A stretch of DNA of 64,000 nt, from positions 18,548 through 82,547 of the forward strand of contig CAZAVK010000006.1 of NCBI GenBank assembly GCA_964488645.1, in the 5' to 3' direction. Source of the DNA: an uncultured Rikenella sp. GTDB taxonomy: Bacteria > Bacteroidota > Bacteroidia > Bacteroidales > VadinHA17. The notes under the pieces were generated by a model that did no database searches, was not told the origin of the DNA, and was given only the letters and a program-made list of their open reading frames with translations. Every line of letters begins with the position of its first letter. Within the stretch, counting starts at the first letter, position 1. The translations under genes were made by a program, and so were the position numbers. Shown here one piece after another: positions 1-64,000 of this stretch.

Positions 1-1
1 G

Positions 2-493
2 CCGTTTGTCAGTGAACTGCGCAGTAAGTACGGTGAGGACGAGTGGACCTCGGGAGTAATTGCCAATGAGCTCCACCGCCACCTGGGAGTTTTTGCCATA
101 GTGGGAGTGAAGATGGGGATCAGGGCACGTGAGTACTTCTGCACCGGGGTCGACGAGATGAACGTCACCTCTCATGCCGGGTCAGCCACGCCGCTGAGCT
201 GCATGAATGACGGCATACAGGTGAGCACCGGCGCAACGCCCGGACACGGACTGCTGACTGTGAGCAACGAGCCGCCCTTCTTTGCCGGGGCCGACTTCCA
301 TTACAAGGATCGTATCATCCGGATAACCCTCAGGAAGGAGCTGGCTGACAAAATCACCTCCGAACTGAAGGAGATCAATTTCATCTTCGGGCTCGACAGT
401 GACATCTACTGGGAACTGGTCAGGAACAACTCAATCAAGTACTGGCTGCAGTTCGACAGGCATGAGATCTTTGATATTGAAGTGATCAAGTAA
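2..493 (+). CDS. FmdE-family protein (5' end lies outside the window)
   Basis: Frame is open from base 2 (PFVSELRSKYGEDEW...NELHRHLGVFAIVGVKMG) and contains the SC..DG...STGAT.G motif typical of FmdE. Confidence 0.75.
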   Translation, partial: PFVSELRSKYGEDEWTSGVIANELHRHLGVFAIVGVKMGIRAREYFCTGVDEMNVTSHAGSATPLSCMNDGIQVSTGATPGHGLLTVSNEPPFFAGADFHYKDRIIRITLRKELADKITSELKEINFIFGLDSDIYWELVRNNSIKYWLQFDRHEIFDIEVIK

Positions 494-557
494 ACAAGGC
501 CTCTCCTCTTCAGCAGCCGGCACGAAGGGCGGGATTAACCCGGCAGACGGGAAAGGC

Positions 558-583
558 AGGCCTGGAGGCCTGGAGGCCTGGAG
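558..583. repeat. 8-bp tandem repeat (aggcctgg x3) in an intergenic region
   Basis: aggcctgg at 558, 566 and 574. Confidence 0.8.
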
Positions 584-648
584 AAACCCGGCTGAACTGT
601 TTCAGATCTTACATTGTTGATAATTAATTCATTTTAGAGACAGAAACC

Positions 649-2985
649 ATGCGACTGAAATGCAAATTACCGATTCTGGCGGCTCTGTTGCTGATGGCGG
701 CATGTAGCCGGTCCACCGCTCCCGAACCCGCAATCATCCCCCTGCCGGTTGAGATGAGCGTCTCTCACGGAGAGTTCGTTATGGGGCCTGATGCCCTGAT
801 CAGCTGGTCTGGCAGCGGGGAGGCTGCTCCCGTGGCGGAGATGCTCGCCTCACTGCTGCGTCCGGCCACAGGCTTTGCCCTCAGTGTGACTGAGGGAACG
901 GGCGGGCAGATCGTTCTCGCCATTGATCCGTCACGACAGTGGAAGAGCGAGGAGTACCATCTCAAGGTGACCCGCAAGAAGGTCAGTCTTACCGCCGGCA
1001 CTGCCGAAGGGCTCTTCCGCGGCATACAGACCATCAGGCAGCTGCTTCCCCCGCAGATATTTGCACCGGTACCTCCGGAAGACGCCGTGGAGTGGAGGAT
1101 GCCGCTGGTCACCATAACCGATTACCCCCGCTTTGAATGGAGGGGGATGCACCTCGATGTGAGCAGGCACTTCTTTGACAAGGAGTTTGTCAAACGATAC
1201 ATCGACATCCTGGCGATGCACAAGCTGAACACCTTCCACTGGCACCTGGTGGATGACCAGGGGTGGCGCATCGAGATAAAGAAATACCCGAAGCTGACCG
1301 AGGTGGGTGCATGGCGGGTTGACCGTGAAGATCAGCCATGGGACTCACGCGAGCCGCAGAAGCCCGGGGAGAAGGTAACCTACGGGGGATTCTACACCCA
1401 GGATGATATCCGTGAGGTTGTTGCCTATGCAGCCGAGAGACATATCACCATCGTCCCTGAGATAGAGATGCCTGCTCATGTCGGGTCGGCATTGGCAGCC
1501 TACCCCGAATATTCATGCACCGGCGGACCATTCACCGTTCCTCCAGGAGGGGTGTGGCCGATAACAGACATCTATTGCGCCGGCAAGGAGGAGACATTCA
1601 CATTCCTCGAGGATGTGCTGACAGAGGTGATGGAGCTCTTTCCCTCTGAATATATCCATATCGGCGGCGATGAGGCCGACAAGAGCGAGTGGAAGAAGTG
1701 CCCCGACTGCCAGGCGAGGATCAGGAGTGAAGGGCTGAAGGATGAGGCGGAGCTGCAGAGCTACTTCATCAAGCGGATCGAACGGTTCCTTAACTCCAAA
1801 GGACGTAAGCTCATCGGATGGGATGAGATACTGCAGGGCGGACTGGCACCGGAGGCCACTGTGATGTCATGGCAGGGGTTCGAGGGAGGCGTGATGGCAG
1901 CACGGACAGGGCATAAGGCTGTGATGACACCAACCTCATACTGTTACTTCAACGTCTACCAGGGTGACCCGGCCACCGAACCGGGATCTTTCAGCGGACT
2001 GCTCACCCTGCGCAAGGTATACTCGTTCGAGCCGGTGCCGCCTGAGCTGACCCCCGAAGAGAGTAAGTATATCATCGGTGCGCAGGCCTGCCTCTGGGCC
2101 GAGTTCATCGCTGACGGCCGGCAGGCGGAATATATGCTTCTGCCACGCCTGACAGCACTGTCGGAGGTGTTATGGTCACCCGCCGGGAAACGCGACTGGA
2201 ACAGCTTCAACCAGCGGCTGAAGCCGATGATGCAGCGGTTTGAGGCAGCCGGAATAAACCACTCCACCGGCACTTACCGGGTAGATATGTTTGCCTCCTG
2301 GGATGAGTCAACCGGAAACGTTAAGCTGGAGATGACCTCCGAGCAGCCATCACCGGTGATCAGGTACACCACCGACGGCAGCGATCCGACCTCAGACTCC
2401 CCGGTCTATACCGGACCGCTGACACTGACCGCCACCACCACCGTCAGGGCGGCAATATCTGAAGGCGACCGGATTATGGGGCAAATAAGCTCAAAGAGCG
2501 TGAACATCAACAAGGCTACCGGCATGAAGGTGCACTACAACATTCCCTTCTCGTACAGGTACAAGGCCTATGGCGAGAGCACCCTGGTCAATGGCATCAG
2601 CGGCAGCGGCAACTTCGATGACGGGCACTGGCAGGGGTTTGAGGGGACCGACATGGATGTGGTGATCGACCTGGGCAAGGGGACCACCATATCATCAGTC
2701 TCGTCAGGATACATGGCTGATACCGGAAGCTGGATCTTCCTGCCTAAGAGCGTTGAATACTCATACTCAAATGACGGCACCACCTTCACGCCACTGGCGG
2801 AGGTTGTCACCGATATCGATCCGGGGAAGCAGGGCAAGATGTTCAAGGCCTATCCCGCATCCTTCCCGGCAACGGAGGCCAGGTACGTGAGGGTCGTGGC
2901 ACGCGGACAGATAACCTGTCCGCCCTGGCATGCCGGCGCCGGCGACAAGGCATGGGTCTTCTGCGATGAGATCATCGTAGAGTGA
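649..2985 (+). CDS. GH20 beta-N-acetylhexosaminidase lipoprotein with C-terminal chitobiase/FN3-like and F5/8-like domains
   Basis: Lipobox LMAAC; RGMHLDVSRH, HWHLVDDQGWRIEI and catalytic HIGGDE motifs. Confidence 0.95.
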   Translation: MRLKCKLPILAALLLMAACSRSTAPEPAIIPLPVEMSVSHGEFVMGPDALISWSGSGEAAPVAEMLASLLRPATGFALSVTEGTGGQIVLAIDPSRQWKSEEYHLKVTRKKVSLTAGTAEGLFRGIQTIRQLLPPQIFAPVPPEDAVEWRMPLVTITDYPRFEWRGMHLDVSRHFFDKEFVKRYIDILAMHKLNTFHWHLVDDQGWRIEIKKYPKLTEVGAWRVDREDQPWDSREPQKPGEKVTYGGFYTQDDIREVVAYAAERHITIVPEIEMPAHVGSALAAYPEYSCTGGPFTVPPGGVWPITDIYCAGKEETFTFLEDVLTEVMELFPSEYIHIGGDEADKSEWKKCPDCQARIRSEGLKDEAELQSYFIKRIERFLNSKGRKLIGWDEILQGGLAPEATVMSWQGFEGGVMAARTGHKAVMTPTSYCYFNVYQGDPATEPGSFSGLLTLRKVYSFEPVPPELTPEESKYIIGAQACLWAEFIADGRQAEYMLLPRLTALSEVLWSPAGKRDWNSFNQRLKPMMQRFEAAGINHSTGTYRVDMFASWDESTGNVKLEMTSEQPSPVIRYTTDGSDPTSDSPVYTGPLTLTATTTVRAAISEGDRIMGQISSKSVNINKATGMKVHYNIPFSYRYKAYGESTLVNGISGSGNFDDGHWQGFEGTDMDVVIDLGKGTTISSVSSGYMADTGSWIFLPKSVEYSYSNDGTTFTPLAEVVTDIDPGKQGKMFKAYPASFPATEARYVRVVARGQITCPPWHAGAGDKAWVFCDEIIVE

Positions 2986-3060
2986 CTTGTGTGGAGCTGG
3001 AACTCTGTTTCGCGCAAGGGGCATTAAAAGCAGCAGCCTGGACGGTAATCTGCACGATAA

Positions 3061-3999
3061 TCATCTGCCGGGACTCCCCTCCCGCGGCTTCCTGCCGCTC
3101 ACCTCACTGAACTCACCCAGCAGGGGCGACCGGTCAAAGAGCTTGACTGCCACGCCATAGATCAGGGCTGTCCAGAATGAGAAGAGGGCATAGACCAGCG
3201 CCGGCCTGATCATCTCATGGTTCTGGATAAGAGTGCCTGCCACCAGCAGCGCCAGGGTGGTGTTCTGCAGTGCCACCTCAACGCCGATAGTCCATGAGGT
3301 ACGGATACCCGTCCTGCCGGCCAGCCCCATGACCATACCGGCAATAAAGCCGGCCAAGTTGATAAGAACGGCATAGGGAAGTATCTGCCACAGATCGGAG
3401 ATGGTGATTCCCGATCCGCCCTTTGACTCATCAGCCAGGGCAATGATTGCATATACGCCGGCAAACAGGATGATCATGATATTCCGTACCGGCTTCTGTA
3501 TCCTGTCTGCCATCGCACTGCGGAAGTATCTCAGCAGCACCCCGGTGATAGCCGGCAGCAGCGTCACGAAAAAGATCTGGAGGAAGGTCTCCACAAGAGG
3601 AAGCTCATAGGGAGAGTGCCTGCCGGTGAAGATGGTCAGCGCCAGGTTGACCAGCAGAGGTATGGTTGCCAGTGTCAGCAGGCTGTTGATGGCCACCAGC
3701 GAGACCGACAGCGCTACGTTGCCCCTGAAGAGAACCGTCACGAACCCGGAGGTGGTGCCGCCCGGACAGGCTGCCAGTATGATGAAGCCCACCTTGACCG
3801 CGGGGTGCAGGTCAGAGAATCCGACAATCAGGAAAGCTATCAGCGGAAGCAGTATCATCTGCGAGGAAAGCCCCAGGAAAAAGGCCTTCGGCGATCTGAA
3901 GATCTGCCGCAGATCATTGAAGTTGATGGATAACCCAACCCCGAACATGATGGTGGCCAGCACAGCACTGACAAGCAGGTCTATGTAGGAGAGGTTCAT
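3061..3999 (-). CDS. Bile acid:sodium symporter (BASS) family transporter
   Basis: MFGVGLS, ACPGGTTS and EVALQN motifs; hydrophobic throughout. Confidence 0.9.
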   Translation of the reverse strand: MNLSYIDLLVSAVLATIMFGVGLSINFNDLRQIFRSPKAFFLGLSSQMILLPLIAFLIVGFSDLHPAVKVGFIILAACPGGTTSGFVTVLFRGNVALSVSLVAINSLLTLATIPLLVNLALTIFTGRHSPYELPLVETFLQIFFVTLLPAITGVLLRYFRSAMADRIQKPVRNIMIILFAGVYAIIALADESKGGSGITISDLWQILPYAVLINLAGFIAGMVMGLAGRTGIRTSWTIGVEVALQNTTLALLVAGTLIQNHEMIRPALVYALFSFWTALIYGVAVKLFDRSPLLGEFSEVSGRKPREGSPGR

Positions 4000-4103
4000 A
4001 GATGTAAAGAAACAGGTTTTTGATCATTCTGACAATATGGTGTCTGCTCTCAGCCCCTGCACTGCGAAAAATTCAGTAAATTAGGCTCTGTAAAAGGAAG
4101 TCA

Positions 4104-5621
4104 GTGAGAACAGACGGTTTCTATCTCTGGTCGCATAGCTGGAAATCATTCATACGCAATGAGCGGTGGCGGAGGAGCCTCGCTGCAAGAATCCTCTATC
4201 TGCTGGTGGGAATTTACTTCGTTGCCCTGTTCGCTGCTCTCGGCTATGCCATTGCCTCTGCGCTGGCACAGGAGGGTGCCGGTGCAACCGGGAAATTCCT
4301 TAAATGGATAATCATTTACATGCTGACAGACTACCTTGCCCGTACCCTGCTGCAGCAGGTTCCCTCCATGGAGGTTATCCCCTATATGCGCTTCCGCATA
4401 AGAAGGAGGAGGCTGGTCAGCAACATGATCGTCCGCTCCTTCCGCAGCCTCTTCAACTTCCTGCCGCTGCTGATGCTGATACCTTTTCTTATCAGGGTTG
4501 CTGTACCGTCTGAAGGGATCATGCCGGCACTGCTCCTCCTTGCCGGATGCCTCCTGCTGATTTTTATGAATAACCTGCTCGCCCTTCTTACCATCATGCT
4601 TACCAGGCTGTCGCCGCTCTTCTGGCTCATCCCGGCAGCTGTAGCCGGTTCTCTTGCATGGGAGGTAGCCGGTGCGGTCGAACTTGCTGAGGGGATCACT
4701 ATAAGGGCCGGAGAGCTCTCACTCACGATGGGACAATCAATGATGAGAGGAGACCCGGTCTTCTTCCTGGTGGTCATAACAGTTATTACACTGGCCTTCA
4801 TCCTTATCAGTCACCTGTTTCACAGGTTTCTGCGCCTTGACCGCCGCACGGGACGGTTTGCACCGCTGACAGCCCGGCAGCATCGCACCCGCGACTTCGC
4901 ACATCAGGGCAGCATCAGAAGCTACATGTCACTTGAGACAGCTATGCTGCTCCGCAACAGGCGCCCCAGAAACATGCTGCTCCAGGTACCCATATTTATG
5001 TCCTTTTTCATCATTATTTTCTACTTCCATGAAACACATGAAAACATCTTCTATGACCTTATGGTTCCCACCATGCTGATCGGACTGGGGGTCAACTACT
5101 ACGGACAACTGATATTCAGCTGGGAGAGCAGCTATTTTGACGGACTGACAGCACGCAGGCTCAACCTCCTCAACTATCTGAAGGCTAAATACTACCTGCA
5201 GCTTATCATGATCGTGCTCTCCTATATTCCCGTTGCAATTGTTACCCTGATAACCGGAAAGTCCGGCATCCTGCTGGTCACCGCCATCGCACTCTCGGTA
5301 GCCGGCCCGGTATGCCTGGTCATCCTGTGGCTGGCTACGCTGAACGATGGCAGGGTCGACCTGGAGGCAGGCACCTTCATGAACTGGGAAGGGGTCAGGG
5401 GCAGTCAGTTCATAACGGCATTCTTATTAATACTTATTCCGACAGGGATATTTGCCCTTACCCGGAAGTATGCGGGCGATAACGCCGGAATGGCTGTACT
5501 GGCCGGAACCGGATTGCTTTTCATTCTGCTTCATAACTGGTGGCTGGAACATCTCGTTGCAGCCCGCTTTATGAAACGAAGGTATAAACTGCTGGAGAGA
5601 TACAGGAAGCTCTCAGCGTAA
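4104..5621 (+). CDS. DUF5687-like ABC transporter permease (Bacteroidota)
   Basis: Multi-TM protein with GTG start; YGQLIFSWESSYFDGL motif; directly upstream of an ABC ATPase. Confidence 0.75.
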   Translation: MRTDGFYLWSHSWKSFIRNERWRRSLAARILYLLVGIYFVALFAALGYAIASALAQEGAGATGKFLKWIIIYMLTDYLARTLLQQVPSMEVIPYMRFRIRRRRLVSNMIVRSFRSLFNFLPLLMLIPFLIRVAVPSEGIMPALLLLAGCLLLIFMNNLLALLTIMLTRLSPLFWLIPAAVAGSLAWEVAGAVELAEGITIRAGELSLTMGQSMMRGDPVFFLVVITVITLAFILISHLFHRFLRLDRRTGRFAPLTARQHRTRDFAHQGSIRSYMSLETAMLLRNRRPRNMLLQVPIFMSFFIIIFYFHETHENIFYDLMVPTMLIGLGVNYYGQLIFSWESSYFDGLTARRLNLLNYLKAKYYLQLIMIVLSYIPVAIVTLITGKSGILLVTAIALSVAGPVCLVILWLATLNDGRVDLEAGTFMNWEGVRGSQFITAFLLILIPTGIFALTRKYAGDNAGMAVLAGTGLLFILLHNWWLEHLVAARFMKRRYKLLERYRKLSA

Positions 5622-5633
5622 TCGAACCAGGCT

Positions 5634-6338
5634 ATGATTACCATTAACAACCTGCGAAAGAGCTACAGCGGCAAAACGGTTCTGGATATCGGCGGACTGA
5701 CCATCGGTGAGGGCGAGATATTCGGGCTGGTGGGGAATAACGGTGCCGGCAAGACAACCCTGCTGCGCCTGATGCTTGACCTGATCAGCGCCGACAGGGG
5801 CACTGTTACCATAGACGGGCATAGTGTAGCCGGTTCGGAGAGGTGGAAGGATTTCACGACCTCATACCTTGATGAGGCCTTTCTGATAGACTATCTGACA
5901 CCGGAAGAGTTTTTCAGCTTCATCGCCCGGGAGTATGATCTGACAAAGGAAGAAGCCGACAGGAGGTTGGAGGAGTTCAGCCGGTTCTTCAATGGTGAGG
6001 TGCTTGGTCAGAGGCGGAAATTCATCAGGGACTTCTCAAGGGGCAACAGGCAGAAGACCGGGATCGCCTCTGCCCTCTTCATCAGGTCACGGGTGCTGAT
6101 CCTCGATGAGCCCTTCAACGGCCTTGACCCCACCTCACAGATCATTCTCAAACAGATGCTTTCAGAGTGCAACCGCGAGAGGGGTACCACCATGGTGATA
6201 TCAAGCCACGACCTGAATCATATAGTGGAGTTATGCACCCGGATCGCAATAATCGAGAAAGGTGTCATCATACGTGATATCACAAACAGCGGCAGTGCCA
6301 TGACTGAGCTGGCAGGGTACTTCTCAGCGGGGCAGTGA
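5634..6338 (+). CDS. ABC transporter ATP-binding protein
   Basis: Walker A GNNGAGKTT, signature FSRGNRQK, Walker B LILDEP, H-loop SSH. Confidence 0.95.
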   Translation: MITINNLRKSYSGKTVLDIGGLTIGEGEIFGLVGNNGAGKTTLLRLMLDLISADRGTVTIDGHSVAGSERWKDFTTSYLDEAFLIDYLTPEEFFSFIAREYDLTKEEADRRLEEFSRFFNGEVLGQRRKFIRDFSRGNRQKTGIASALFIRSRVLILDEPFNGLDPTSQIILKQMLSECNRERGTTMVISSHDLNHIVELCTRIAIIEKGVIIRDITNSGSAMTELAGYFSAGQ

Positions 6339-6478
6339 ATACTCTTGCATACTCTGGCGGCAGTGCCATGACCGAGCTGGCAGGGTATTTCTCAGTAAGG
6401 CAGTGAAGACTCTTGCATACCCTGACGGCAGTGCCATGACCTAGCTGGCAGGGTATTTCTCAGCGGGACAGTGAAGAT
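6289..6478. repeat. 68-bp tandem repeat (about 2.8 diverged copies) duplicating the 3' end and stop codon of the ABC ATPase gene
   Basis: ggcagtgccatgac...ctggcagggta...ctcag...cagtgaa begins at 6291, 6359 and 6427. Confidence 0.95.
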
Positions 6479-6518
6479 TTTTCTAGCCACTGGCGGCAGA
6501 AGCGGCAGCCCCCGCGCC

Positions 6519-8396
6519 CTACTCCTTGTTCTCTATGAATGCATGGTGCAGCACAAATGGAGTGAAGTGTATTACCATGGAAGTACGTGCGGGAATAATC
6601 AGGTCTGATCCTGCAATAACCTCCCTGTTATCGAGGATATTTATTCCGATTTCACCCGGGGCAACTCTTTCGGCAAATCTTTCCCACTCCACCTGCTGGT
6701 CTGATTCTGAGGCATTGAGTATTACCATCACACATTCATGGTCATTATAACGGAAGTATGTATATACACCGTTCTGAGGGACATAGTGCATCAATCTTCC
6801 TGTATGCAGCAGAGGCGTATTTTTGCGAAAATGCAGCAGCCTCCGGGTATGTTCAAACATCTCGCTCTGTTCAGGCGACCGCTCCTCGGCTCTGAACAGG
6901 TTTATCTTATCTCCGGGCCACCCGCCCGGAAAGTCTGGTCTGACCCTGTGATTGGCGTCGGGCTCATCCGGATCATTTCTGAATAACAGTTCTGTGCCAT
7001 AAAATATCTGTGGAATACCACGGGTTGTTGTAATAAGGGTCATTGCCAGTTTTACGCCCTGCAGCTCTTCATCAAGGCTGCTGTAAATGCGCGGAATATC
7101 ATGATTGTCAGCAAAAACCACCTGTGAAAGTTCCGGGTTTTTATACAGAAAATCCTGGGCTATTATGTTATACACACCTCTCATTCTTCCACCCCAGTGA
7201 GTGCCTTTACCCGCAAGTTCAGCGGCAATTGCCTCCTGCAGGGGAAAGTCCATCACCATTGGCAGATGCGTTGTATAGCCGTCATAATTTCCGGCTGACC
7301 CGACCCAGTATGATAGTATTGCCGGTTCAGTCTCCCAGACCTCGCCCACAAGGGAGAAGAAAGGATACTCATTCATGATAGCCCTGGTCCACTCTCCGGC
7401 CTCTTTCCCCATATAGAAATATGTGTCAACCCGCAGGCCATCAAGGTCAGCATATTCAATCCACCAGACGGCCATCTGTGACAGGTATTTCAGCATAAAC
7501 GGGTTGGAGAGGTTGTGATCGGGCATGGTTGAGAAGAGCCAGTTGCTTCCCACAAACCGTGCATCACCTGCTGATGCGTGAGGGTCACTGAGGGAGGAGA
7601 GTGCAAAACGCTCCCAGAAGTTTCCCTCCATCATCATAGGATTGATCCAGTCACTGAAAGGAGGGTTGTCAACCCACCAGTGCCCGATGCCGCAGTGCTG
7701 AGGGGTGATATCCTGTATTACCTTTATACCATGTTCATGGGCCTTTGAGACATATTCCCTGTAGAGCTCATTGGTGCCAAGATGCGGATCAATCCTGTAA
7801 AAATCGGTTGCACCATAATGGTGATAATAGAGATCATCCTGCTGCATGGGGGTTGACCATATAGCTGTTATACCCAGGTCTGAAAGGTATCCCAGATGGT
7901 CAATAATACCCTGTATATCTCCCCCATGCCGGACTGTCATGTCACTACGGTCAACAATCTGGTCATTGCCTCTGACAATATCATTGGAGGGATCTCCATT
8001 GGAAAACCTGTCAGGCATAATCAGGTAGATTACGTCAGATGAGTTGAAGCCTTGCCTGTCAGCGGAGCCGGGACGTCTTGAGAATATTTCATAGGTGACC
8101 CTTACCTCCTTGCGGCTGCGGGTAAAGACCAAGGTATATTTTCCGGGTCTGGTAACCCCGGCATCAATGAAGAGGTAGTCAGGAGAGTCAGCATAATGGA
8201 TTCTTTCAATTGTCATACCCTCTTCAACCACCCTAACCGAACAGTCACGGATATTCTCTCCGCGGACAAGCAGCTGCAGGTCTGTCTTCATGCCGCTCCA
8301 CCAGCAGGGCGGATCTATCTGAATAATCTTCTGTGCCGTTGCTGTGGGTAAAACAGAGAGACCGAAAATCAACAATAACAACTTCAGTCTTATCAT
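6519..8396 (-). CDS. GH13 SusA/cyclomaltodextrinase-neopullulanase-like alpha-glucanase
   Basis: YLIMPDRFSNGDPSND; catalytic DGLRVD, GEVW and DNHD; N-terminal signal peptide. Confidence 0.92.
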   Translation of the reverse strand: MIRLKLLLLIFGLSVLPTATAQKIIQIDPPCWWSGMKTDLQLLVRGENIRDCSVRVVEEGMTIERIHYADSPDYLFIDAGVTRPGKYTLVFTRSRKEVRVTYEIFSRRPGSADRQGFNSSDVIYLIMPDRFSNGDPSNDIVRGNDQIVDRSDMTVRHGGDIQGIIDHLGYLSDLGITAIWSTPMQQDDLYYHHYGATDFYRIDPHLGTNELYREYVSKAHEHGIKVIQDITPQHCGIGHWWVDNPPFSDWINPMMMEGNFWERFALSSLSDPHASAGDARFVGSNWLFSTMPDHNLSNPFMLKYLSQMAVWWIEYADLDGLRVDTYFYMGKEAGEWTRAIMNEYPFFSLVGEVWETEPAILSYWVGSAGNYDGYTTHLPMVMDFPLQEAIAAELAGKGTHWGGRMRGVYNIIAQDFLYKNPELSQVVFADNHDIPRIYSSLDEELQGVKLAMTLITTTRGIPQIFYGTELLFRNDPDEPDANHRVRPDFPGGWPGDKINLFRAEERSPEQSEMFEHTRRLLHFRKNTPLLHTGRLMHYVPQNGVYTYFRYNDHECVMVILNASESDQQVEWERFAERVAPGEIGINILDNREVIAGSDLIIPARTSMVIHFTPFVLHHAFIENKE

Positions 8397-8424
8397 AACT
8401 TATATTTTACGCAGGAGAGATAGG

Positions 8425-9822
8425 TTATTGAACGGAAGTCCCGGGTTTCCACAACTTCTCCATCTCCTCCAGCGGTTTGTTCCTGGTTTCGGGTACCATC
8501 TTCCAGACGAAGAGGGCTGAGAGCAGTGCCATGGCTCCGTAGAATCCGTAGGTCATGCCTCCGCTGAGCTCCATCATGGGCGGGTAGGTTGATGAGATGA
8601 GGAAGTTAGCCATCCACTGTGCCGCCACAGCCACGGCGGTGGCTTTGCTGCGTATCCTGTTCGGGAAGATCTCGGAGATGAGCACCCAGCAGACCGGACC
8701 CCACGACATGGTGAACGAGGCCATGAAGATGATAATGAAGATCAGGGTACCGATGCCTATCGTATTGGCAAAGGCCAGCCCCGCGATGGAGAACATGCCG
8801 ATGCTCATGCCGATGGAGCCGATTACCAGTAGCGGTTTTCTGCCCACACGGTCAACCGTCATGATAGCCACCAGGGTGAATACCACGTTCACCGATCCCA
8901 CAATGATTGTCTGCAGGAATGATGCATCCTTTGTGGCACCCATGCTCTCGAAGATGCGGGGAGCATAGTAGAGTGCCACGTTCACGCCAACGAACTGCTG
9001 GAACAGTGACAGCAGCACCCCGATGATGATAACCCTCTTGCCGAATGAGAATAGCCGTGCCGAGGAGGTCTGCAGTGAACCGGTGATCTCTCCCAGGATT
9101 ATCCTGGCATTTTCGGCGCCGTTTATCTTCGCAAGCACCCTGAATGCCCTGTCGTCCTGGTTTTTCATCATCAGGAATCGCGGCGTCTCGGGGACGAAGA
9201 GCAGCAGTACCCCGAACATCGCTGCCGGGATGGCCTCGGAGGCGAACATGTAACGCCACCCGGTCTCATTGATCCACTCCACGCTCTGCCCGCGCGCGAT
9301 GCTCCAGTTGACGAAGTAGACCGTAAGCATGCCGATGACTATGGCCAGTTGGTTGAGGGAGACCAGCCTGCCCCTGATCCTGGCCGGGGCAACCTCGCTG
9401 ATATACATCGGACAGACGGCAGATGCCAGACCCACCCCGATGCCTCCGAGGATACGGTAGGCGTTGAAGGTGATCAGCAACGCTGCAGAGGGCTCGCCCC
9501 TGACAAAGAAGAGGGTCTCCGGATAGGCCGACCCGAGTGCCGAGAGGAAAAAGAGAACCGATGTTATCAGGAGGGTCTTCTTGCGGCCCAGTGAAGAGGA
9601 TACCAGCCCGGAGAGGGAGCTGCCCATGATACAGCCGATCAGGGCGCTCGAGACGGTGATCCCGTGAATGAAGGCGTTCAGTCCCAGCGGATGGATCAGG
9701 TAAGTCTGGATAGCACGTTCGGCTCCTGAGATAACCGCAGTATCATATCCGAAAAGGAGTCCGCCAAGTGTCGCCACCAGCGTGATACTCAGGACATAAG
9801 CTAAATTAAACTCTCTCTGCAT
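8425..9822 (-). CDS. xylE: MFS sugar porter, XylE-like
   Basis: LGGLLFGYDTAVISG, QQFVGVNVALYYAP, PETPR, SWGPVCWVLISEIFP and VPET motifs. Confidence 0.9.
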   Translation of the reverse strand: MQREFNLAYVLSITLVATLGGLLFGYDTAVISGAERAIQTYLIHPLGLNAFIHGITVSSALIGCIMGSSLSGLVSSSLGRKKTLLITSVLFFLSALGSAYPETLFFVRGEPSAALLITFNAYRILGGIGVGLASAVCPMYISEVAPARIRGRLVSLNQLAIVIGMLTVYFVNWSIARGQSVEWINETGWRYMFASEAIPAAMFGVLLLFVPETPRFLMMKNQDDRAFRVLAKINGAENARIILGEITGSLQTSSARLFSFGKRVIIIGVLLSLFQQFVGVNVALYYAPRIFESMGATKDASFLQTIIVGSVNVVFTLVAIMTVDRVGRKPLLVIGSIGMSIGMFSIAGLAFANTIGIGTLIFIIIFMASFTMSWGPVCWVLISEIFPNRIRSKATAVAVAAQWMANFLISSTYPPMMELSGGMTYGFYGAMALLSALFVWKMVPETRNKPLEEMEKLWKPGTSVQ

Positions 9823-9895
9823 GGGATCGGAATTGGTTGAGAAGTAATTAACAGAATCACTCTGTGCCAGAGGTTAGCAGTTATTGATAGCGGTT

Positions 9896-11848
9896 TCATT
9901 TTCCAAAAGTCACCTGCCTCAGGATGGTGCCTCCCATCGGTACCAGTACCACCTCTTCCGGGGCGCCGGTCTCCGGGTTGATCAGGCTCATCCTGAATCG
10001 CAGTCCCTCCTCCTTAACAGGCTGCCCGTTGCCGTCATACCTGTAGATCACCGGCTCGCCCTTGCTCCTGTACTCATAATCGCGGAATCCCACGGCATAG
10101 ACCACCGCAGGGGTCTCTTCAGCCTCAATGGGGCGGGCCAGCACCAGGGGGCCACAGGCAAAATAGTACTCATCATTGAATTGCTCTGCCCTGGGCACTG
10201 CCTCAAACTCAACCTCGAACTCTTCGGTGCCGCTCCATCTCCTCTCTATCACAATCATGTCGTCAACACGGGAATGATCGGTTGACACCTTTACTCTCCC
10301 TGCCCATCCGGGTATCCTGATCTTGAGCGCGAACTCTGCCGGCTGCTCAACCTCGGTCGTGAACCTTATCCTGGTATCATACGGGTAATCAGTCTCTTCA
10401 CTGATTCTGACCCTGGTCTCCTTCACCGTGGTTGTCACCTCGCAGGGTCCCAGCAGCGATGCTATCAGTCCATCATCTGCTCTCAGCCACATGTTATGCA
10501 CATAGTAGGGTGCTATGCGTCCCGCGTTGGGCACGCAGCAGACGGCAGCCTCCTTGTGTACAGGCGAGTATTTGTAGCGGGTCTGTTTCACCTTGGAGCC
10601 GGGCTCCTCATGCCCGTTTTTATTGCCGGCCATCTGGTATGAGTTGTCGGTCTTCAGGTAGGCGATGGCGCTCTTTTCTGGGTGACGGGCACCCTGTGCG
10701 GCGTTGAAGAAGAGGTGTTCCGCCTTGTCGGCATACTCCATCCTGCCGGTTTTTTGTGTCAGCATGGCGTAGCTGTGCAGCAGCTCCTGCAGTGAGCAGT
10801 ACTCATATCCGGTGGTGGTGGCATCGGCTGCCCTTCCTCCCACCCACTCATCGCCTACCGGTCCGCCTGACGGGGTGGTTGCCCGTTCAATGCGCTGCAG
10901 GTAGATGCCGAGCGCCCTCTCCAGGGCAGGGTTACCGGTGGCGAAGGCGGCGATGGTCAGCGCCCTCAGGTGCTCATAGGTGTGCACACCGTGCCCCTTC
11001 AGCCGGTACTCAGGGTCGATGATGCTGGGGTACTGGATATCGGTCTCGGAGACCTCATGCGAGGAGTACTCCTTGTATAGGAAGAGGGCATAGTCACGGT
11101 ACTCCTGCTTCCCGGTGAGCTGGAAGAGCCGGTCGAGCACATCGGTAAAGGTGAGGCCGTGAGCATTGCCGCCGTTGGAGTTCGGGTAGTAGTAGGGCGT
11201 AGATTCGTTGATCCGGAAGTTGTCCATCACATTCTGCACCCCGCGCTCCACCGCCTCCAGCACTCGGGTGTCGCCGGTGAACTCATAGTATGCAAGAAGC
11301 TCCCTGAAGAGGCTGGCCTTCGCCCATAGCTCGCCGTTCTCGCCGGTGAAGTTGTAGCGCAGGTCGGGAGCATAGATGCCAAGGTAACCATCCTCATCCT
11401 GGGTGGAGAGGATATAGCTGACATGTTCCCTGACCTTTTCAAGGTGCTGCCGGTCATTGACCAGGAATGCCGAACGCACATAGCCGTCGCGCCAGTTCGA
11501 CTGGGTCTCGCTGTTCCACCAGAGGTACTGCACATTCCAGTCGGCCACTTCGGCGACATTGCCTACATCCTTGGATTTCACATCGCGTGTCAGCCGGTCT
11601 CTGCCGTAAATGTCATCATCGATGATCAGGTCGGGCACCAGCCGGTCGAGGTTGCCGGTGAACCCTGCGAGGTTGTCTGAGATCTGCTCTGCCAGCCACC
11701 CCCTGGGGGCTATCTCATTCAGCGGAAGCAGCTCGGTCGCCTCCTGCAGCGGCCTGACCACCGCAAACGGAGAGGCCTCCTTTTTGTGGCAGGCTACCAG
11801 CAGTGTCGCCAGCAGGGCTATCATCAGCAGAATAAGGTATGGTTTCAT
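9896..11848 (-). CDS. GH127-like (beta-L-arabinofuranosidase family) glycoside hydrolase lipoprotein
   Basis: Lipobox LLVAC after MKPYL (start 11848); GYEYC and AVCC Zn/Cys motifs; YPYDTRI C-terminal beta domain. Confidence 0.82.
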   Translation of the reverse strand: MKPYLILLMIALLATLLVACHKKEASPFAVVRPLQEATELLPLNEIAPRGWLAEQISDNLAGFTGNLDRLVPDLIIDDDIYGRDRLTRDVKSKDVGNVAEVADWNVQYLWWNSETQSNWRDGYVRSAFLVNDRQHLEKVREHVSYILSTQDEDGYLGIYAPDLRYNFTGENGELWAKASLFRELLAYYEFTGDTRVLEAVERGVQNVMDNFRINESTPYYYPNSNGGNAHGLTFTDVLDRLFQLTGKQEYRDYALFLYKEYSSHEVSETDIQYPSIIDPEYRLKGHGVHTYEHLRALTIAAFATGNPALERALGIYLQRIERATTPSGGPVGDEWVGGRAADATTTGYEYCSLQELLHSYAMLTQKTGRMEYADKAEHLFFNAAQGARHPEKSAIAYLKTDNSYQMAGNKNGHEEPGSKVKQTRYKYSPVHKEAAVCCVPNAGRIAPYYVHNMWLRADDGLIASLLGPCEVTTTVKETRVRISEETDYPYDTRIRFTTEVEQPAEFALKIRIPGWAGRVKVSTDHSRVDDMIVIERRWSGTEEFEVEFEAVPRAEQFNDEYYFACGPLVLARPIEAEETPAVVYAVGFRDYEYRSKGEPVIYRYDGNGQPVKEEGLRFRMSLINPETGAPEEVVLVPMGGTILRQVTFGK

Positions 11849-11913
11849 TCTGAAGGTTTTTACTTTCACTCTTATCAACTCTTTGAGGGATTTTGTCCTG
11901 TCTGTTGTTGTGG

Positions 11914-12939
11914 TCAGGCCCTGGTATCCCGGGCATGCTCCTCCAGTGCTTCGCTGAAGGCTGTCATATTCTCCGGCGGCGTAAACCTGGGCACCTCACA
12001 TCCGGCACTGATACATGCCTTACCCTGCGATTCGGCGATGGACCTGCGCACTGCCGCCTTCACCTCCTCAACCGTACCGTTGAGCATCACCGCCACCGGA
12101 TCGGCATTGCCGTTCACCACCGACACACCGTCGAGAATCTCCACCGCACGCTTCATATCAACCATCCAGTCAATATCGACTATATCGCACCTGAGGCTCT
12201 TAATATCTTCGAGAATACGGTTTATGTCGCCGCAGATATGGAGCTTCACCACCGCCCCGGCCTGCTGCACCGCCTCGACTATCCTCTTTTCGTAGGGCAG
12301 CACCTTCTCAGCATAAAGGCTACGACTGACCAGCGATGCGGCGGCGTCACCGATGCCGATTATATCTGCGCCGGCCTCAATCTGTGCCTTTGCGCACAGG
12401 ATGGCCTGCTGAGTACACTTCTCCATCAGCTCGGCGAACAGCTCCTCACTCTCATCATCAATGATGTCGAGCAGGCTGTTGTTGATGCCCCGCAGGTCAC
12501 TCGCCTCAGCCAGCGGACCCTCAACCCATCCGATAATCGGGTAATGATTGCCCATCTCCTTCCTGAAGAGTTCAATGGCACGTATCCGGTCGAGCATACG
12601 CACCGATTCCCACGGGTCGAAGAGCTTCAACCTGGTGACATCTTCCAGCTCGGGCAGAAGAACCCTCTTAGGGTACGGAAGGTCATCCTCGCGGTAGATC
12701 AGCTCGGTACCGAAATCGGCGGTCTCCCTGACCGGGTCAGACATGGTGGAGAGGGCGTCAATACCGAAGTCAACCGTGGTTTTGATATTGCCCTCAACCA
12801 GCACCCGGTAGTCGGTACAGAACTCACCATAGGGCCGGTTGATGTGCCGGGCGGCAAAGAACATCACAATATTCAGGTTGGGAAGCCTGTCAACCGGTTT
12901 CCCCTCAAGCATCGCGTAGAGGCGTTCGTATGGAGTCAT
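11914..12939 (-). CDS. MtaA/CmuA-like (UROD-fold) corrinoid methyltransferase
   Basis: Zn-ligand motifs KLHICG and SAGCEVP; GPLAEA and GNADP; adjacent to a corrinoid protein cluster. Confidence 0.88.
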   Translation of the reverse strand: MTPYERLYAMLEGKPVDRLPNLNIVMFFAARHINRPYGEFCTDYRVLVEGNIKTTVDFGIDALSTMSDPVRETADFGTELIYREDDLPYPKRVLLPELEDVTRLKLFDPWESVRMLDRIRAIELFRKEMGNHYPIIGWVEGPLAEASDLRGINNSLLDIIDDESEELFAELMEKCTQQAILCAKAQIEAGADIIGIGDAAASLVSRSLYAEKVLPYEKRIVEAVQQAGAVVKLHICGDINRILEDIKSLRCDIVDIDWMVDMKRAVEILDGVSVVNGNADPVAVMLNGTVEEVKAAVRRSIAESQGKACISAGCEVPRFTPPENMTAFSEALEEHARDTRA

Positions 12940-13128
12940 ATCAATAGCTTGGTTTTTATTTTTATGTCTGTCTGGTTAATTATGATTCCTCATGTCTCAA
13001 ACTGCTTTGCCGGCTACAATCTGATTCTTTCGGCGCCGGCCGGTTATGCTTTCCTTCATCTGCTATTGCCTGGTTCTGTATCTCTAAGTCAGCCGTGTCA
13101 CTTTCTTGTTGCTTTACTCTTTTTCAAC

Positions 13129-13237
13129 TTACGGAGGTTGCTGCCTGTTGCCACCTTTGCTGTATCAGGAGGCTCTTGCTTTTCATCACCTTTGCTGTGT
13201 CAGCAGGCTCCTGCCTGTCGCCACCTTTCCTGTATCA
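13129..13237. repeat. 35-bp tandem repeat x3; the first copy shares 15 bp with the 3' end of the upstream gene
   Basis: Units g(g/c)agg...cacctttgctgtatca at 13133, 13168 and 13203; ttacggaggttgctg occurs at both 13129 and 13324 (inside the CDS). Confidence 0.85.
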
Positions 13238-13292
13238 CCTCTTTACCGGTTCCCGTATCAGTTTTGTCATCCCTTCTCTTTCTGCATATGTA

Positions 13293-14006
13293 TCATGGGT
13301 GACCGGTCAGCTTATGCCTCCTGTTACGGAGGTTGCTGGCGCAATCCTTCATGGTGCAGATGTCACATCCGTAAGGACGTCTTTTCACATCACTGCCCAC
13401 CGCAATTATCCCGCTGACCGACTTAACCGGTATCATCAGTGAAGAGGCGGTCAGGGTGATGCCGGTGATTCCCTCCGGCAGCAGTGCAAAGAGCTTCTTC
13501 TGCTCCTGCAGGCTCCAGTCGCAATAGCCCGGGCTGTAGTTATTGCTGATTTTCAATCCTGCCTTTGCAGCTTCGCGGCTGAGATGTTCATTCAGCAACT
13601 GGGCGGCGCCCTCTGCGATGACTGACCCCAGTGCATCGGCTATGAACTCGAGCAGTATGTTATCCTCTCTCTTCAGCTCCTGCAGCCGGTTATGGAACTC
13701 CATTCCGGCGGTGGCGGTGAAGAGGGCTATCTGTGTCGCCTCCTTCATGGCATGGGTAATAATGGCACCGGTATTGAATATGGTTCCGCCCGCCTCTATC
13801 CGCCTCTTGTCAACCGCCCTCCCGGGGAAAAGCGCGTAGCCGTAACGGGGTCTGCAGTGGCTGCGCAGCATCCCGGTCACCTCATCTATCATGGCAATGA
13901 TCTCCTCAGGCGGGGTGTGGTCGCCGTACCCCATCAGCCGGTAGAGCTCGCCGGTATCAATCGGGAGGTTATCGAGGGTGGTATCATAATAGCTGACCTG
14001 CTCCAT
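13293..14006 (-). CDS. Stand-alone B12-dependent methionine synthase activation (reactivation)-domain protein
   Basis: ALFTATAG, YSPGYCDW and SLMIPVKSVSGII motifs; C-terminal CxxCxxxxC (CDICTMKDC). Confidence 0.85.
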   Translation of the reverse strand: MEQVSYYDTTLDNLPIDTGELYRLMGYGDHTPPEEIIAMIDEVTGMLRSHCRPRYGYALFPGRAVDKRRIEAGGTIFNTGAIITHAMKEATQIALFTATAGMEFHNRLQELKREDNILLEFIADALGSVIAEGAAQLLNEHLSREAAKAGLKISNNYSPGYCDWSLQEQKKLFALLPEGITGITLTASSLMIPVKSVSGIIAVGSDVKRRPYGCDICTMKDCASNLRNRRHKLTGHP

Positions 14007-14019
14007 GCTTCGAGATCAT

Positions 14020-15030
14020 TCACCTGCCGTTCCAGGCAGAGAGCGCCTCATAAAAGGCTTCGATATTTTCATGCGGCACATGCGGCGGTACGTCGCAGCC
14101 GGTGGAGAGTACGAAATTAGGAAAGGGAGCTGTCTGTTCAAGCAGCTCGGTGGTCGCCTTATGAACCTCGGCGGACGTGCCCGACCTGAAAAGGGAGACC
14201 GGATCGAGGTTGCCCATCACCAGTGCTGTGGGAGGGATGGCCTGCAGGGCATCAGTCATATTCATCACATTGCCGAAATGATAGCCCCACGCGCCTGTCT
14301 CACTCATTGCCCGGGTGCAGTGGCCGGTGTTGCCGCAGTTGTGCAGTATGACCATGAATGAGTCATCCTGCAGCGCATCAACTATCTCTTTTATGTATGC
14401 CGATGAGTAGGTGCTGCAGAGGTTGTTTGAGAGGAGGCCGGCTGCCGGTTCGGCAATAATCACCCCCTGTGCTCCCTGGCGTCTGATCTCCCTGCCGTAG
14501 CCGGTCAGCCATGCGGTACACTTCTCCAGCAGCAGCTCAGCTGTATCGGGCTCATCGATGCATGCCATCATAAACTCAGACATGTCATAGAGCCTGCCGG
14601 CCAGGGTGAAGGGTCCGGTCATCCCTCCGAATACCGGCTTGCCGGGGATATTTTCCGCGGCAAGGCGGGCTGCCAGCAGATATTGGGGTACCCGGCCTGC
14701 CGACGTATCAGGTATCCCGAGCCCGGCAACATCCTCCTCGCTGCTCAGCAGCCGTCCGGTCACCGACGGTATCTCATCTTCCGGGAAGTGTACCCTGGCG
14801 CCGAATGCCTCCGCCTCAACCGTCAGGTCCATGATGGTGGTGCATGCTGCAGCCGGATAACGGTCATTGAGAGCCTTTATCGCCTCGTAGTGCACCCTGC
14901 CGTCACTCACCGCCTCCCTGACCGTTCTGCCCAGCAGCTCTATGCCCGGATGGGTCATGACAGGAACCGCAATGCGGTCACTCCGGTTAATGACACCGGC
15001 AATCCATTCTCTCATATTCATTTCAGTCAT
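14020..15030 (-). CDS. MtaA/CmuA-like (UROD-fold) corrinoid methyltransferase
   Basis: MDLTVEAEAFG, GPFTLA and GNLDP; Zn ligands ILHNCG and STGCDVP. Confidence 0.88.
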   Translation of the reverse strand: MTEMNMREWIAGVINRSDRIAVPVMTHPGIELLGRTVREAVSDGRVHYEAIKALNDRYPAAACTTIMDLTVEAEAFGARVHFPEDEIPSVTGRLLSSEEDVAGLGIPDTSAGRVPQYLLAARLAAENIPGKPVFGGMTGPFTLAGRLYDMSEFMMACIDEPDTAELLLEKCTAWLTGYGREIRRQGAQGVIIAEPAAGLLSNNLCSTYSSAYIKEIVDALQDDSFMVILHNCGNTGHCTRAMSETGAWGYHFGNVMNMTDALQAIPPTALVMGNLDPVSLFRSGTSAEVHKATTELLEQTAPFPNFVLSTGCDVPPHVPHENIEAFYEALSAWNGR

Positions 15031-15048
15031 CGCTTGCGGAAGTCGGGG

Positions 15049-15693
15049 TTATGAGATGCCCATCAGCTCCCTGGCCTTCCTCACTGCCGAGTTGGCGCTG
15101 TCACTGTACCCGTCTGCCCCTATCTCCGTTGCAAACCGTTCACTCACCGGGGCGCCTCCGATCATCACCTTCACCCGGTCACGCAGATGAGCCTCCTTCA
15201 GGGCATCGATCACACTCTTCATGTTGGGCATGGTTGTGGTTAGCAGGGCGCTCAGTCCGACGATATCGGCATTATGCTCCCTCACTGCCTCAAGGAATTT
15301 ATCGCTGCCGGCATCTATGCCCAGGTCAATCACCCTGAAGCCGCATCCCTCAAGCATTGATGCGACAAGGTTCTTGCCGATGTCATGCAGGTCGCCCTGC
15401 ACCGTGCCGATCACCACCGTACCCAGCGTGCTGATCTGTTCTCCCCCCTGCAGTAGCGGCTGCAGCAGGGCCAGGGAGGCCTTCATGGCACGGCTCGAGA
15501 GAAGCAGCTCGGGAACGAACGCCTCCTGCTTCTCAAAACGGCGCCCGATCTCCTCCATCGCCCTGATCATATGTTCTTCGATCAGCACCTGCGGAGAGAC
15601 ATTGTTGTCAAGTGCCTGACGGGTTACGGCAACCGCATCCTTGTGCCGGCCATTGAGAACAGCCTCATAAAGCAGATTCAAGTCAACATCCAT
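15049..15693 (-). CDS. Corrinoid (cobalamin-binding) methyl-carrier protein, MtbC/MttC-like
   Basis: Helical cap (FVPELL) followed by GDLHDIGKNLV (DxHxxG), SALLT and GGAP. Confidence 0.95.
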   Translation of the reverse strand: MDVDLNLLYEAVLNGRHKDAVAVTRQALDNNVSPQVLIEEHMIRAMEEIGRRFEKQEAFVPELLLSSRAMKASLALLQPLLQGGEQISTLGTVVIGTVQGDLHDIGKNLVASMLEGCGFRVIDLGIDAGSDKFLEAVREHNADIVGLSALLTTTMPNMKSVIDALKEAHLRDRVKVMIGGAPVSERFATEIGADGYSDSANSAVRKARELMGIS

Positions 15694-15837
15694 AACTGTT
15701 TCTATTGGTTTCTTACTGTTGTCTCCGGTTTAATATTTCTGAAGATACCTTTTCCGGAATCAGGATGCAAGATAGGCAGGCAGCCATTATTCTGCGCATG
15801 GAAGAGCAATATTTAACAGCACTTTCTCCTTTTTTGC

Positions 15838-18156
15838 TCATTCCTCCAGGAAAAATGTAGCAGATTTCAGGTCACGGCTGTTTGGGCCTGCCATCACCCT
15901 GAACTCCCCGGGTTCACAGAGGTATTCGAGTTCATAGTTGTAAAACTTCAGCATCTCAGGTGTTATCCGGAAGGTGACGGTTGCCGTCTCTCCCGGGCTG
16001 AGCGTTATCTTTTCAAATCCCTTCAGCTCCTTCACCGGCCGGGTTACCGATGCCACCACATCACGGATATAGAGCTGGACCACCTCACTGCCCTCTCTCT
16101 GTCCGGTGTTGGTTACATCTATGGCGGCCTCAATCTCTCCTCCCGCGGTCATAAGAGTATCACTGAGCACCAGGTCGCCATAGCTGAATGAGGTGTAGCT
16201 GAGCCCGTAGCCGAACGGATAAAGCGGTTCATTGACCACATCGAGGTATCCGCTGCGGAATTTCTGGAACCACTGATCCATTGGTTTGCTCACGCTCTTC
16301 AGGCTGTAGTATATGGGTATCTGCCCGACGTTCCGCGGCCATGTGGCGGTCAGCCTGCCGCCGGGGCTCACATCGCCGAATAGGACGTCAGGGATGGCAT
16401 AGGCCGCCTCCGTTCCGGGGAACCAGACATTGAGTATTGCCGGAACGTTTTCATCTTCCCAGGTTATTGTCAGTGGCCTGCCGGTAAAGAGCACCAGCAC
16501 CACCGGCTTGCCCGTGGCTACCAGCGCCTTCAGCAGCTCTCTCTGCGGTGCCGGGAGGCCTATCTCCGAGCGGCTGCTTGACTCACCGCTCATCTCCGAT
16601 GACTCGCCGAGGGTTGCGACCACCACATCGGCGCTCCGTGCCACCCGAAGGGCCTCCTCAAGCAGCTGTGCATTGGTGCGGGTATCCTTCTCAAAATCCT
16701 TGGTCAGCGAGAGCCAGAACTCATGCTCCATATTCTCATAGGGCTGACAGCCGCGGGCATAGACTACCCTGGCCTTCCCGCCGAGGTGCTCCCTCATCCC
16801 GTCGAGGAGCTTCGGTGCCTTGTTGATATCTGCAGGCCATGCCCACGAGCCTATCACGTTGGCGCTGTTGTTGCCGTGAGGTCCTATCAACGCAATTGTT
16901 CCCCTCTTCGCCAGTGGGAGAAGGCTGTTCTCATTCTTCAGCAGCACAAATGTCTCCGGGGCGATGGCGCGCGCCACACTGCGGTGCTCCGGGGTGTAGA
17001 TGTCGCGGGCCGGGCGGGTGGTGTCACAGTATTTGTACGGGTCTGTGAAAAGCCCAAGCCTGTATTTTGCCTCGAGTATGCGCCGGCATGCCTTTTCTAT
17101 CTGGTCAAGTGAGATATCTTCGGCCTCCATTGCGGCGGCCAGGTGACGGTGATAGGCATAGCTCTCCATATCCAGGTCGGTGCCTGCCCTGAGCGCCATC
17201 ACCGCACCGTCATAGGTGGTACCCATACCGAACCGTACTATATCATTGATCGAGGCATAGTCTGTCACAACGAATCCGCCGAAACCCCACTGGTCACGCA
17301 GCAGATCCTGAAGCAGCCACCTGTTGGCTGTGGCAGGCAGACCGTCAACCTCATTGAATGAGCTCATTACACTTCCGACGCCTGCCTCCACGGCAGCCCT
17401 GTATGGCAACAGGTACTCATTCAGCATCCGCTGCCGGCTCATATCGACAACGCTGTAGTCGCGGCCGGCCTCACTGGCACCGTAGAGTGCAAAATGCTTC
17501 ACGCATGCCATGATGTTACTGTTGCCGGCATAGGCGGGGTCGCCCTGGTATCCCTTCACCAGTGCCCTCGCCACGGCAGCCCCGAGGAAGGGGTCTTCGC
17601 CGGCCCCCTCGACAATACGCCCCCACCGCGGGTCACGGGCTATGTCAACCATAGGACTGTAAACCCAGTTAAGGCCGTCGGCGCTCGCCTCCACGGCAGC
17701 GATACGGGCAGCCTGCTCAATGATCTCCATATTCCACGAGGCAGCCATCCCGAGCGGAACGGGGAAGATGGTCTCATATCCATGCAGGAAATCCATTCCG
17801 AACAGCAGGGGTATCTTCATGCGGCTCTGCTCAACGGCAACCTGCTGCAGGCGGTGTATCTTCACGGCACCTTTGGCATTTATCAGTGCACCCACATGAC
17901 CTGCCCTGATCTCCTGAACCATCCTGCTCTGGTCGCTGTGCAGATCCTCACCCGAGACAGCATCGGTGCCCGAGATCAGATGCAGCTGTCCGATCTTCTC
18001 CTCCAGGGTCATCCTCTTCAGGAGGGAGGAGATGAATGCATCCATCTCCGCATCTGTGGCATCACGCCTTTCATGTGTGCATGAAACCATGATGGAGAGC
18101 AGAGTGACCATCACATACAGGGCGGGTTTGCAGCCGGAATTTCTTGTCATCAGCAT
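15838..18156 (-). CDS. bglX: GH3 beta-glucosidase BglX-like lipoprotein
   Basis: DPRWGRIVEGAGEDP, CVKHFA and nucleophile in VTDY; FN3-like C-terminus. Start is probably 18156 or 18150, ahead of lipobox IMVSC. Confidence 0.93.
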   Translation of the reverse strand: MLMTRNSGCKPALYVMVTLLSIMVSCTHERRDATDAEMDAFISSLLKRMTLEEKIGQLHLISGTDAVSGEDLHSDQSRMVQEIRAGHVGALINAKGAVKIHRLQQVAVEQSRMKIPLLFGMDFLHGYETIFPVPLGMAASWNMEIIEQAARIAAVEASADGLNWVYSPMVDIARDPRWGRIVEGAGEDPFLGAAVARALVKGYQGDPAYAGNSNIMACVKHFALYGASEAGRDYSVVDMSRQRMLNEYLLPYRAAVEAGVGSVMSSFNEVDGLPATANRWLLQDLLRDQWGFGGFVVTDYASINDIVRFGMGTTYDGAVMALRAGTDLDMESYAYHRHLAAAMEAEDISLDQIEKACRRILEAKYRLGLFTDPYKYCDTTRPARDIYTPEHRSVARAIAPETFVLLKNENSLLPLAKRGTIALIGPHGNNSANVIGSWAWPADINKAPKLLDGMREHLGGKARVVYARGCQPYENMEHEFWLSLTKDFEKDTRTNAQLLEEALRVARSADVVVATLGESSEMSGESSSRSEIGLPAPQRELLKALVATGKPVVLVLFTGRPLTITWEDENVPAILNVWFPGTEAAYAIPDVLFGDVSPGGRLTATWPRNVGQIPIYYSLKSVSKPMDQWFQKFRSGYLDVVNEPLYPFGYGLSYTSFSYGDLVLSDTLMTAGGEIEAAIDVTNTGQREGSEVVQLYIRDVVASVTRPVKELKGFEKITLSPGETATVTFRITPEMLKFYNYELEYLCEPGEFRVMAGPNSRDLKSATFFLEE

Positions 18157-18227
18157 TGATTTATGGTTAGTCTGTAGAGTAAGAGCGGAAAGCTGCCCGT
18201 TGCGGGAGGCTCTTATACGCAAATCTA

Positions 18228-18680
18228 CTATGTCAGCCGCCATTCTGCAAGCAGCAGGCCTCTCTTTATGTGGTTATTTGTATTCAGCATAATCCTGTCG
18301 GCCGTCTCGAGGATGTTTTTCAGAACAGGCTTGGGGTTGCCCATCATGATACCGTTGTTCTGCGATGAGCTGGCATACTCGATATACCATTTATAGTTCC
18401 GTATCTGCCACAGGTCAAACATCTCTTCCGGTTCAAAGAGGTCGAAGAATGTTACATCAGTCTCAATATTCTGCATCCCGATGGCCACCGCAAAGAGTTC
18501 GCGCATGATGGTGACCGGGTTCACCCGCCTGAGGATGTAGATATCATCGGAGAAGAGGCTCCTGACCAGCCGGTCTGGCCTGACAGGAGATTGATGGCCA
18601 GGAAACCCAGCAAAAGCTGTAACCAAATAACTCTCATATGATTCTCTTTTGAATTGATCCTTCGGAAAGAGCGACACCAC
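18228..18680 (-). pseudogene. Internal fragment of a histidine acid phosphatase (Minpp/phytase-like)
   Basis: PDRLVRSLF...MRELF...MQN...DLF..EE.FDLWQ..NY.WY...LKNILETAD resembles the middle of Bacteroidota histidine-type phosphatases. The RHGxRxP and HD motifs are absent and there is no signal peptide. Confidence 0.6.
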
Positions 18681-18752
18681 AAACTAAACCCAATTTATTT
18701 AAAAAATCATGGAAATTGGTAAGTTAGTACCTTTAAAAAGGAGCAGCAGGTT

Positions 18753-19364
18753 TTGGAAAAAGAGATACTGAAGATTGCACGGAGGGTGCAGGCGATTGCC
18801 CAGTCAGGGCTCCATTTTGCTGAGAATGATTTTGATCACGAGCGCTATGGTGAGTTGCGGGAGCTGAGCATCAGGCTGGTCGGGGCCATAAGTGATGCCT
18901 CGCCCGGGCGTATCACCGGGCTCTTCACCAACGAGACGGGGTTCCAGACACCCAAGGTTGACGTGAGGGCTGTGGTGATCAGCAACGGAAAGATATTGAT
19001 GGTACGCGAAAAGGTTGACGGCAGATATTCCATCCCGGGAGGTTTTGCCGATATCAACCTCTCCCCCTCACAGGTCGCCGTGAAGGAGGTGAAGGAGGAG
19101 ACCGGGCTCAACGTACGGTTCAACAGGGTGCTGGCCATAGCCGATACTGACCGGCATGGCTTCCCGCCCCTGCCCTACCATTACTACAAGCTGATCATGC
19201 TCTGCGACCTGATTGATGGTGAGCTGCGTGACAGTATCGAGACCAGCGATGCAGGGTTTTTCAGCTTTGACGATCTCCCGGAGCTCTCCGAGGAGCGTAA
19301 TACGGCCGGCCTGCTCAGGCTGATCAGGGAGAGACTGGAGATTATTGAACCATACTGTGATTGA
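18753..19364 (+). CDS. NUDIX hydrolase with N-terminal helical domain (ADP-ribose pyrophosphatase-like)
   Basis: TTG start; QTPKVDVRA; Nudix box GGFADINLSPSQVAVKEVKEETGL. Confidence 0.9.
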   Translation: MEKEILKIARRVQAIAQSGLHFAENDFDHERYGELRELSIRLVGAISDASPGRITGLFTNETGFQTPKVDVRAVVISNGKILMVREKVDGRYSIPGGFADINLSPSQVAVKEVKEETGLNVRFNRVLAIADTDRHGFPPLPYHYYKLIMLCDLIDGELRDSIETSDAGFFSFDDLPELSEERNTAGLLRLIRERLEIIEPYCD

Positions 19365-19382
19365 AACCATCATAACTTACGG

Positions 19383-19535
19383 GAGATGACCTCACTGACA
19401 CGAGAGGAGCTTCTGCGACTTAAACTGACACAACCTGCATGAGATGAACTCATTAGCACGAGAAAAGCCTCTGCGGCTGAAACTGACACAACCTGGATGA
19501 GATGAACTCACTTACACAAGAAGAGCTACTGCGGT
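19383..19535. repeat. 58-bp tandem repeat (about 2.5 copies) duplicating the start codon and 5' end of the moeB-like gene
   Basis: gagatga(a/c)ctca...ac(g/a)aga...ctgcg with ATGs at 19386, 19444 and 19502. Confidence 0.9.
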
Positions 19536-20347
19536 ACCAGAGACAGCTGATCATCCCTGAGCTGGGTGAAGAGGGGCAGCTGCGGCTTAAGAGGGCGGCG
19601 GTGATCGTTATCGGTGCCGGGGGGCTGGGCTCGCCGCTGCTGCTCTACCTGGCCGGCGCCGGAGTGGGGCGCATAGGCATTGTTGACCATGATGAGGTAA
19701 GTATCAGCAACCTGCAGAGACAGATCCTCTATACCACAGATGACATTACCCGGGCCAAGGCAACCGTCGCTGCAGAGCGGCTCAGCAGGCTGAATCCCTC
19801 CATAGAAGTCGCCGCCATGCCGGTACGGCTCATTGAGGAGAATGCCGCCTCACTGCTGACCGGATATGATATTGCCGTTGACTGCACCGATAACTTCCAT
19901 ACACGCTATATCATCAGCGATGCCACTCTCAGGGCCGGCATACCCATGGTCTACGGTGCGGTGACCGGGTTCATGGGACAGGTATCGGTATTCAACTACA
20001 GGGGTGGCCCCTCATACCGCGACCTCTACCCCGAAGAGATACATGGCAGGCCGGAGAGCATGACTGAAGACAGGGATAAGACCGGCCAGGAGAGGACAGC
20101 CCGGGAGAAAACTGGCCTGGAGAGGGCCGGTCACGAAAGGACCGCCCGGGAGAGGGCCGGACAGGAGAGGGCCGGCCTGGAGAGGGAAGGGGAGCCTCTG
20201 GGGGTGATCGGGCCGCTGCCGGGAATCATCAGTTCGGTACAGGCATGTGAAGTGATAAAACTAATCACCGGGGCGGGAGAGATCCTCTCAGGCCGTCTCC
20301 TGCAGATAGATGCCCTTAACCTGCGGAACAGTTATATTTCCATTTGA
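19502..20347 (+). CDS. moeB: HesA/MoeB/ThiF family E1-like adenylyltransferase with an internal repeat insertion
   Basis: RYQRQ, GAGGLG, D.V..SNLQRQ and DCTDNF motifs; the C-terminal CxxC is absent. Confidence 0.85.
   Translation: MNSLTQEELLRYQRQLIIPELGEEGQLRLKRAAVIVIGAGGLGSPLLLYLAGAGVGRIGIVDHDEVSISNLQRQILYTTDDITRAKATVAAERLSRLNPSIEVAAMPVRLIEENAASLLTGYDIAVDCTDNFHTRYIISDATLRAGIPMVYGAVTGFMGQVSVFNYRGGPSYRDLYPEEIHGRPESMTEDRDKTGQERTAREKTGLERAGHERTARERAGQERAGLEREGEPLGVIGPLPGIISSVQACEVIKLITGAGEILSGRLLQIDALNLRNSYISI
20081..20185 (+). repeat. In-frame 15-bp repeat x7 (5-aa unit, TGQER/AGLER type)
   Basis: Units such as accggccaggagagg at 20081, 20096, 20111, 20126, 20141, 20156 and 20171. Confidence 0.9.
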
Positions 20348-20410
20348 CTCAATAATCGTCTGACAGATTTTAATTAAATTAGTTCTCGCGAGGCAACTGT
20401 AAACAACCCT

Positions 20411-22555
20411 ATGTCCGTAAGACCCAATTGTATACCCCTGGTGCTGATATTGCTGGCAGTTTCTGTAGGTTCGCTCTTTTCACAGGAGTCGTCTGACACC
20501 AGTGCCATAGCCAGGAAAGCCTCTGAAGCGTATGCCATTGCCCGTCAGAACCCTGATATAGCCATCATGATGGCACATCAGGCGATGGAATCATCACGCA
20601 GGCTCAACTACACGAAGGGTATGGCTGATGCCTCTCTGGCGCTTGGGATGGCTTACCTTGCCAAGTACAATCCGGGCGACAGCGCAAGGTACTTCAATGA
20701 GCGGGCTCTTTCCCTGTATGAGGAAAGGGGAGACAAAGCAGGGATGGGGCGGGCAAGCTATGGACTCTCATACGTTTACAGCTTCAGGGGCGATGCCCCG
20801 TCATCGGAGAGATATGCTGTTCTTGCCCTTAAATATTTTGAGGAAGCCGGTGATCATCGTGGTATGATCAATGCCCTGAATGTTCTCTCGTACCATGCAA
20901 GGCAGAAGCATAACCTTGATTCTGCAAAGAAATACCTCGAAACGGCCATCGCCACTGCCAGAAAAGTCAGGGATACCCTTCCTCTGGCTGACGCTACAAA
21001 CAGCCTCGGCAATCTCTACAAGGAGATGACTCTTTTCAGTCAGGCAATCGATGCATATTTTGAAGCCTTGAAGCTCTGGGAGAGCAAAGGTGACAGTGCC
21101 GGCATGTCAATTGCTTACGGAAGCATTGGTCTCGCCTACTTTTACCAGAAAGCCTATGACCGGGCGTTGGAGTTCAGCAGGAAACACCTCCGGTTGTCAG
21201 AAAAAAGGAGAGATTTATGGGAGGTGAGCAAGGTTTGTAACACCATAGCGCAAATCCATAACGCCAGGGATAACTATGACAGCGCTCTTGTCTACCTGCG
21301 GAGGAGCCTCGCAATCAACAGGCAGATGAACTACCCCCCGGGCGAAGCCTCAAGCTGTTACAACATCGCATCCACCCTCCTCTTCCTGTCACAGCCTGAT
21401 TCTGCACAGTGGTATATACGGAAAGCATTTGATCTGATATCCGGTACCGGGACTCCCGTTCCGCCCGAGTATTATGTCACCCGTGCAAACATTGAGCAGT
21501 CTCTCGGCAATTACGGAAAGGCGCTGTCAAGCGGGATAAAGGCCTATTCAATCGGAAAAGAAAAGCAACTGCCGATCATTGTCTCGGATGCCTCACTGCT
21601 GCTCAGCGATCTTTACGGCATGACCGGAAGGAAGGATCTTGCCTACGGTTATCTGAAGGAACACATGCAACTCAGTGACTCAATCAGCAATGACGAGTTC
21701 CTGAATCAGTTAACCCGGATGGAGATACAGTATGACTATGACAAGAAGCAGAAGGCTGCAGAATATCAGCGTATGCAGGAGAGGCTTATGAATGAGGGCA
21801 AAATCAAACAGCAGAGGACCCTGATCGTCAGCCTCGGAGTGCTCTTTCTTCTTGCCGGCTTCTTCTCACTGCTCTACCTCAGGCACACCCGTCTGAGAGC
21901 AAGGTATGCCCAGATAGATCTCGAACAACGCCTGCTGCGGGCACAGATGAACCCTCACTTCATCTTCAACTCATTATGCGCCATCCAGGATCTGATCATG
22001 ACCGATAAACCACAGAAGGCCAATGCCTTTCTCACCAAGATAGCCCGGCTGATGCGAAATATCCTGGAAAACACCCGCGAGGAGTATGTTTCGCTCGACA
22101 AGGAGATAGAGACCCTGAAACTATACATGGATGTGCAGCAACTGAGATTCGATGACGGATTCACATATGGAATTGAGGTTGATGAGGCCATTGATCCGGA
22201 AAATGTCTCAGTCCCGCCCATGCTTGCCCAGCCCTGTGTTGAGAATTCAATCGAGCACGGACTGCTACCAGGGAAGAAAGAGGGACAGATAAGCGTAAAG
22301 TATTCCCTCAAGGATGGTCTGTTGATGCTGGAAGTGACTGACAACGGCGTTGGAAGAGATAAGGCTGCAGAGCAAAAGCCCCGGATGAAGAAAGAGTCAG
22401 TCTCAACCAGGCTGACGGCAAAGCGGCTTGAACACTTCAGGAAGATACTGAAGGAAAAACAGATAAGTTACGAGATAACTGACCTGTACGAAGAGGGTAT
22501 TGCTGCAGGCACAAGGGTGGTTATGATGCTGCCATGGAAAAAGGTTTACGCATAA
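20411..22555 (+). CDS. LytS-type sensor histidine kinase with periplasmic TPR domain
   Basis: Signal peptide, TPR helices, one TM segment; LLRAQMNPHFIFNSL, QPCVENSIEHG and DNGVG. Confidence 0.92.
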   Translation: MSVRPNCIPLVLILLAVSVGSLFSQESSDTSAIARKASEAYAIARQNPDIAIMMAHQAMESSRRLNYTKGMADASLALGMAYLAKYNPGDSARYFNERALSLYEERGDKAGMGRASYGLSYVYSFRGDAPSSERYAVLALKYFEEAGDHRGMINALNVLSYHARQKHNLDSAKKYLETAIATARKVRDTLPLADATNSLGNLYKEMTLFSQAIDAYFEALKLWESKGDSAGMSIAYGSIGLAYFYQKAYDRALEFSRKHLRLSEKRRDLWEVSKVCNTIAQIHNARDNYDSALVYLRRSLAINRQMNYPPGEASSCYNIASTLLFLSQPDSAQWYIRKAFDLISGTGTPVPPEYYVTRANIEQSLGNYGKALSSGIKAYSIGKEKQLPIIVSDASLLLSDLYGMTGRKDLAYGYLKEHMQLSDSISNDEFLNQLTRMEIQYDYDKKQKAAEYQRMQERLMNEGKIKQQRTLIVSLGVLFLLAGFFSLLYLRHTRLRARYAQIDLEQRLLRAQMNPHFIFNSLCAIQDLIMTDKPQKANAFLTKIARLMRNILENTREEYVSLDKEIETLKLYMDVQQLRFDDGFTYGIEVDEAIDPENVSVPPMLAQPCVENSIEHGLLPGKKEGQISVKYSLKDGLLMLEVTDNGVGRDKAAEQKPRMKKESVSTRLTAKRLEHFRKILKEKQISYEITDLYEEGIAAGTRVVMMLPWKKVYA

Positions 22556-22568
22556 GACTTTTCATGTT

Positions 22569-23321
22569 ATGAAAGCGGTGATAGTAGATGATGAAGCCTC
22601 GGTAAGGAATACTATTTCAACCCTTCTGAAAGAGAGCTTCCCCGATATCACGGTCAGTGCAGCCGCAGGATCAGTGGCAGAAGGTTATGCAGCTGTCAGC
22701 GAGCATCAGCCGGATATCCTGTTCCTGGATATTGAACTGCCCGACGGCCTCGGCTTTGACCTGCTGAAGAAGTTGTCACCCGTCCACTTCAGGACCATAT
22801 TCATTACTGGTCACCAGGAGTATGCCCTTGATGCAATCAAGGTCAGCGCACTTGATTATATCCTTAAGCCGGTGGATGAAGAGGAACTGAGGGCTGCAAT
22901 TGCAAAGGCCCGGGAGATCATCAATCAGGAAGAGGAACAGCTCAAGCTGCTTGCCCTCGGAGAAAACCTGCAGGGAAAGAAAGTCCTGAAACGAATTATC
23001 CTCAGGACAGCTGAAGCCCTGCAACTTATTGCAGTTGATGACATTATTAGGGCTGAGGCAGAAAGCAACTATACCCATTTCTACCTCGAAGGCGGCAAAC
23101 ATATCATGGTATCACGCACCATCAAGGAATATGAAGCCATGCTTAGCGGTGCAGGCCTTATCCGTGTCCACCAGTCGCACCTTGTGAACCTTAACCATAT
23201 CGACAAATTTTACAGGCATGATGGAGGCTATCTGCAGCTTAAAGACGGTACAAGCATACCCGTCTCCCCTCTACTGAAGCAAAAGGTTCTGCAGGCAATC
23301 AGTGACCATCTCTACGAATAG
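22569..23321 (+). CDS. LytTR-family response regulator
   Basis: IVDDE, FLDIELP and DYILKP receiver motifs; IRVHQSHLVNL LytTR motif. Confidence 0.95.
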   Translation: MKAVIVDDEASVRNTISTLLKESFPDITVSAAAGSVAEGYAAVSEHQPDILFLDIELPDGLGFDLLKKLSPVHFRTIFITGHQEYALDAIKVSALDYILKPVDEEELRAAIAKAREIINQEEEQLKLLALGENLQGKKVLKRIILRTAEALQLIAVDDIIRAEAESNYTHFYLEGGKHIMVSRTIKEYEAMLSGAGLIRVHQSHLVNLNHIDKFYRHDGGYLQLKDGTSIPVSPLLKQKVLQAISDHLYE

Positions 23322-23581
23322 TCATTTTTGTACATCGCCATGCAGGCAGTACTGCTGCCGGTAGCTTAATGGGAACTGCTGCCGGCAGCCTATCGGGGAA
23401 AAAGCCGTTTTGCCTTGCATCCTGCTCATCCGACTTGCGGCAACTGATCAGAGACCGTAATTCCTCTCTACTCCGGCTCTTAAAGACACCACCGATACTA
23501 ATCCGCGGCCCTGTTTTGCTAATTAACTGTTGCCGCAGTCCGTGCCCGGGAGTAACTTCCCGCTAATAAAAATGTAAAGCC

Positions 23582-24943
23582 ATGAAACGCCTGTTTATGT
23601 TTAGCGTTGCAACTCTGTTGCTTTTACTTTTCTCCGTCGAGGCCAGGCCTCAGAAAATTTATATTCCTGTAAAGGAGAAGGTAATAGAAGAAACTGACTA
23701 CCGTGCCAACCGGAAGACTGACGAAATCATTGATACAGGTTTTGACAAGGTGGAAGAAGGGATCGGAAAGCTCTTCAAGAAGAAAGAGGATGGAGAAAAA
23801 GCCAAAAAAACAGACAATAAAAAAGAAAAGGGGAAGTCTGGCGCTGCTGAATCCGCAAACCGGAAAAAGCAGGGTAATGACCCCAAACAGGAAAAGCAGG
23901 GTAATGATCCGAAGCAGGGAAAGCAGGGCAATGATCCCAAACAGGAAAAGCAGCAAATGACTGTCAAATGGAACAGGTATGATTTTGTACCCGGGGATAA
24001 AATCATATTTGAGGATAACCAGGAGGGTGAAGTGAACGGAGAGTTCCCTTCACGATGGGACCTTGCCGGGGGAGGCAATGTCGAGAATGCAGCCTTCGGT
24101 GATCAGAACGTCATCTACTTCAAGGATGCAAGTTCATGTATAGTTCCATTCTTCAAGGAGCCGCAGAAAGATAACCTGCCCGACCTGTTTACCATCGAAT
24201 TTGATTGCTGGTTTGAACCAGATGAATATTGCGAGTACTACGTTGATTTCTGGGATCATAAGAATCAGAGTGAAACCACCATTGAGATTTATCCTTTGAT
24301 AATCAATGCCAACCACGCAGGCATCAGCAGAATCGGTGAAGGGTTCTACCCTGGTTACGATGAAAAGGGGGAGATTACCGAAGGATTATGGAGACACGTT
24401 GCCATCTCCTTTAATACCAGGGCCCTTAAGGTTTATCTTGACGATGCCAGGGTGGTTAACATCCCAAATCTTGGTATAAATCCGGAAGGTCTTACCATTT
24501 GTTGTGATCATATGAATACGGCAGGAGTCAGGGGGATAAATCGTTTTATCAAAAATGTGAGGATAGCAGAGGGGGCAGTGAAACTCTATGACAAACTGAT
24601 ACAGGACGGGAAAATCGTTACCAACGGAATACGATTCGACGTAAACAAGTCAACTCTGAAACCTGAGTCAATGGGCGTCATCAACGAAATTGCAAAACTG
24701 ATGAAGGAACATCCTGAAATCAGCTTCTCAGTTGAAGGGCATACTGATTCTGACGGCGAAACAGCCTTCAACCAGGCCCTGTCAGAGAGGAGGGCTGAAG
24801 CTGTGGTGGCGGAGATGGTTCGCCTGGGAATTGATAAGTCAAGGCTGTCATCAAAGGGTTTCGGTGAATCATCTCCCATCGATACCAATGCCACTCCGGA
24901 GGGCAAAGCAAACAACCGGCGCGTCGAGTTTGTGAAGAAGTGA
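23582..24943 (+). CDS. OmpA-family (peptidoglycan-binding) exported protein
   Basis: YDFVPGDKIIF; C-terminal VEGHTD...N..LS..RA.AV...NRRVEF. Confidence 0.92.
   Translation: MKRLFMFSVATLLLLLFSVEARPQKIYIPVKEKVIEETDYRANRKTDEIIDTGFDKVEEGIGKLFKKKEDGEKAKKTDNKKEKGKSGAAESANRKKQGNDPKQEKQGNDPKQGKQGNDPKQEKQQMTVKWNRYDFVPGDKIIFEDNQEGEVNGEFPSRWDLAGGGNVENAAFGDQNVIYFKDASSCIVPFFKEPQKDNLPDLFTIEFDCWFEPDEYCEYYVDFWDHKNQSETTIEIYPLIINANHAGISRIGEGFYPGYDEKGEITEGLWRHVAISFNTRALKVYLDDARVVNIPNLGINPEGLTICCDHMNTAGVRGINRFIKNVRIAEGAVKLYDKLIQDGKIVTNGIRFDVNKSTLKPESMGVINEIAKLMKEHPEISFSVEGHTDSDGETAFNQALSERRAEAVVAEMVRLGIDKSRLSSKGFGESSPIDTNATPEGKANNRRVEFVKK
23867..23953 (+). repeat. In-frame 27-bp repeat x3 (KQGNDPKQE)
   Basis: aagcagggtaatga... 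at 23867, 23894 and 23921. Confidence 0.9.
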
Positions 24944-25106
24944 GCCAGAACCAGTCTAAATCGGGACATGCCGGATAGCGGAACAAATGTGCAGGGCAGG
25001 TTTGTGAAGAAATGAAGGCTGCAGAGGGTTGGCGTGAAGATCTTCCCGATTCCGTAGCGAATATGTAGAACAGATCTATGGAGATTTAAAACAAAGCAAT
25101 CTCAGA

Positions 25107-25802
25107 ATGAAAACAAGTACTTTAATTATGCTTATCACACTTGCAGCCGCTATATGCATGATGAGCGGGTGCAGGGCGAAAAACAAACCTGCCGGAGCAG
25201 AAGGCGGGGCGGCATCCGAAATCGCAGCAGGAGAGGCTGCAGAAGCCGAGGCCAAAGAACCTGATACCGGCGGCAAAGGCAAGCCCCTCGGTATCAGGTC
25301 AGGCATCATTGAGTACACCTACTCCGGTGACAAGACCGGGAAATCAACCCAGTATTTCGATGACTACGGAATGAAAAACGCAGTCTATGCCGAGATAACC
25401 TCCAGGGGAGCGACCAGCAAGGGCTGGACCTTAACCCTCGGAGATGACCAGTACATGTGGGATCTCAATTCCAGCCAGGGAATAAAGACAAGAAACCTGG
25501 TGGCAAAACAGATGCTGGAACTATCCGGCGGAGATATTCTCGAATATATGGCCGGGATGTATGAACAGATGGGAATGACCAAAAGCGGAACCGAAATGTT
25601 CCAGGGTAAGGAATGCACGGTTTTCAAGGGCGCTCCGGGTAAGGTCCTGATCTGGAAAGGAGTTATGATGATGATGGAAATGAAGATGGGCGATATTGTC
25701 TCCAGGCAGGAAGTCAGTTCCATTGAAACAAACGTCAATGTCGACAGCAAGTACTTCCGGATACCGGATAATATCACCTTCAATGAGATCACGGGATTCT
25801 GA
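25107..25802 (+). CDS. Lipoprotein, DUF4412-like
   Basis: Lipobox MSGC; SGIIEY..YFDDYG and GTE.FQGKEC..F..W.GV pattern. Confidence 0.6.
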   Translation: MKTSTLIMLITLAAAICMMSGCRAKNKPAGAEGGAASEIAAGEAAEAEAKEPDTGGKGKPLGIRSGIIEYTYSGDKTGKSTQYFDDYGMKNAVYAEITSRGATSKGWTLTLGDDQYMWDLNSSQGIKTRNLVAKQMLELSGGDILEYMAGMYEQMGMTKSGTEMFQGKECTVFKGAPGKVLIWKGVMMMMEMKMGDIVSRQEVSSIETNVNVDSKYFRIPDNITFNEITGF

Positions 25803-25875
25803 AACGGTCCGGAAAACTTGTTTTTCAGATGTGGATTTAATGTCTGACAATGAATAACCCCTAATAAACGAAAAA

Positions 25876-26397
25876 ATGAACCCACAACACCTCTTTCAAA
25901 GATGTATCATTCTGACATCCGTTTTAACACTGACGCTAACTCCCTCATGCAGCTGGTTCAAGAAAGACCCGATGTATATCGGGACATGGGAAAACAGAGA
26001 CAAGATTTATGTCAGTGACAAAACCTTCAATACAATCACCACCCTCAAGCTTACAGAGAGCACTTTTGAGGAAGTATATATCATTAAGCGCGACAATTCA
26101 TCCGAGGTTGTGTCCCTGCTGGGCATGAAGGGTAACCTTGAGGTTAAGGGTGATGAGATGACTTTCAGGCTGACAGCAGTAGGGGAATGTGTGAAGGATA
26201 ATCAGCAGAATTGCACTTCGGCAGTTGAGTGGTTCAAGAAAGGATCTCCACAATACAACACCTACGTACAGTATCTTGAGGAAACAGTAAAAGGCAAATT
26301 TGAGGCAGATGAGGATTACCTCTGGCTTCTGCGCGACAGGAACCTTGACGGTGACACGGATGATGCCGGTGAGGAGATGTGGTTTGAACGACTCTGA
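25876..26397 (+). CDS. Hypothetical lipoprotein
   Basis: TLTPSC lipobox-like sequence; YIGTW; acidic D-x-N-x-D-G loop near the C-terminus. Confidence 0.7.
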   Translation: MNPQHLFQRCIILTSVLTLTLTPSCSWFKKDPMYIGTWENRDKIYVSDKTFNTITTLKLTESTFEEVYIIKRDNSSEVVSLLGMKGNLEVKGDEMTFRLTAVGECVKDNQQNCTSAVEWFKKGSPQYNTYVQYLEETVKGKFEADEDYLWLLRDRNLDGDTDDAGEEMWFERL

Positions 26398-26407
26398 TCA
26401 GCAACAT

Positions 26408-28486
26408 ATGAGAATTACACCAACTAAAAAGGGAGGTATGGCATTCATACTCCTTGTGGTATTTCTTCCCTTACCAATGTTTGCCGTTCCCCCGCTTTAC
26501 CTGGCTAACGAATGGGCAGACAATCACGGAATCAATTCATTCGCTTCCGCTTGGAGAAAATATGATTTCAACGGCGACGGTAAATTTGACCAGGCTGACA
26601 TAAATGAAATTGTTGCGCGGGGTGCTCAAGGTATAGAATTCGACCTTAATCATGACGGCAAGAAAGACCTGGATGATGCGCTGGCTCTCTTTCTTATCCT
26701 GTCAGTACTGGACCGCACTTGTAACGGGGAGGTTGATGACAGGGATTTTGAACCTGTAGCCCCCATATCATTACCTGATGCTCCTGATATCCAGATAGTG
26801 CGAAGGATCGTCAACGAAGAAGTCACACGGGCAATGATGCAACTCCCTCCTGACATTGAAGAGCAGGCCTTCAGGTTAATCCCTCGCGGGAAGCGTCTGA
26901 TACTGGAAGAAAGAGCATATGCATACCAGATTGCCGGTCTCTCAGGACTTGCACAGAGAAATCTGGATGCAGCCATATGGGGTTTTGGCAAATCCTTCCA
27001 GACTGATGAAAGCTCATCGGGAGCTATTGGTAGCCTGGCCTTCTGCCTGGCAGTCGATGATAAGGATGAAGAAGCAATGTCCTTGCTGGCATTTGCCAGG
27101 AAGCTCTTTCCCGAGTCAGCACCGACAGCTACATCTATTGGCTGGATCTATGCCCGGCACGGTCAAAATGAAGAAGCACTCGGTTATTTTAGGGATGCTG
27201 TCCGTTTTACACCCGAAATTGCACAATATCACATGAATCTGGGTGTACTCCTTATGCGTATGGGCAAGGAGCGGGAGGCTTATGAAGAGTTCAAAACAGG
27301 AAAGGAACTGGATCCTTCCGATGCAAGGAAGTACCTTTTCTGGTATACAACAAAACCGCCTGACATATCGGCTAAAAAAGAGACAATTGATACTCAAGGG
27401 TTCCGCCAGGAACGTGAAAATGAAATCAGTGAAATGGCTGAACTTGGTTATACAGGGGAGGACCTCCCGGAACCCTGGGATGAAATGTCACCCTGCTCCC
27501 AGTCATTATTGATACCTGAATTACTTGAACGAAGGCTCGAAAAACAGTCTGACGAAATTCTACTCAAATATTCCAATAAATGCGCGGAAATAATTGAAAA
27601 ATTAATTAAAGAGTATATGCCGGTGTGGAGCAACTGTGTAGAGGACTACAAAAGATGGCTTGATGGCGTGCCAGTAGTTAACAAGCAGAGTAGGGCGATA
27701 ACAGAGGTCTTTGCGAAAATGGCAGCAAATGATATTCTATCACTTAGTAGGGCTATGGGATCCGAACTCTTCGGATACAGTTCTTTTTTCTATGCGAATG
27801 CACTGAAACAGGCCTCCGCTGATGCCAATGAAGAGCTAAAAAGGCTTAGTGAGTTGCCGATTACAGCTCAGTCCCTCACTGAGCATAAAGCACGGGCTCA
27901 TAAGGAGGCTCTGGAAAATGCAATGGAGTACTGCTATAAGCCACTTATTGAGCAGGCTTACCGACTTATGACTGCCAAAGAGTGCGGTACATTTAGCCTG
28001 CCAAAACCGACGGTCGAAGTAATTACCGTACAGGAATTTAACCAGATGTTTTTTGTAATCCTGGAGCGCGGTGTTGTAATTCAAGGATACTGCCCTGACG
28101 GAAAAGGTGGAGATTTCAAGCAGCCGGATTTTAAATTCGACCCTACAATAAGTCTGGACCTCTATATAATAAGTTTCGAATGGAATCCCATAACCAATGA
28201 GTTCGAGCTTAACCTGGGACAGGGAATAATGGTTGGAATGACATGGAAGCCGGAGACGGGTTTTGGGGTTCAGGTAGGCCTGGGAGTACATGGTAAGGTA
28301 GGTGGTGTTATCGGTGGAGAAGCTGCCGTTTGGTGCAGGCTTGACGAAGGCGTTTTAACTGTTGAAAGTGAACTCGGAGGCTATATTGGACTGAGTAGAG
28401 AAGTGCCGGGACTGGGGGGGAAGAAAGGATCGGCATCATTAGGTTTTGAAATTACTCACACTCATGCTACCGCCAACCTATATTGA
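26408..28486 (+). CDS. Exported TPR protein with N-terminal dockerin/EF-hand-like repeats
   Basis: Signal peptide after 26408 or 26438; DFNGDGKFDQAD, DLNHDGKKDLDD and DRTCNGEVDDRD; TPR helices (GWIY..HG..EEA...F..A...P). Confidence 0.75.
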   Translation: MRITPTKKGGMAFILLVVFLPLPMFAVPPLYLANEWADNHGINSFASAWRKYDFNGDGKFDQADINEIVARGAQGIEFDLNHDGKKDLDDALALFLILSVLDRTCNGEVDDRDFEPVAPISLPDAPDIQIVRRIVNEEVTRAMMQLPPDIEEQAFRLIPRGKRLILEERAYAYQIAGLSGLAQRNLDAAIWGFGKSFQTDESSSGAIGSLAFCLAVDDKDEEAMSLLAFARKLFPESAPTATSIGWIYARHGQNEEALGYFRDAVRFTPEIAQYHMNLGVLLMRMGKEREAYEEFKTGKELDPSDARKYLFWYTTKPPDISAKKETIDTQGFRQERENEISEMAELGYTGEDLPEPWDEMSPCSQSLLIPELLERRLEKQSDEILLKYSNKCAEIIEKLIKEYMPVWSNCVEDYKRWLDGVPVVNKQSRAITEVFAKMAANDILSLSRAMGSELFGYSSFFYANALKQASADANEELKRLSELPITAQSLTEHKARAHKEALENAMEYCYKPLIEQAYRLMTAKECGTFSLPKPTVEVITVQEFNQMFFVILERGVVIQGYCPDGKGGDFKQPDFKFDPTISLDLYIISFEWNPITNEFELNLGQGIMVGMTWKPETGFGVQVGLGVHGKVGGVIGGEAAVWCRLDEGVLTVESELGGYIGLSREVPGLGGKKGSASLGFEITHTHATANLY

Positions 28487-28556
28487 AAGAAACCGGATAT
28501 GATTACCGATAATCTTCAGCCATTGATTTCTAACTCATTATGAACTAAATATAGTT

Positions 28557-30248
28557 ATGAATGCACTAATAACCAGACATGCCTCCACTATCATGGCATT
28601 GATTATGATTCCAGTTATTTCATGCTCTGACCTGTTCGCCCAGAAAAAATGTGAAGACTGCGCACGCCGGGCTATTCTGGATGAATTTACCAATCCCAAT
28701 AATCCTGACTATGAACAGAAAAGAGAGGAGTGGCGTCAATGCATGTTAAAACAGCTTGGAAATTATGTTTCCTTCTATGCTGATGATCCGAAAGTAAATG
28801 CCGCAGCGGAAATATGTGAACCTCTTCTACCTATAGATCATGCATATTGTTTCCCGGCTATCGTTGCAAGTTTCCTCGGAGAAAAACTCACGAATCCATG
28901 CTTTCACATGTTGTCCCTGCAATATTTTAATCCTGACCGGCACCGCAATCCCGAGTACCTGTTTCGTGGCAGTTATGAGGGGAATATTGAAGGAGGAGAA
29001 ATTGTGGAAATAGTAACAGATGTCTTCAAACCAATTATTGCCCGAATGAACATGAAGCTCTATTATAATGGTACCACACCGGAACTGGTTCATGAATGGA
29101 ATTCACAGGGAACACTTAATTCACCTCGAGGTTTGTTGAGTAGGCTCAATCTTCCGAAAAATATCAGACCCATACTCGAAGAATTTGAGAAGAGACCAGC
29201 CACATGCGAGGTGAAATTCCCGTCACAGGAAGAGTTGTGTGAAAATGGCACTGGAGAAATTATCCTGAAAGGATTCAGAGATACAGGTGGCAGACCATCA
29301 AGAGAGTTCAACAGGATCGTTGTAAGCATTTATAAAGGTGAAATGCTGAACGGGGAAAAGTGTATCTGGGGGCCTGACTACAGGGTATTCTCGCTGGATG
29401 ATGGGGAAGTGAAAATCCGGTACAGACCTCCCGCTGACAAGGATGATGGATATGACTGGCTGAGAGTATATAACTCCTGTGATATCCTTCCGCCCGAAAA
29501 ACACCCATTATCAGAGACATCGATAGGCGAGCTCATCCTGGACCAGCATTTCCCGATATTCTGTGGGTTCTACAGTGGCAGCATATCTGTCACCAAAACC
29601 TGGGATTACACTAAGGATGATGGCAACAGCTCCACAAAATATGTCGGTAAACAAACCGTAACCTTCACAGGAATCTTCAACCCGATACCGCAAATGGAAG
29701 GTATGGAAGGCCAGCCAATCAAAATATACGGCCCTCATAAAGTATCCGGAAGCTGGAGTCATAACGAAGATCGGTACTGCAGCGGCGATTGCGACTGCCC
29801 CGGGCTCAATTACCAGGAATATGGAACCGGAGAATTTCCGGATAAAACATTGAAGGAGGGCCTGATAATAATCACAAATGTATTTCCCACAGATATTAAG
29901 GATGTTGCTGACCAGCTTGGTCAGTTCGGCCTGGTGAACTGGTATGACGTAGCTACTCCTACTGAGAATGTACCTACCCAGACCAGATACAGACATTATA
30001 TCAAAGATGTCGGCTGCGTTTGGGGTAACTCAACCTCCTCAACCAATCTTACCGGAGCCGATGTAAGATTTAAACTGAAAGATATCAGCAATCTGTCCGG
30101 AAGTGTGTCATGGAGCTCATCGATGGGAACAACCGGCATCAGCGCCACGGATATGACAGAGGCGATCTATGAACAAAAGCCATTTGAACCCGAACAGGAC
30201 GGAACAGACTATCACTATACAATCACCTGGAATCTGAAGGCTCTTTGA
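28557..30248 (+). CDS. Hypothetical exported Cys-rich protein
   Basis: 563-aa ORF with a signal-like N-terminus; no family recognised. Confidence 0.75.
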   Translation: MNALITRHASTIMALIMIPVISCSDLFAQKKCEDCARRAILDEFTNPNNPDYEQKREEWRQCMLKQLGNYVSFYADDPKVNAAAEICEPLLPIDHAYCFPAIVASFLGEKLTNPCFHMLSLQYFNPDRHRNPEYLFRGSYEGNIEGGEIVEIVTDVFKPIIARMNMKLYYNGTTPELVHEWNSQGTLNSPRGLLSRLNLPKNIRPILEEFEKRPATCEVKFPSQEELCENGTGEIILKGFRDTGGRPSREFNRIVVSIYKGEMLNGEKCIWGPDYRVFSLDDGEVKIRYRPPADKDDGYDWLRVYNSCDILPPEKHPLSETSIGELILDQHFPIFCGFYSGSISVTKTWDYTKDDGNSSTKYVGKQTVTFTGIFNPIPQMEGMEGQPIKIYGPHKVSGSWSHNEDRYCSGDCDCPGLNYQEYGTGEFPDKTLKEGLIIITNVFPTDIKDVADQLGQFGLVNWYDVATPTENVPTQTRYRHYIKDVGCVWGNSTSSTNLTGADVRFKLKDISNLSGSVSWSSSMGTTGISATDMTEAIYEQKPFEPEQDGTDYHYTITWNLKAL

Positions 30249-30320
30249 CAGAACAGCACAGAACCTACCTGAAAATTGATCCGGAACAGGGTAACTCCCC
30301 GGCCCCGGGCCATTTAATGG

Positions 30321-31319
30321 TCATATCATTTCTCCGGCCCTGAGCCACTGCAGTGTCAGTGCTGCTCCCTCCGCGAAGGGGGTTACCCGGTAACCCATCT
30401 CATCGATGGCCTTACGGCTGCTGAGGCTCCAGTGGTTAAGGTATTTCTTCACCCACGGGGCGGTTATGAGCGGCGGGATGCCGGTTATGCCTGCCTGCCA
30501 CTCCATTACCCCGGCTACGGCTGACATGAGGCTGACAGGCATAGGCAGCAGCCGCCTCTTCCTGCCGGTCACCTCCGCAAGTACCTGAAAAAACCGGTCG
30601 AAGGTAAGGTTCTCTCCTCCCAGGATATAGCGCTCTCCCGGAACCCCCTTCCCTGCCGCGAGGATATGGCCGTCAACCACATCATCGATGAAGACATAGT
30701 TGCCGACACACTTGCCGTCGCCCGGGATCAGCCGCCAGCGTCCGCGCGAGTAGAGTGAGATCATGCGGGTAACGGAGTTGCTCTTGCTGAGCAGGCCGGG
30801 ACCGTAGACACGTGTCGGGTTGACGATGACGCACTCCATCCCGTTTTGCCCGTTATATGAGAGTGTCAGCTCCTCGGCTGCAGCCTTGGTCTCTTCATAC
30901 TCATTGAAGAAGGGGGTGGCACGGGGGTACTCCTCATCAATGGGCTCAACCCCGGGTGATGGACCTATCACAGCCGCCGAAGAGGTAAGTACAAACCGCT
31001 TTACCCCTCCCCTCACGGCTGCCTTCAGCATATTCTCAGTGCCGGTGACATTGATCCGGTACGGCAGGCTCTTATCCTTTGACCAGGGCTTCGCAAAAGC
31101 TGCCAGGTGAAACAGGACGTCACAGCCGGCTGCTGCCGTTTCGGCCGCTGCGACAGAATCGAGATCACCTGTCACATGCTCAACACCCGGAAGGGAGGAG
31201 AGCGATCTGAATTTCTCAGGCGATCTCACCAGGCACCTGACAGTGTGCCCCTCCCGGGAGAGTCTCTCAGTCAGCCTCTGCCCTATGAATCCGGTAGCTC
31301 CGGTAAGAAGATATTTCAT
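30321..31319 (-). CDS. NAD-dependent epimerase/dehydratase (extended SDR, HpnA/dihydroflavonol reductase-like)
   Basis: TGATGFIG, YEETK (YxxxK) and NPTRVYGP. Confidence 0.9.
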   Translation of the reverse strand: MKYLLTGATGFIGQRLTERLSREGHTVRCLVRSPEKFRSLSSLPGVEHVTGDLDSVAAAETAAAGCDVLFHLAAFAKPWSKDKSLPYRINVTGTENMLKAAVRGGVKRFVLTSSAAVIGPSPGVEPIDEEYPRATPFFNEYEETKAAAEELTLSYNGQNGMECVIVNPTRVYGPGLLSKSNSVTRMISLYSRGRWRLIPGDGKCVGNYVFIDDVVDGHILAAGKGVPGERYILGGENLTFDRFFQVLAEVTGRKRRLLPMPVSLMSAVAGVMEWQAGITGIPPLITAPWVKKYLNHWSLSSRKAIDEMGYRVTPFAEGAALTLQWLRAGEMI

Positions 31320-31525
31320 AACATCATGCCAGGTTAAAGATGGTTATCCGATCACCTCCTGAGGCGAAGCTCCGCAGAGATTACCTCCTGTCGCCACTGC
31401 TGCCGGTACCTCTCTCCGGTCAGCTTCACCGCCGCCGCAGAGCTGCTCCTGAGGCCCGGTTCTGCGGCCAGCCTTCTCCCGTTTAAACCGGACTAAGCCG
31501 GTAACTCAGCCCCACGATAGCACCA

Positions 31526-33469
31526 TCATCTCTTTACCTTCATCACGGCCGATGAGCTGATGCTGCCATTGCTCTCGGAGATGGCTGTAAGCGTTACGGT
31601 GGCATCACGGGAGGCACCCCGTGCGGCGGCCACCCATACTGGCACCGTAACTTTCTCTCCTTTCTGCGGGGCAGCTATCTCACTGAAGAGACGCGCCTCC
31701 CATCCGCGGCCGCTCACCTCCACCCTGAGGCGACAGATATCGTCGCCCGACACCTCAAACTCCACAATGCCTTCTTCGCTTATGCGGGTTGCCGGTCGCG
31801 AAGCGCTGACCGAGGCAGGCTCACTGACCACATCAGAGTCGAGCGACCTGACGCCAACGGTATAGGAAAGCACCCCTTCGCCGTTCCGGTGAATATCTAT
31901 AATATAAAAATGGAGACGGTTTGGTTTGTCAACGTATTCAAACTCACTTCCCGAGTTGAGTCCGGCATGAAAGAGCGCATCATTGAGTTGACGGTAGTCG
32001 GCAATGGTTCGCATCACCTTTTCGCCGTCAGGCTTAACATAGTCAGCCATGTTTATATCCTCCGGATGGGCATCGATCACCCAGTTGAAGCAGTTGAACC
32101 CGTTGGGTCCGCCATTGTTCCCCTCGCGGTCGGTGTTGAGTGCGAGCAGCACCCCGTTATCGGGGCAGAATGAGTCATAGCCGATACGCTGTATGACTTC
32201 CGCAGAGTAGTAGTCGAATCTCGGCTTCCCCGGTGAGAGCGGGTCTGTTGCGGGGTCGGTCGGCGGGGTGCGGTCATGCGGCTCATCTCCGTCGAGACGC
32301 ACCATCATACCGGCATACTCGCCAGGCAGGGGCTCCACGGCACGGGCAGTGATGCGTGCGACCACCGGCGCTGAGGAGGCGAGCTCCTCACGGCTTACGG
32401 TGATAATCTCATCAGTGGTGATAAAGCCGTTCTTGAGCCGGTTGCGTAACATCAGACCGGCCGGCATGCTGGCGCCGGCTACCGGTGGTACCACCCATCT
32501 CATGTGAGGCCCGCCGGGGCCGTTGAAGCAGCCGCGGTCCATCATGTCCCACGGCCCTGACCCGGCACGGCGGAAAGGCGTAACATATGGGTTGTTGTTA
32601 TTGTCGCCTATCCGGAAAGCATAGTGTCCCAGCTCATGGGTGATGGTGCCCGAGTTCTCTCCCTGCCTGATCGACGAGAGCCCCCACTGCATCTGCCCGG
32701 CCTTCCATGAAGTCCATTCAACGTAACGGGTGGGTGCCCAGCGCGGCTTGTCAGGATTGGGATTGCCCCACTCGGGAGGTATATCATCCCTGCTCAGGAA
32801 CTTCATCTCACCGAACTCCTGCCATACGCCGGTCTCGTCATAGCCGGCATAGATCCTCAGGATAGCATCATACCCTCCCTTCAGGTCTCCCTCGGCTTCG
32901 CACCACAGAGAGTCGATATCGCGCTCCATACGGTAATTGACCCTGCTCCCGTCAGGGGTTGCCTCATTCTGTCCCCACTCACTCAGTCCGTACTGCCATA
33001 GCGAACGTGGCATACGGTAGGGACCGAAGGCATCCAGGGCGGTGATGCCGAACCGTCCCCGCGACTGCTCCATCCAGTAGCCGTTGATGGTGTGCCCCCG
33101 GTTGACCGGGGAGGGTTTAAGCCAGAAGTCGGAATAGAACTGAGGTATCTCCTCACGGCTCACCGGATCGATCTGGGGGTTGCCGAAGAGGTCAGATCCT
33201 TTCGGAAGGGTCATCACAAAGGGCTGGTCAGGGAAGTCAACGGCAACAAGCGCCATACGGAAGCCCCGCTCAGGAGTGAGGGATGGATCAGCCCAGTTCC
33301 TTCCGGGTATGGGGCGATAATCATCCCAGGTCATATCATCCTGATCCTGCACCAGCTGTGGATCGACAGGAATATAGAGTGAGTCAGGCCTCCCCCTATT
33401 ATTACTGAAGGCTGCCAGCATGGCAGCCATCAGTACTATTGCAACACCTGCAATTCCGGTTCTTTTCAT
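31526..33469 (-). CDS. M6 (immune inhibitor A-like) metalloprotease domain protein
   Basis: ALVAVDFPD, THELGH (HExxH) and WDMMDRG; signal peptide after MKRTG. Confidence 0.82.
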   Translation of the reverse strand: MKRTGIAGVAIVLMAAMLAAFSNNRGRPDSLYIPVDPQLVQDQDDMTWDDYRPIPGRNWADPSLTPERGFRMALVAVDFPDQPFVMTLPKGSDLFGNPQIDPVSREEIPQFYSDFWLKPSPVNRGHTINGYWMEQSRGRFGITALDAFGPYRMPRSLWQYGLSEWGQNEATPDGSRVNYRMERDIDSLWCEAEGDLKGGYDAILRIYAGYDETGVWQEFGEMKFLSRDDIPPEWGNPNPDKPRWAPTRYVEWTSWKAGQMQWGLSSIRQGENSGTITHELGHYAFRIGDNNNNPYVTPFRRAGSGPWDMMDRGCFNGPGGPHMRWVVPPVAGASMPAGLMLRNRLKNGFITTDEIITVSREELASSAPVVARITARAVEPLPGEYAGMMVRLDGDEPHDRTPPTDPATDPLSPGKPRFDYYSAEVIQRIGYDSFCPDNGVLLALNTDREGNNGGPNGFNCFNWVIDAHPEDINMADYVKPDGEKVMRTIADYRQLNDALFHAGLNSGSEFEYVDKPNRLHFYIIDIHRNGEGVLSYTVGVRSLDSDVVSEPASVSASRPATRISEEGIVEFEVSGDDICRLRVEVSGRGWEARLFSEIAAPQKGEKVTVPVWVAAARGASRDATVTLTAISESNGSISSSAVMKVKR

Positions 33470-33495
33470 TGCCGGGGGTATTTGTGTCACTGTTT

Positions 33496-35049
33496 CTATT
33501 TATCGGGTGCGTATAGTCCCTCTCTCGAAAGGATATGATCAAGGGTGGCAAGCCCGTAAACCATGACAGCAGTCACCACCGATGCATGATTCTGGTACTC
33601 AGGTATGCTCTTGTCATAGGTGTCACGCTCGGTATGCCATATCTCGCCGTAACTGAAGTTGTAGCCCTTGATGTCACGCTCTTCGAAGCTCAGTGTAGGT
33701 ACACCGTTCATTGCAAAGTATGCATGGTCAGAGCTGCCGGCAGTTCTCGGGCGGGGTCTGGGTGGTGTGGTGCGCTTTGTGAGGGTGAAGGGTATCTCGG
33801 GATTGATCTTGTTGAGAGGCTTGCATATTTTCTCAAAGTCGGCATACATGGCCTCGGGGACGGTAATGCCCACCGGGGGTGTCGGACCGCCGTCGCGGTT
33901 GAAATAGTTCGATATCTTCGGCAGCTTCTCCTTGTTGTTTTCGACCCAGTGTTTCGAGCCCCACAGTCCGAACTCCTCTGCAGCCCAGAGGCATGCCAGG
34001 ATGGTGCGATCAGGCTTGCCGCCGGCAGCCATGATGAGGCGTGCTGCCTCCATGGTGACACTCAGCCCCGATCCGCAGTCAACACCGCCGGTGCCGGCAT
34101 CAAACGAGTCGAGGTGGCCTCCCATCATGACATACTCATTCGGGTATTTCTTACCCTTGATAACACCAATCACGTTGTGGTACTTGACCGGGCCTGGCCT
34201 GAAATGGTTCCTGATGTCAAACTCAAGCTGGAAATACTGTCTCTCTTTGGCCATCTGCTCGATGATGGCGTACTGATGCTCATCGAGCTTGATGTCACAC
34301 ACCGTGGGCAGGTTATCAAAGCTCATCTGTTCAAGGTTCTTCCTGTCATAGAGGGCAGTGATGGGAACCTTTGCCGACTGGATTATTCCGAGTATACCTG
34401 CCTCTACCATCTCACGGTAGAAGAGTGCCGGCTCCTCCTTCAGCGGGATCGGATCCTTCGGAGGCTGATCACGGTTCGTCATGTTCTCGAAGAAGATCTG
34501 CCTGTTGAGTACCGAAATGGAGTCATTGTATTTCCTGGCTACCATCCTGAGGCTGTCTCCCCGTGCTGACCAGTCAATCGGCCACCCGGTGTTCTTTCCG
34601 CTGATGAGCACCCATGCTCCCTTAAGTGCGCCCTTCATCTGTTCAAACTCCATCTTGCTCTTGGGCTCGATGAGGACGTGGCCCCGCTGCACACCCTTGG
34701 TGCCGGCAGTGTATGAGGGCGTCGCAAAATGGAGTATCATCCCGTTGTCGGAGAGGAGTCTTCCGAACCAGGGACCGCGGTTGAAACCGACAGGCAGGGT
34801 GCCGACCTCATCCATTATCACCTCCATGCCCCAGCTCCTGAACTGCTCGGCAGCCCACTCAGTGGCAATGGTATAGGCACTCGACCCGATAATCCTTCCG
34901 CCTATGCGGTTTGTCATAACATCGAGATGATGCATGGTCCGGTTGTCTGTCTGACCAAGCTCAATGATCCGGTCAACAACCTTGTTCTGCTGAGCCTGCA
35001 AGCCAGTGAACATGAGGACCAGCAAAAGAGGTAGGAATACTTTTTTCAT
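33496..35049 (-). CDS. M28/M20-family metallopeptidase (carboxypeptidase Q-like)
   Basis: GGHLDS, GGVDCGSG, WAAEEFGL, SSDH and WHTERD; signal peptide MKKVF. Confidence 0.88.
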   Translation of the reverse strand: MKKVFLPLLLVLMFTGLQAQQNKVVDRIIELGQTDNRTMHHLDVMTNRIGGRIIGSSAYTIATEWAAEQFRSWGMEVIMDEVGTLPVGFNRGPWFGRLLSDNGMILHFATPSYTAGTKGVQRGHVLIEPKSKMEFEQMKGALKGAWVLISGKNTGWPIDWSARGDSLRMVARKYNDSISVLNRQIFFENMTNRDQPPKDPIPLKEEPALFYREMVEAGILGIIQSAKVPITALYDRKNLEQMSFDNLPTVCDIKLDEHQYAIIEQMAKERQYFQLEFDIRNHFRPGPVKYHNVIGVIKGKKYPNEYVMMGGHLDSFDAGTGGVDCGSGLSVTMEAARLIMAAGGKPDRTILACLWAAEEFGLWGSKHWVENNKEKLPKISNYFNRDGGPTPPVGITVPEAMYADFEKICKPLNKINPEIPFTLTKRTTPPRPRPRTAGSSDHAYFAMNGVPTLSFEERDIKGYNFSYGEIWHTERDTYDKSIPEYQNHASVVTAVMVYGLATLDHILSREGLYAPDK

Positions 35050-35150
35050 GTCGTAGGTTTTTAGTTGCGCCAAGCTATGAAATTACACTTAAATAGAAAA
35101 GAAGCGAACGCCTCTTTAAGGTAACGAATAGTTAAAAAAAGTTATCAGGA

Positions 35151-35834
35151 CTAGTATCTCAGTCTTTCTGCAAGGATGGCTACCCCCCTGGCAGCTCCCT
35201 CGGTAATGTATTCGATACGGTGGGGGGTACTGATCCGTGATGGCTGCGGGTCGATGAACCATACCGGGGTGGTTTCCGGTACACTGTGTATCAGTCCGGC
35301 AGCAGGATAGACAGCCAGCGAGGTACCGATGATGACAAAGATATCTGCCTGTGATGCAATCTCTGCTGCCTCACGCATGGCAGGCACCGGCTCCCCAAAC
35401 CATACAATATTGGGTCTCAGGGGTGTGCCATCTGAGGCCAGCTCACCCGGAGCAATATCCCTGTATCCGATATCGGTGATCAGATGAGGGTTCGTGCTGC
35501 TGCGAGCCTGGGTAAGCAGGCCGTGCAGATGCAGAATGCGGGTGCTGCCGGCACGCTCATGCAGGTTGTCAACATTCTGGGTGATAATACTGACTTCAAA
35601 ATCCTTCTCCAGACGTGCCAGATCACGGTGCCCCTCATTGGGCTCAGCCGAGACCAGCTGCCTCCTGCGTTCGTTGTAAAATCTCTGTACCAGGCCGGGA
35701 TTACGGTGCCAGGCATCAATGGAGGCAACATCCTCAACCCGGTACTGCTCCCAGAGCCCGTTGCTGTCGCGGAAGGTTCTCAGTCCGCTCTCTGCACTCA
35801 TACCCGCCCCTGTAAGTACAACCAGTTTTTTCAT
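35151..35834 (-). CDS. cobB: NAD-dependent protein deacylase (sirtuin, class III)
   Basis: GAGMSAESG, TQNVDNLHERAG, HG, RPNIVWFGE and GTSL. Confidence 0.95.
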   Translation of the reverse strand: MKKLVVLTGAGMSAESGLRTFRDSNGLWEQYRVEDVASIDAWHRNPGLVQRFYNERRRQLVSAEPNEGHRDLARLEKDFEVSIITQNVDNLHERAGSTRILHLHGLLTQARSSTNPHLITDIGYRDIAPGELASDGTPLRPNIVWFGEPVPAMREAAEIASQADIFVIIGTSLAVYPAAGLIHSVPETTPVWFIDPQPSRISTPHRIEYITEGAARGVAILAERLRY

Positions 35835-36024
35835 CTCTCAATCAGGTTATTATGTGAAAAGAAAATGGAACCGGACATCTGTCGTCCTCCAGCCCGGAAA
35901 GCTTCTGCCCTGACAGCCGGTTCGCGTTTCTGAAAATAAGAAAAAAGAGGGAAACAAAAAATGGCATATCACATCTGAGCTCTTTTCGCCCCTTAAATTT
36001 TGTAACTTGTCTCTCTGAACAGGT

Positions 36025-36717
36025 ATGAAGATCTTTTTCGTCATATTGAATCTGTTGTTGCTTATGTTCACCCAGCAGGATGATACCCGCCATTCACGTG
36101 AACGGAGCCGGATGGTGCAGGATCAGATAGCGGCCCGCGGTATCACCGATACCCGTACGCTGCGGGCCATGGGCAGTGTGCCGAGGCATCTCTTCGTACC
36201 GCCGGCATATGAGCGTCAGGCCTATAATGACTCTCCCCTGCCCATAGGCTACAACCAGACCATCTCACAGCCCTTTATCGTGGCCTATATGACCGAGCTG
36301 GTCAGGCCTACACCGGGCAAGCGGGCCCTGGAGATAGGCACCGGCTCAGGGTACCAGGCTGCCGTGCTGGCCGGGATAGTCGATACGGTATATACCATCG
36401 AGATCGTGCCCGGGCTGGCCAGGGAGGCTGCCGTCCGCCTGAAGACGCTGGGCTACGGGAATGTCGTCACCCGGCAGGGCGACGGCTACAAGGGGTGGCC
36501 TGAGAAGGCTCCCTTTGATATCATTATCGTCACCGCAGCAGCAGACCATATCCCACAGCCCCTCAGGGAGCAGCTCGCCGAGGGCGGACGGCTGGTGATG
36601 CCGGTGGGTGACCCCGCCTCGGTACAGTTCCTGGTACTGCTGACAAAAAGAAAGGGCAAGATCACCGAACAGCGTCTTGAACCGGTACGCTTCGTACCGC
36701 TCACCAGGCAGCGGTAG
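36025..36717 (+). CDS. pcm: Protein-L-isoaspartate O-methyltransferase
   Basis: QTISQP, LEIGTGSGYQAA and APFDIIIVTAA. Confidence 0.95.
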   Translation: MKIFFVILNLLLLMFTQQDDTRHSRERSRMVQDQIAARGITDTRTLRAMGSVPRHLFVPPAYERQAYNDSPLPIGYNQTISQPFIVAYMTELVRPTPGKRALEIGTGSGYQAAVLAGIVDTVYTIEIVPGLAREAAVRLKTLGYGNVVTRQGDGYKGWPEKAPFDIIIVTAAADHIPQPLREQLAEGGRLVMPVGDPASVQFLVLLTKRKGKITEQRLEPVRFVPLTRQR

Positions 36718-36809
36718 CAGCTGATATGTGGCTTCCCGCTTCCAATTCTTCAGGTCACACTCACACCGTCATTCTTCCCGGCAGTCATAGACAACCACTT
36801 CAGATTTGT

Positions 36810-36817
36810 TAACTTTG
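36810..36817 (+). promoter_or_regulatory. Bacteroidota -7 promoter element (TAnnTTTG) five bases upstream of the ATG
   Basis: taactttg at 36810-36817; ATG at 36823, so the transcript is probably near-leaderless. Confidence 0.55.
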
Positions 36818-36822
36818 CGTCT

Positions 36823-38022
36823 ATGGAAAAACTGAATCTCTTTTTTACGCGCATACAGGAGTCGGGTTTCTGGCAGAGGCTTTTCAGGTGGAAGAGGCTC
36901 AGGAGCCTCTCCTGGGAGGCGATGGAGGAGTACCGTGCCATGCTGCGTGATATGGCAGCACAGAAGGAGAGTAATGAGAGCCTCCGTAACCGTGTCACCG
37001 AGCTCACCGCCGGCAGTGAGCACCTGGGTCAGCGCCTCCGGGACCTGGAGCTGCAGGCCGCACAGCGGGAGGCCCGTATGGAGGAGCTGAATGGCAGGCT
37101 GAGGGAGCAGGCCGGCACCATCAACGAGCTGACTCGCAAGGTATCAGCCTTTGAGGCGGTGAAGGACGAAAAAGAGAGGGCATTCAATGAGAATATCGCC
37201 AGGCTGAACCAGACCAAGGATAGCTTTGAGGCAGAGCGCCGCAGGCTGCACGAGGAGCAGCTGCGGCAGGCCGGGGAGAGGCTCGAGGCAATGAAACGGC
37301 AGTGGGCCGGGCATGAGGCCGACGTGAAGAGTGCAATCACCCGCATCTGCGATCTCAATCAGGTGCGATATATCGAGAAGGTCCCCTTCCGGGGAAACCC
37401 TGACAACACCATCGAGATCAGCGGCGAATACATCATTTTCGATGCAAAGAGCCCGGCGGGGGATGACCTCACCAACTTCCCCGGCTACATAAAGACACAG
37501 GCAGACCAGCTGAAGAAATATGCCAGCCAGGAGAGCGTCAAGAAGTCGATGTTCCTGGTGGTACCCACAAACACCATAGAGAGCATCAGGCAGCTCACCT
37601 ACCGGCTGGGCGACTATGATGTCTTCGTGATAACCAAGGATGCCCTCGAACCGGTGATACTATCGCTCAAGAAGATAGAGGAGTATGACCTGGCCGACAA
37701 GCTGAGCCCCGAAGACCGTGACTCCATCTGCCGCATCATCGGGAAGTTCGCGCATACAGCCAAGCGGCGCATACAGGTAGACCAGTTCTTTTCGGAGGAG
37801 TTTATTGACATAGTGTTGCGTAGCCAGAAGGATCTGCCGGATGACATAAAGCAGCAGGTCATCGAGTTCGAGAAGTCGGAAAAGCTCAACCCCCCGACCG
37901 AGCGGCGCGCCAAGATCATCTCCATAGATGAGCTGCAGAAGAAGAGCGACGAGATAGGGGCTGAGGTGCAGTCACCAAAACTATCCCTCCCGGGAACGGA
38001 GGAGGAAAAGCAGGTCAGATGA
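36823..38022 (+). CDS. Coiled-coil protein with RmuC-like PD-(D/E)XK nuclease-fold domain
   Basis: Long heptad region followed by NPD...IIFDAKSP; LK.Y and FLVVP resemble RmuC segments. Confidence 0.6.
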   Translation: MEKLNLFFTRIQESGFWQRLFRWKRLRSLSWEAMEEYRAMLRDMAAQKESNESLRNRVTELTAGSEHLGQRLRDLELQAAQREARMEELNGRLREQAGTINELTRKVSAFEAVKDEKERAFNENIARLNQTKDSFEAERRRLHEEQLRQAGERLEAMKRQWAGHEADVKSAITRICDLNQVRYIEKVPFRGNPDNTIEISGEYIIFDAKSPAGDDLTNFPGYIKTQADQLKKYASQESVKKSMFLVVPTNTIESIRQLTYRLGDYDVFVITKDALEPVILSLKKIEEYDLADKLSPEDRDSICRIIGKFAHTAKRRIQVDQFFSEEFIDIVLRSQKDLPDDIKQQVIEFEKSEKLNPPTERRAKIISIDELQKKSDEIGAEVQSPKLSLPGTEEEKQVR

Positions 38023-39242
38023 AGGCGAAGGGAAGGGAGACCAAACCGCATGTGGGCATCTTCGGCAGGCGTAATGTCGGGAAGAGCTCACTCATAAATG
38101 CTATTGTGGGTCAGGAGATAGCCATTGTCTCCGATGTGGCGGGTACCACCACTGACCCGGTGAAGAAGAGCATCGAGATTCACGGGCTGGGACCGCTCAT
38201 ACTGATCGATACCGGGGGGATTGACGATGAGGGGGGATTGGGTGAGCTGCGCATCGGGAAGGCGCTCGCCTCGGTGAGGCTGGTAGACATGGCCATACTG
38301 GTGCTGGCTGACAACACCTTCGGAGAGCATGAGGCGATGCTGGCCGATGAATTCAGAAAAGCCGACGTACCCTATCTGATTGTGCACAACAAGAGTGACC
38401 TCACGCCCCCATCGGATGAGCTGCGCGAGAGGGTCAGGAGGCTCACCGGCAGGGAGGTGGTCACCTACTCAGCCCTTGACCCGGCAGGCTACAATCCGGC
38501 CCTCATAAGTATGATGAAGGAGATCATGCCCGCCTCGGCACTGAAGGGGCGCAGCCTGATCGGCGATCTCATTCAGCCGGGTGACATGGTGCTGCTGATC
38601 ACCCCTGTCGATGCCGGCGCCCCGGCAGGGAGGCTCATCCTGCCCCAGGTGCAGGTCATACGTGACATACTTGACAACAACTGCACCGCCATCGTGCTCA
38701 AGGAGACAGAGGCGGCGGCATTCCTGCAGCACAGCAGTATCAGACCAGCACTGGTGATCACCGACAGCCAGATCTTCGCTGCGGCAGACGCGATAGTGCC
38801 GGACGATATTCCGCTCACCAGCTTCAGCATAGTACTGGCACGGCAGAAGGGCGACTTCGAAGAGTACCTCCGGGGAACGCCGAAGATCGGCGGACTGAAG
38901 GATGGTGACCGGATACTGATGCTGGAGTCATGTACCCACAATGTCTCATGTGATGATATCGGCCGGGTGAAGATACCGCGCTGGCTGAGGGAACATACCG
39001 GCAAGAAGCTTGAGTTCGATACCGTGGCCGGGCTTGACGGCATACCACGCCCCATAGAGGAGTATGCCCTGGTCATACAGTGCGGCGGCTGCATGGTGAC
39101 CCACCGCCAGCTGATGAACAGGCTCAGCGAGCCGAAGAGTCATGGCATACCGGTGACCAACTACGGAATGGTCATCGCATGGGTACACGGCATCTTCAAC
39201 CGCGCCACCGCACCGTTTACCGGAGGAAATCACCCCCGGTAG
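38019..39242 (+). CDS. hydF: [FeFe]-hydrogenase H-cluster maturation GTPase HydF
   Basis: GRRNVGKSS, GTTTDPV, DTGG and NKSD; cluster ligands ESCTH and QCGGC; TNYG. Confidence 0.95.
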   Translation: MKAKGRETKPHVGIFGRRNVGKSSLINAIVGQEIAIVSDVAGTTTDPVKKSIEIHGLGPLILIDTGGIDDEGGLGELRIGKALASVRLVDMAILVLADNTFGEHEAMLADEFRKADVPYLIVHNKSDLTPPSDELRERVRRLTGREVVTYSALDPAGYNPALISMMKEIMPASALKGRSLIGDLIQPGDMVLLITPVDAGAPAGRLILPQVQVIRDILDNNCTAIVLKETEAAAFLQHSSIRPALVITDSQIFAAADAIVPDDIPLTSFSIVLARQKGDFEEYLRGTPKIGGLKDGDRILMLESCTHNVSCDDIGRVKIPRWLREHTGKKLEFDTVAGLDGIPRPIEEYALVIQCGGCMVTHRQLMNRLSEPKSHGIPVTNYGMVIAWVHGIFNRATAPFTGGNHPR

Positions 39243-39258
39243 GCAGCAGCAGCGTGTA

Positions 39259-39325
39259 CATCACAACCGGAACCGCCTTCAGGCAGACGCACCGGGCGCA
39301 TCACAACCATAACCACCTTCCGGCA
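39259..39325. repeat. 40-bp-period direct repeat x2 downstream of hydF
   Basis: catcacaacc..aacc.ccttc.ggca at 39259 and 39299. Confidence 0.7.
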
Positions 39326-39364
39326 ACCGGTACTGCAGGAGGCATGCCGGGCCGGTTTCGGCGG

Positions 39365-41251
39365 TCACTCCTCCTCGCCGGCACCTTTGAGGTACCTGTC
39401 GAGGAATTGCAGTATCTCCGAATAGGCCTTTATCTCATTCTCCTTCTTGACAAAGCCGTGCCCCTCATCAGGGAAGATCACATACTCAACAGGCACCCCT
39501 GCTTCCCTGATCGCCTCAACCATCTCATCCGACTCGACCTGCAGCACCCTGGGATCATTGGCGCCCTGCAGCACCATTACAGGGTTCTTCACGTTGTGCC
39601 CGTGGAAGAGGGGCGAGATATTGTAAAGACGTACCGAGTCGGCGGTGAAGGGGTCGCCCATCTCGGTGTAGAGCGCATCACGGAATGATGCCCACCATGG
39701 CGGTATCGACTTGAGGGTGCGCAGCCAGTTGGTCACCCCGAAGAGGTTAACCCCCACCTGAAACTCATCGGGCGCAGAGGTCATGGCTGCCATGGTCATG
39801 AACCCGCCATAGCTGCCGCCAATGATACCGATCTTTTCAGCATCGATATAGTCCTGCTCCTGCAGCCACTTCTTGCCCCAGATGCAGTCCTTAAGATCCT
39901 TATCGCCATGATTGCGGTCATCCATCCTGAAGAAGGTCTTTCCATAACCGCTGCTGCCCCGGTTGTTCACGCCAAGCACCGCATATCCGTGGTTCACCAG
40001 GTACTGTATGACAGGATTGTAATTTGCCATTGTCTGTCCGCCCGGTCCGCCATGTACCCATATCAGTGCCGGCACCCTGTTTTTACGTGTGGCGGTCAGC
40101 GGCTTGTAATAGATAGCAGGTATCTCGAGGCCGTCAAAAGAGGGGTAGCGGACTACCTCTGCCGTGACCAGGTCATCGGGATTGATCTCGGGGTTGAGGT
40201 TGTCTGTCAGTCTCTTCATCTTCGGCTGACCGAACTCGTAGAGATAGAGGTCGCCGGGTGTCCTGGAGCTGCCCAGGTTGAGCAACATGTACCGCTCACT
40301 GTCGGAGATCGTCAGGTTGTTGACGCTGGCACCGGCAACACCGGGATAGCTGACCTTCCTGCCGGTGGTATATTCGGTAACCTCAATCTCAATCCGGCCG
40401 TCATTGTTGATTCCGATAACCCGGTACTTCTCATTCTCGCTCAGCCAGCTGCCGGCAACATCCCAGTCAGTGCCATAGACCAGCCCGCGCTCACCGGTGG
40501 CAAGCGAATAGCGCATCAGGGTCGAGAACTCCCCGTCAGCATCGGTGGTGTAGAAGAACCACTCATTATCATTGGTAAACCCGGAAGCTGAGTATGAGCC
40601 CGGCCTGTCAGGCTCTGACACCTCGGTCGTCTCACCGGTGACAAGGTTGTGAAGGAAGAGTCTCGACTCGCTGGTGGTGATTGACTGTACCGTGGCGATG
40701 ATGCTCCTGTCCTTGCTGGCACCGGCATAGTCAAGCCCCTCATCATTCCTCCATACCATCTCATCCTTCCACTCTCCGACATTCATGCTGTAGAGATCGA
40801 AGAACCTGGGGTCACGCTTGTTTGAGAGCAGGTACATCACCCGGTGGTCTCGGCTGAAGCCTGCAAACCGGGCCTTGACGGCATCACCCGGGGTGAGGTC
40901 GGTAGAGCTGCCGTCACCCTCCAGCAGGTAAATATGGCTGTTCTCATCGCCGCCCCTGTCAGCCGAATAGAGTACCTGACCGGTCTCCTGAACATAGCCG
41001 ATGCCAAACAGTGACTCGGTATCGGAAAAGGTGAGCTGCCTGCGCGAACCGTCAGAGAAGTCAATCTCAAACAGGTTGTAGATGCCTGTCTCATTACTGG
41101 TCACCAGCCCCTTTGTTTCGTCTGGCGAGAAGTCTGAGAAGCTGATGTTCACGTTCTTGTAGAACTGATCAATGGAGTACTGGGTGACCTCCCGCTTCCC
41201 CGTACAGGAGACAAGCAGCAGGAGAAAAAATGGAACGATGAGTTTTTTCAT
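39365..41251 (-). CDS. S9-family prolyl oligopeptidase/acylaminoacyl peptidase lipoprotein
   Basis: Lipobox LVSC; beta-propeller region; HGGP, GGSYGG, D.RV and DEGHG catalytic elements. Confidence 0.93.
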   Translation of the reverse strand: MKKLIVPFFLLLLVSCTGKREVTQYSIDQFYKNVNISFSDFSPDETKGLVTSNETGIYNLFEIDFSDGSRRQLTFSDTESLFGIGYVQETGQVLYSADRGGDENSHIYLLEGDGSSTDLTPGDAVKARFAGFSRDHRVMYLLSNKRDPRFFDLYSMNVGEWKDEMVWRNDEGLDYAGASKDRSIIATVQSITTSESRLFLHNLVTGETTEVSEPDRPGSYSASGFTNDNEWFFYTTDADGEFSTLMRYSLATGERGLVYGTDWDVAGSWLSENEKYRVIGINNDGRIEIEVTEYTTGRKVSYPGVAGASVNNLTISDSERYMLLNLGSSRTPGDLYLYEFGQPKMKRLTDNLNPEINPDDLVTAEVVRYPSFDGLEIPAIYYKPLTATRKNRVPALIWVHGGPGGQTMANYNPVIQYLVNHGYAVLGVNNRGSSGYGKTFFRMDDRNHGDKDLKDCIWGKKWLQEQDYIDAEKIGIIGGSYGGFMTMAAMTSAPDEFQVGVNLFGVTNWLRTLKSIPPWWASFRDALYTEMGDPFTADSVRLYNISPLFHGHNVKNPVMVLQGANDPRVLQVESDEMVEAIREAGVPVEYVIFPDEGHGFVKKENEIKAYSEILQFLDRYLKGAGEEE

Positions 41252-41373
41252 GGGTTCGTTTTTTACAGATTACACTTCAAAAGACGGAAAATATTTCCAA
41301 TTGCTGCCCAATCATGCCCTGATGACCATGAAAGGGCATGAGTTACATCATTAGGCAATCTCAAATCTTTGTT

Positions 41374-41381
41374 TATATTTG
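41374..41381 (+). promoter_or_regulatory. Bacteroidota -7 promoter element for the hutH-like leader
   Basis: tatatttg matches TAnnTTTG. Confidence 0.55.
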
Positions 41382-41398
41382 AACTCTGCTACAGTATT

Positions 41399-41461
41399 AT
41401 GGGACGAAACTGGACCCTGGAATACAAGATCAAGATCAACCGCTCAGGGTTGTATCGCTAG
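41399..41461 (+). CDS. Putative 20-aa leader peptide (MGRNWTLEYKIKINRSGLYR)
   Basis: ATG to TAG, lying between a promoter match and a terminator-like hairpin. Confidence 0.35.
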   Translation: MGRNWTLEYKIKINRSGLYR

Positions 41462-41471
41462 CCTTTCCGGC

Positions 41472-41520
41472 CGGCGGATGTCTTTGTACCTCCGCCCTCT
41501 TTTGATTTTCCCTTTTTTAC
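41472..41520 (+). terminator. Terminator-like hairpin in the hutH-like leader
   Basis: ggcgga...tccgcc stem followed by the T-rich ctcttttgattttcccttttt. Confidence 0.45.
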
Positions 41521-41550
41521 TCTTCAACCTTTAAAAACAATCTTTCACTT

Positions 41551-43083
41551 ATGGATACATTAATTATCAACGGATCAGGACTGACAGTAAATGATGTTGT
41601 CAATGTGGCCCGCTATGGCCAGAAGATAGAGCTTCACCCCGACGCCCGCAAGCGGATCCTCGAGTGCCGTGCGATGCTTGAGAAGAAGATCGATGCCCGT
41701 GAGATCATGTACGGGGTCAACACCGGTATAGGTGAGTTTTCGGAGATAGTACTTGATGATGATCAGATCAAGGATTTCCAGAAATACCTCGTTTACAACC
41801 ATGCCGCCGGCATAGGTGACCCTGCTCCCATTGAGGTTGTCCGCGGCGCCATGCTGGGTCGCATCAATGTGCATGCTCATGGCAACTCGGGCTGCCGCCT
41901 TGAGATAACCGAGACCTACGTTGAGATGCTCAACAAGGGTGTCACCCCCTACTCATGCCAGAAGGGGTCTGTGGGCGCCTGCGGTGACCTGTCGCCCATG
42001 TCACAGATTGCCCTTCTCCTTATGGGTGAGGGGAAGGCCTACTACAAGGGTGAGTTGCTCGACGGCGCCGAGGCGATGAAGCGGGCAGGGATAAAGATTC
42101 CCGGACTGCAGGCACGTGACGGGCTGGCAGCCATCAACGGTTCCAACATGCTCACCGCCATGAGCGCCCTCTGGCTGGTCGATGCCAACAACTGGCTCAA
42201 GCAGGCCGAGATAGCCGCATCGATGTCGCTCGAAGCACTCAAGGCCAACATGAGACCCTACGAGCCGCTGCTGCATGAGGCACGCGGGTTCAGGGGGGCC
42301 ATCCGCAGCGCTGCGGCAATCAACAAGTGTATCGCGGGCGGTGACCTCAAGGAGGGACGTATCAAGTCAAAGGTGCAGGACGCCTACTCGATGAGATCAA
42401 CCCCGCAGGTGATAGGCGCTGCACACGATATGCTGGCCTATGCACGCAGCCAGGTGGAGATCGAACTCAATGGCGTGGGTGACAACCCGATCTTCTTCCC
42501 CGACAGGAACCTGCAGCTCTCAGGCGCAAACTTCCAGGGCTCGCCGGTGAGCGTGCCGATGGATATGGCCGGAGCAGCAATAACCATGGTTTCGGTAATG
42601 TCTGAGCGCAGGATGAACCGCCTCAACAACCCGGCACTGAGCGTGGGGCTGCCGGCATTCCTGACAAAGGGAGCAGGCATGTTCTCAGGACTGATGCTGA
42701 GCCAGTATACCGCCGACATGATGATAGTGGAGCAGCGGATTCTCTCGATGCCGGCATCAATACAGTCAATACCGGCTGCGGCAGACCAGGAGGACTTTGT
42801 CTCTATGGGGATGAACACGGCCATCAAGAATAACCAGATCCTTGACAATGCCTACGGAATACTCGGGATTGAGTTCATGGCGGCAGCACAGGCACTCGAC
42901 TTCAGGAAGAAGGAGTACAGCTTCGGGAAAGGGGTCCAGAAGGCCAAGGATGTGATCCGCAGGCATGTGGAATTCCTCGATATTGACCGCCCGCTCTACG
43001 CAGACCATACCACCATGAAAGAGCTGGTGAAGTCATGCGAGATACTCAATGAGGTCGAAAAAGAGGTGGGAAGCCTGGAGTAG
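41551..43083 (+). CDS. hutH: Histidine ammonia-lyase (MIO family) with an Ala-Cys-Gly cofactor tripeptide
   Basis: MYGVNTG, NHAAG, GSVGACGD, NG, QDAYSMR and QED. Confidence 0.85.
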   Translation: MDTLIINGSGLTVNDVVNVARYGQKIELHPDARKRILECRAMLEKKIDAREIMYGVNTGIGEFSEIVLDDDQIKDFQKYLVYNHAAGIGDPAPIEVVRGAMLGRINVHAHGNSGCRLEITETYVEMLNKGVTPYSCQKGSVGACGDLSPMSQIALLLMGEGKAYYKGELLDGAEAMKRAGIKIPGLQARDGLAAINGSNMLTAMSALWLVDANNWLKQAEIAASMSLEALKANMRPYEPLLHEARGFRGAIRSAAAINKCIAGGDLKEGRIKSKVQDAYSMRSTPQVIGAAHDMLAYARSQVEIELNGVGDNPIFFPDRNLQLSGANFQGSPVSVPMDMAGAAITMVSVMSERRMNRLNNPALSVGLPAFLTKGAGMFSGLMLSQYTADMMIVEQRILSMPASIQSIPAAADQEDFVSMGMNTAIKNNQILDNAYGILGIEFMAAAQALDFRKKEYSFGKGVQKAKDVIRRHVEFLDIDRPLYADHTTMKELVKSCEILNEVEKEVGSLE

Positions 43084-43160
43084 GCGGAATTACAGATTCC
43101 GGACAAAGATAAGGACCGGCATTGCCCCGGTCTGCCCAGATATCAGCATCTGACTGCATT

Positions 43161-43204
43161 CACCTCCCCGCAGGCCGGCAGGCCTGTGCGGGGAGGTGTT
43201 TTTT
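43161..43204 (+). terminator. Intrinsic terminator
   Basis: cacctccccgcaggcc-ggca-ggcctgtgcgggaggtg followed by a T run. Confidence 0.85.
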
Positions 43205-43370
43205 GACCTGGCTGGCAACGCATGCGTGCGGGAGAGGCTGGCATCAATAATCTGTGCCCGGCGGCAAACCGGGAAAAGATTCCCGGATAAGCCCCGTCAA
43301 CCGAACCTACGCACACAATAACTTAAAAAATCCTGAGTTATAATCTATTAGATCGCTCAGTCAATCCGTC

Positions 43371-44402
43371 ATGAAAAAGCTACTCATTCTCCCCCTCCTG
43401 GCCATGATGGCATCATGTGCTACACAGAACCTATATCTCAATGTGATACAGCCTGCCCCGGTGACCCTGGCCACTGAGATAAAGAATGTCGCCATTATTG
43501 ACCGCTCTACCCCGTCTGACCAGGTAAGATCATTTGATAACCTCGACAAGATACTCACCCTTGAGGGTGCCTCACTTGACTCGATAGGCACCCGGGAGGC
43601 AATAAAAGGGGTGAGCGGAGCCCTCGCCGCCAATGACCGGTTTCACTCTGTCAGGCTGCTTTCTGAGGTCGGGCTGACCAGCAGTGCTCCGGGAGGAATG
43701 CCTCCTCCGTTGTCTCCGGCACAGGTTGCAGAGATATGCCATGAGCACGGAACGGAGGCCCTCTTTGCCCTGGAGCACTATGATACCGATACCAGGATCA
43801 GCTATGCAACTGAACCGGCAAAGGTGAAAACTCCGCTGGGAGGGTTGCCGGCACTGATGCATACCGCCTCAATGGAGACGGTGGTCAAGACCGGATGGAG
43901 AATCTATTCACCCGCAGATCAGGCCGTAATTGATGAGTATCTGGATGTGGAATCGGTTCGCTTTTCAGGCAGGGGGATTACTCCGGCGGCAGCCATCGCC
44001 GGCTTCGTCAACAGGAAGGCAGCCGTCATGGAGGTGAGCCGCAAGGCGGGAGAAGCTTTTGCCATGCGACTGATACCCTACAGGCTGAGGGTGACCCGGG
44101 AATACTTCGTCAGAGGCAGTGATAACTTCAGGGTCGCCAGGAGACGGGCACAGCTGGGCAACTGGGACGACGCTGCAGAGCTGTGGCAGACCGAGACATC
44201 AAACCCGAAGAGGAAGGTTGCCGGCAGGGCACACTACAACATGGCAATCATCAGCGAGATAAACGGTGACCTCCCGGCAGCAACCGCATGGGCTCACAAG
44301 GCCTACTCAGACTACCACATCAAGAATGCACTGCACTATTCACGTATCCTTGAAAAGAGGAAAAACAACGAAGAGCTGCTCAGATACCAGGAGCAGCGGT
44401 AA
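43371..44402 (+). CDS. DUF6340-like lipoprotein with C-terminal TPR
   Basis: Lipobox MASC; C-terminal W..A...W...YNMA..SE..GD. Confidence 0.7.
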   Translation: MKKLLILPLLAMMASCATQNLYLNVIQPAPVTLATEIKNVAIIDRSTPSDQVRSFDNLDKILTLEGASLDSIGTREAIKGVSGALAANDRFHSVRLLSEVGLTSSAPGGMPPPLSPAQVAEICHEHGTEALFALEHYDTDTRISYATEPAKVKTPLGGLPALMHTASMETVVKTGWRIYSPADQAVIDEYLDVESVRFSGRGITPAAAIAGFVNRKAAVMEVSRKAGEAFAMRLIPYRLRVTREYFVRGSDNFRVARRRAQLGNWDDAAELWQTETSNPKRKVAGRAHYNMAIISEINGDLPAATAWAHKAYSDYHIKNALHYSRILEKRKNNEELLRYQEQR

Positions 44403-44601
44403 CCGGTAGAAAGATTGATCGAGGAGCTCATCAGGTACCGGATTCCACGATAGCAGGCTGGCTGACCGATCGAAGAACTACTGCCATTGTGGCCGGTGGC
44501 AGCCCTCTGCAGGCGGAGTTCCGCTGCGGCATCGGGATCGCCGGCCGCTGGTTTTTTGTGCAGCTGTTATTCCTACCTTTACGGGTAGAATCGCAACAGC
44601 T

Positions 44602-47109
44602 ATGACCAGGAAGATATTTGCCGCACTCCTAACCTGCCTGATACCAATTGCCGCTGCAGGCCAATCCCCTGACCTCCTGAAATATGTCAATCCGTTTATC
44701 GGCACAGACAGGATGGGGCACACCTACCCGGGTGCAACCGTCCCGTTCGGAATGGTTCAGCTCTCCCCCGACACTGACACCCTGCCCTATGCGGTCGGGG
44801 GGCAGTACAACAGGGATGTATACAGATACTGTGCAGGATACCAGTACTCCGATCCCACCATTGTCGGCTTCTCGCATACCCATTTCAGCGGTACCGGCCA
44901 CTCTGACCTGGGCGACATACTGCTTATGCCGCTTACCGGCACTCTTCACCTGAACCCGGGAACTGCAGATGCACCGGAGAGTGGCTACCGCTCACGTTTC
45001 TCGCATGAGAACGAGAAGGCTTCGCCCGGCTACTACTCGGTACTGTTAGATGACTACGACATAGTGGCCGAGCTGACTGCAACCACCCGTACCGGCGTGC
45101 ACCGCTACACCTTCAACCGAGGTGGCGATGCACATCTTGTGCTTGACATGGTTCATGGTATCTACAATGATGAGGGAAAGAATGTATGGACCTTCCTCAG
45201 GGTTGAGAATGACACCCTTGTCACCGGCTTCCGGCTGACCAGCGGGTGGGCCCGCACCCGGTCGCTCTTCTTTGCCATCGCCTTCTCAAAGCCTTTCAGC
45301 TCGTACGGCTTCCGTGACGACTCGCCGCCCCGCACCTATCGCGGCTTCTGGCGCCGGTTTGACCAGCGCACCAACTTCCCTGAAGCGGCAGGAAGGGCTA
45401 TCAGGGGCCATTTTGATTTCCAGGTTGATAACGGTGAGCAGATCACGGTGAGGGTAGCCCTCTCGCCTGTAAGCACCGCCGGGGCGGTGGCAAATATGAT
45501 AGCTGAGGCACCCGCGGCCGACTTCGACCTGGTACGGAGGAGGGCTGAGGAGATGTGGCGTGGTGAGCTGGAAAGGGTGAAGGTGGAGATGATGAACGAT
45601 GATCAGATGACCAGCTTCTATACATCACTCTATCACACTCTCATTTCGCCTACGGTATACATGGATACCGACGGCAGCTACCGTGGACTCGATCAGAATA
45701 TCCACAGGGCAACAGGGTTCACCAACTACACCACCTTCTCCCTCTGGGACACCTACCGGGCGCTGCATCCGCTCTTCACCATCATTCAGCAACGGCGCAC
45801 GGCAGACATGATCAACTCGATGCTGGCACACTATGACCAGAGCGTACACAACATGCTTCCCGTATGGTCACACCATGCAAACGAGAACTGGTGCATGATC
45901 GGCTACCACGCGGTGCCGGTGATCGCCGACGCCATAGTGAAGAACATTGAGGGCTTTGACCACGTCAGGGCGCTGGAGGCATGTGTAACCACCGCACGCA
46001 ACGGCTGGTATGACGGGCTTGATGACTATATGAGCCTCGGCTATGTGCCCGATGACCGCACCGCCTCTTCGGTCTCGGTTACCCTTGAGTATGCCTTTGA
46101 TGACTGGAGTATTGCACAGGCAGCCCGCAGGCTGCAGCAGGGCCGGCAGGAGCCGGCGGGTAATGTGACTACCCCGGGGCTGCAGCAGGGCCGGCAGGGA
46201 ATAGCGGGCGAAGAGTCTGACCCGGGACTCCAGCAGAGCCGGCCGGAGAGAGCGGGCGAACAGTCTGCCTCAGGGCTCCGGCAAAGCCGACCGGAGATAG
46301 CAGGCGAACTGTCTGCCTCAGGGCTCCGGCAAAGCCGGCCGGAACCGGCAGGGGAAGCCTGGTACGGGGAGATCCATGATGAATTCATCAGCCGCTCACG
46401 GAACTTCCTGAATGTGTGGGATTCCTCAACGGGATTCATGCGGCCCCGCGGCAGGGACGGCAGCTTCAGGGAGGATTTTGATGTGCTCTCCACTCACGGA
46501 CAGGGCTTCATCGAGGGCAATGCCTGGAACTACAGTCTCTATGTACCGCATGATCCGGCTGAACTGATAGCCCTGCACGGCGGGAAAAAGCGCTTCACCA
46601 CACACCTCGACTCCCTCTTTACCATGTATCTCCCTGACAGTTTCTTCGCCGAGACCGAGGATATCACCCGGGAAGGAATCATCGGCAACTATGTACATGG
46701 CAATGAGCCCTCTCACCATGTGCCCTACCTCTACAACCATGCCGGTGCACCCGGGAAAACCCAGTACCGGGTGAGGTATATCATGGATCACAAGTACCTG
46801 CCTGCCCCTGACGGACTGAGCGGCAATGATGACTGCGGTCAGATGAGTGCATGGTACATCTTCAGCGCACTGGGCTTCTACCCCGTTGCTCCGGGATCAG
46901 ACCGCTATGACCTGGGCAGCCCCCTGGTGAAGGAGGCAGCCATAAGTCTAGAGAATGGAAATAGATTCACGGTGAAGACAGTGAATCAGGGGCCACGGAA
47001 TGTCCGTGTGCGCAGGGTGGAGCTCAACGGTGCCAGGCTTGACCGGCTGTGGATAACGCATGACGAAATCATGCAGGGCGGTACCCTAACATTCTATATG
47101 ACCCGGTAA
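44602..47109 (+). CDS. GH92 alpha-mannosidase with internal repeat insertion
   Basis: VNPFIGT, PGATVPFGMVQLSPD, FSLWDTYR, TLEYAFDD, EGNAW, GNEP and GNDDCGQMSAWY. Confidence 0.95.
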   Translation: MTRKIFAALLTCLIPIAAAGQSPDLLKYVNPFIGTDRMGHTYPGATVPFGMVQLSPDTDTLPYAVGGQYNRDVYRYCAGYQYSDPTIVGFSHTHFSGTGHSDLGDILLMPLTGTLHLNPGTADAPESGYRSRFSHENEKASPGYYSVLLDDYDIVAELTATTRTGVHRYTFNRGGDAHLVLDMVHGIYNDEGKNVWTFLRVENDTLVTGFRLTSGWARTRSLFFAIAFSKPFSSYGFRDDSPPRTYRGFWRRFDQRTNFPEAAGRAIRGHFDFQVDNGEQITVRVALSPVSTAGAVANMIAEAPAADFDLVRRRAEEMWRGELERVKVEMMNDDQMTSFYTSLYHTLISPTVYMDTDGSYRGLDQNIHRATGFTNYTTFSLWDTYRALHPLFTIIQQRRTADMINSMLAHYDQSVHNMLPVWSHHANENWCMIGYHAVPVIADAIVKNIEGFDHVRALEACVTTARNGWYDGLDDYMSLGYVPDDRTASSVSVTLEYAFDDWSIAQAARRLQQGRQEPAGNVTTPGLQQGRQGIAGEESDPGLQQSRPERAGEQSASGLRQSRPEIAGELSASGLRQSRPEPAGEAWYGEIHDEFISRSRNFLNVWDSSTGFMRPRGRDGSFREDFDVLSTHGQGFIEGNAWNYSLYVPHDPAELIALHGGKKRFTTHLDSLFTMYLPDSFFAETEDITREGIIGNYVHGNEPSHHVPYLYNHAGAPGKTQYRVRYIMDHKYLPAPDGLSGNDDCGQMSAWYIFSALGFYPVAPGSDRYDLGSPLVKEAAISLENGNRFTVKTVNQGPRNVRVRRVELNGARLDRLWITHDEIMQGGTLTFYMTR
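46132..46356 (+). repeat. In-frame 48-bp repeat (about 4.7 copies; 16-aa unit LxQxRxExAGE..sG)
   Basis: Units start at 46132, 46180, 46228, 46276 and 46324. Confidence 0.92.
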
Positions 47110-47147
47110 AGGAAGCTTCAGAAATGGCGGCCGCCTGCTACAGGCGG

Positions 47148-49145
47148 TTACCTGTTGCGGTAGGCCTCCACCCCTCTGTCAAGCCAGTCGTTGTATGCCG
47201 CAATATCGAAGTTAGTGCCGCGGGTCTCCACCAGCGGCTTGCCGGAGGGGTCAACAATGGCGTAGAGCGGCAGCGAGTTGGTATTGAACATTGAGATCTC
47301 GATATCCTCGTTCTTTTTCCCCATGGTCTTCTTCTCCTTGCCATCAACCTTCGAGACGTAAACCTCCTCAGAAGGCAGCTTTGTGCGGTCATCCACATAG
47401 AGGGCCACCAGCACGAAGTTCTCCCTCAGACGCTGCTGCACCCCCGGGTCAGACCAGACGCGTGCATCCATCTCCTTGCAGTTGGCACAGGCATGCCCCT
47501 TGAAATCGATCAGTACCGGCTTGTCAAGCTCACGCGCACAGGCAAGTCCCTGTTCAAGGTCAAAATAGCCCTGCAGACCGTAGTCGAAGTGCAGAAAGTC
47601 GGCATACTTCGGCTCCTCACACAGGGCCTGTCCCTCTGCCGGCACTCCGGTAACCATGACAACACCCCGGTTGTCACTGATAGCCTTTAGCAGGTTAAAG
47701 CCCGAGGTCTCACGCGGGGGCAGCAGTGCCGAGATGCGGGTGAGAGGCGCTCCGAAGAGGCCCGGCACAAGGTAGAGGGCAAATGTGAAGGTGGCGATGA
47801 TGAGCACCAGCCTGAAGACACCGATATGCGGGACATCACTGTCATTGGCGAATTTGATCCTGCCCATCAGGTAGATGCCCAGCAGCACGAAGAGAACGAT
47901 CCAGATTGCAAGGTAGACATCCCTTGAGAGTATGCCCAGGTTATATACCGTATCTATGGTCGAAGCAAACTTAAGACTGAATGCCAGCATGATAAAGCCA
48001 AGCACCACCTTTACCGAGTTGAGCCATCCACCCGACTTGGGCATCTTCTCCATCCATGAGGGGAAGAGTGCAAAGAGGGTGAACGGGAGGGCAAAGGCGA
48101 GGCCGAAACCGAACATTCCGATGGTGGGACGAAGCACATCGCCCGAGGCAGCCTCTACAAGCAGGGCACCCACAATGGGGCCGGTGCATGAGAAGGAGAC
48201 CAGTACGGTGGTCAGGCCAAGGAAGAAGGCTGCCAGCGCACCCCCTTTGTCAACCTTCGAGTCAGATGAGCTGACCCACTTCGAAGGAAGTACTATCTCA
48301 AATGCCCCCAGGAACGAGGCGGCAAAGATGAGGAAGAGGGTAAAAAAGAGCAGGTTGGGTATCCAGTGGGTGCTGAGTGTATTGGCAAAACCGGCACCGG
48401 CACTGGTGAGTGATACGATGATGCCCAGAGATGAGTAGAGCAGTATGATCGACAATCCGAAGATGAATGCCTGCCCGATTGCGGAGCCCTTCTTGCGCGA
48501 TCCCTGCGAGAAGAAGGCCACGGTCATAGGTATCATCGGGAAGACACAAGGGGTGAGTATGCCGGCAAACCCCGCCAGCATCGAGAGCAGGAAGAACTTC
48601 AGGAAGCCCTTCTTCTCCTTCCCGGCAGGCATGGAGGCAACCCCCTCCTGCCCTGAGCTCTTGCCTGCTGCAGTCACCTGCGAACCTTCACCCAGGGTGA
48701 TACTGAACTCAGCGTCACGCGGAGGCAGACACTGCGAGTCGTCACATGACATGAAAGTCACATAACCGCTGACAGTGACCGGCAACCTGATGACAGTGAT
48801 CCTCTGCCTGAACTCCGCAATACCGCTGTGCATACCGATGTCCATCCCGAAGCTGTTGTCATATTTGACCTCGGGGGCTGTGACGGCTACAGTCTCTCCC
48901 TCAAGGGTGTAGCCTTCAGGATTGTCAAAGGTGAAGCTGGTGGCTATGGGGCCGCCCTCAGGAAGATCCATGGCATAAAGATGCCAGGTCTCATCGATCT
49001 CGGCAGTCATGACAATATCATAACTGTTGTCGGACACCTTGACACTTTTGAAGCTCCATGATACCGGCTCAAGTACCTGGCCGAGAGCCAGCGCCCCGGT
49101 CACGAAAAGCATCGCTGCAACTGTCAGTAACTTTCTGTTTATCAT
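47148..49145 (-). CDS. dsbD: Thiol:disulfide interchange protein DsbD-like
   Basis: N-terminal WHLYA...CDDSQCLPP; TM region TPCVFPMIP and SCTGP; thioredoxin CANC. Confidence 0.92.
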   Translation of the reverse strand: MINRKLLTVAAMLFVTGALALGQVLEPVSWSFKSVKVSDNSYDIVMTAEIDETWHLYAMDLPEGGPIATSFTFDNPEGYTLEGETVAVTAPEVKYDNSFGMDIGMHSGIAEFRQRITVIRLPVTVSGYVTFMSCDDSQCLPPRDAEFSITLGEGSQVTAAGKSSGQEGVASMPAGKEKKGFLKFFLLSMLAGFAGILTPCVFPMIPMTVAFFSQGSRKKGSAIGQAFIFGLSIILLYSSLGIIVSLTSAGAGFANTLSTHWIPNLLFFTLFLIFAASFLGAFEIVLPSKWVSSSDSKVDKGGALAAFFLGLTTVLVSFSCTGPIVGALLVEAASGDVLRPTIGMFGFGLAFALPFTLFALFPSWMEKMPKSGGWLNSVKVVLGFIMLAFSLKFASTIDTVYNLGILSRDVYLAIWIVLFVLLGIYLMGRIKFANDSDVPHIGVFRLVLIIATFTFALYLVPGLFGAPLTRISALLPPRETSGFNLLKAISDNRGVVMVTGVPAEGQALCEEPKYADFLHFDYGLQGYFDLEQGLACARELDKPVLIDFKGHACANCKEMDARVWSDPGVQQRLRENFVLVALYVDDRTKLPSEEVYVSKVDGKEKKTMGKKNEDIEISMFNTNSLPLYAIVDPSGKPLVETRGTNFDIAAYNDWLDRGVEAYRNR

Positions 49146-49423
49146 GTTTACAATCTTTTCAGCCCACAAAAATAGTGATTTATGTTAAAGTCAGGTACCA
49201 CCAGATATTATCGCCTGACTCTCTCAGGAATAACAAATGGTCTCTGATAAAGTTATCCCGCGCCCCCGGGCGCGATACATCGGAAATGAAGGGTGCCTGC
49301 TGCTTCCCATGGAAGAAATGGGCCGGGAAAATTCCTGACAAAGCGGCAAGGAGAACGACAGTTCGCGGTTAACTGCAGGGATTATGCCGGTGAAACGGAT
49401 TCCCATTCAGCAGGCAAAATAAT

Positions 49424-49455
49424 TTTGTTATTATAATAATTATTCCTTATCTTTG
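49424..49455 (+). promoter_or_regulatory. Bacteroidota promoter (TTTG-N20-TAnnTTTG) with an embedded Per/Fur-type box
   Basis: tttg at 49424-49427 and tatctttg at 49448-49455; ttataataattattc at 49431-49445 matches TTATAATnATTATAA at 12 of 14 fixed positions. Confidence 0.75.
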
Positions 49456-49486
49456 TTGAGTCTTTTATAAGAATTATTCCTATCTG

Positions 49487-49927
49487 ATGAAAAGTGAAGA
49501 TTACAGGGCAAGGCTGAAGGAGAAGGGACTGAGGATCACGCCTCAGCGGCTGGCGGTATTCGAGGCTGTAGACAAGCTTCAGGATCATCCCACGGCCGAT
49601 GAGGTGAGCCAGTTTATCAGGAAAAAATATCCTGACATCGCCCTGGGGACTGTTTACAGGACCCTTGAAACACTCTCCGAGAAGTCGATACTGAGACGGG
49701 TGAAGACCGACAGCGGGCTGCTCAGGTATGATGCCGTTCATGACGATCACCATCATATTTATTGCAGCAATTGTGACCGTATTGAAGATTACTATGACGG
49801 TGAGCTGACAGCGATGCTTAATGACTATTTCAGGAAAAAGAGCATCCCCGATTTCATTATCGAGGATATCAAGCTTCAGATAGTAGGCAGGTTTACTGAC
49901 AAAAGGGAGTCGGTCAGGAAGAAATGA
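49487..49927 (+). CDS. perR: Fur-family peroxide regulator PerR-like
   Basis: TPQRL, HPTADE, GTVYRTL, HHHIYCSNC; adjacent to a peroxiredoxin. Confidence 0.85.
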   Translation: MKSEDYRARLKEKGLRITPQRLAVFEAVDKLQDHPTADEVSQFIRKKYPDIALGTVYRTLETLSEKSILRRVKTDSGLLRYDAVHDDHHHIYCSNCDRIEDYYDGELTAMLNDYFRKKSIPDFIIEDIKLQIVGRFTDKRESVRKK

Positions 49928-50060
49928 GAGACGTTTTCAATGCCGGGAGAGAGGGTCTCCCAACTGTAGAGGGGAGGGAAGGTCTGGAAGAAATGAGAAC
50001 CATCTTCAAGGCGGGGAGGGAGGGTCTCCCACCTGGCAAGGAGAGGGAAGGTCAGGAAGA
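49912..50060. repeat. 69-bp tandem repeat (2 copies plus a partial) starting at the perR 3' end
   Basis: ggtc(a/t)ggaaga at 49912, 49981 and 50050; gagggtctccca in both full units. Confidence 0.9.
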
Positions 50061-50181
50061 CGAGCTTGATCATGAAGAGGTGCCGGTTCTCCTCATTAAG
50101 GAATCTGACCTGGTGGCAGAGGACCGGAAACATATAAACGAAGAATCATAACTCATTATTAACAACTTAAAAATCAATAAC

Positions 50182-50886
50182 ATGGAAGAAACAACAATTT
50201 CAATGCCCCGCATCGGCGACAAGGCACCTGAATTCAAGGCTGTAACCACCCAGGGTGAGATCAATTTCCCGCATGATTACAAGGGAAGCTGGGTCATACT
50301 CTTCAGCCATCCGGCCGACTTTACCCCGGTATGTACCTCTGAGTTCATGACCTTCGCAGCCATGGAGGAGAAGTTCGCAAAGGTGAACACCAGGCTGGTA
50401 GGGCTTTCTGTTGACGGCCTCTACAGCCATATCGCATGGCTGCGCACCATCAGGGAGAAGATTGAGTACAAGGGAATGAAGAACATAGAGGTTAAGTTCC
50501 CCCTCATTGAAGACATCACCATGGAGGTTGCAACCAAGTATGGCATGATGATGCCGGGTGAGAGCAGCACCAAGGCTGTCAGGGCCGTCTTCTTCATTGA
50601 CCCGAAGGGAATCATCCGTACCATCATTTACTACCCGCTCAGCCTGGGCCGCAACTTCGAGGAGATTTACCGCGTTGTGGTAGGCCTGCAGACGGCTGAT
50701 GCCTTTTCTGTGGCACTGCCGGCCGACTGGCAGCCGGGTGATGATGTGATCGTTCCCACAGCCGGTTCATGCGGCGTTGCCCAGCAGCGTATGGAGAGCA
50801 AGGGCGAGATGACCTGCTATGACTGGTTCTTCTGTACCAAAAAGCTTGACAAGCAGACGGTGCTTGACAAGGTGGTGAAGAAGTAA
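50182..50886 (+). CDS. Peroxiredoxin (Prx6 class)
   Basis: FSHPADFTPVCTSEF, GRNFEE, PADWQPG and CYDWFFC. Confidence 0.95.
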   Translation: MEETTISMPRIGDKAPEFKAVTTQGEINFPHDYKGSWVILFSHPADFTPVCTSEFMTFAAMEEKFAKVNTRLVGLSVDGLYSHIAWLRTIREKIEYKGMKNIEVKFPLIEDITMEVATKYGMMMPGESSTKAVRAVFFIDPKGIIRTIIYYPLSLGRNFEEIYRVVVGLQTADAFSVALPADWQPGDDVIVPTAGSCGVAQQRMESKGEMTCYDWFFCTKKLDKQTVLDKVVKK

Positions 50887-50915
50887 TCACCCTGATCAGT
50901 ATGCAAGACAAAGGA

Positions 50916-50945
50916 AAGGTGCCCCGGGCCGGGGCATCTTTTTTT
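50916..50945 (+). terminator. Intrinsic terminator
   Basis: aaggtgcccc-gggcc-ggggcatctt followed by a T run. Confidence 0.8.
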
Positions 50946-51044
50946 CTTCCCGCCACGCAGGGTGCGGTTAATCCGGATCCTCCACTGTGATCCGTCTGAC
51001 AGGTGAACAGTCTGGCAGGCGCTCGGCAGGGCATGCCGGTCTGG

Positions 51045-52655
51045 CTACCGGTTGATCATCTGGTAGAGGTCATTGCCCTTGTCATCGGTCAGTATGAATG
51101 CAGGCATGTTCTTCACCACTATCTTGCGTACCGCCTCCATTCCCAGCTCCTCAAAATCGACCACCTCAACCGATAGTATATTCTCTTCGGCCAGTATGGC
51201 TGCCGGGCCGCCTACCGAGCCCAGGTAGAATCCGCCATACTTCCGGCAGGCATCCACCACCTGTTGTGAGCGGTTACCCTTGGCCAGCATGATCAGTGAT
51301 CCGCCAAGGCTCTGGAAGAGGTCAACATAGCTATCCATCCGCCCGGCGGTGGTGGGGCCGAATGAGCCTGAGGCCATCCCCGCAGGAGTCTTTGCCGGGC
51401 CGGCATAGTAGATCGGGTGATTTTTGAAATAGTCCGGCATGGGTTTACCTTCATCAAGCATCTGCTTAATGCGGGCATGGGCTATATCGCGGGCCACTAT
51501 GAGCGTTCCGTTCAGGTTGAGCCGTGTCTTTACGGGGTACTTTGAAAGCTCTGCCAGGATCTCTTTCATCGGCCGCTCCAGGTTGATCTCCACCGGCTTG
51601 TCCAGCTCGGGCGCCCTGGCGGGCATGAATCGGCCGGGGTTGGTCTCCAGCTGCTCGATAAACACTCCCTCATGGGTTATCCTGCCCTTGATGTTACGGT
51701 CAGCACTGCAGCTGACACCTATACCCACCGGGCATGAGGCGGCATGGCGCGGCAGCCGGATGACCCTGACGTCATGCACGAAGTATTTTCCGCCGAACTG
51801 GGCCCCCATACCATACTCCCGGCAGATCTCCGTCACCCTTCTCTCCCACTCCAGGTCACGGAAGGCGCTGCCGGCAGCGTTACCGGTGACGGGAAGGTCA
51901 TCAAGGTAGCCGGCCGAGGCCAGCTTGACAGTCTTAAGGGTCATCTCCGCCGAGGTGCCGCCTATCACGATTGCCAGATGATACGGAGGACAGGCAGCCG
52001 TACCAATATCTCCGATCTTTTCGCGGATAAATTTACCGAGGGAGGCCTCATTGAGAAGGCTCTTTGACTGCTGGTAGAGGAATGACTTGTTTGCGGAGCC
52101 TCCCCCCTTGGCGATAAAGAGAAAGCGGTACTCACCACCCTGACATGATGAAATCTCGATCTGTGCAGGCAGGTTGGTCCCGGAGTTCTTCTCCTCAAAC
52201 ATCGTACGAGGGATAATCTGAGAGTAGCGCAGGTTCTTCTCGCCATAGGTCTCCCAGATGCCCCGGCTAAGATGAAGCGCATCATCACTGCCGGTATACA
52301 CATCTTCGCCCTTCCATCCCATGACAATAGCGGTGCCGGTATCCTGGCACCAGGGCAGCTTCCCCTCAGCAGATATAACCGAGTTGCGGAGCATCACCCA
52401 CGAAACGAACCTGTCATTGTCAGAGGCTTCCGGGTCATCAAGGATCATCCTGAGCTGTCTGAGATGTGAAGTGCGCAGGTAGAAGTTCACATCATCAAAC
52501 GCCTGCCTGGCCAGCAGCGTAAGCGCCTCAGGCCTGACATTCAATATTTGCCTTCCGCAACATTCTGATACACTGACATGCTCAGAGGTGATCAGCCGAT
52601 AGGTGGTCTCATCCTTTCCGTGAAGGAAAGGCTTCTCATAGACGAATTCTCCCAT
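51045..52655 (-). CDS. fumA: Fumarate hydratase class I (Fe-S)
   Basis: [29 protein letters not shown] and DDKGND. Confidence 0.95.
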
Positions 52656-52795
52656 GACAATACAGCATTAAGGTGGTTATCGTATCAAACTTAAGCAAAT
52701 TCAGGTGATTTTATGATGCAAAATGTCAGCGGAATTGAGCTCTTTTCACAAGAGGCGGAAGGGGAAAATCAATATTGACCGATTAGGCTGCAGGC

Positions 52796-52809
52796 CGAAA
52801 ACGTTTGAA
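52796..52809. promoter_or_regulatory. Candidate LacI-type operator upstream of the maltose operon
   Basis: Palindromic core aaacgttt with a central CG, as in LacI/GalR sites. Confidence 0.4.
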
Positions 52810-52937
52810 ATAACATGACGAGCGCAAATGCCTGAAAAATCAGCACTTAGAGATCACGAGATGGCATCTCCGAACATTATTTTAACTATTTTTGGATGAG
52901 TTTCAGCAAAAGGACAATAATATCAATTTCAACTACA

Positions 52938-54482
52938 ATGGATGTGACTTACAGTCGTAAGCCGAAGCTGTCACGCTGGCAGATATGGAACATGAGTTTC
53001 GGCTTCCTGGGAATACAGGTGGGCTTTGCACTTCAGAACGGCAACGTTAGTCGTATATTCCAGACCCTCGGGGCTGAGATAGACAATATCCCCATACTCT
53101 GGATTGCCGCGCCGATTACCGGTCTGCTGGTGCAGCCTATTGTCGGGCACATGAGTGACCGTACCTGGGGCCGCCTGGGCCGCCGGCGTCCCTTTTTCCT
53201 GACCGGGGCTATCCTCGCCTCGCTGGCGCTGGCCATCATCACCAACTCGCCTTCGTGGATCTTTGCCACCATGATGCTATGGATCATGGATGCCTCCATA
53301 AATATCACCATGGAGCCCTTCAGGGCATTCGTGGGAGACATGTTGCCATCAGAGCAGCGCACCACAGGTTTCGCGATGCAGACATTCTTCATCGGGATAG
53401 GTGCAGTTATCGGCAGCTTCCTGCCATGGGCCCTTGCCAACTGGTTCGGTGTGGCCGAGGTGCCTGCCGAGGGGAAGCTGATACCCTTCAACCTGAAGCT
53501 ATCATTCTATATAGGCGCCGCACTCTTCCTGGGGGCAGTGCTATGGACCATCATACGCACTAAAGAGTACTCTCCGGAAGAGCTCGCCGGCTTCGAGAAA
53601 GCAGAAAAGGCCTCGCGCGGGGTGGCCACCGGGAGAGAGAGTGACACGGCCGGCCTGCGGACAGACAGTTCCGGGATCAACTTCTACCGCAGCGGTATCA
53701 TCTGGCTGGCGGCCGGACTGCTGCTCACCCTCCTCCTCTCACGGGCGCACCTCGAGAAGGAGCTATACGTCGTAACCGGCGGCATATCTCTTTTCGGCCT
53801 GCTGCAGATCATTGCAGGCATGCTCAGGTCACAAGGCAGGGGCGACAACGGGCTCAACAGCATCATGACCGACCTGAGGCTGATGCCCGCCACCATGAAA
53901 CAGCTGGCGGTGGTACAGTTCTTTACCTGGTTCGCACTCTTCTCACTATGGATCTACACCACCTCGGCCGTCACATCAAAGATTTACGGCACCACTGATA
54001 CCTCCTCGCTTGCATATAACCAGGGAGCCAACTGGGTGGGCGTACTCTTCGGCATATACAACGGTTTCGCGGCAATGGTAGCCTTCCTGCTTCCGGTGCT
54101 GGCCAGGGCCACCTCGCGAAAGCTGACCCATGCCATCTGCCTGCTGGCAGGAGGAGTGAGCCTCATGTCAATAGGAGTGGTCAATTCTCCCGCGATGCTC
54201 ATAGTGCCAATGCTGGGCATAGGGCTGGCATGGGCCAGCATACTGACAATGCCCTATGCCATCCTGACCGGCTCACTGCCGCACAACAAGATGGGAGTAT
54301 ACATGGGTATCTTCAACTTTTTCATCGTAATACCCCAGATACTGGCGGCAAGCATTCTGGGGAGCATGGTAAAGCATCTCTTCACGGGTAATACCATGCT
54401 GGCACTGGTCTCGGGCGGAATCTCCATGATCATTGCCGCAGCGGCGATGAGTTTTGTTAACGACGTGGACTTCAGGAAGTGA
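52938..54482 (+). CDS. MFS maltose/sucrose-type transporter
   Basis: WNMSFGFLGIQ, VQPIVGHMSDRT..RLGRRRPF, EPFRAFVGD and GVYMGIFNFFIVIPQ. Confidence 0.9.
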   Translation: MDVTYSRKPKLSRWQIWNMSFGFLGIQVGFALQNGNVSRIFQTLGAEIDNIPILWIAAPITGLLVQPIVGHMSDRTWGRLGRRRPFFLTGAILASLALAIITNSPSWIFATMMLWIMDASINITMEPFRAFVGDMLPSEQRTTGFAMQTFFIGIGAVIGSFLPWALANWFGVAEVPAEGKLIPFNLKLSFYIGAALFLGAVLWTIIRTKEYSPEELAGFEKAEKASRGVATGRESDTAGLRTDSSGINFYRSGIIWLAAGLLLTLLLSRAHLEKELYVVTGGISLFGLLQIIAGMLRSQGRGDNGLNSIMTDLRLMPATMKQLAVVQFFTWFALFSLWIYTTSAVTSKIYGTTDTSSLAYNQGANWVGVLFGIYNGFAAMVAFLLPVLARATSRKLTHAICLLAGGVSLMSIGVVNSPAMLIVPMLGIGLAWASILTMPYAILTGSLPHNKMGVYMGIFNFFIVIPQILAASILGSMVKHLFTGNTMLALVSGGISMIIAAAAMSFVNDVDFRK

Positions 54483-54483
54483 G

Positions 54484-55146
54484 ATGGCGCTGAGAGGATG
54501 CATCTTTGACCTTGACGGTGTCATTGTCGACACCGCCAGCTATCACTTCATGGCATGGAGGAGGCTGGCAAAAGAGCTGGGGTTCGAGTTTACCCTCGAA
54601 GACAATGAGGCACTCAAGGGGGTGAGCCGAATGGCATCGCTGGAGATACTGCTTGAAAAGGGAGGGATAGCGGTAAGCGATGAGGAGAAGGAGATACTGG
54701 CAGCACGCAAGAACGGGTGGTATGTAGAGTTCATCAGCGGAATGAAGCCCGATGAGATCCTGCCGGGCAGCATCAGGCTGCTGAAGGCGCTGAGAAGGGC
54801 TGGTATACTGACAGCCATCGGCTCGGCCAGCAAAAATGCCCGTACAATCATTGACACTACAGGCCTCGCCGGCATGTTTGACGTCATCGTTGACGGAGCG
54901 ATGGTTACCAGGGCCAAGCCCGACCCGGAAGTATTCCTCAAAGGGGCCGAAGGGATGAAACTGCTGCCATCGGAATGCGTGGTGTTCGAGGATGCCATTG
55001 CAGGCATAGAGGCAGCCATGGCTGCCGGAATGAAATGTGTCGGGGTGGGCGATCCCTCCATACTGGGGAAGGCTGACATGGTTATACCCGACCTGAGGAA
55101 AATCAAAGTGAGTGATCTGAAAAAACTGATTGAGAGATATGAGTGA
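54484..55146 (+). CDS. pgmB: Beta-phosphoglucomutase (HAD)
   Basis: FDLDGVIVDT, KGVSR, KPDPE and FEDA. Confidence 0.95.
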   Translation: MALRGCIFDLDGVIVDTASYHFMAWRRLAKELGFEFTLEDNEALKGVSRMASLEILLEKGGIAVSDEEKEILAARKNGWYVEFISGMKPDEILPGSIRLLKALRRAGILTAIGSASKNARTIIDTTGLAGMFDVIVDGAMVTRAKPDPEVFLKGAEGMKLLPSECVVFEDAIAGIEAAMAAGMKCVGVGDPSILGKADMVIPDLRKIKVSDLKKLIERYE

Positions 55147-57451
55147 TACCCGTTTTCAGCCTGATGAGTGGAAGATCATCGAGACCAGGTTTGATCCGGT
55201 GTGCGGGCGTGACTCAGAGAGTATATTCTCCCTGGGTAACGGCATGATGGGGCAAAGGGCCAATTTCGAGGAGACCTATTCAGGTGACACCCTGCGGGGC
55301 AACTATGTTGCAGGTATTTACTATCCTGACCGCACCGTGGTGGGGTGGTGGAAGATAGGGTACCCGGAATATTTCGCCAAGGTGCTGAATGCGCCTTCAT
55401 GGATAGATATATCCGTAAACATTGACGGGGAGGAGCTTGATCTGGCCCAATGCAGTCTCACCGGGTTCAGGCGTGAGCTCGACATGAGGTGCGGCCTGCT
55501 GACACGCACCTTTACCGCCGTGATGCCCTCAGGGCCCGCCGTCACGGTCACTGCCAGGCGCTTTCTATCGATGGCTGAGCCGGAGCTGGCAGCCATCAGC
55601 TATTCGGTACGCATCTCCGGCGGCAGCGGCAGGGTGACGCTGCGCTCACGTATCACCGCCGATGTCAGGAACCAGGATGCAAACTACGGCGAAAAGTTCT
55701 GGGAGAATGAGTCGGCAGAACATGATGGCCGCCGTGCGGTGGTGACGGCGCAGACCAGGAAAACCGGCTTTGTGGTCGCTACCGCCATGGAGAACCGTTT
55801 CACTCTGAACGGAGCCACGGTCAGTGATACCGCGACCACCGCCGGAGGGCTGGCGGCAGAGAGCAGCCTCACCACAGCATGGAGTGACGGAGACACCTTC
55901 ACCATCGAAAAGTATGTTGCAGTGCTCTCATCATTCAACCACCCCGTGGAGGGATTGGCCGGCAAGGCGATGGCAGCGGCCGGGCGGGCGGCCGGGAAGG
56001 GTTTTGAGGCTATGCTGGCCGGGCACCGCAGGGCATGGGAGGAGAAGTGGAGCCACGGTGACATAGTGATCAGTGGAGATGTGTCGGCACAGCAGGGGAT
56101 ACGGTTCAACATATTCCACCTCAACCAGACCTATACGGGTGAAGACCCGCGGCTCAACATAGGGCCCAAGGGATTCACCGGTGAGAAGTATGGCGGCAGC
56201 ACCTACTGGGACACCGAAGCCTTCGTGCTGCCATTCTTCCTCAGCACGGCCGATACCATGGTGGCACGCAACCTGCTGCTCTACCGGTACAAGCACCTCG
56301 ACAAGGCCATTGAGAATGCCGGCAGGCTTGGCTTCACCGGCGGGGCAGCCCTCTACCCCATGGTTACCATGAACGGCGAGGAGTGTCACAATGAGTGGGA
56401 GATAACCTTCGAGGAGATACACCGTAACGGCGCCATCGCCTATGCCATCTACAACTATGTAAGGCATACCGGCAACGACGGCTACCTGGCTGACTACGGG
56501 CTGGAGGTGCTGATAGCGCTCTCGCGCTTCTGGACCCAGCGCTGCAACTGGTCGGAGGAGAAGCAGAAATATGTCATCCTGGGGGTAACCGGGCCCAATG
56601 AGTATGAGAACAACGTCAACAACAACTGGTACACCAACAAGATGGCACAGTGGACACTGCGGTATACCCTCAGCACCATTGAATGGCTGCATGGTGTCAG
56701 CCCGGTGAAGTACAATGCGGTGGTTACCCGTACCCGGCTGGCCATACCGGAAGAGACCACCCTATGGGAAGAGATAGCCCGCAGCATATTCCTGCCTGAG
56801 TATGGCAATCCGCCCATCTTTCTGCAGCAGGAAGGGTTCATGGACAAGGTGCAGCAGGTGGCCGGCGACCTCGACCCTGCCGAGAGGCCCCTCAACCAGC
56901 ACTGGTCATGGGACCGTATACTGCGGTCGGTCTTCATCAAGCAGGCTGATGTGCTGCAGGGGATATACTTTTTCGACGATGAGTTTGATGAAGAGACCAT
57001 CAGGCGCAACTTCGACTTCTATGAGCCGCGCTGTGTGCATGAGTCATCCCTCTCCCCCAGCATCCATGCTGTGATCGCCGCACAGCTGCATGACATCGAA
57101 AGAGCCTACACCCTCTACCTGCGTACCGCCAGGCTTGACCTTGACGACTATAACCGTGAGGTGAGGGAGGGGCTGCATATCACCAGCATGGCAGGCACCT
57201 GGCTCGCCATTGTTGAGGGGTTCGGAGGCATGAGGATAAGGGGCGACAGGGTGCTCTTCAACCCGGTGATACCCGCTGCATGGGACTCCTACTCCTTTAT
57301 CATCAGATTTCGTAACAACCCTCTCCGGGTCGGGGTCAGCAGCAGCGGGGTGACCGTGACCAACCTCGCGCAGGCAGAGATACCCGTTGCCGTCTACGGT
57401 GAGCAGGTCACTCTCAGGCCGGGAGGGGAAAAAAGATTCCTGAGAGTATGA
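55139..57451 (+). CDS. GH65 maltose phosphorylase
   Basis: SLGNG, GPKGFTGEKYGG, GPNEYE, KQAD and HESSLS. Confidence 0.93.
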   Translation: MSDTRFQPDEWKIIETRFDPVCGRDSESIFSLGNGMMGQRANFEETYSGDTLRGNYVAGIYYPDRTVVGWWKIGYPEYFAKVLNAPSWIDISVNIDGEELDLAQCSLTGFRRELDMRCGLLTRTFTAVMPSGPAVTVTARRFLSMAEPELAAISYSVRISGGSGRVTLRSRITADVRNQDANYGEKFWENESAEHDGRRAVVTAQTRKTGFVVATAMENRFTLNGATVSDTATTAGGLAAESSLTTAWSDGDTFTIEKYVAVLSSFNHPVEGLAGKAMAAAGRAAGKGFEAMLAGHRRAWEEKWSHGDIVISGDVSAQQGIRFNIFHLNQTYTGEDPRLNIGPKGFTGEKYGGSTYWDTEAFVLPFFLSTADTMVARNLLLYRYKHLDKAIENAGRLGFTGGAALYPMVTMNGEECHNEWEITFEEIHRNGAIAYAIYNYVRHTGNDGYLADYGLEVLIALSRFWTQRCNWSEEKQKYVILGVTGPNEYENNVNNNWYTNKMAQWTLRYTLSTIEWLHGVSPVKYNAVVTRTRLAIPEETTLWEEIARSIFLPEYGNPPIFLQQEGFMDKVQQVAGDLDPAERPLNQHWSWDRILRSVFIKQADVLQGIYFFDDEFDEETIRRNFDFYEPRCVHESSLSPSIHAVIAAQLHDIERAYTLYLRTARLDLDDYNREVREGLHITSMAGTWLAIVEGFGGMRIRGDRVLFNPVIPAAWDSYSFIIRFRNNPLRVGVSSSGVTVTNLAQAEIPVAVYGEQVTLRPGGEKRFLRV

Positions 57452-59286
57452 AAAAAACTGCCCTGTTACTGTCTCTGCTGCTGACTGCCGGTATGGCACA
57501 GCTCCCGGCACAGGCCATTGAACGGATCGATCCGCCCTCATGGTTCACCGGGATGAAGGATAGCTCGCTGCAGCTCATGGTCTGCGGACCCGGGATAGGT
57601 GCCTTTGAGGTGACAACCGGCTATCCCGGCGTGGAGGTAAAGAGTATGGTGCGTACCACCAACCCCAACTATCTCTTCGTTAACCTCGATATCAGCGGCA
57701 GTGCTGAGCCGGGTACTGTCACACTCACCTTTACCAGCGGCAAAAAGAGGCTCACCCACAGCTATCCGCTGCTCGAAAGGCCTGCCGGACCGGCCAGGGG
57801 GTTCTCCCCTGCCGACGTGATCTACCTGCTTATGCCTGACCGCTTTGCCAACGGAGATCCCACCAATGACAACCTCCCCGGCATGACCGAGCAGGTGAAC
57901 CGCAGCAATCCCGGAGGGAGGCATGGCGGTGACCTCAGGGGCATCACCGATCACCTCGACTACCTGCATGGGCTGGGGGTGACAGGGGTATGGCTCAACC
58001 CATTCCTTGAGAACAACCAGGAGCGATACTCATATCACGGCTACTCCACCACCGACTTCTACCGGGCCGACCCGCGGTATGGCTCGAATGAGGAGTTCAG
58101 GGAACTGGTGGCGGAGGCGCACAAGAGGGGAATGAAGGTGGTGATGGATATGATCTTCAACCATATCGGGTCATCCCACCCGTGGATGAAAGACCTGCCG
58201 GCAGCAGACTGGATTCACCGGTTTGATAGCTTCACCCGCACCAACTACCGCGCCTCGGTATGGATGGATCCCTATGTGGCCGTGAGTGACCGCGAGCTGA
58301 TGGAGAAAGGGTGGTTCGATGTCACCATGCCCGACCTGAACCAGGGCAACCCGCTGGTAGAGACCTACCTGATACAGAACAGCCTGTGGTGGATAGCCTT
58401 CAGCGACCTGGACGGCATACGCATGGATACCTACCCCTATCCCCTGCCTGCGATGATGGCACGGTGGGCAAAGAGGGTCGAAGAGGAGTTCCCGGGCTTC
58501 TTCATCGTCGGAGAGGTGTGGTATGATGACCCGGCACACACCTCATACTGGGCACTCAACAAGGAGAACCATGACGGATACCGCTCAAACCTTCCGTCAG
58601 TGACCGACTTTCCCCTCTGCTTCGCCACACACAGGGCATTCACCGATGCCAACCCGACAGAGGGACTGTCAAAACTCTATGACATACTCTCACAGGACTT
58701 CCTCTACCCCGAGCCCCTCCGGAATGTGATATTCCTTGACAACCATGACATGACAAGGTACTTCACCCAGACCGGCGGCAGCCTTGACATCTACCGGATG
58801 GCACTGAGCTTCATCATGACGACACGCGGCATACCTCAGCTCTACTACGGTACCGAGATAGTGATGGAGGGCGACAAGAGGATGGGCGACGGACGCCTGA
58901 GGGAAGACTTCCCCGGAGGGTGGCCGGGTGATGAGAAGAGCGTGTTCACCGGCAACGGCCTCTCCCCTGCAGAGCAGGAGGCGCTGCAGTTCACACGCAG
59001 GATACTCAACTGGCGGAAAGGCAAGGAGGTGATACACAGCGGAAAACTGAAGCACTATATACCTGCCGGCGGACTATATGTATACTTCCGGTACAATGAC
59101 AGCGAGAGCGTGATGGTGGTGCTCAACAACAATGAGCAGGAGAGCAGGATGGTGGAGGGCAGGCGGTATGCCGAGTCACTCGAAGGATTTACCTCCGGAA
59201 CCGATATCATCACGGGCGAGACAATCGGTAACCTCAGTAAATTCACCATCAGGCCGAAAACAGCAATGATAATCGAACTAAAATAA
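57448..59286 (+). CDS. susA: SusA-like neopullulanase/cyclomaltodextrinase (GH13)
   Basis: YLLMPDRFANGD, DGIRMDT, GEVW and DNHD; signal peptide. Confidence 0.92.
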   Translation: MKKTALLLSLLLTAGMAQLPAQAIERIDPPSWFTGMKDSSLQLMVCGPGIGAFEVTTGYPGVEVKSMVRTTNPNYLFVNLDISGSAEPGTVTLTFTSGKKRLTHSYPLLERPAGPARGFSPADVIYLLMPDRFANGDPTNDNLPGMTEQVNRSNPGGRHGGDLRGITDHLDYLHGLGVTGVWLNPFLENNQERYSYHGYSTTDFYRADPRYGSNEEFRELVAEAHKRGMKVVMDMIFNHIGSSHPWMKDLPAADWIHRFDSFTRTNYRASVWMDPYVAVSDRELMEKGWFDVTMPDLNQGNPLVETYLIQNSLWWIAFSDLDGIRMDTYPYPLPAMMARWAKRVEEEFPGFFIVGEVWYDDPAHTSYWALNKENHDGYRSNLPSVTDFPLCFATHRAFTDANPTEGLSKLYDILSQDFLYPEPLRNVIFLDNHDMTRYFTQTGGSLDIYRMALSFIMTTRGIPQLYYGTEIVMEGDKRMGDGRLREDFPGGWPGDEKSVFTGNGLSPAEQEALQFTRRILNWRKGKEVIHSGKLKHYIPAGGLYVYFRYNDSESVMVVLNNNEQESRMVEGRRYAESLEGFTSGTDIITGETIGNLSKFTIRPKTAMIIELK

Positions 59287-59296
59287 TATGACCGTT

Positions 59297-60667
59297 ATGA
59301 AAGAGCACATTCTGAAGATCCTGCTTATTGTTGCCGGAGCAGTGCTGCTGGCGGCAGCATGCCGGCCCGCACTGAAATCAGCCATCGAGCCGCTGAAGTC
59401 ATCGGTAGTCCATGCTGAATGGACCCGCAACATGGTGCTTTATGAAATCAATGTCAGGCAGTTCTCAGACGAGGGTACCTTCGCGGGAGTGGAGCAGGCT
59501 CTGCCAAGACTGAAAGAGCTGGGCGTCAACGTATTGTGGTTTATGCCAATCCATCCCATCGGAGAGGTCAACCGCAAAGGCGGACTGGGAAGCTACTACT
59601 CGATAAGTGACTACAAGGGGGTCAATCCCGAATTCGGTACCTTTGAAGAGTTCAGGGCACTGGTCACCAGGGCACATGAGATGGGATTCCATGTTATTAT
59701 GGACTGGGTGGGCAACCACTCGGCGTGGGATAACCACCTGGCAACCGAATTCCCTGAGTGGTATGAAAAAGGAGCCGACGGCAATTTCGTATCTCCCTTC
59801 GACTGGAGTGATGTGATACAGTTTGATTATACTGCAGAACCGCTGTGGGATTATATGATCGGCGCCATGCGCTTCTGGGTCGAAGAGGCAGGTATTGACG
59901 GCTACCGATGCGACTTCCCGGGCCTGGTGCCGGAGGAGTTCTGGTACAGGGCCACCACCGAGCTCAACACCATCAGGCCGGTGCTGATGCTCGCCGAGGA
60001 CGAAGAGCACTCATACCTCCTGGAGAGGGCATTTGACATGAACTATGCCTGGGCACATCACCACCTGATGAATGCCGTTGCACAGGAGAAGCGCAGGCCG
60101 GCTGCGCTTGACAGCCTGATGGACTACGAACTTGAAAGGTATGCCCCCGATTCATACCGGCTGCGCTTCATGACAAACCATGACGAGAACTCATGGAACG
60201 GTACCATCACCGAGCAGATGGGCGACGCACAGCGGGCATTTGCATGCTACCTCTTCACCATTCCGGGGGTACCCCTGCTCTACAACGGGCAGGAGGCTGA
60301 CCTCGACAGGAGGCTACTCTTCTTCGAGCGTGACCCGATCAACTGGAAAGAGAGTGATCTCACCCCCTTCTACACCACCCTGGTACACCTGCGCACAACG
60401 CATCCCGCACTGCGCCACGGCACCGAAGGGGGGAGCTATGAGAGAGTGAAGAGCGACCGGAAAAGCGTGATGGCCTATCGCAGGGTGAAGGGTGAGGATG
60501 TGGTGCTCACGATACTGAACATGAGCAGCAGCCCGGTGACGGTAAGCCTGAAAGAGAGCTCCGCAGACGGAAGCTACCGGGACCTCTTTACCGGCGGGGC
60601 GGTGGAGATAGCCCGCGGCAGCAAGCTTGAGATGGAGCCATGGGGATACATGGTACTGACAAAATAG
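59297..60667 (+). CDS. GH13 alpha-amylase lipoprotein
   Basis: Lipobox LAAAC; YEINVRQF, DWVGNH, DGYRCD, LAE and NHDE. Alternative start at 59288. Confidence 0.92.
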   Translation: MKEHILKILLIVAGAVLLAAACRPALKSAIEPLKSSVVHAEWTRNMVLYEINVRQFSDEGTFAGVEQALPRLKELGVNVLWFMPIHPIGEVNRKGGLGSYYSISDYKGVNPEFGTFEEFRALVTRAHEMGFHVIMDWVGNHSAWDNHLATEFPEWYEKGADGNFVSPFDWSDVIQFDYTAEPLWDYMIGAMRFWVEEAGIDGYRCDFPGLVPEEFWYRATTELNTIRPVLMLAEDEEHSYLLERAFDMNYAWAHHHLMNAVAQEKRRPAALDSLMDYELERYAPDSYRLRFMTNHDENSWNGTITEQMGDAQRAFACYLFTIPGVPLLYNGQEADLDRRLLFFERDPINWKESDLTPFYTTLVHLRTTHPALRHGTEGGSYERVKSDRKSVMAYRRVKGEDVVLTILNMSSSPVTVSLKESSADGSYRDLFTGGAVEIARGSKLEMEPWGYMVLTK

Positions 60668-60694
60668 CTTTCTGAGATATGTCTTGAAAGGTTG

Positions 60695-60732
60695 CAGGGC
60701 CGGCGGAGGAAATCTCTGCCGGCCCTGTTTTT
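60695..60732 (+). terminator. Intrinsic terminator between convergent genes
   Basis: cagggccggcggag-gaaat-ctctgccggccctg followed by ttttt. Confidence 0.85.
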
Positions 60733-60765
60733 CCCTGAGGGACAGCAGGGCCGGCCGCTGTACCC

Positions 60766-63573
60766 TTATCTCTTTACCAGGCGTGTGACTGCCGTACCCC
60801 TCTCCGCGACAGCTCTCAGGTAATATACCCCTGCAGGAAGTCCATCTCCATCAATGGTAACCTCCTCCGTCCCTGCGGGCAGCGAGATGATCCGGACCCT
60901 GCTGCCGTCGGCAGCGAACAGTTCCAGGGTATGGGGCATACCCCCTTCAACGCTGCTGAGCCGTACCGTTGCCCTCTCTGAGAAGGGGGTTGGGAAAACC
61001 TGCAGGGTGGTCTCTTCGCCCTTGTCTGCCATGGGATATATCACTCCTGTCAGGAAGGAGGGTCTGGAAACCTGCTTTGAGGTATAAATACGGTATTCAC
61101 CCGGCTGCAACTGGATGGGTGTGTCACGGTTACCCGAGCCGATATCGGTGGCAGTGCCGCGGAAGAACTCGTACCAGGTGCCTGTCCTGGTGAACGCCGG
61201 AGAGATCTCGCGGGGGAAGATGTCGAAATTGCCCAGTACCACCACATCCATATCAGGGTGTTCAATGGTAAGCCGTTTCGTCTCACCCGACTCATATAGC
61301 GAGAAATTGTCTGATGAGAAGGCCGGCTCACGTTTCTTCAGCGTGGCCAGCGCCGAGAAGTTGTCATAGAGATTCCGTCGTGCCGGCACCTCGAAGTAGT
61401 CCCACCTGATGGGCTTCGGGCCCAGCGGATCATTGTTATGGTTCTTTGCGTAGTCATATCCAAGCTCCTGGAACTGCCACAGCATCTTCGGGCCGGGCAT
61501 GGCCATGAAGAAGGTTGCGGTCAGCTTGATCCGCTTAAGTGCGGTGTTCAGATCCCTGATGTTGTATCCGCCTACCGCCCTCCCCTCTGTCAGGTTGAGC
61601 CACATGATCCGCTCCTCGTCATGGCTCTCCATGTAGTCAACGATTCCCGGCACGCTCCACCCGCGTGAACGCCATGAGGCGTCGGCAAGTGACATGTTCC
61701 AGTCACTGCGGCTGGTCGAGGCTGCCTGGTAACGATTCCTGGCATAGCCCCACAGCAGGAAGCCGCTTCCGGCCAGTTCCTTCTCCTCATTGTTGTCAGT
61801 AAAGTGCTCGAGTATCAGTATTGCGTCGGGCCGGTAAGACCAGATCCGCTCACCCATCCGCTTGAGTATGGCGATGCGCGAAGCGTCATAGGCCCAACCG
61901 TCACCCGGCCGGTTGGTGAACCCCTTGGTAAAGTCAAACCGGAAGCCGTCTATCCTGAACTCATCGATCCAGTAGTGGCATACACTGTCAACGAAGGCCT
62001 TCGTGGCACTGCTCTCATGGTTGAAGTCATACCCCCAGGAATAGACGCTGTTGGGTGAGGTCTCATTGAACCAGGGGTTGTTTGCAGCCGGCCGGCCGGC
62101 ACTGCTGTTCCAGTACATCCTTACCAGCGGGTTGCTGCCGAAGGCATGGTTGAGCACCATATCCATGATCACCGCTATGCCCCTGCCGTGGCATGAGTCA
62201 ACCAGCTCCTTCAGGTCATTGGCCGGCCCGTAGTACTTGTCAACCGCAAAATACATTGCCGGATTGTAGCCCCAGCTGCTGTTGCCCTCGAACTCATTCA
62301 CCGGCATCAGCTCAATGGCATTGATCCCAAGCCGGCTGAGATAGTCAAGCGTGTCGCGTATCGTCCGGAAGTTGTGATTTGCGGTGAAGTCGCGTACCAG
62401 CAACTCGTATATGATAAGGGTATCGGCCTTAGGTGCCTGAAAGCCGTTGTTCTTCCAGATATACTTCCCGGGGCGTGTCTGGAAGACCGATACCAGGTTC
62501 TCCGCCTTTCCAACAGGATAGGGTTTCAGGCCGGGGTAGGTCTCCTCTCCTATGTAGCGGTCATTCCAGGGGTCAAGCACCTTCTGCGAATATGGGTCGG
62601 CTATCCTGAGCGACTCATCGATGAGATACTGGAACGCATACTCCCTGCCCGGGTCAAGGCCTGTAACCTCAAGCCAGTACCACTCCCCGTCAGGGCTTCT
62701 CTTCATGAACCCCTCGCTGCAGTGAACCCAGTTGTTGAAGTCGCCCATGAGAAAGACCGAGCTCTTGAATGGTGCATAGAGCAGGAATGCAACCGTATTG
62801 TCTCCCAGGATATTGATCCCCGGCCGCAGGCCTGCGGGAACGGGCTCAGTGACTGTGGCCGTCCTTATGAAATAGGAGGCCGAGTCGGCCTTCATCACGT
62901 TGTCATGCCACGCCCTGGCCAAAAGCAGGAAGTTGCCGGAGCCGGATGCGGTGATGGTATGACTGAGTGTGGTGGAGGTAACCTTCTCAAGCCGCTGCCC
63001 GTTCTGGTAAAGGATGATCGAATCGGCCACCGTGGCAGAGACCTCCACGGCTATCTCCTGGCCGGCATCAACCAGCGAGGTGTACTCTGCCGGCTGCTGC
63101 AGCATGATCTCGAATGCCTCCTCTTCGGAGACATCGTAGAAAATGTCTGCACCGCCGGTGGCACGACCGCTCCGTGAGCCATTGGCATTGCGGAAGACGA
63201 AGGCAAGCTTCACTATCTCCTCCCCTGCGGGCACGCCATAATAGTCACGTATCGAGGGGGTGATCTCAAGCGTGTAGCTGTTGGCCGACACCTTCGTCAG
63301 CTTTGCCTTCGGGAGGTTGACTGACCAGCCTGCAACCACATACTTCCAGTCAGAGGGTCCGGTACTGGCGCTGGTGATAACGCCGGTATGTGCGTAGACA
63401 TCATCGCCGGCATAGTCCTTCAGCCCCATATCCCCGCGGTCAGCGTGAAAGGTAATCACTACCGGGCGGGAAGCCACCGGGAAGGTGGGATCAGCAGTCA
63501 CAACCTGTGACAGTGCAGCCGGACCGGCAAGGGCGAGCAGTACTGAAAACAGCAGGAATTTAACTCTTGTCAT
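60766..63573 (-). CDS. Secreted GH13 alpha-amylase/pullulanase-type enzyme with CBM48 and a probable T9SS C-terminal domain
   Basis: VYAHTG N-terminal CBM; SWGYNP, DGFRFDFTKG and SHDEER; C-terminal VFPTPF...LPAGVYYLR. Confidence 0.9.
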   Translation of the reverse strand: MTRVKFLLFSVLLALAGPAALSQVVTADPTFPVASRPVVITFHADRGDMGLKDYAGDDVYAHTGVITSASTGPSDWKYVVAGWSVNLPKAKLTKVSANSYTLEITPSIRDYYGVPAGEEIVKLAFVFRNANGSRSGRATGGADIFYDVSEEEAFEIMLQQPAEYTSLVDAGQEIAVEVSATVADSIILYQNGQRLEKVTSTTLSHTITASGSGNFLLLARAWHDNVMKADSASYFIRTATVTEPVPAGLRPGINILGDNTVAFLLYAPFKSSVFLMGDFNNWVHCSEGFMKRSPDGEWYWLEVTGLDPGREYAFQYLIDESLRIADPYSQKVLDPWNDRYIGEETYPGLKPYPVGKAENLVSVFQTRPGKYIWKNNGFQAPKADTLIIYELLVRDFTANHNFRTIRDTLDYLSRLGINAIELMPVNEFEGNSSWGYNPAMYFAVDKYYGPANDLKELVDSCHGRGIAVIMDMVLNHAFGSNPLVRMYWNSSAGRPAANNPWFNETSPNSVYSWGYDFNHESSATKAFVDSVCHYWIDEFRIDGFRFDFTKGFTNRPGDGWAYDASRIAILKRMGERIWSYRPDAILILEHFTDNNEEKELAGSGFLLWGYARNRYQAASTSRSDWNMSLADASWRSRGWSVPGIVDYMESHDEERIMWLNLTEGRAVGGYNIRDLNTALKRIKLTATFFMAMPGPKMLWQFQELGYDYAKNHNNDPLGPKPIRWDYFEVPARRNLYDNFSALATLKKREPAFSSDNFSLYESGETKRLTIEHPDMDVVVLGNFDIFPREISPAFTRTGTWYEFFRGTATDIGSGNRDTPIQLQPGEYRIYTSKQVSRPSFLTGVIYPMADKGEETTLQVFPTPFSERATVRLSSVEGGMPHTLELFAADGSRVRIISLPAGTEEVTIDGDGLPAGVYYLRAVAERGTAVTRLVKR

Positions 63574-63606
63574 ACCTTTTTATCTGAATGATACCTGTAC
63601 AAAATA

Positions 63607-63641
63607 ATCAAAAACCCCTTCAGTGAGAAGAGGTTTTTGAT
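63607..63641 (-). terminator. Hairpin downstream of the susE/F-like gene
   Basis: atcaaaaacccctt / aagaggtttttgat inverted repeat flanked by A/T runs. Confidence 0.7.
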
Positions 63642-63728
63642 TTTAAAGAACGCTGCAATAACAGTTAACCATAGGAGATCAGCTCATTCCCCCGTCGATT
63701 GTCAGTTACGAACGGGGGTCTCCGCTGC

Positions 63729-64000
63729 TCAGTTTTTTGTTATGGTTGCCACCCTGCTCCATGGGTTCAGGGTTATCGTATAGTTGCCTGCCTCGTTGAT
63801 GCGGATATTTGCTCCGCCCTCGGTCAGTGCGCCAGGGTCTCCGCCGAAGTTGTATCCCCAGTCATCATTGGCCCTGAACTTGATCTCTCCGGCGGTCAGG
63901 TTCAGGGTAGCCCTGAAGAGTCCGAGTGCGGGTACCCAGGCCATGTTGGTATCATCACCCCAGCCTCCGGGGGTTGCATCACCTATTATGCCCCACCTGT
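63729..64000 (-). CDS. SusE/SusF-like starch-binding outer-membrane protein (C-terminal part only)
   Basis: WGIIGDATPGGW..D and GEIKFRANDDW..NFG CBM motif; the frame runs off the window end. Confidence 0.88.
   Translation of the reverse strand, partial: RWGIIGDATPGGWGDDTNMAWVPALGLFRATLNLTAGEIKFRANDDWGYNFGGDPGALTEGGANIRINEAGNYTITLNPWSRVATITKN

Follow-up and report, generated by a model that had tools for sequence, protein, structure and literature searches.

Why should a vitamin B12-dependent methyl-transfer module be encoded among the sugar-degradation genes of an anaerobic, gut-type member of the Bacteroidales? The question is raised by the window analyzed here, a stretch of 64,000 nucleotides from an uncultured Rikenella sp., in which eight co-oriented genes, all on the minus strand, span positions 6519 to 18243. 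A preliminary description had assigned these genes to families and proposed that the module demethylates O-methyl sugars. The coordinates and all eight family assignments were confirmed by domain searches, except that the end position given earlier, 18156, is an internal ATG and the GH3 frame extends to 18243. Our reading, to which we give a probability of roughly 0.62, is that the eight genes form a catabolic operon directed at a glycan or glycoside containing an O-methylated sugar, which is demethylated without O2. It is supported by every in silico test available, but these are comparative only and nothing biochemical stands behind it. If true, an anaerobe would demethylate sugars without oxygen, through vitamin B12 methyl transfer within a sugar-degradation operon. 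In the literature searched, the only carbohydrate demethylation found was that by an O2-dependent P450, and no B12-dependent sugar demethylase module of this kind has been described there. From GH3 to GH13, the locus is composed of the following features.

15838..18243, minus strand: GH3 beta-glucosidase, BglX-like (PF00933, PF01915, PF14310)
15049..15693, minus strand: corrinoid (B12-binding) protein (Corr), cap domain and Rossmann domain (PF02607 and PF02310)
14020..15030, minus strand: MTA, UROD-fold methyltransferase (PF01208, E = 2e-57)
13293..14006, minus strand: Act, stand-alone MetH-type activation (reactivation) domain protein (PF02965, E = 1e-10)
12940..13292, no strand: intergenic insertion of 353 bp with a 35-nt tandem repeat inside
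11914..12939, minus strand: MTB, second UROD-fold methyltransferase (PF01208, E = 8e-63)
9896..11878, minus strand: GH127-like (DUF1680) glycosidase, here called GH127w (PF07944, 48.9 bits; PF20736)
8425..9822, minus strand: XylE-like sugar:H+ symporter of the MFS sugar-porter family (PF00083, E = 2e-122)
6519..8396, minus strand: GH13 cyclomaltodextrinase/neopullulanase-like protein with signal peptide (PF09087, PF00128, PF10438)

The GH3 protein and the porter exceed the cutoffs of the NCBIfam BglX (860 bits, cutoff 666) and XylE (696 bits, cutoff 608) equivalogs, respectively. GH127w represents a distant GH127 subfamily, whose CC(V/P)PN motif aligns to the GH127 structure 4qjy, and the GH13 protein is 41% identical to a housekeeping paralogue at 57448-59286. 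On inspection of the N-termini, signal peptides are present in all three hydrolases and absent from the methyltransferases, Corr, and Act. GH3 translation likely starts at the internal ATG (18156), which gives a lipoprotein-like N-terminus, and the enzyme is probably an exported lipoprotein. For GH127w, the ATG at 11848, which yields a lipoprotein signal, is likely to be the start rather than the called TTG at 11878. The genes flanking the cluster, ABC/DUF5687 at one end and Nudix/ThiF at the opposite end, are unrelated to it.

The corrinoid protein carries the His-on motif GDLHDIG in its Rossmann domain; among solved structures, it is most closely related to 1y80, MttC (7xcn), the corrinoid protein 4jgi of D. 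hafniense, and the B12 domain of MetH. MTA is structurally nearest to MtaA (4ay7) and belongs to one tight group of 74 members (62% mean identity) that is common to all module types; the H-C-C triad at the zinc positions of MtaA is found in all 74. MTB has the same MtaA-like H-x-C...C triad and scores higher against MtaA than MTA does, and both proteins miss the NCBIfam MtaA/CmuA cutoff of 235 (163 and 140 bits). The best solved relative of Act is 1j6r, a stand-alone T. maritima protein deposited as methionine synthase. Act ends in a CxxCxxxxC motif, which is retained together with a PGY motif in 54 of 55 homologues.

A comparison set of about 170 related loci was examined. The gene set of the window, in rearranged order, recurs in at least eight other loci with 50-89% amino acid identity, which is well beyond chance. 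In this locus type (type E, SusCDE-GH13-GH3-GH127w), identities reach 64-85% for GH3, 65-85% for the corrinoid protein, and 50-73% for GH13. MTB is the best-conserved protein in L001 (89%) and L088 (74%) and is tied best in L002 (73%), while GH3 is conserved slightly better in L083 and L087. MTB homologues with at least 65% identity are located in SusCDE-GH13-GH3 loci; orphan homologues with 41-58% identity occur in other phyla.

It had been stated beforehand that a lack of conserved linkage to sugar genes would refute the proposal. This is not what was observed, as MTA homologues occur in recurrent glycan-gene neighborhoods in 80 Bacteroidales loci. Within five genes of MTA, Corr was found in 55 and Act in 53 of the 73 scorable loci, and an annotated GH or sugar transporter in at least 55. 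Closeness to a GH is by itself only weak support because Bacteroidales genomes are rich in CAZymes. The Corr-MTA-Act core is embedded in at least five different glycan-gene architectures across the Bacteroidales, each with its own partner methyltransferase. Besides type E, these include GH31-c10-SSF-Corr-MTA-Act-GH141, often with GH78, GH127, or GH51 nearby (type A); GFO oxidoreductases, a 3-keto-disaccharide hydrolase, and GH97 (type B); GH115, GH43, and GH127 (type C); and GH38 and GH92 (type D). Among the partners, at least 13 UROD-type groups are distinguished, with 20-30% identity to MTA in each case; c10, a remote UROD-fold protein, is added to these. Every group goes with a GH context of its own, the partner type changing with the GHs, and single genomes can contain several modules with different partners and glycan loci (L022 and L040; L007, L010, and L027). 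We consider it likely that the cluster in the window belongs to a modular family of the Bacteroidales consisting of Corr-MTA-Act and at least 14 partner methyltransferase groups.

Several loci depart from this scheme. L083 and L087 retain MTB and encode an MtaB-family protein in place of MTA (Corr-MtaB-Act-MTB), and in L090, MTB is accompanied by a partner methyltransferase of group 1 while MTA is missing. In type G loci, MTA stands alongside full-length MtaB, CobW, and RACo, where, by analogy, it takes the place of MT2 in a methanol-type system. Some MTA-Act pairs lie in housekeeping contexts without a nearby GH (e.g., adjoining SHMT), and in Prevotella relatives a PF02574 homocysteine S-methyltransferase domain is fused to the corrinoid protein.

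The strongest new evidence, again comparative, comes from GH127w, whose orthologues share 53-76% identity (53-54% for those of aerobes). In all four aerobic cases examined (Flavobacterium, Chitinophagaceae, and two other Bacteroidota contigs), a PhyH-type Fe/2-oxoglutarate dioxygenase precedes GH127w and a porter that is 45-46% identical to that of the window. The enzymes nearest to the PhyH protein, SnoK, SnoN, and EvdO2, are sugar-modifying. In anaerobes, GH127w adjoins MTB-type genes instead (the window, L001-L003, L083, L088, and Symbiothrix L170), and no PhyH was found in any anaerobic locus of the comparison set. In Symbiothrix it is an MTB-like gene, not MTA, that lies beside GH127w at the position of the aerobes' PhyH. 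Demethylation is the reaction that the PhyH and MTB enzyme classes have in common. The contexts compared are few (4 aerobic and 7 anaerobic) and were picked for long contigs.

In the proposed pathway, the exported GH3, GH127-like, and GH13 enzymes would free a methylated monosaccharide, which the XylE-like symporter would take up. Cytoplasmic MTB would act as the substrate-specific MT1, converting the sugar methyl ether and Co(I)-Corr to CH3-Co(III) and the free sugar; this role is assigned because of the co-variation with glycan genes and the dioxygenase displacement. MTA, the core enzyme common to all module types, with an invariant MtaA-type His-Cys-Cys site, is proposed as MT2 and would pass the methyl group from the corrinoid to an unidentified cellular acceptor, possibly tetrahydrofolate, a thiol (homocysteine, for instance), or water (yielding methanol). 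Judging from its family membership, Act would restore adventitiously oxidized Co(II) by reductive methylation with S-adenosylmethionine, replacing the ATP-dependent activase of acetogens and methanogens. The identity of the sugar, the methyl acceptor, and the MT1/MT2 assignment are inference only, without biochemical or genetic evidence. The methyl sink remains unexplained because the cluster contains neither a pterin-type MTII nor an Hcy domain. It also counts against the sugar reading that ether cleavage by characterized UROD-family MT1 enzymes is known solely for aryl methyl ethers, whose leaving groups are better.

The module also departs from the acetogen/methanogen paradigm invoked in the preliminary description. 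Like the aryl methyl ether O-demethylases of acetogens, Desulfitobacterium, and Methermicoccus (MtvABC, OdmABCD/Vdm, Dhaf_4610-12, MtoABCD, and the related CdmBCA), the module would combine an MT1 of the UroD superfamily, a corrinoid protein, an MT2, and a reactivation factor for O2-free cleavage of a methyl C-O bond by a Co(I) supernucleophile. It differs in having two UROD-fold methyltransferases and no pterin-binding/MtrH-type MTII, in its MetH-type, SAM-dependent activator (theirs is an ATP-dependent 2Fe-2S/ASKHA activase), in its setting within glycan-degradation operons of non-acetogenic fermenters, and in the proposed leaving group, a sugar alkoxide rather than a phenolate. With Methanosarcina MtaABC it shares methyltransferases closest to MtaA that keep the His-x-Cys...Cys zinc ligands, sister loci with MtaB-family proteins and CobW, and a proposed substrate methyl on a non-aromatic (alkyl-type) oxygen, as in methanol. 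Unlike that system, the window lacks MtaB and has a different type of activator, and Bacteroidales are not known to have coenzyme M. MetH, including the split Thermotoga system with stand-alone TM0269 (PDB 1j6r), likewise has a His-on B12 domain and a SAM-type activation domain acting in trans, but the window has UROD-fold methyltransferases instead of Hcy and pterin-binding domains, and the Act family has an additional conserved C-terminal CxxCx3-5C motif.

The P450 6-O-methyl-D-galactose demethylase of marine Bacteroidota (Formosa, Zobellia), correctly cited beforehand as O2-dependent, is comparable as an auxiliary methyl-sugar demethylation inside a polysaccharide utilization locus. It is oxidative and releases formaldehyde, whereas the proposed module would transfer the methyl group non-oxidatively to cobalt, which is workable in a strict anaerobe. 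The similar B. thetaiotaomicron cluster previously mentioned near BT_0339-0343 is real. BT_0338-BT_0343 is a type A locus (GH141, GH31, c10-Corr fusion, SSF, Act, and MTA), which differs from the window in its partner (c10, not MTB), hydrolases, and transporter. BT_0338 is annotated as GH141, BT_0339 as alpha-xylosidase, and BT_0340/0342/0343 as 'Mta' corrinoid proteins; they have been named only by annotation, as known B12-binding 'Mta' proteins, and were not among the proteins recovered by a B12 probe (PMC8941943).

Among the rival readings, a reversal of roles survives best and leaves the overall function unchanged: MTA, or the MtaB replacing it, would be the MT1 acting on the sugar ether and MTB an MtaA-like MT2. 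This is possible and renders our assignment insecure. L083 and L087 have an arrangement that parallels the canonical MtaC-MtaB plus MtaA system, MTB outscores MTA against MtaA, L090 does without MTA, and MTB-like genes are widespread, as a generic step would predict. On the other hand, MTA fills the MT2 slot beside true MtaB in type G loci, the GH context co-varies with the partner type and not with MTA, and the PhyH position is taken by an MTB-like gene.

It is unlikely that what the hydrolases free is a methoxylated aromatic aglycone serving as the methyl donor (from coniferin- or syringin-type glucosides or methoxy-flavonoid glycosides, or ferulate), which would make the module a conventional aryl methyl ether O-demethylase. 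In favor, the characterized ether-cleaving UROD-superfamily MT1s (MtvB, OdmB, VdmB, and MtoB) all use aryl methyl ethers, and the GH51, GH43, and GH115 contexts resemble those for feruloylated arabinoxylan. Phenolic glucosides are commonly deglycosylated by GH3 beta-glucosidases. Against it, the neighboring transporters are sugar porters (XylE equivalog, SSF, and MFS sugar families); the GH38/GH92, GH115, and Sus-like alpha-glucan contexts have no aromatic link; both methyltransferases are nearer to MtaA than to the sole solved member of the O-demethylase/CdmB clade; and the aerobic counterpart PhyH is nearest to sugar-modifying dioxygenases, not to aromatic demethylases of the VanAB, LigM, or GcoA type.

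Also unlikely is a split MetH-like system for C1 metabolism or methionine synthesis that is merely co-located with sugar genes and has no glycan substrate. This view is in line with Act being a MetH activation domain, with the resemblance of the corrinoid protein to the B12 domain of MetH, with the Prevotella fusion, and with the SHMT-adjoining MTA-Act pairs. However, GH synteny outlasts rearrangement across genera, single genomes have several modules with a different partner per glycan locus, the PhyH displacement is linked to both GH127w and the porter, and a complete MetH (BT_0180) is already present in B. thetaiotaomicron. Methanol, which methyl-esterified or methyl-glycosidic carbohydrates, for example, could release, is a very improbable substrate despite the MtaB-family proteins in L083, L087, and type G loci, as the window has no MtaB, no carbohydrate esterase was seen among the annotated neighbors of the locus types (many neighbors being unannotated), a single substrate needs no GH-tracking diversity of partners, and PhyH is not a methanol enzyme.

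Finally, the intergenic gaps from GH3 to GH13 measure 144, 18, 13, 353, 35, 73, and 28 bp, in agreement with the earlier figures (144 bp, a repeat-filled 353 bp, and mostly 13-73 bp otherwise, here 28-73 and 13-18 bp). The 353-bp gap between Act and MTB contains 2.8 copies of a 35-nt unit (13141-13237); it has no Rfam match, and a search for a minus-strand terminator-like site found none. The insertion is missing in the closest relative, L001, where the gap is 22 bp, and is also present in the independent assembly L081.

Many glycans of plants, algae, and microbes contain sugars with methyl ethers, which block normal catabolism. Examples include 4-O-methyl-glucuronate in xylan as well as 2-O-methyl-xylose and 2-O-methyl-fucose in rhamnogalacturonan-II. 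For carbohydrate demethylation, the literature searched yielded only the P450 route (PMC6292453, PMC8360166), which needs O2. Because the sole carbohydrate demethylase found is oxygen dependent, it is an open question how strict anaerobes of guts and sediments handle methyl ethers. No paper on corrinoid- or 2-oxoglutarate (2OG)-dependent sugar demethylation was found in the literature searched, which comprised open-access papers and bioRxiv only, so that this absence is no proof. Our main reading, which is inferred, is that the following eight genes demethylate O-methyl sugars in a B12-dependent manner without O2.

Genes of the cluster in order of transcription (window positions, strand, assignment)
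15838-18243, minus: GH3, BglX equivalog (NCBIfam, 860 bits vs. a cutoff of 666)
15049-15693, minus: Corr, corrinoid protein, 214 aa (PF02607 cap and PF02310 Rossmann domain, motif GDLHDIG)
14020-15030, minus: MTA, URO-D-fold methyltransferase, 336 aa (Pfam)
13293-14006, minus: Act, 237 aa (sole family match PF02965, B12-dependent methionine synthase activation domain)
11914-12939, minus: MTB, URO-D-fold methyltransferase, 341 aa (Pfam)
9896-11878, minus: GH127w, distant GH127/DUF1680 protein, 650-660 aa (Pfam)
8425-9822, minus: sugar porter, XylE equivalog (NCBIfam, 696 bits vs. 608)
6519-8396, minus: GH13, cyclomaltodextrinase type (Pfam/NCBIfam annotation)

The gene content claimed in the preliminary description held in every particular when checked by ORF calls, Pfam, and NCBIfam. 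From GH3 to GH13, the genes are separated by 144, 18, 13, 353, 35, 73, and 28 bp. Inspection of the N-termini revealed signal or lipoprotein-like sequences on all three hydrolases and none on MTA, MTB, Corr, or Act. The surrounding genes are unrelated (DUF5687/ABC, an SBF transporter, GH20, Nudix, ThiF, and a LytTR two-component pair), and farther off the window encodes HydF, a class I fumarase, a GH92, and a separate maltose/starch locus. An adjacent SusC/SusD pair was not found in or beside 6519-18243, none of the annotated ORFs in the window encodes a cytochrome P450, and no Rfam family, hence no cobalamin riboswitch, was detected anywhere in it. About 500 bp lie between GH3 and the divergent Nudix gene, and the cluster has no adjacent regulator. 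A 150-aa minus-strand ORF without family match (18228-18680) extends over the 5' end of the GH3 ORF; it is unlikely to be a real gene.

The transfer of methyl groups through Co(I), from a substrate to the corrinoid protein by a first methyltransferase (MT1) and from there to an acceptor by a second (MT2), is well known. Corr carries the DxHxxG-type B12-binding Rossmann domain and the cap domain, with 1y80, MttC, and MtmC as near relatives. In the same operon, Act is flanked by two PF01208 proteins, of which one likely loads and the other unloads Corr, with both the individual roles and the methyl transfer itself being inferred. Membership of the URO-D superfamily is clear (PF01208, 213 bits for MTB and 195 bits for MTA), and neither protein meets the cutoff of 235.4 bits for TIGR01463 (MtaA/CmuA; MTB 163.1, MTA 140.3). 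H230, C232, and C312 of MTA (alignment A1) and H234, C236, and C314 of MTB (alignment A3) are invariant and align to the zinc ligands of MtaA (4ay7). Act matches PF02965 with 41.7 bits (cutoff 25) over model positions 118-250, keeps the PGY motif, and has the stand-alone Thermotoga protein 1j6r as its best PDB match. A C-terminal CxxCx3-5C motif followed by a basic tail (window 13293-13400) is present in 54 of 55 stand-alone Act homologues and might constitute a metal or Fe-S site. CobW-type metallochaperone GTPases accompany some related modules (locus L050, 11333-12907; locus L042, 9114-10028), in one case fused to an activation-domain fragment; this association would fit a delivery of zinc to the methyltransferases, which is no more than a possibility.

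A pterin-binding MTII (AcsE/MetH/MtvA/MtqA-like) is absent from the eight cluster genes and from the other annotated ORFs of the window, and the cluster itself contains neither the homocysteine S-methyltransferase domain PF02574 nor a pterin-binding domain. An ATP-dependent activase (RACE/RamA/RACo type) is likewise absent from the window, the PF02965 protein being there instead; RACo was found in the type G loci described below and in some distant loci.

To assess the conservation of the cluster, 185,579 species genomes were scanned with a sequence pattern; the first 600 matches yielded at least 534 confirmed MTA relatives. The best 80 of these (55-76% identity, nearly all Bacteroidales) were compared by calling and clustering ORFs and annotating recurrent clusters, leaving singleton neighbours unannotated. 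The closest locus, from an uncultured Rikenella MAG (L001), reproduces all eight genes in unchanged order, with 73-89% amino-acid identity. Of the 73 loci that could be scored, 55 have Corr no more than five genes from MTA, and 53 have Act that close. An annotated GH or sugar transporter lies within the same distance in at least 55 of 73; this is a minimum, since singleton neighbours went unannotated, and it comes without a background rate. Proximity to GHs alone is weak evidence as these genomes are CAZyme-rich, and the weight rests on specific architectures that recur across genera and through rearrangements.

Neighbourhood architectures around MTA homologues (UROD MT, UROD-fold methyltransferase; c10, type A partner protein)
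Type A: GH31-c10-SSF symporter-Corr-MTA-Act-GH141; ~25 loci in Bacteroides, Phocaeicola, Prevotella, Dysgonomonas, and Paludibacter
Type B: 416-aa UROD MT, then Corr-Act-MTA
Type C: 339-aa UROD MT, then Corr-Act-MTA-GH127-MFS-GH115-GH2/GH43, with GH51; B. intestinalis and relatives
Type D: GH38-MFS, 355-aa UROD MT, Corr-MTA, GH92; Parabacteroides
Type E (type of the window): SusC-SusD-SusE-GH13-(GH97)-Corr-MTA-Act-MTB-GH3-GH127w-MFS; L002, L003, L082, L088, L089
Type F (exception): PyrB-PyrI-flavin reductase-SHMT-MTA-Act; without Corr, without GH
Type G (exception): Corr-MTA-MtaB-CobW-RACo; resembles a methanol system

Type A is often accompanied by GH78, rhamnose mutarotase, GH127, GH51, and pentose-catabolism genes; type B comes with GFO/IDH/MocA oxidoreductases, a 3-keto-disaccharide hydrolase, a xylose-isomerase-like TIM barrel, GH97, and SusC. 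Orthologous loci with SusC and SusD upstream are L002, L003, L083, and L087, while L082 and L089 have at least SusD-SusE before their contigs end. Some genomes possess several modules, each in a different glycan locus (L022 and L040; L007, L010, and L027). The preliminary description had held that a lack of conserved linkage to sugar genes in homologues would refute the demethylation hypothesis; the linkage recurs in specific architectures, and the hypothesis is not refuted on that account. Its pointer to a similar cluster in B. thetaiotaomicron was also correct: BT_0339 is annotated as an alpha-xylosidase (PMC10434189), BT_0338 is a GH141 (PMC8264420), and the set matches type A of B. xylanisolvens XB1A (L055). 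The open-access papers and preprints searched contained no study on the function of the Bacteroides "Mta" genes.

Both exceptions merit description. Type F-like MTA-Act pairs occur in L013, L018, and L023 (~6500-12000) directly after pyrB-pyrI, a flavin reductase gene, and glyA (SHMT), where they might have a housekeeping role or serve as a shared unloading and reactivation unit. Type G occurs in lake-sediment Bacteroidia (L042, ~6000-10028, with RACo downstream; L036; L056) with a full-length MtaB (530 bits); to our knowledge, the phylum of these carriers is not known for methylotrophy.

Across these loci, MTA forms one tight group (74 proteins, mean identity 62%). Its partner methyltransferases make up at least 13 groups with only 20-30% identity to MTA, and every group goes with a single GH context. 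In the MT1/MT2 paradigm, a variable, substrate-specific enzyme is combined with a shared unloading enzyme (PMC8630106, PMC13222342), and a constant MTA with a varying partner fits this arrangement. His-Cys-Cys occupies the MtaA zinc positions in all 74 MTA proteins and also in MTB and two other partner groups, the remaining groups having His-Cys-His, His-Asp-His, or His-Asp-Gly. The type A partner c10 (354 aa) has no Pfam match. That it might be a new fold was considered and rejected, as hhalign against the partner methyltransferases gave a probability of 96.9%, identifying it as a remote UROD-fold relative; hhalign of c10 against the MTA family showed no similarity. It occurs free, fused to Corr, and, in Prevotella, in a c10-homocysteine S-methyltransferase (PF02574)-corrinoid arrangement, Corr-fused PF02574 being limited to Prevotella relatives. 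The 973-aa Prevotella fusion (L037, 12386-15307; also L047, L051, and L059) comprises c10, PF02574, the corrinoid cap, and B12 domains and adjoins MTA and Act; it resembles a MetH whose pterin domain was swapped for a different methyl-donor domain.

A second line of evidence comes from the genes next to GH127w. This protein matches PF07944 with 48.9 bits over part of the model only, with CCVPN, at the place of the Cys-Cys zinc/nucleophile motif, aligning to CCPPN of 4qjy, and scores 53 bits against the NCBIfam aceric-acid hydrolase model (cutoff 950). It most likely belongs to a distant DUF1680 subfamily to which no activity is assigned. Homologues with 52-57% identity are widespread in Bacteroidota, including aerobes. 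In four cases from non-anaerobes, a PhyH-family Fe(II)/2OG dioxygenase gene directly precedes GH127w.

PhyH-GH127w loci
L168, Flavobacterium selenitireducens, 4992-11519: full PhyH operon, PhyH gene at 4992-5804
L169, Bacteroidetes MAG, 6315-11468: PhyH operon without porter gene
L171, Chitinophagaceae MAG, 1093-3966: only PhyH then GH127w seen
L172, 4-Mb JGI contig, 4926-11552: full PhyH operon

The full operon (L168, L172) encodes an AraC regulator, PhyH, a TIM-barrel-like 279-aa protein, a sugar porter (45-46% identical to the XylE-like protein of the window), GH127w, and GH13. The PhyH protein is nearest to SnoK, SnoN, and EvdO2, which are Fe/2OG enzymes acting on sugar moieties. In Candidatus Symbiothrix dinenymphae (L170), an anaerobic termite symbiont, a UROD methyltransferase precedes GH127w and has MTB as its best match (48% identity). 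An MTB-type gene adjoins GH127w or lies at most two genes away in the window, L001-L003, L083, and L088, the one in L003 being a 40%-identical variant. Neither PhyH nor the 279-aa protein was present in any of the anaerobic loci examined. TIM-barrel proteins beside MTB (L086) or in type B were tried as homologues of the 279-aa protein and rejected, there being no BLAST-level homology.

A 2OG dioxygenase demethylates oxidatively with release of formaldehyde, whereas a corrinoid methyltransferase transfers the methyl group to Co(I). Since both enzyme classes share little chemistry except demethylation, the exchange of PhyH and MTB is read as a non-orthologous aerobic/anaerobic displacement. Read in this way, it supports both a demethylation step on an imported sugar and MTB as the enzyme touching the substrate. 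The sample is small (4 PhyH and 7 MTB-type cases, picked for long contigs). The aerobic operon itself may represent an O2-dependent, non-P450 sugar demethylase pathway, apparently undescribed.

Taken together, the following mechanism is proposed. The localization signals and protein families suggest that GH3, GH127w, and GH13, once exported, trim an oligosaccharide or glycoside and that the porter imports the methylated monosaccharide. MTB would then transfer the O-methyl group to Co(I)-Corr, as inferred from the partner variation and the PhyH displacement, and MTA would pass the methyl group of CH3-Co(III) on to an acceptor. MTA is assigned the unloading role because it is constant, has an invariant MtaA-type site, and stands together with a genuine MtaB and RACo in the type G loci. 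Co(II) formed by oxidation of the cofactor would be reactivated by Act through SAM-dependent reductive methylation, as predicted from its family. A reactivator that methylates needs an unloading enzyme before Co(I) returns, which fits the tight spacing of Corr, MTA, and Act (18 and 13 bp).

The methyl acceptor remains undecided from sequence. Bacterial tetrahydrofolate MTIIs are pterin-binding proteins, none of which is encoded in the cluster. The His-Cys-Cys site might point to a thiol, and homocysteine is inferred from the Prevotella fusion to be the likely acceptor in modules related to that of the window; these fusion modules keep MTA despite their homocysteine domain. The adjacency of SHMT in type F offers a tentative hint at folate.

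Several alternatives should be considered. The one that survives best is a reversal of roles, in which MTB is MT2 and MTA (or an MtaB replacing it) is MT1. In the Sus-type loci L083 (6913-8286) and L087 (6895-8271), otherwise like the window, an MtaB-family protein (49-50% identical to type G MtaB) occupies the MTA slot between Corr and Act with MTB retained, an arrangement that permits the reversal; this protein may release the methyl group as methanol or may be an MT1. It is also permitted by the higher similarity of MTB than of MTA to MtaA, by L090, which has a group-1 methyltransferase, Corr, and MTB without MTA, and by the many orphan MTB-like genes in other phyla. The distant MTB-like genes (41-58% identity; Armatimonadota, Clostridia, and environmental contigs) are mostly orphans without informative neighbours, and the zinc triad, identical in MTA and MTB, cannot separate MT1 from MT2. 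The reversal remains possible but is less likely than the assignment proposed above.

It is unlikely that methoxylated aromatic aglycones are the methyl donors. They are known substrates of UROD-type ether-cleaving MT1s, but the transporters are sugar porters, the GH contexts argue against it, the methyltransferases resemble MtaA more than they do the CdmB/O-demethylase clade, and the PhyH counterpart is of the sugar type. Similarly improbable is a housekeeping split methionine synthase that is merely co-located with sugar genes; both the architecture-specific partners and the PhyH displacement are at odds with it. A methanol system can be all but dismissed, as the window lacks MtaB and the diversity of partners contradicts it.

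Within the preferred reading of sugar demethylation, a methylated glucose or xylose is a mere guess for the window, made because of the Sus-like alpha-glucan genes, the BglX-like GH3, and the XylE-like porter. Gene context alone would tentatively suggest 4-O-methyl-glucuronate for GH115 loci, 2-O-methyl-xylose or 2-O-methyl-fucose for GH31/GH141/GH78 loci, and methyl-mannose for GH38/GH92 loci. The gene set of the type B loci L004, L005, and L007 recalls rhizopine and inositol catabolism, and methylated cyclitols such as pinitol are for this reason possible there.

Several aspects are apparently new: sugar methyl ethers as the proposed substrate class, the pairing of two UROD-fold methyltransferases in the absence of a pterin-type MTII, the replacement of the ATP-dependent activase by a MetH-type activation domain, the modular integration into polysaccharide-utilization loci of fermentative Bacteroidales, and the parallel PhyH-type system inferred for aerobes. 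If the sugar-demethylase reading is true, B12-dependent enzymology would gain a new substrate class, the uncharacterized but widely conserved Bacteroides set BT_0338-0343 and its relatives would be explained, and cobamide cross-feeding would be linked to fibre utilization. The question would then be directly testable since several carriers are genetically tractable and the aerobic PhyH counterpart can easily be assayed for its substrate.

A bolder reading, which could as easily prove wrong as right, is that Bacteroidales hold a modular family of B12-dependent anaerobic sugar O-demethylases with an aerobic PhyH counterpart. In this reading, a constant engine of Corr, MTA, and a MetH-type activation domain would serve 14 or more methyltransferase classes, each specific to its own substrate and built into a glycan locus of its own, with 4-O-methyl-glucuronate, 2-O-methyl-xylose/-fucose, methyl-mannose, methyl-glucose, and perhaps methyl-inositols as candidate sugars, and in aerobic Bacteroidota the equivalent task would fall to an unrecognized sugar demethylase of the PhyH Fe/2OG type. 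If so, the supply of B12 would determine which dietary glycans gut Bacteroidales fully use, and methyl groups would flow from fibre into methionine, methanol, or methanethiol.

The 353-bp gap between Act and MTB (12940-13292) contains a 35-nt repeat in 2.8 copies, of which no further copy was found elsewhere in the window. The insertion is missing in L001, the nearest relative, where the gap is 22 bp, and is also found in an independent assembly (L081). A scan of the gap for sigma-70 promoters and terminators gave nothing informative on the coding strand, and the consensus is also unsuited to Bacteroidota. Fifteen nucleotides from the 3' end of the Act gene (13324-13338) are duplicated at 13129-13143.

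The window has a G+C content of 55% and encodes an [FeFe]-hydrogenase maturase, from which an anaerobic member of the Rikenellaceae is inferred as the most likely source. This maturase, HydF (38019-39242), is preceded by a 399-aa ORF without Pfam match (region 36823-39242) and fits a strictly anaerobic lifestyle. The separate maltose/starch locus (52896-63573) encodes an MFS transporter, a GH65 maltose phosphorylase, a GH13 cyclomaltodextrinase, a 459-aa ORF, and a 935-aa GH13. Its cyclomaltodextrinase (57448-59286) is 41% identical to the GH13 of the cluster, which is therefore regarded as a specialized paralogue.

Follow-up and report, generated by a model that had tools for sequence, protein, structure and literature searches.

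A proposed B12-dependent demethylation module with two MtaA-like zinc methyltransferases in a glycan-use locus of an uncultured Rikenella sp.

Introduction

The closest described counterparts of the genes analysed here belong to several groups of corrinoid-dependent systems. Besides the methanogen MtaB/MtaC/MtaA system, these include the three-component O-demethylases and the chloromethane dehalogenase, i.e. OdmABCD, VdmB, MtvABC, Dhaf_4610-12 and CdmBCA (PMC13222342), and the type 1 mlp clusters, which are mostly found in Firmicutes (73% of genera) and in the description of which the string "Bacteroid-" does not occur (PMC10418091). For the type 1 mlp clusters, Kountz and Balskus raised the same question of the methyl acceptor that arises here; they also stated a ligand rule, linking the His-Cys-Cys site to S- or Se-methyl transfer, and measured the selenide/sulfide activity of ClMlp2 (PMC10418091). 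Precedents exist both for the methylation of sulfide and selenide by an MtaA-like protein and for O-demethylation that depends on sulfide (PMC10418091, PMC7374477). In Ruegeria, one corrinoid module is common to methionine synthesis and catabolic demethylation (PMC12478193). Our literature search found no description of such systems in Bacteroidales.

Results

The window, i.e. the whole stretch of 64,000 nt that was analysed, covers positions 18,548 to 82,547 of contig CAZAVK010000006.1 (GCA_964488645.1) from an uncultured Rikenella sp. It contains a run of co-oriented genes on the minus strand, listed here in the order of the run together with a repeat:

15838..18243, minus strand: GH3 glycosidase (BglX-like), the run's first gene; Pfam Glyco_hydro_3, 3_C and Fn3-like; NCBIfam BglX 860 bits, above the cut-off of 666
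15049..15693, minus strand: corrinoid (B12) carrier protein (CP) of the MtaC/MetH-Cob type; B12-binding_2 and B12-binding domains
14020..15030, minus strand: UROD-A, MtaA-like zinc methyltransferase, 336 aa, LHNCGN...GCDVP; proposed donor-side MT I
13293..14006, minus strand: ACT, stand-alone MetH activation-domain-like protein; Pfam Met_synt_B12 41.7 bits
13141..13237, no strand: 35-bp tandem repeat, 2.8 copies; TRF score 124
11914..12939, minus strand: UROD-B, MtaA-like zinc methyltransferase, 341 aa, LHICGD...D-I-D...GCEVP; donor-side MT I favoured, MtaA-like MT II as the alternative
9896..11878, minus strand: GH127-like (DUF1680) protein, 36 bp downstream of UROD-B; both the catalytic and the middle domain of Pfam GH127, ~48 bits each
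8425..9822, minus strand: XylE-like MFS sugar:H+ symporter; NCBIfam XylE 696 bits, above the cut-off of 608
6519..8396, minus strand: GH13 SusA-like neopullulanase/cyclomaltodextrinase, the run's last gene; Pfam Alpha-amylase and Cyc-maltodext N and C domains

The 35-bp repeat sits within the 353 bp that separate ACT from UROD-B; in the related locus L070, these two frames abut or overlap. The GH3 gene is retained in every related cassette, and GH13 is also retained in related cassettes, which sit within SusC/D/E-type loci. The GH127-like protein has weak similarity to aceric-acid hydrolase, and it is repeatedly found paired with UROD-B, in Bacteroidales as well as in Clostridia. Based on these gene contents and contexts, we propose that the run constitutes a module for B12-dependent demethylation that is integrated into a locus for glycan use.

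The original prediction that two UROD-fold proteins of the window keep the His-x-Cys...Cys ligands was borne out: both frames are present on the minus strand, and in HMMER alignments their motifs (LHNCG...GCDVP in UROD-A and LHICG...GCEVP in UROD-B) fall on the ligand positions of MtaA, i.e. LHICGN and PGCGIA. The His, Cys and Cys residues do not vary among 27 relatives of UROD-B, in ~22 orthologues of UROD-A or in a separate 6-sequence alignment, and this invariance in both clades reflects conservation rather than chance. Both proteins carry predicted MtaA-type zinc sites. UROD-B has an invariant Asp at the column of the Glu in the MtaA 'SVE' motif, which is reportedly the fourth zinc ligand in 4ay7, and UROD-A has Gly at that column. 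The best structural match of the AF2 models of UROD-A and UROD-B (pLDDT 88 and 96) is M. mazei MtaA 4ay7, with TM scores of 0.87 and 0.89, at 22-24% sequence identity to MtaA. Pfam URO-D scores are 195 and 213 bits, respectively, and the MtaA/CmuA and MtbA models outscore hemE for both proteins, with all scores for UROD-A and UROD-B remaining under the curated MtaA/MtbA cut-offs (MtaA_Meth, 109 and 116 versus 400; MtbA, 109 and 134 versus 600; TIGR01463, 140 and 163 versus 235; PRK06252, 146 and 155 versus 244). With 29% identity to each other and with positions in separate deep clades of a tree, UROD-A and UROD-B are old paralogues rather than the result of a recent duplication; UROD-A branches, with weak support, nearest to His-x-Asp URODs that adjoin a homocysteine S-methyltransferase (PF02574, HcyMT) or a MeTr-like protein.

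The DxHxxG motif of CP reads GDLHDIGKN. A genome-wide PF02310 search matched CP, MetH and a 722-aa frame only, and CP is the genome's only free-standing corrinoid protein. ACT matches PDB 1j6r (E=3e-7), has an extra C-terminal CxxCxxxxC motif and stays beside CP in most related loci; we propose it as a candidate reductive reactivator of CP. In total, the genome encodes one free-standing CP, one ACT, three URODs, one stand-alone MeTr-like protein and MetH, and searches of it gave no separate PF02574 protein, no MtaB and, by tblastn, no RACo.

The statement that the window lacks a methyl-THF transferase and MttB/MtmB held: a Pfam scan of window ORFs of at least 330 aa gave no MttB, MtmB or Pterin_bind match, and a genome-wide PF00809 search gave no match on the window's contig. 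For the genome, the absence of a THF methyltransferase does not hold, as one stand-alone MeTr/AcsE-like gene lies on contig C18 (G000:C18:56166-56981). Its product matches PRK07535 (205 bits), AcsE/MeTr 2e7f and 1f6y (111 bits), the Fol domain of MetH (114 bits) and 4o0q, the O-demethylase MT II of D. hafniense (89 bits). The gene is unlinked to the cluster, with an rRNA operon immediately upstream of it, and its product shares only 50% identity with the nearest relative's. Orthologues in other Bacteroidales (44-51% identical) have a CP within ~5 kb in 9 of 12 loci, these CPs being 44-50% identical to that of the cluster, and ACT, a MetV-MetF fusion, Fhs, FocA or RACo are often nearby. Genome inventories and orthologue contexts together suggest that the only possible free corrinoid partner of the C18 enzyme is the cluster's CP. 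The nearest relative, an uncultured Rikenella MAG, has the same cassette with a UROD-B that is 89% identical, and its MeTr-like gene lies in the context LacI-GH67-UROD(His-x-Asp)-XylB-XylA-MeTr; because this MAG has a single free corrinoid protein, its MeTr must use the CP of the cassette.

Of 301 Bacteroidales species genomes, ~19 contain a UROD-A orthologue (45-60% identical). In the UROD-A-CP-HcyMT sets of other genomes (L032, L030/L035 and, at 41%, L153), UROD-A appears to take the donor position. The UROD-B clade keeps 45-56% identity over about ten phyla, and all 15 checked genomes with UROD-B have a free corrinoid protein. A CP lies within 9 kb of UROD-B in 10 of 80 loci and a GH127-like gene lies nearby in 11 of 80; a CP that adjoins UROD-B is always accompanied by a second UROD or MtaB. 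Most UROD-B genes stand alone in sugar loci, away from CPs and beside GH127-like, GH3 or transporter genes, the locus types including SusR-SusCDE-CobW-UROD-B-GH3-MFS, GH2-UROD-B-isomerase-like and, in Clostridia, GH127-like-UROD-B. UROD3, a paralogue 40% identical to UROD-B, lies in an SIS/ROK/MFS/NagA-like operon. Judged by these contexts, UROD-B behaves like a substrate-specific gene. A dedicated acceptor enzyme is also present in eight genomes with UROD-B- or UROD3-like genes. Three Bacteroidales MAGs have the order GH13-CP-MtaB-ACT-UROD-B-GH3-GH127, with UROD-B as their sole UROD gene and with stand-alone MeTr and HcyMT both absent.

Across ~20 related loci, the enzyme that adjoins CP on the acceptor side is either HcyMT or the C18-type MeTr-like protein. 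HcyMT adjoins or is fused to CP in L030, L035, L032, L044, L061, L064, L153, L162, L167, L168, L171 and L178-L180, and some fusions have the architecture [N-terminal domain]-Hcy-(degenerate Fol)-Cob, showing that they descend from MetH. URODs adjoining MeTr or HcyMT carry His-x-Asp, not His-Cys-Cys. The proposal of a missing acceptor and a thiol in its place was right in that the module has no usual acceptor-side enzyme inside it and in that homocysteine looks like the commonest acceptor of the sister systems; it is not favoured where it assigns thiol methylation to a UROD paralogue, as the thiol-acceptor enzyme in sister loci is the PF02574 HcyMT. MtaB (PF12176, 540-568 bits), which belongs to a bona fide donor-side family, is found together with UROD-A in L033, UROD-B in L072-74 and HcyMT in L179 and, therefore, marks neither UROD as MT II.

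Discussion

Combining the inventories with the gene contexts, we suggest, with a probability of roughly one half, that UROD-A and UROD-B are both donor-side MT I enzymes that share one CP and one ACT and that THF is the acceptor. Given that a putative folate-methylating enzyme exists on another contig, the two paralogues are likelier to be donor enzymes than a donor/thiol-acceptor pair. In this model, the zinc sites of UROD-A and UROD-B would each activate a different methylated substrate supplied by the locus, possibly methylated sugars or methoxylated aglycones, and each enzyme would methylate the Co(I) form of the single common CP, while ACT would rescue oxidised Co(II), probably via SAM and reduced flavodoxin or ferredoxin as in MetH. 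The methyl group would exit through the C18 MeTr-like protein, acting outside the window as a methyl-corrinoid:THF methyltransferase, and the resulting methyl-THF could then serve MetH or undergo oxidation by way of an MTHFR-like enzyme and Fhs. We infer these catalytic steps, the direction of transfer and the nature of the donors from domains, zinc-ligand conservation, gene inventories and gene contexts.

Several observations speak against this model, among them the unlinked position of the C18 gene beside an rRNA operon and the low identity of its product to that of the nearest relative. Four of the five other genomes with a UROD-B cassette have neither a stand-alone MeTr-like gene nor a separate HcyMT, and in three of these MtaB and UROD-B are the sole methyltransferases, resembling the methanogen MtaB/MtaC/MtaA triad. 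With the exception of the present genome, MeTr and UROD-A orthologues share no genome in a 300-genome sample. Both URODs bear the His-Cys-Cys site that has been linked to S- or Se-methyl transfer (PMC10418091), and the URODs adjoining MeTr or HcyMT bear His-x-Asp. Finally, loci with two URODs or MtaB tend to lack dedicated acceptor genes (16/1 versus 7/6, Fisher p=0.025), this being a rough count by locus that ignores relatedness and that was made before part of the HcyMT-bearing loci were identified.

In a second reading, which we consider rather unlikely, UROD-A is the donor-side MT I and UROD-B represents a widespread bacterial clade of MtaA-like MT II that would transfer the methyl group from methyl-CP to a non-CoM thiol such as homocysteine, sulfide (giving methanethiol) or another. 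CoM is not expected in Bacteroidales, where its biosynthesis is not a known trait. The MtaB-CP-UROD-B arrangement of the three MAGs, the His, Cys, Cys and Asp residues kept by UROD-B, its higher MtaA and MtbA scores compared to UROD-A, its conservation over about ten phyla in genomes with a free corrinoid protein and the constant presence of a second UROD or MtaB where it adjoins a CP are all in line with such a function, as are the recorded sulfide and selenide methylation by an MtaA-like protein and sulfide-dependent O-demethylation (PMC10418091, PMC7374477). Nevertheless, the argument from MtaB holds equally for the supposed MT I, because MtaB also pairs with UROD-A; UROD-B and UROD3 lie mostly in substrate-specific sugar loci far from CPs; HcyMT or MeTr is also found in many genomes with UROD-B-like genes; and the MeTr-like enzyme of this genome has no other corrinoid partner. 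Together with the UROD-A-CP-HcyMT triads, this leads us not to favour the original division into one MT1 and one MT2 paralogue. Were the UROD-B clade MT II after all, non-acetogenic sugar fermenters would gain a folate-independent exit for glycan or methanol methyl groups, and the MtaB-CP-UROD-B cassettes of the three Bacteroidales MAGs would be a complete bacterial methanol:thiol pathway of the methanogen type.

It is less probable still that both URODs are donor-side enzymes and that methyl-CP passes its methyl group to homocysteine in trans, via the Hcy domain of MetH, leaving the C18 protein a minor or different role. CP and ACT are MetH-like modules, the acceptor in sister loci is most often PF02574 and sometimes fused in a MetH-derived form, MetH is the sole possible Hcy or Fol module in ~13 related genomes, and Ruegeria provides a precedent for a shared corrinoid module (PMC12478193); yet the acceptance of a foreign CP by an intact MetH is an assumption, and the dedicated MeTr-like gene makes the detour through MetH unnecessary. 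We are similarly doubtful that both URODs are of the thiol/selenol type, either demethylating S-/Se-methyl compounds in an Mlp/MtsA-like manner or working in reverse, from methyl-THF via MeTr and CP to the S-methylation of two thiols. The invariant His-Cys-Cys site of both proteins fits this idea, in line with the ligand rule and the ClMlp2 activity (PMC10418091), and so does the combination of several MtaA-like proteins and a CP in a cluster that, like the mlp clusters, has no folate methyltransferase. However, the context is sugar-catabolic throughout (GH3, GH13, GH127-like, GH31, FucI, XylA/B and porters) with sulfur and selenium genes absent, ACT occupies the place that Ram/RACE has in mlp clusters, and the UROD-A-CP-HcyMT sets would have two acceptor enzymes and zero donor enzymes. 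Moreover, the Cys-rich zinc site in the MtaB structure reportedly serves an O-methyl donor, suggesting that the His-Cys-Cys rule is not strict. We give practically no credence to UROD-A and UROD-B being uroporphyrinogen decarboxylases (HemE): both match Pfam URO-D, but with the hemE model TIGR01464 they reach just 79 and 93 bits, the cut-off being 303, a relative's true HemE scores 327 bits on PF01208 compared to 195-213 for the two proteins, their best structural match is MtaA, their zinc ligands are not present in HemE, and their genes adjoin that of CP.

If both URODs are donor-side enzymes, gut and sediment Bacteroidales would perform B12-dependent demethylation within polysaccharide-use loci, using MetH-like parts as carrier, reactivator and folate or homocysteine acceptor modules and combining them with interchangeable donor enzymes (UROD-A, UROD-B, UROD7, His-x-Asp URODs, MtaB and an unnamed 'c9' domain). 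This would couple the methyl groups of dietary glycans or glycosides directly to methionine and one-carbon metabolism as well as to how much B12 the gut community requires. The module would be an anaerobic counterpart of the P450 route, which acts on 6-O-methyl-galactose. Because the missing acceptor has a concrete candidate on C18, the puzzle is smaller than at first look, and the main question shifts to the relatives without any dedicated acceptor enzyme.

The locus shares with the methanogen MtaB/MtaC/MtaA system the UROD fold, the His-x-Cys...Cys residues at the MtaA ligand positions, an MtaC-like CP with DxHxxG and, in some relatives, a true MtaB in the same cassette. It differs in the lack of MtaB in the genome, in having ACT rather than RamA, in its position in a glycan-use locus, and in the low identity and sub-cut-off scores of its URODs relative to MtaA. 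As in the three-component O-demethylases, a candidate MT I of the UroD superfamily is encoded beside a DxHxxG CP and a candidate pterin-binding MT II for THF is encoded in the genome (PMC13222342). Here, however, the candidate MT II is unlinked and on another contig, the host is a non-acetogen with a MetH-activation-like protein in place of a RACo-type activase, and the context suggests glycan-derived donors; moreover, the MT I candidates are ~340 aa and have His-Cys-Cys, whereas those of the aromatic O-demethylases are reported to have carboxylate or absent ligands (PMC13222342). With the type 1 mlp clusters the locus has in common at least two MtaA-like His-Cys-Cys proteins and a CP in a cluster without an H4folate methyltransferase (PMC10418091), but those clusters contain a Ram/RACE activase and sulfur or selenium genes where ACT, glycoside hydrolases and porters are found here.

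The comparison with MetH and the split MtgBCD of Ruegeria (PMC12478193) can be made part by part: CP resembles Cob, ACT the activation domain, the C18 protein Fol and the HcyMT of sister loci Hcy. The differences are that the donor modules are UROD-, MtaB- or 'c9'-type proteins and not methyl-THF, that the genome has no separate Hcy module and that ACT has an extra Cys-rich tail. Judged from these resemblances, the family of systems looks like a dismantled MetH to which extra donor modules have been added on one common corrinoid carrier.

The gene run

The two UROD-fold proteins, UROD-A and UROD-B, lie in a minus-strand run of co-oriented genes:

15838-18243, minus strand: GH3, BglX-like
15049-15693, minus strand: corrinoid protein (CP) with B12-binding_2 and B12-binding domains; GDLHDIGKN gives the DxHxxG motif
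14020-15030, minus strand: UROD-A, MtaA-like
13293-14006, minus strand: ACT, a stand-alone protein resembling the MetH activation domain
11914-12939, minus strand: UROD-B, MtaA-like
9896-11878, minus strand: GH127-like
8425-9822, minus strand: XylE-like porter
6519-8396, minus strand: GH13, SusA-like

Among public sequences, the closest relative is an uncultured Rikenella sp. MAG, with identical gene content in a slightly changed order and a UROD-B that is 89% identical. A search of the cluster for promoters and terminators returned sites no more numerous than in shuffled sequence. The 353-bp gap between ACT and UROD-B (12940-13292) contains a 35-bp unit repeated 2.8 times (13141-13237) and looks like a local insertion because the nearest relative (L070) has ACT and UROD-B frames that adjoin or overlap. 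ACT has a conserved C-terminal Cys-rich tail, RPYGC-x2-C-x4-C, and a conserved SPGYCDW upstream of it, both shared with the ACT homologues of L072-L074; the tail may form a metal or Fe-S site that is missing from the MetH activation domain. A separate maltose/starch block in the window (55130-63573) holds GH65, a second SusA-like GH13 that is 41% identical to that of the cluster, and two further GH13 genes.

Zinc motifs and family

The His-x-Cys...Cys ligands noticed in the original prediction are present in both proteins (ILHNCGN ... STGCDVP in UROD-A, KLHICGD ... SAGCEVP in UROD-B) and in HMMER alignments fall on LHICGN and PGCGIA of M. mazei MtaA (4ay7). MtaA/CmuA, MtbA and MtaA models outscore hemE for both proteins, with every curated cut-off missed, and MtaA is the best PDB match of both AF2 models (UROD-B, pLDDT 95.8, TM 0.89; UROD-A, pLDDT 88.1, TM 0.87). 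His, Cys and Cys are unchanged in 27 relatives of UROD-B, drawn from many phyla, as well as in every one of the approximately 22 orthologues of UROD-A and in another alignment of six sequences. At the column of the Glu in MtaA "SVE", the fourth zinc ligand of MtaA, UROD-B has an invariant Asp and UROD-A a Gly. The paralogues are 29% identical and form separate, well-supported clades. The phylogeny proposed earlier was carried out in part, as a tree with a partial MtaA sequence, in which MtaA grouped with neither paralogue; its branch is long and weakly supported.

Candidate acceptor-side enzymes in the genome

The original prediction found no THF methyltransferase and called the methyl acceptor unknown. 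For the window the absence stands: a scan of 30 ORFs of at least 330 aa detected no Pterin_bind or MttB/MtmB protein, and PF00809 has no match on the contig. It does not hold for the genome (95% complete), which encodes three Pterin_bind proteins: a 340-aa frame on contig C11, presumably FolP, which scores highest on PF00809 (240 bits); MetH on C2; and a stand-alone protein of 272 aa at C18:56166-56981. The latter scores 205 bits against PRK07535, 114 bits against the MetH Fol domain, 111 bits, over its full length, against AcsE (2e7f/1f6y) and 89 bits against the D. hafniense O-demethylase MT II (4o0q), and by these scores it is MeTr-like. Its gene is followed by an FGGY kinase; a check of the contig end upstream for missing partners showed a 23S-5S rRNA operon, immediately preceding the gene. 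The genome further contains three UROD-family genes (UROD-A, UROD-B and UROD3 on C16), one PF02574 (Hcy) domain, which is part of MetH, and three PF02310 (B12-binding) matches (CP, MetH and a 722-aa frame); no RACo, MtaB or CobW genes were found in it. With the 722-aa frame set aside, this inventory would give the genome a single free corrinoid carrier and a single free methyltransferase on the folate side, encoded on separate contigs.

Acceptor modules in relatives

Of 300 Bacteroidales species sampled, 11 carry orthologues of the MeTr-like gene (44-51% identical), and in nine of the 12 loci examined a CP 44-50% identical to that of the window lies within about 5 kb. Frequent neighbors are ACT, a MetV-MetF fusion (PF12225 + PF02219), formate-THF ligase, FocA and RACo. 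Loci linking the MeTr-like gene and CP with the fusion, the ligase, FocA and RACo (L060-L066, L059, L069) look like a route from methyl-corrinoid via methyl-THF to formate in non-acetogens. The MeTr-like gene of the Rikenella MAG belongs to the order LacI - GH67 alpha-glucuronidase (491 bits) - UROD (His-x-Asp) - XylB - XylA - MeTr-like (L157, G301:C8:128000-147000), and the sole free corrinoid protein is the cassette's own. Because there is no other free corrinoid protein, the folate enzyme must serve the cassette's carrier there, and by the same logic it would do so in the window's genome. The L157 block is a candidate B12-dependent demethylase for xylan-derived 4-O-methyl-glucuronate; the window's genome lacks this part. 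A universal partnership between the distal MeTr-like gene and the cassette was rejected: among 300 Bacteroidales, MeTr and UROD-A share no genome but this one, and four of five further cassette genomes lack the MeTr-like gene. On inventory grounds we retain it in two cases, the present genome and the closest relative.

A PF02574 homocysteine S-methyltransferase (HcyMT) is a second acceptor module, common in sister systems in two forms: (i) free-standing beside CP (L032, L044, L061, L064, L153 from Flexilinea, L167, L168, L171, L178, L179, L180) and (ii) fused as "c9" domain-Hcy-(Fol lost or degenerate)-Cob (L030, L035, L162). The c9 domain (350-400 aa, no Pfam match) also occurs free, beside GH31 and an SSS symporter; its sites are L026 6194-7258, L030 2213-5221, L035 and L162 610-4359, and in the fusions (1002-1249 aa) it precedes the Hcy S-methyltransferase and B12-binding domains. 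The domain may be a new methyl-donor module, carried on a scaffold derived from MetH; that it is a UROD was rejected, BLAST giving only weak, collinear, non-significant matches. MetH of G137 acting in trans was dismissed, the 1249-aa protein being an N-domain-Hcy-(degenerate Fol)-Cob fusion and no ordinary MetH. Genome-level lists of HcyMT and of second URODs at first seemed complementary, and dedicated acceptor genes tend to be absent where two URODs or MtaB are present (Fisher p=0.025, a rough locus count that ignores kinship and predates the addition of later HcyMT loci, including L179). Replacement of HcyMT by a second UROD was nevertheless discarded: in the full PF01208 census HcyMT-positive genomes usually carry extra URODs, and loci combining HcyMT with two URODs or with MtaB weaken the idea further.

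Contexts of the UROD genes

About 19 of 301 Bacteroidales species, from many families, have UROD-A orthologues (45-60% identical), with CP + UROD-A + ACT as the recurrent core and GH31, GH141, a GH78-like gene, FucI, RhaM and FucP among the neighbors. UROD-A-CP-HcyMT sets, in L153 exactly these three adjoining genes and also seen in L032, L030 and L035, would put UROD-A on the donor side.

The UROD-B clade (43-56% identity) spans Bacteroidota and MAGs or isolates labelled Bacillota (several orders), Armatimonadota, Chloroflexi, spirochaetes, Actinomycetota, Thermotogota, Fusobacteriaceae and others. CP lies within 9 kb in only 10 of 80 UROD-B loci and a GH127-like gene is present in 11 of 80; each of the 15 UROD-B genomes checked encodes a free corrinoid protein at some location. 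In Bacteroidales, UROD-B can be the lone such gene in a Sus-type locus (SusR-SusC-SusD-SusE-CobW-UROD-B-GH3-MFS) or lie beside GH2 and an isomerase-like gene. UROD3 (G000:C16:19826-20860; L007 9827-10861), MtaA-like with KIHICGD...GCEVT and 40% identical to UROD-B, ends an operon of a NagA-like amidohydrolase, ROK kinase, MFS and SIS-domain protein, with no corrinoid protein nearby. Such placement would suit a donor enzyme specific for one substrate better than an enzyme for general unloading.

CobW-type GTPases, which are metal chaperones, adjoin UROD or MtaB in L031 (once fused to ACT), L033, L116, L158, L164-L168 and L181, which fits zinc-dependent enzymes; tblastn with one relative's CobW protein gave no match in the window's genome. 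Some CP-adjoining URODs (457-539 aa) carry a C-terminal thioredoxin-like domain (L044 2960-4579; L116 10691-12064).

Proposed donor and acceptor roles

Combining inventory and gene contexts, we suggest, with a probability of roughly 0.5, that both paralogues are donor-side enzymes: UROD-A and UROD-B would load methyl groups onto the single CP, the C18 MeTr-like enzyme would pass them from CP to THF, and ACT would reactivate CP. The original prediction instead had one UROD as a possible MT1 and the other as a possible MT2 methylating a thiol or sulfide, a reading that we rank second and consider rather unlikely. It gains from three Bacteroidales/Prevotellaceae MAGs in which a true MtaB (PF12176, 568 bits) occupies the UROD-A slot, UROD-B is the sole UROD gene and neither MeTr-like nor HcyMT genes occur apart from MetH; this repeats the methanogen MtaB/MtaC/MtaA pattern and argues for UROD-B as MT II. 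However, L033 (CP-UROD-A-MtaB-CobW-RACo-ACT) neutralises this as proof, since by that argument UROD-A would be an MT II as well; the order UROD(His-x-Asp)-HcyMT-CP-MtaB-ACT in L179 implies that MtaB simply adds to the donor enzymes grouped about a single carrier that has a dedicated acceptor; and UROD7-like and 450-aa URODs co-occur with HcyMT (L167, L168). True MtaB proteins of the methanol:corrinoid methyltransferase family, scoring 540-568 bits in the loci scanned, lie beside CPs in Bacteroidales glycan-use loci (L072-L074, L033, L165, L179).

The methanol enzyme MtaB works with a Cys-containing zinc site. URODs adjoining MeTr or HcyMT have His-x-Asp, and UROD-A and UROD-B have His-Cys-Cys, which Kountz and Balskus (PMC10418091) tie to S-/Se-methyl transfer. 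Its presence in both paralogues is one point that would favor sulfur-type chemistry, and a sulfur/selenium-type or reverse-running module seems improbable overall. We give equally little credence to homocysteine as acceptor through MetH in trans.

Methylated sugars as donors would fit the GH, porter and isomerase contexts; methoxylated aglycones freed by GH3 or GH78-type enzymes would be an alternative. In the literature searched, no account of such systems in Bacteroidales was found. Given the HcyMT and MeTr-like modules in sister loci, this family of systems looks like a MetH taken apart, in which homocysteine or THF would be the acceptor.

Follow-up and report, generated by a model that had tools for sequence, protein, structure and literature searches.

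A divergent HutH-like ammonia-lyase with a likely cysteine-derived MIO and a conserved candidate leader peptide in Bacteroidales

The MIO-family ammonia-lyase encoded in the 64,000 nt stretch of DNA from an uncultured Rikenella sp. analysed here (the window) is most likely the histidine ammonia-lyase (HAL, HutH) of its own cell, belonging to a divergent clade and making its MIO from cysteine with loss of H2S. A conserved leader of 20 predicted codons, which in Bacteroidales precedes hutH genes of this clade as well as canonical ones, is the new element here. The features of the locus are as follows.

41374..41381, + strand: Bacteroidota-type -7 promoter element TATATTTG, fitting TAnnTTTG (from sequence)
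41399..41461, + strand: leader uORF MGRNWTLEYKIKINRSGLYR, 20 aa, candidate hutL stall peptide (from conservation)
41473..41516, + strand: GC hairpin with arms 41473-41478 and 41491-41496 and a U-rich tail, in the gap between leader and lyase (from folding, z only -1.6)
41551..43083, + strand: MIO-family ammonia-lyase of 510 aa from a divergent 'Asn-His' clade, most likely HutH
41977..41985, + strand: MIO precursor triad Ala143-Cys144-Gly145, codons GCC TGC GGT (from sequence and alignment)
43161..43204, + strand: intrinsic terminator 3′ of the lyase (from folding)

The upstream neighbour of the lyase is a divergently oriented S9 peptidase gene, and the terminator combines a long GC stem with six T (-34 kcal/mol, z -2.9). 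The original prediction had described the gene as monocistronic and without hut neighbours; indeed no hutU, hutI or hutG is adjacent, but the conserved 20-codon leader ORF precedes the lyase. Further away, the window encodes the [FeFe]-hydrogenase maturation GTPase HydF (38019-39242, + strand), which is found upstream in synteny in 10 close relatives with no evident functional link, and a GH92-like alpha-mannosidase ORF (44602-47109, + strand). The latter contains about five imperfect internal peptide repeats of the GLQQGRQ / SGLRQSRPE type (46040-46330), possibly DNA repeats inserted in frame.

The lyase is a clear member of PF00221 (524 bits against a gathering cut-off of 27.3) and scores best on the hutH models, in both cases below the cut-off (TIGR01225, 496.4 bits against 539.15; PRK09367, 520.2 against 524). 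Scores on the TAL, PAL and aminomutase models are lower and all below their cut-offs (FlxA 309/700, TIGR01226 209/519, TIGR03832 351/501, TIGR04475 339/800). The X-Ser-Gly precursor triad of the superfamily is absent and Ala-Cys-Gly (ACG) stands in its place; as originally read, the codons at 41977-41985 encode A143-C144-G145, which aligns with A142-S143-G144 of Pseudomonas putida HAL. The AF2 model (pLDDT 94.5) has the all-helical HAL/PAL fold, with P. putida HAL 1b8f as the best Foldseek match (TM 0.93). The HAL catalytic set through which catalysis would proceed is kept (Y54, H84, N196, Q276, Y279, R282, F328, M382 and E414, the counterparts of Y53, H83, N195, Q277, Y280, R283, F329, M382 and E414 in P. 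putida), and the catalytic residues are invariant in 274 clade proteins, part of which had been selected on GANFQG and NGVGDNP. For HAL, the roles of Y53, H83, N195, Q277, Y280, R283, F329 and E414 have been tested experimentally, and Ser-His is the substrate-switch dyad (PMC11432326). Here the dyad is Asn83-His84, with Asn in 273 of the 274 clade members, so the claim that the His-type selectivity position is kept holds for His84 and fails for its dyad partner. The motifs NHAAG, GANFQ and QEDF are all present as claimed, and clade-wide pocket changes (F76, Y82, E62, Q329, F416) are invariant across the clade. The clade is tight: identity to the lyase is at least 74% and then drops across a gap to at most 40%, the nearest canonical HALs lying at ~40%.

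The genome from which the window stems, a Bacteroidales relative assembled to 95% completeness, contains exactly one PF00221 member, which is this lyase, while hutU, hutI and ftcD are present on another contig. Its urocanase is a plain HutU that passes TIGR01228 and fails both thiourocanate hydratase models, which led us to reject a thiourocanate/ergothioneine pathway. A hisD gene was not found in the 95%-complete assembly, and the organism is probably a histidine auxotroph with a full hut pathway. In the same genome there was no HutC over the cut-off and no HutP, and control by either regulator was rejected. Four congeneric MAGs (90-98% complete) possess hutU and no detected lyase, for which assembly gaps could be the cause.

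Judged by gene content and neighbourhood, the clade behaves as HutH, Cys members included, because it co-occurs with urocanase and, in archaea, shows mutual exclusivity with canonical-like HAL and adjacency to hutU. Among 201 Bacteroidales genomes of at least 93% completeness, about one or two per family and not fully independent, hutU was found in 68/70 clade carriers and in 25/26 genomes with the clade as the only HAL-family member, compared with a urocanase in 1/42 genomes in which no HAL-family member was found; clade carriers almost always have a single urocanase match. The archaeal sample comprised 81 genomes, likewise not fully independent, from the class to which a Thermoplasmatales MAG belongs; 75 carry a HAL-family member, nearly always one. 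The clade occurs in 28 of these genomes, the remaining carriers have a canonical-like HAL, and only 2 have both. Urocanase is present in all 28 clade carriers and in none of the six lyase-less genomes, and 19 of 25 archaeal clade loci abut hutU (22 of 25 are ACG). The clade would stand in for canonical HutH, and the lyase of the window would convert L-His to trans-urocanate and NH3, thereby committing histidine to a hut pathway whose genes are scattered. Since the clade shows this HutH-like behaviour but scores below the equivalog cut-off and lacks the Ser-His dyad, 'divergent HAL clade' describes it best.

In 80 clade neighbourhoods, the recurring neighbours were hisS (20/80), canonical hutH (17/80, in tandem with the clade gene) and genes of lineage synteny; a conserved partner gene from another pathway was sought and none recurred. 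The gene that we take to be hisS immediately precedes the lyase or the tandem of canonical hutH and clade gene (among loci L040-L085), and in 12 loci hisS accompanies an ACG lyase without a canonical hutH.

Several points speak against the HAL reading: the score below the TIGR01225 cut-off, the Asn-His dyad and the clade-wide pocket changes; the tandems with canonical hutH, which go beyond pure redundancy; and the four congeners with hutU in which no lyase was found. The tandems, together with two archaeal genomes that carry both lyases and in which hutU adjoins the canonical copy (G342, G357), make some difference in kinetics or side substrate between the clade and canonical hutH plausible. 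A rival reading is a lyase of broader or shifted range that feeds urocanase from histidine and owes its selective value to a histidine derivative (N-methyl-His, His amide or a peptide) or to different kinetics. Such an enzyme would explain the retention beside canonical hutH; the position of hutU in the two archaea and the invariance of the altered pocket residues also speak for it, and a HAL that uses N-tau-methylhistidine is on record, at least as cited in PMC11432326. We nevertheless regard it as unlikely, given that carriers almost always have a single urocanase, which in the genome studied here is plain HutU, that histidine itself is the obvious flux in sole-copy genomes, and that the neighbourhoods show no recurring dedicated partner gene.

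The original prediction had gone further and raised a substrate other than histidine, which now appears very improbable. For Phe, Tyr, Trp or another substrate, the hut genes would have to be fed some other way; the non-canonical motifs that had suggested this are common to the Ser members and so are not tied to Cys, and the genome of the window has hutU, hutI and ftcD and no other HAL. The four congeners without a detected lyase would suit such a reading, as would an ACG relative of 56% identity located before an adenylate-forming enzyme gene, which hints at other uses at the edge of the clade, but the distribution of urocanase (25/26 against 1/42), the archaeal complementarity with canonical HutH and adjacency to hutU, the leader common to the clade and canonical hutH, and TAL, PAL and TAM scores below the hutH score all argue against it. 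The preferred reading remains a divergent HAL.

The MIO site of this HAL clade is occupied by Ser in 164 and by Cys in 110 of 274 distinct proteins, with no other residue. ACG is therefore common rather than rare in the clade, an eventuality that the original prediction had allowed for. The lyase and its 120 closest proteins (84-91% identity) comprise 27 ACG and 94 ASG sequences, and NHAAG, GANFQG and QEDF are common to all of them, Ser and Cys alike; a link between Cys and the altered pocket was rejected on this basis. Cys is found at 42 of 80 independent GTDB loci, where the codons at the MIO site are TGC (28), TGT (14), TCN (23) and AGY (15). A sequencing error was also rejected, as the 110 Cys homologues use both TGC and TGT and the lyase falls in a starred all-Cys group of 20 rows in the tree. 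Phylogenetic mapping, which had been proposed as a check, revealed Ser and Cys interspersed, with 16 (93 rows) to 23 (274 rows) changes on the best trees, which were built with the MIO site masked and in which many branches are weak; eight independent Ser/Cys pairs lie on well-supported branches. No alignment column tracked Cys in tree-aware pairs (274 proteins; 8 supported pairs, low power), and a compensating substitution was rejected at that power. Within the clade, TCN-Ser, AGY-Ser and TGY-Cys are all represented at the MIO site, so Cys may link the two sets of serine codons; the canonical hutH neighbours have TCN in 33/35 cases.

Outside the clade, ACG was present in 7 of 139 distant representatives, including a canonical-looking HAL and one adjoining urocanase genes. 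At L145 (5001-7858), the gene of the distant ACG relative of 56% identity (P0123) follows ABC/FtsX genes and overlaps the start of the gene for the adenylate-forming enzyme, an arrangement suggesting that it was recruited into a biosynthetic cluster. At L354 (3457-6536), two overlapping lyase genes follow urocanase and two amidohydrolases and are themselves followed by an ABC transporter; the second lyase is ACG (P0188) and belongs to a separate ACG lineage.

Beta-elimination to dehydroalanine is open to two residues, Ser and Cys, so formation of the same MIO through loss of H2S is the simplest reading. The Gly145 amide would attack the Ala143 carbonyl and the ring would lose water, after which Cys144 would undergo beta-elimination of H2S in place of H2O. 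The mature MIO should be chemically identical to that made from Ser (a total of -52 Da vs -36 Da for ASG), and for this reason Ser and Cys are expected to be close to interchangeable. A natural Cys-derived MIO, as originally predicted, is likely in the lyase, considering that the site holds only Ser or Cys in 274 proteins, that switches were repeated and that the catalytic residues are invariant. That Cys members form no MIO, being inactive or MIO-independent as ergothionase is, can hardly be credited even though ergothionase 6s7j fits the model just as well (TM 0.94), since the site is restricted to the two residues capable of beta-elimination, Cys members often accompany hutU as the only lyase, synonymous TGC/TGT variation indicates long persistence, and all MIO-forming and catalytic residues are kept.

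The leader upstream of the lyase has the core W-x-L-x-F/Y-x-I-x-I/V-N-R-x-G/A-L (with the columns I, N and R preset in the search pattern), is the only copy in its genome and is present in 20/20 close relatives. All 74 distinct cores lie upstream of HAL-family genes (61 clade, 13 canonical), and they use all six Arg and all six Leu codons, pointing to selection on the peptide. With a degenerate pattern we obtained 37 matches in the 201 Bacteroidales genomes, compared with one for the reversed control, and by coordinates 33 of the 37 were directly upstream of a HAL-family gene (24 clade, 9 canonical-like). An unbiased metagenome scan gave 119 matches, of which 85 form a short ORF; 76 of these ORFs precede a HAL-family gene (71 clade, 5 canonical-type), eight are at contig ends and one has no HAL-family gene after it. 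How far the stop lies from the conserved core is variable, at 3-12 codons after NR. The leader had no match in Pfam, NCBIfam or Rfam, none was found before hutU, hutI or ftcD, and in a search beyond Bacteroidales a looser pattern applied to 300 genomes of the phylum returned only chance-like matches. That canonical hutH genes have this leader too adds to the case that the lyase is a HAL. The pattern was also matched by the beginning of a longer protein, WYLEYEIQVNRPGLL (loci L232, L242, L245, L274, L281 and others), which we take to be a Firmicutes YmfK-like ACT-domain protein in which an NRPGL loop presumably binds amino acids; the likeness of this loop to INRSGL of the leader may be chance.

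The motif TAnnTTTG, the Bacteroidota -7 promoter consensus, was found within 60 nt upstream of the ATG in 108/140 leaders versus 9/138 control windows, mostly at ~26 nt. The predicted translated leader is the first ORF after this promoter, is conserved as a peptide and stands before a catabolic gene. Following the leader, the GC hairpin with its U-rich tail (41473-41516) is a possible attenuator terminator. In 16 close relatives it displays 12 double-sided changes, reached in 1/500 shuffles, with the structure derived from the same sequences; a hairpin of -8 kcal/mol or better follows only 38/74 leaders, and RNAalifold gave only a weak alternative pairing of the leader 3′ end with the 5′ arm of the hairpin (-1 kcal/mol), on which we place no weight. 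A classical starvation-type hisL attenuator was rejected, as the leaders have no His run (among 124 distinct leaders, 83 have no His codon, 40 have one and one has two) and no Rfam match.

The leader is instead a candidate histidine-sensing stall peptide, and TnaC-type ligand-induced stalling is the mechanism that we prefer in our analysis. Transcription would run from the promoter through the translated 20-aa leader into the lyase gene, an order of events that is less secure than the enzyme part; the nascent leader probably causes ribosome stalling at high levels of histidine or a related metabolite, permitting read-through into the lyase. Gating the committed step of histidine breakdown would make sense, as the organism is a probable histidine auxotroph. 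In its full form, our proposal is that the nascent leader arrests the ribosome on sensing free histidine or urocanate in the exit tunnel and, acting instead of HutC or HutP, turns on a Bacteroidales HAL with a Cys-made MIO; we advance it tentatively, as a possibility that falls somewhat short of probable.

The enzyme part of these results is a modest advance, and the conserved hutH leader is the more valuable lead. The Cys triad implies that nature tolerates a substitution of the 'invariant' MIO serine by a residue from which the same cofactor arises, and the clade appears to supply the HutH that had been missing from many uncultured anaerobes and archaea, where annotation cut-offs under-call it. 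To our knowledge, few metabolite-sensing nascent peptides have been described, and we found none for histidine; our literature search likewise returned no paper on a hutH leader peptide. The leader is short, conserved and directly testable, and has the appearance of an on/off switch, undescribed so far, for the breakdown of histidine.

With respect to the triad, a 2022 review restricts variation to the first position (PMC9002059). Our literature search found no paper pairing 'Ala-Cys-Gly' or S143C with an ammonia-lyase. Nevertheless, a survey of MIO-forming residues by Brack et al. (2024) reportedly lists ACG among natural non-canonical triads together with new HALs, and has thus probably anticipated the natural ACG triad. 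The engineered P. putida HAL S143C of Langer et al. (1994), which is said to mature to active enzyme, has the same Ala-Cys-Gly precursor, whereas the Cys seen here occurs naturally and widely and has been gained or lost repeatedly. Compared with HutH (EC 4.3.1.3; P. putida 1b8f/1gkm, Thermoplasma acidophilum 7tqr; TIGR01225), the lyase has in common the fold (TM 0.93), the catalytic Y, H, N, Q, Y, R, F, M and E, and the co-occurrence with hutU, hutI and ftcD. It differs in its identity of 33-34%, the ACG triad, the score below the equivalog cut-off, Asn-His for Ser-His, and the motifs GIGEFSE, NGSN, GANFQ and QEDF. For the leader, the closest parallels are the ligand-sensing arrest peptides TnaC (tnaC-tnaA) and SpeFL of E. 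coli. Unlike these, the leader has an unrelated sequence and a variable distance from core to stop, its stalling and ligand are putative, and it was found only in Bacteroidales among the genomes searched. Otherwise the organization resembles that of the two E. coli systems: a short ORF, conserved as a peptide, containing a conserved Trp and lacking a run of cognate codons, precedes an amino-acid catabolic gene.
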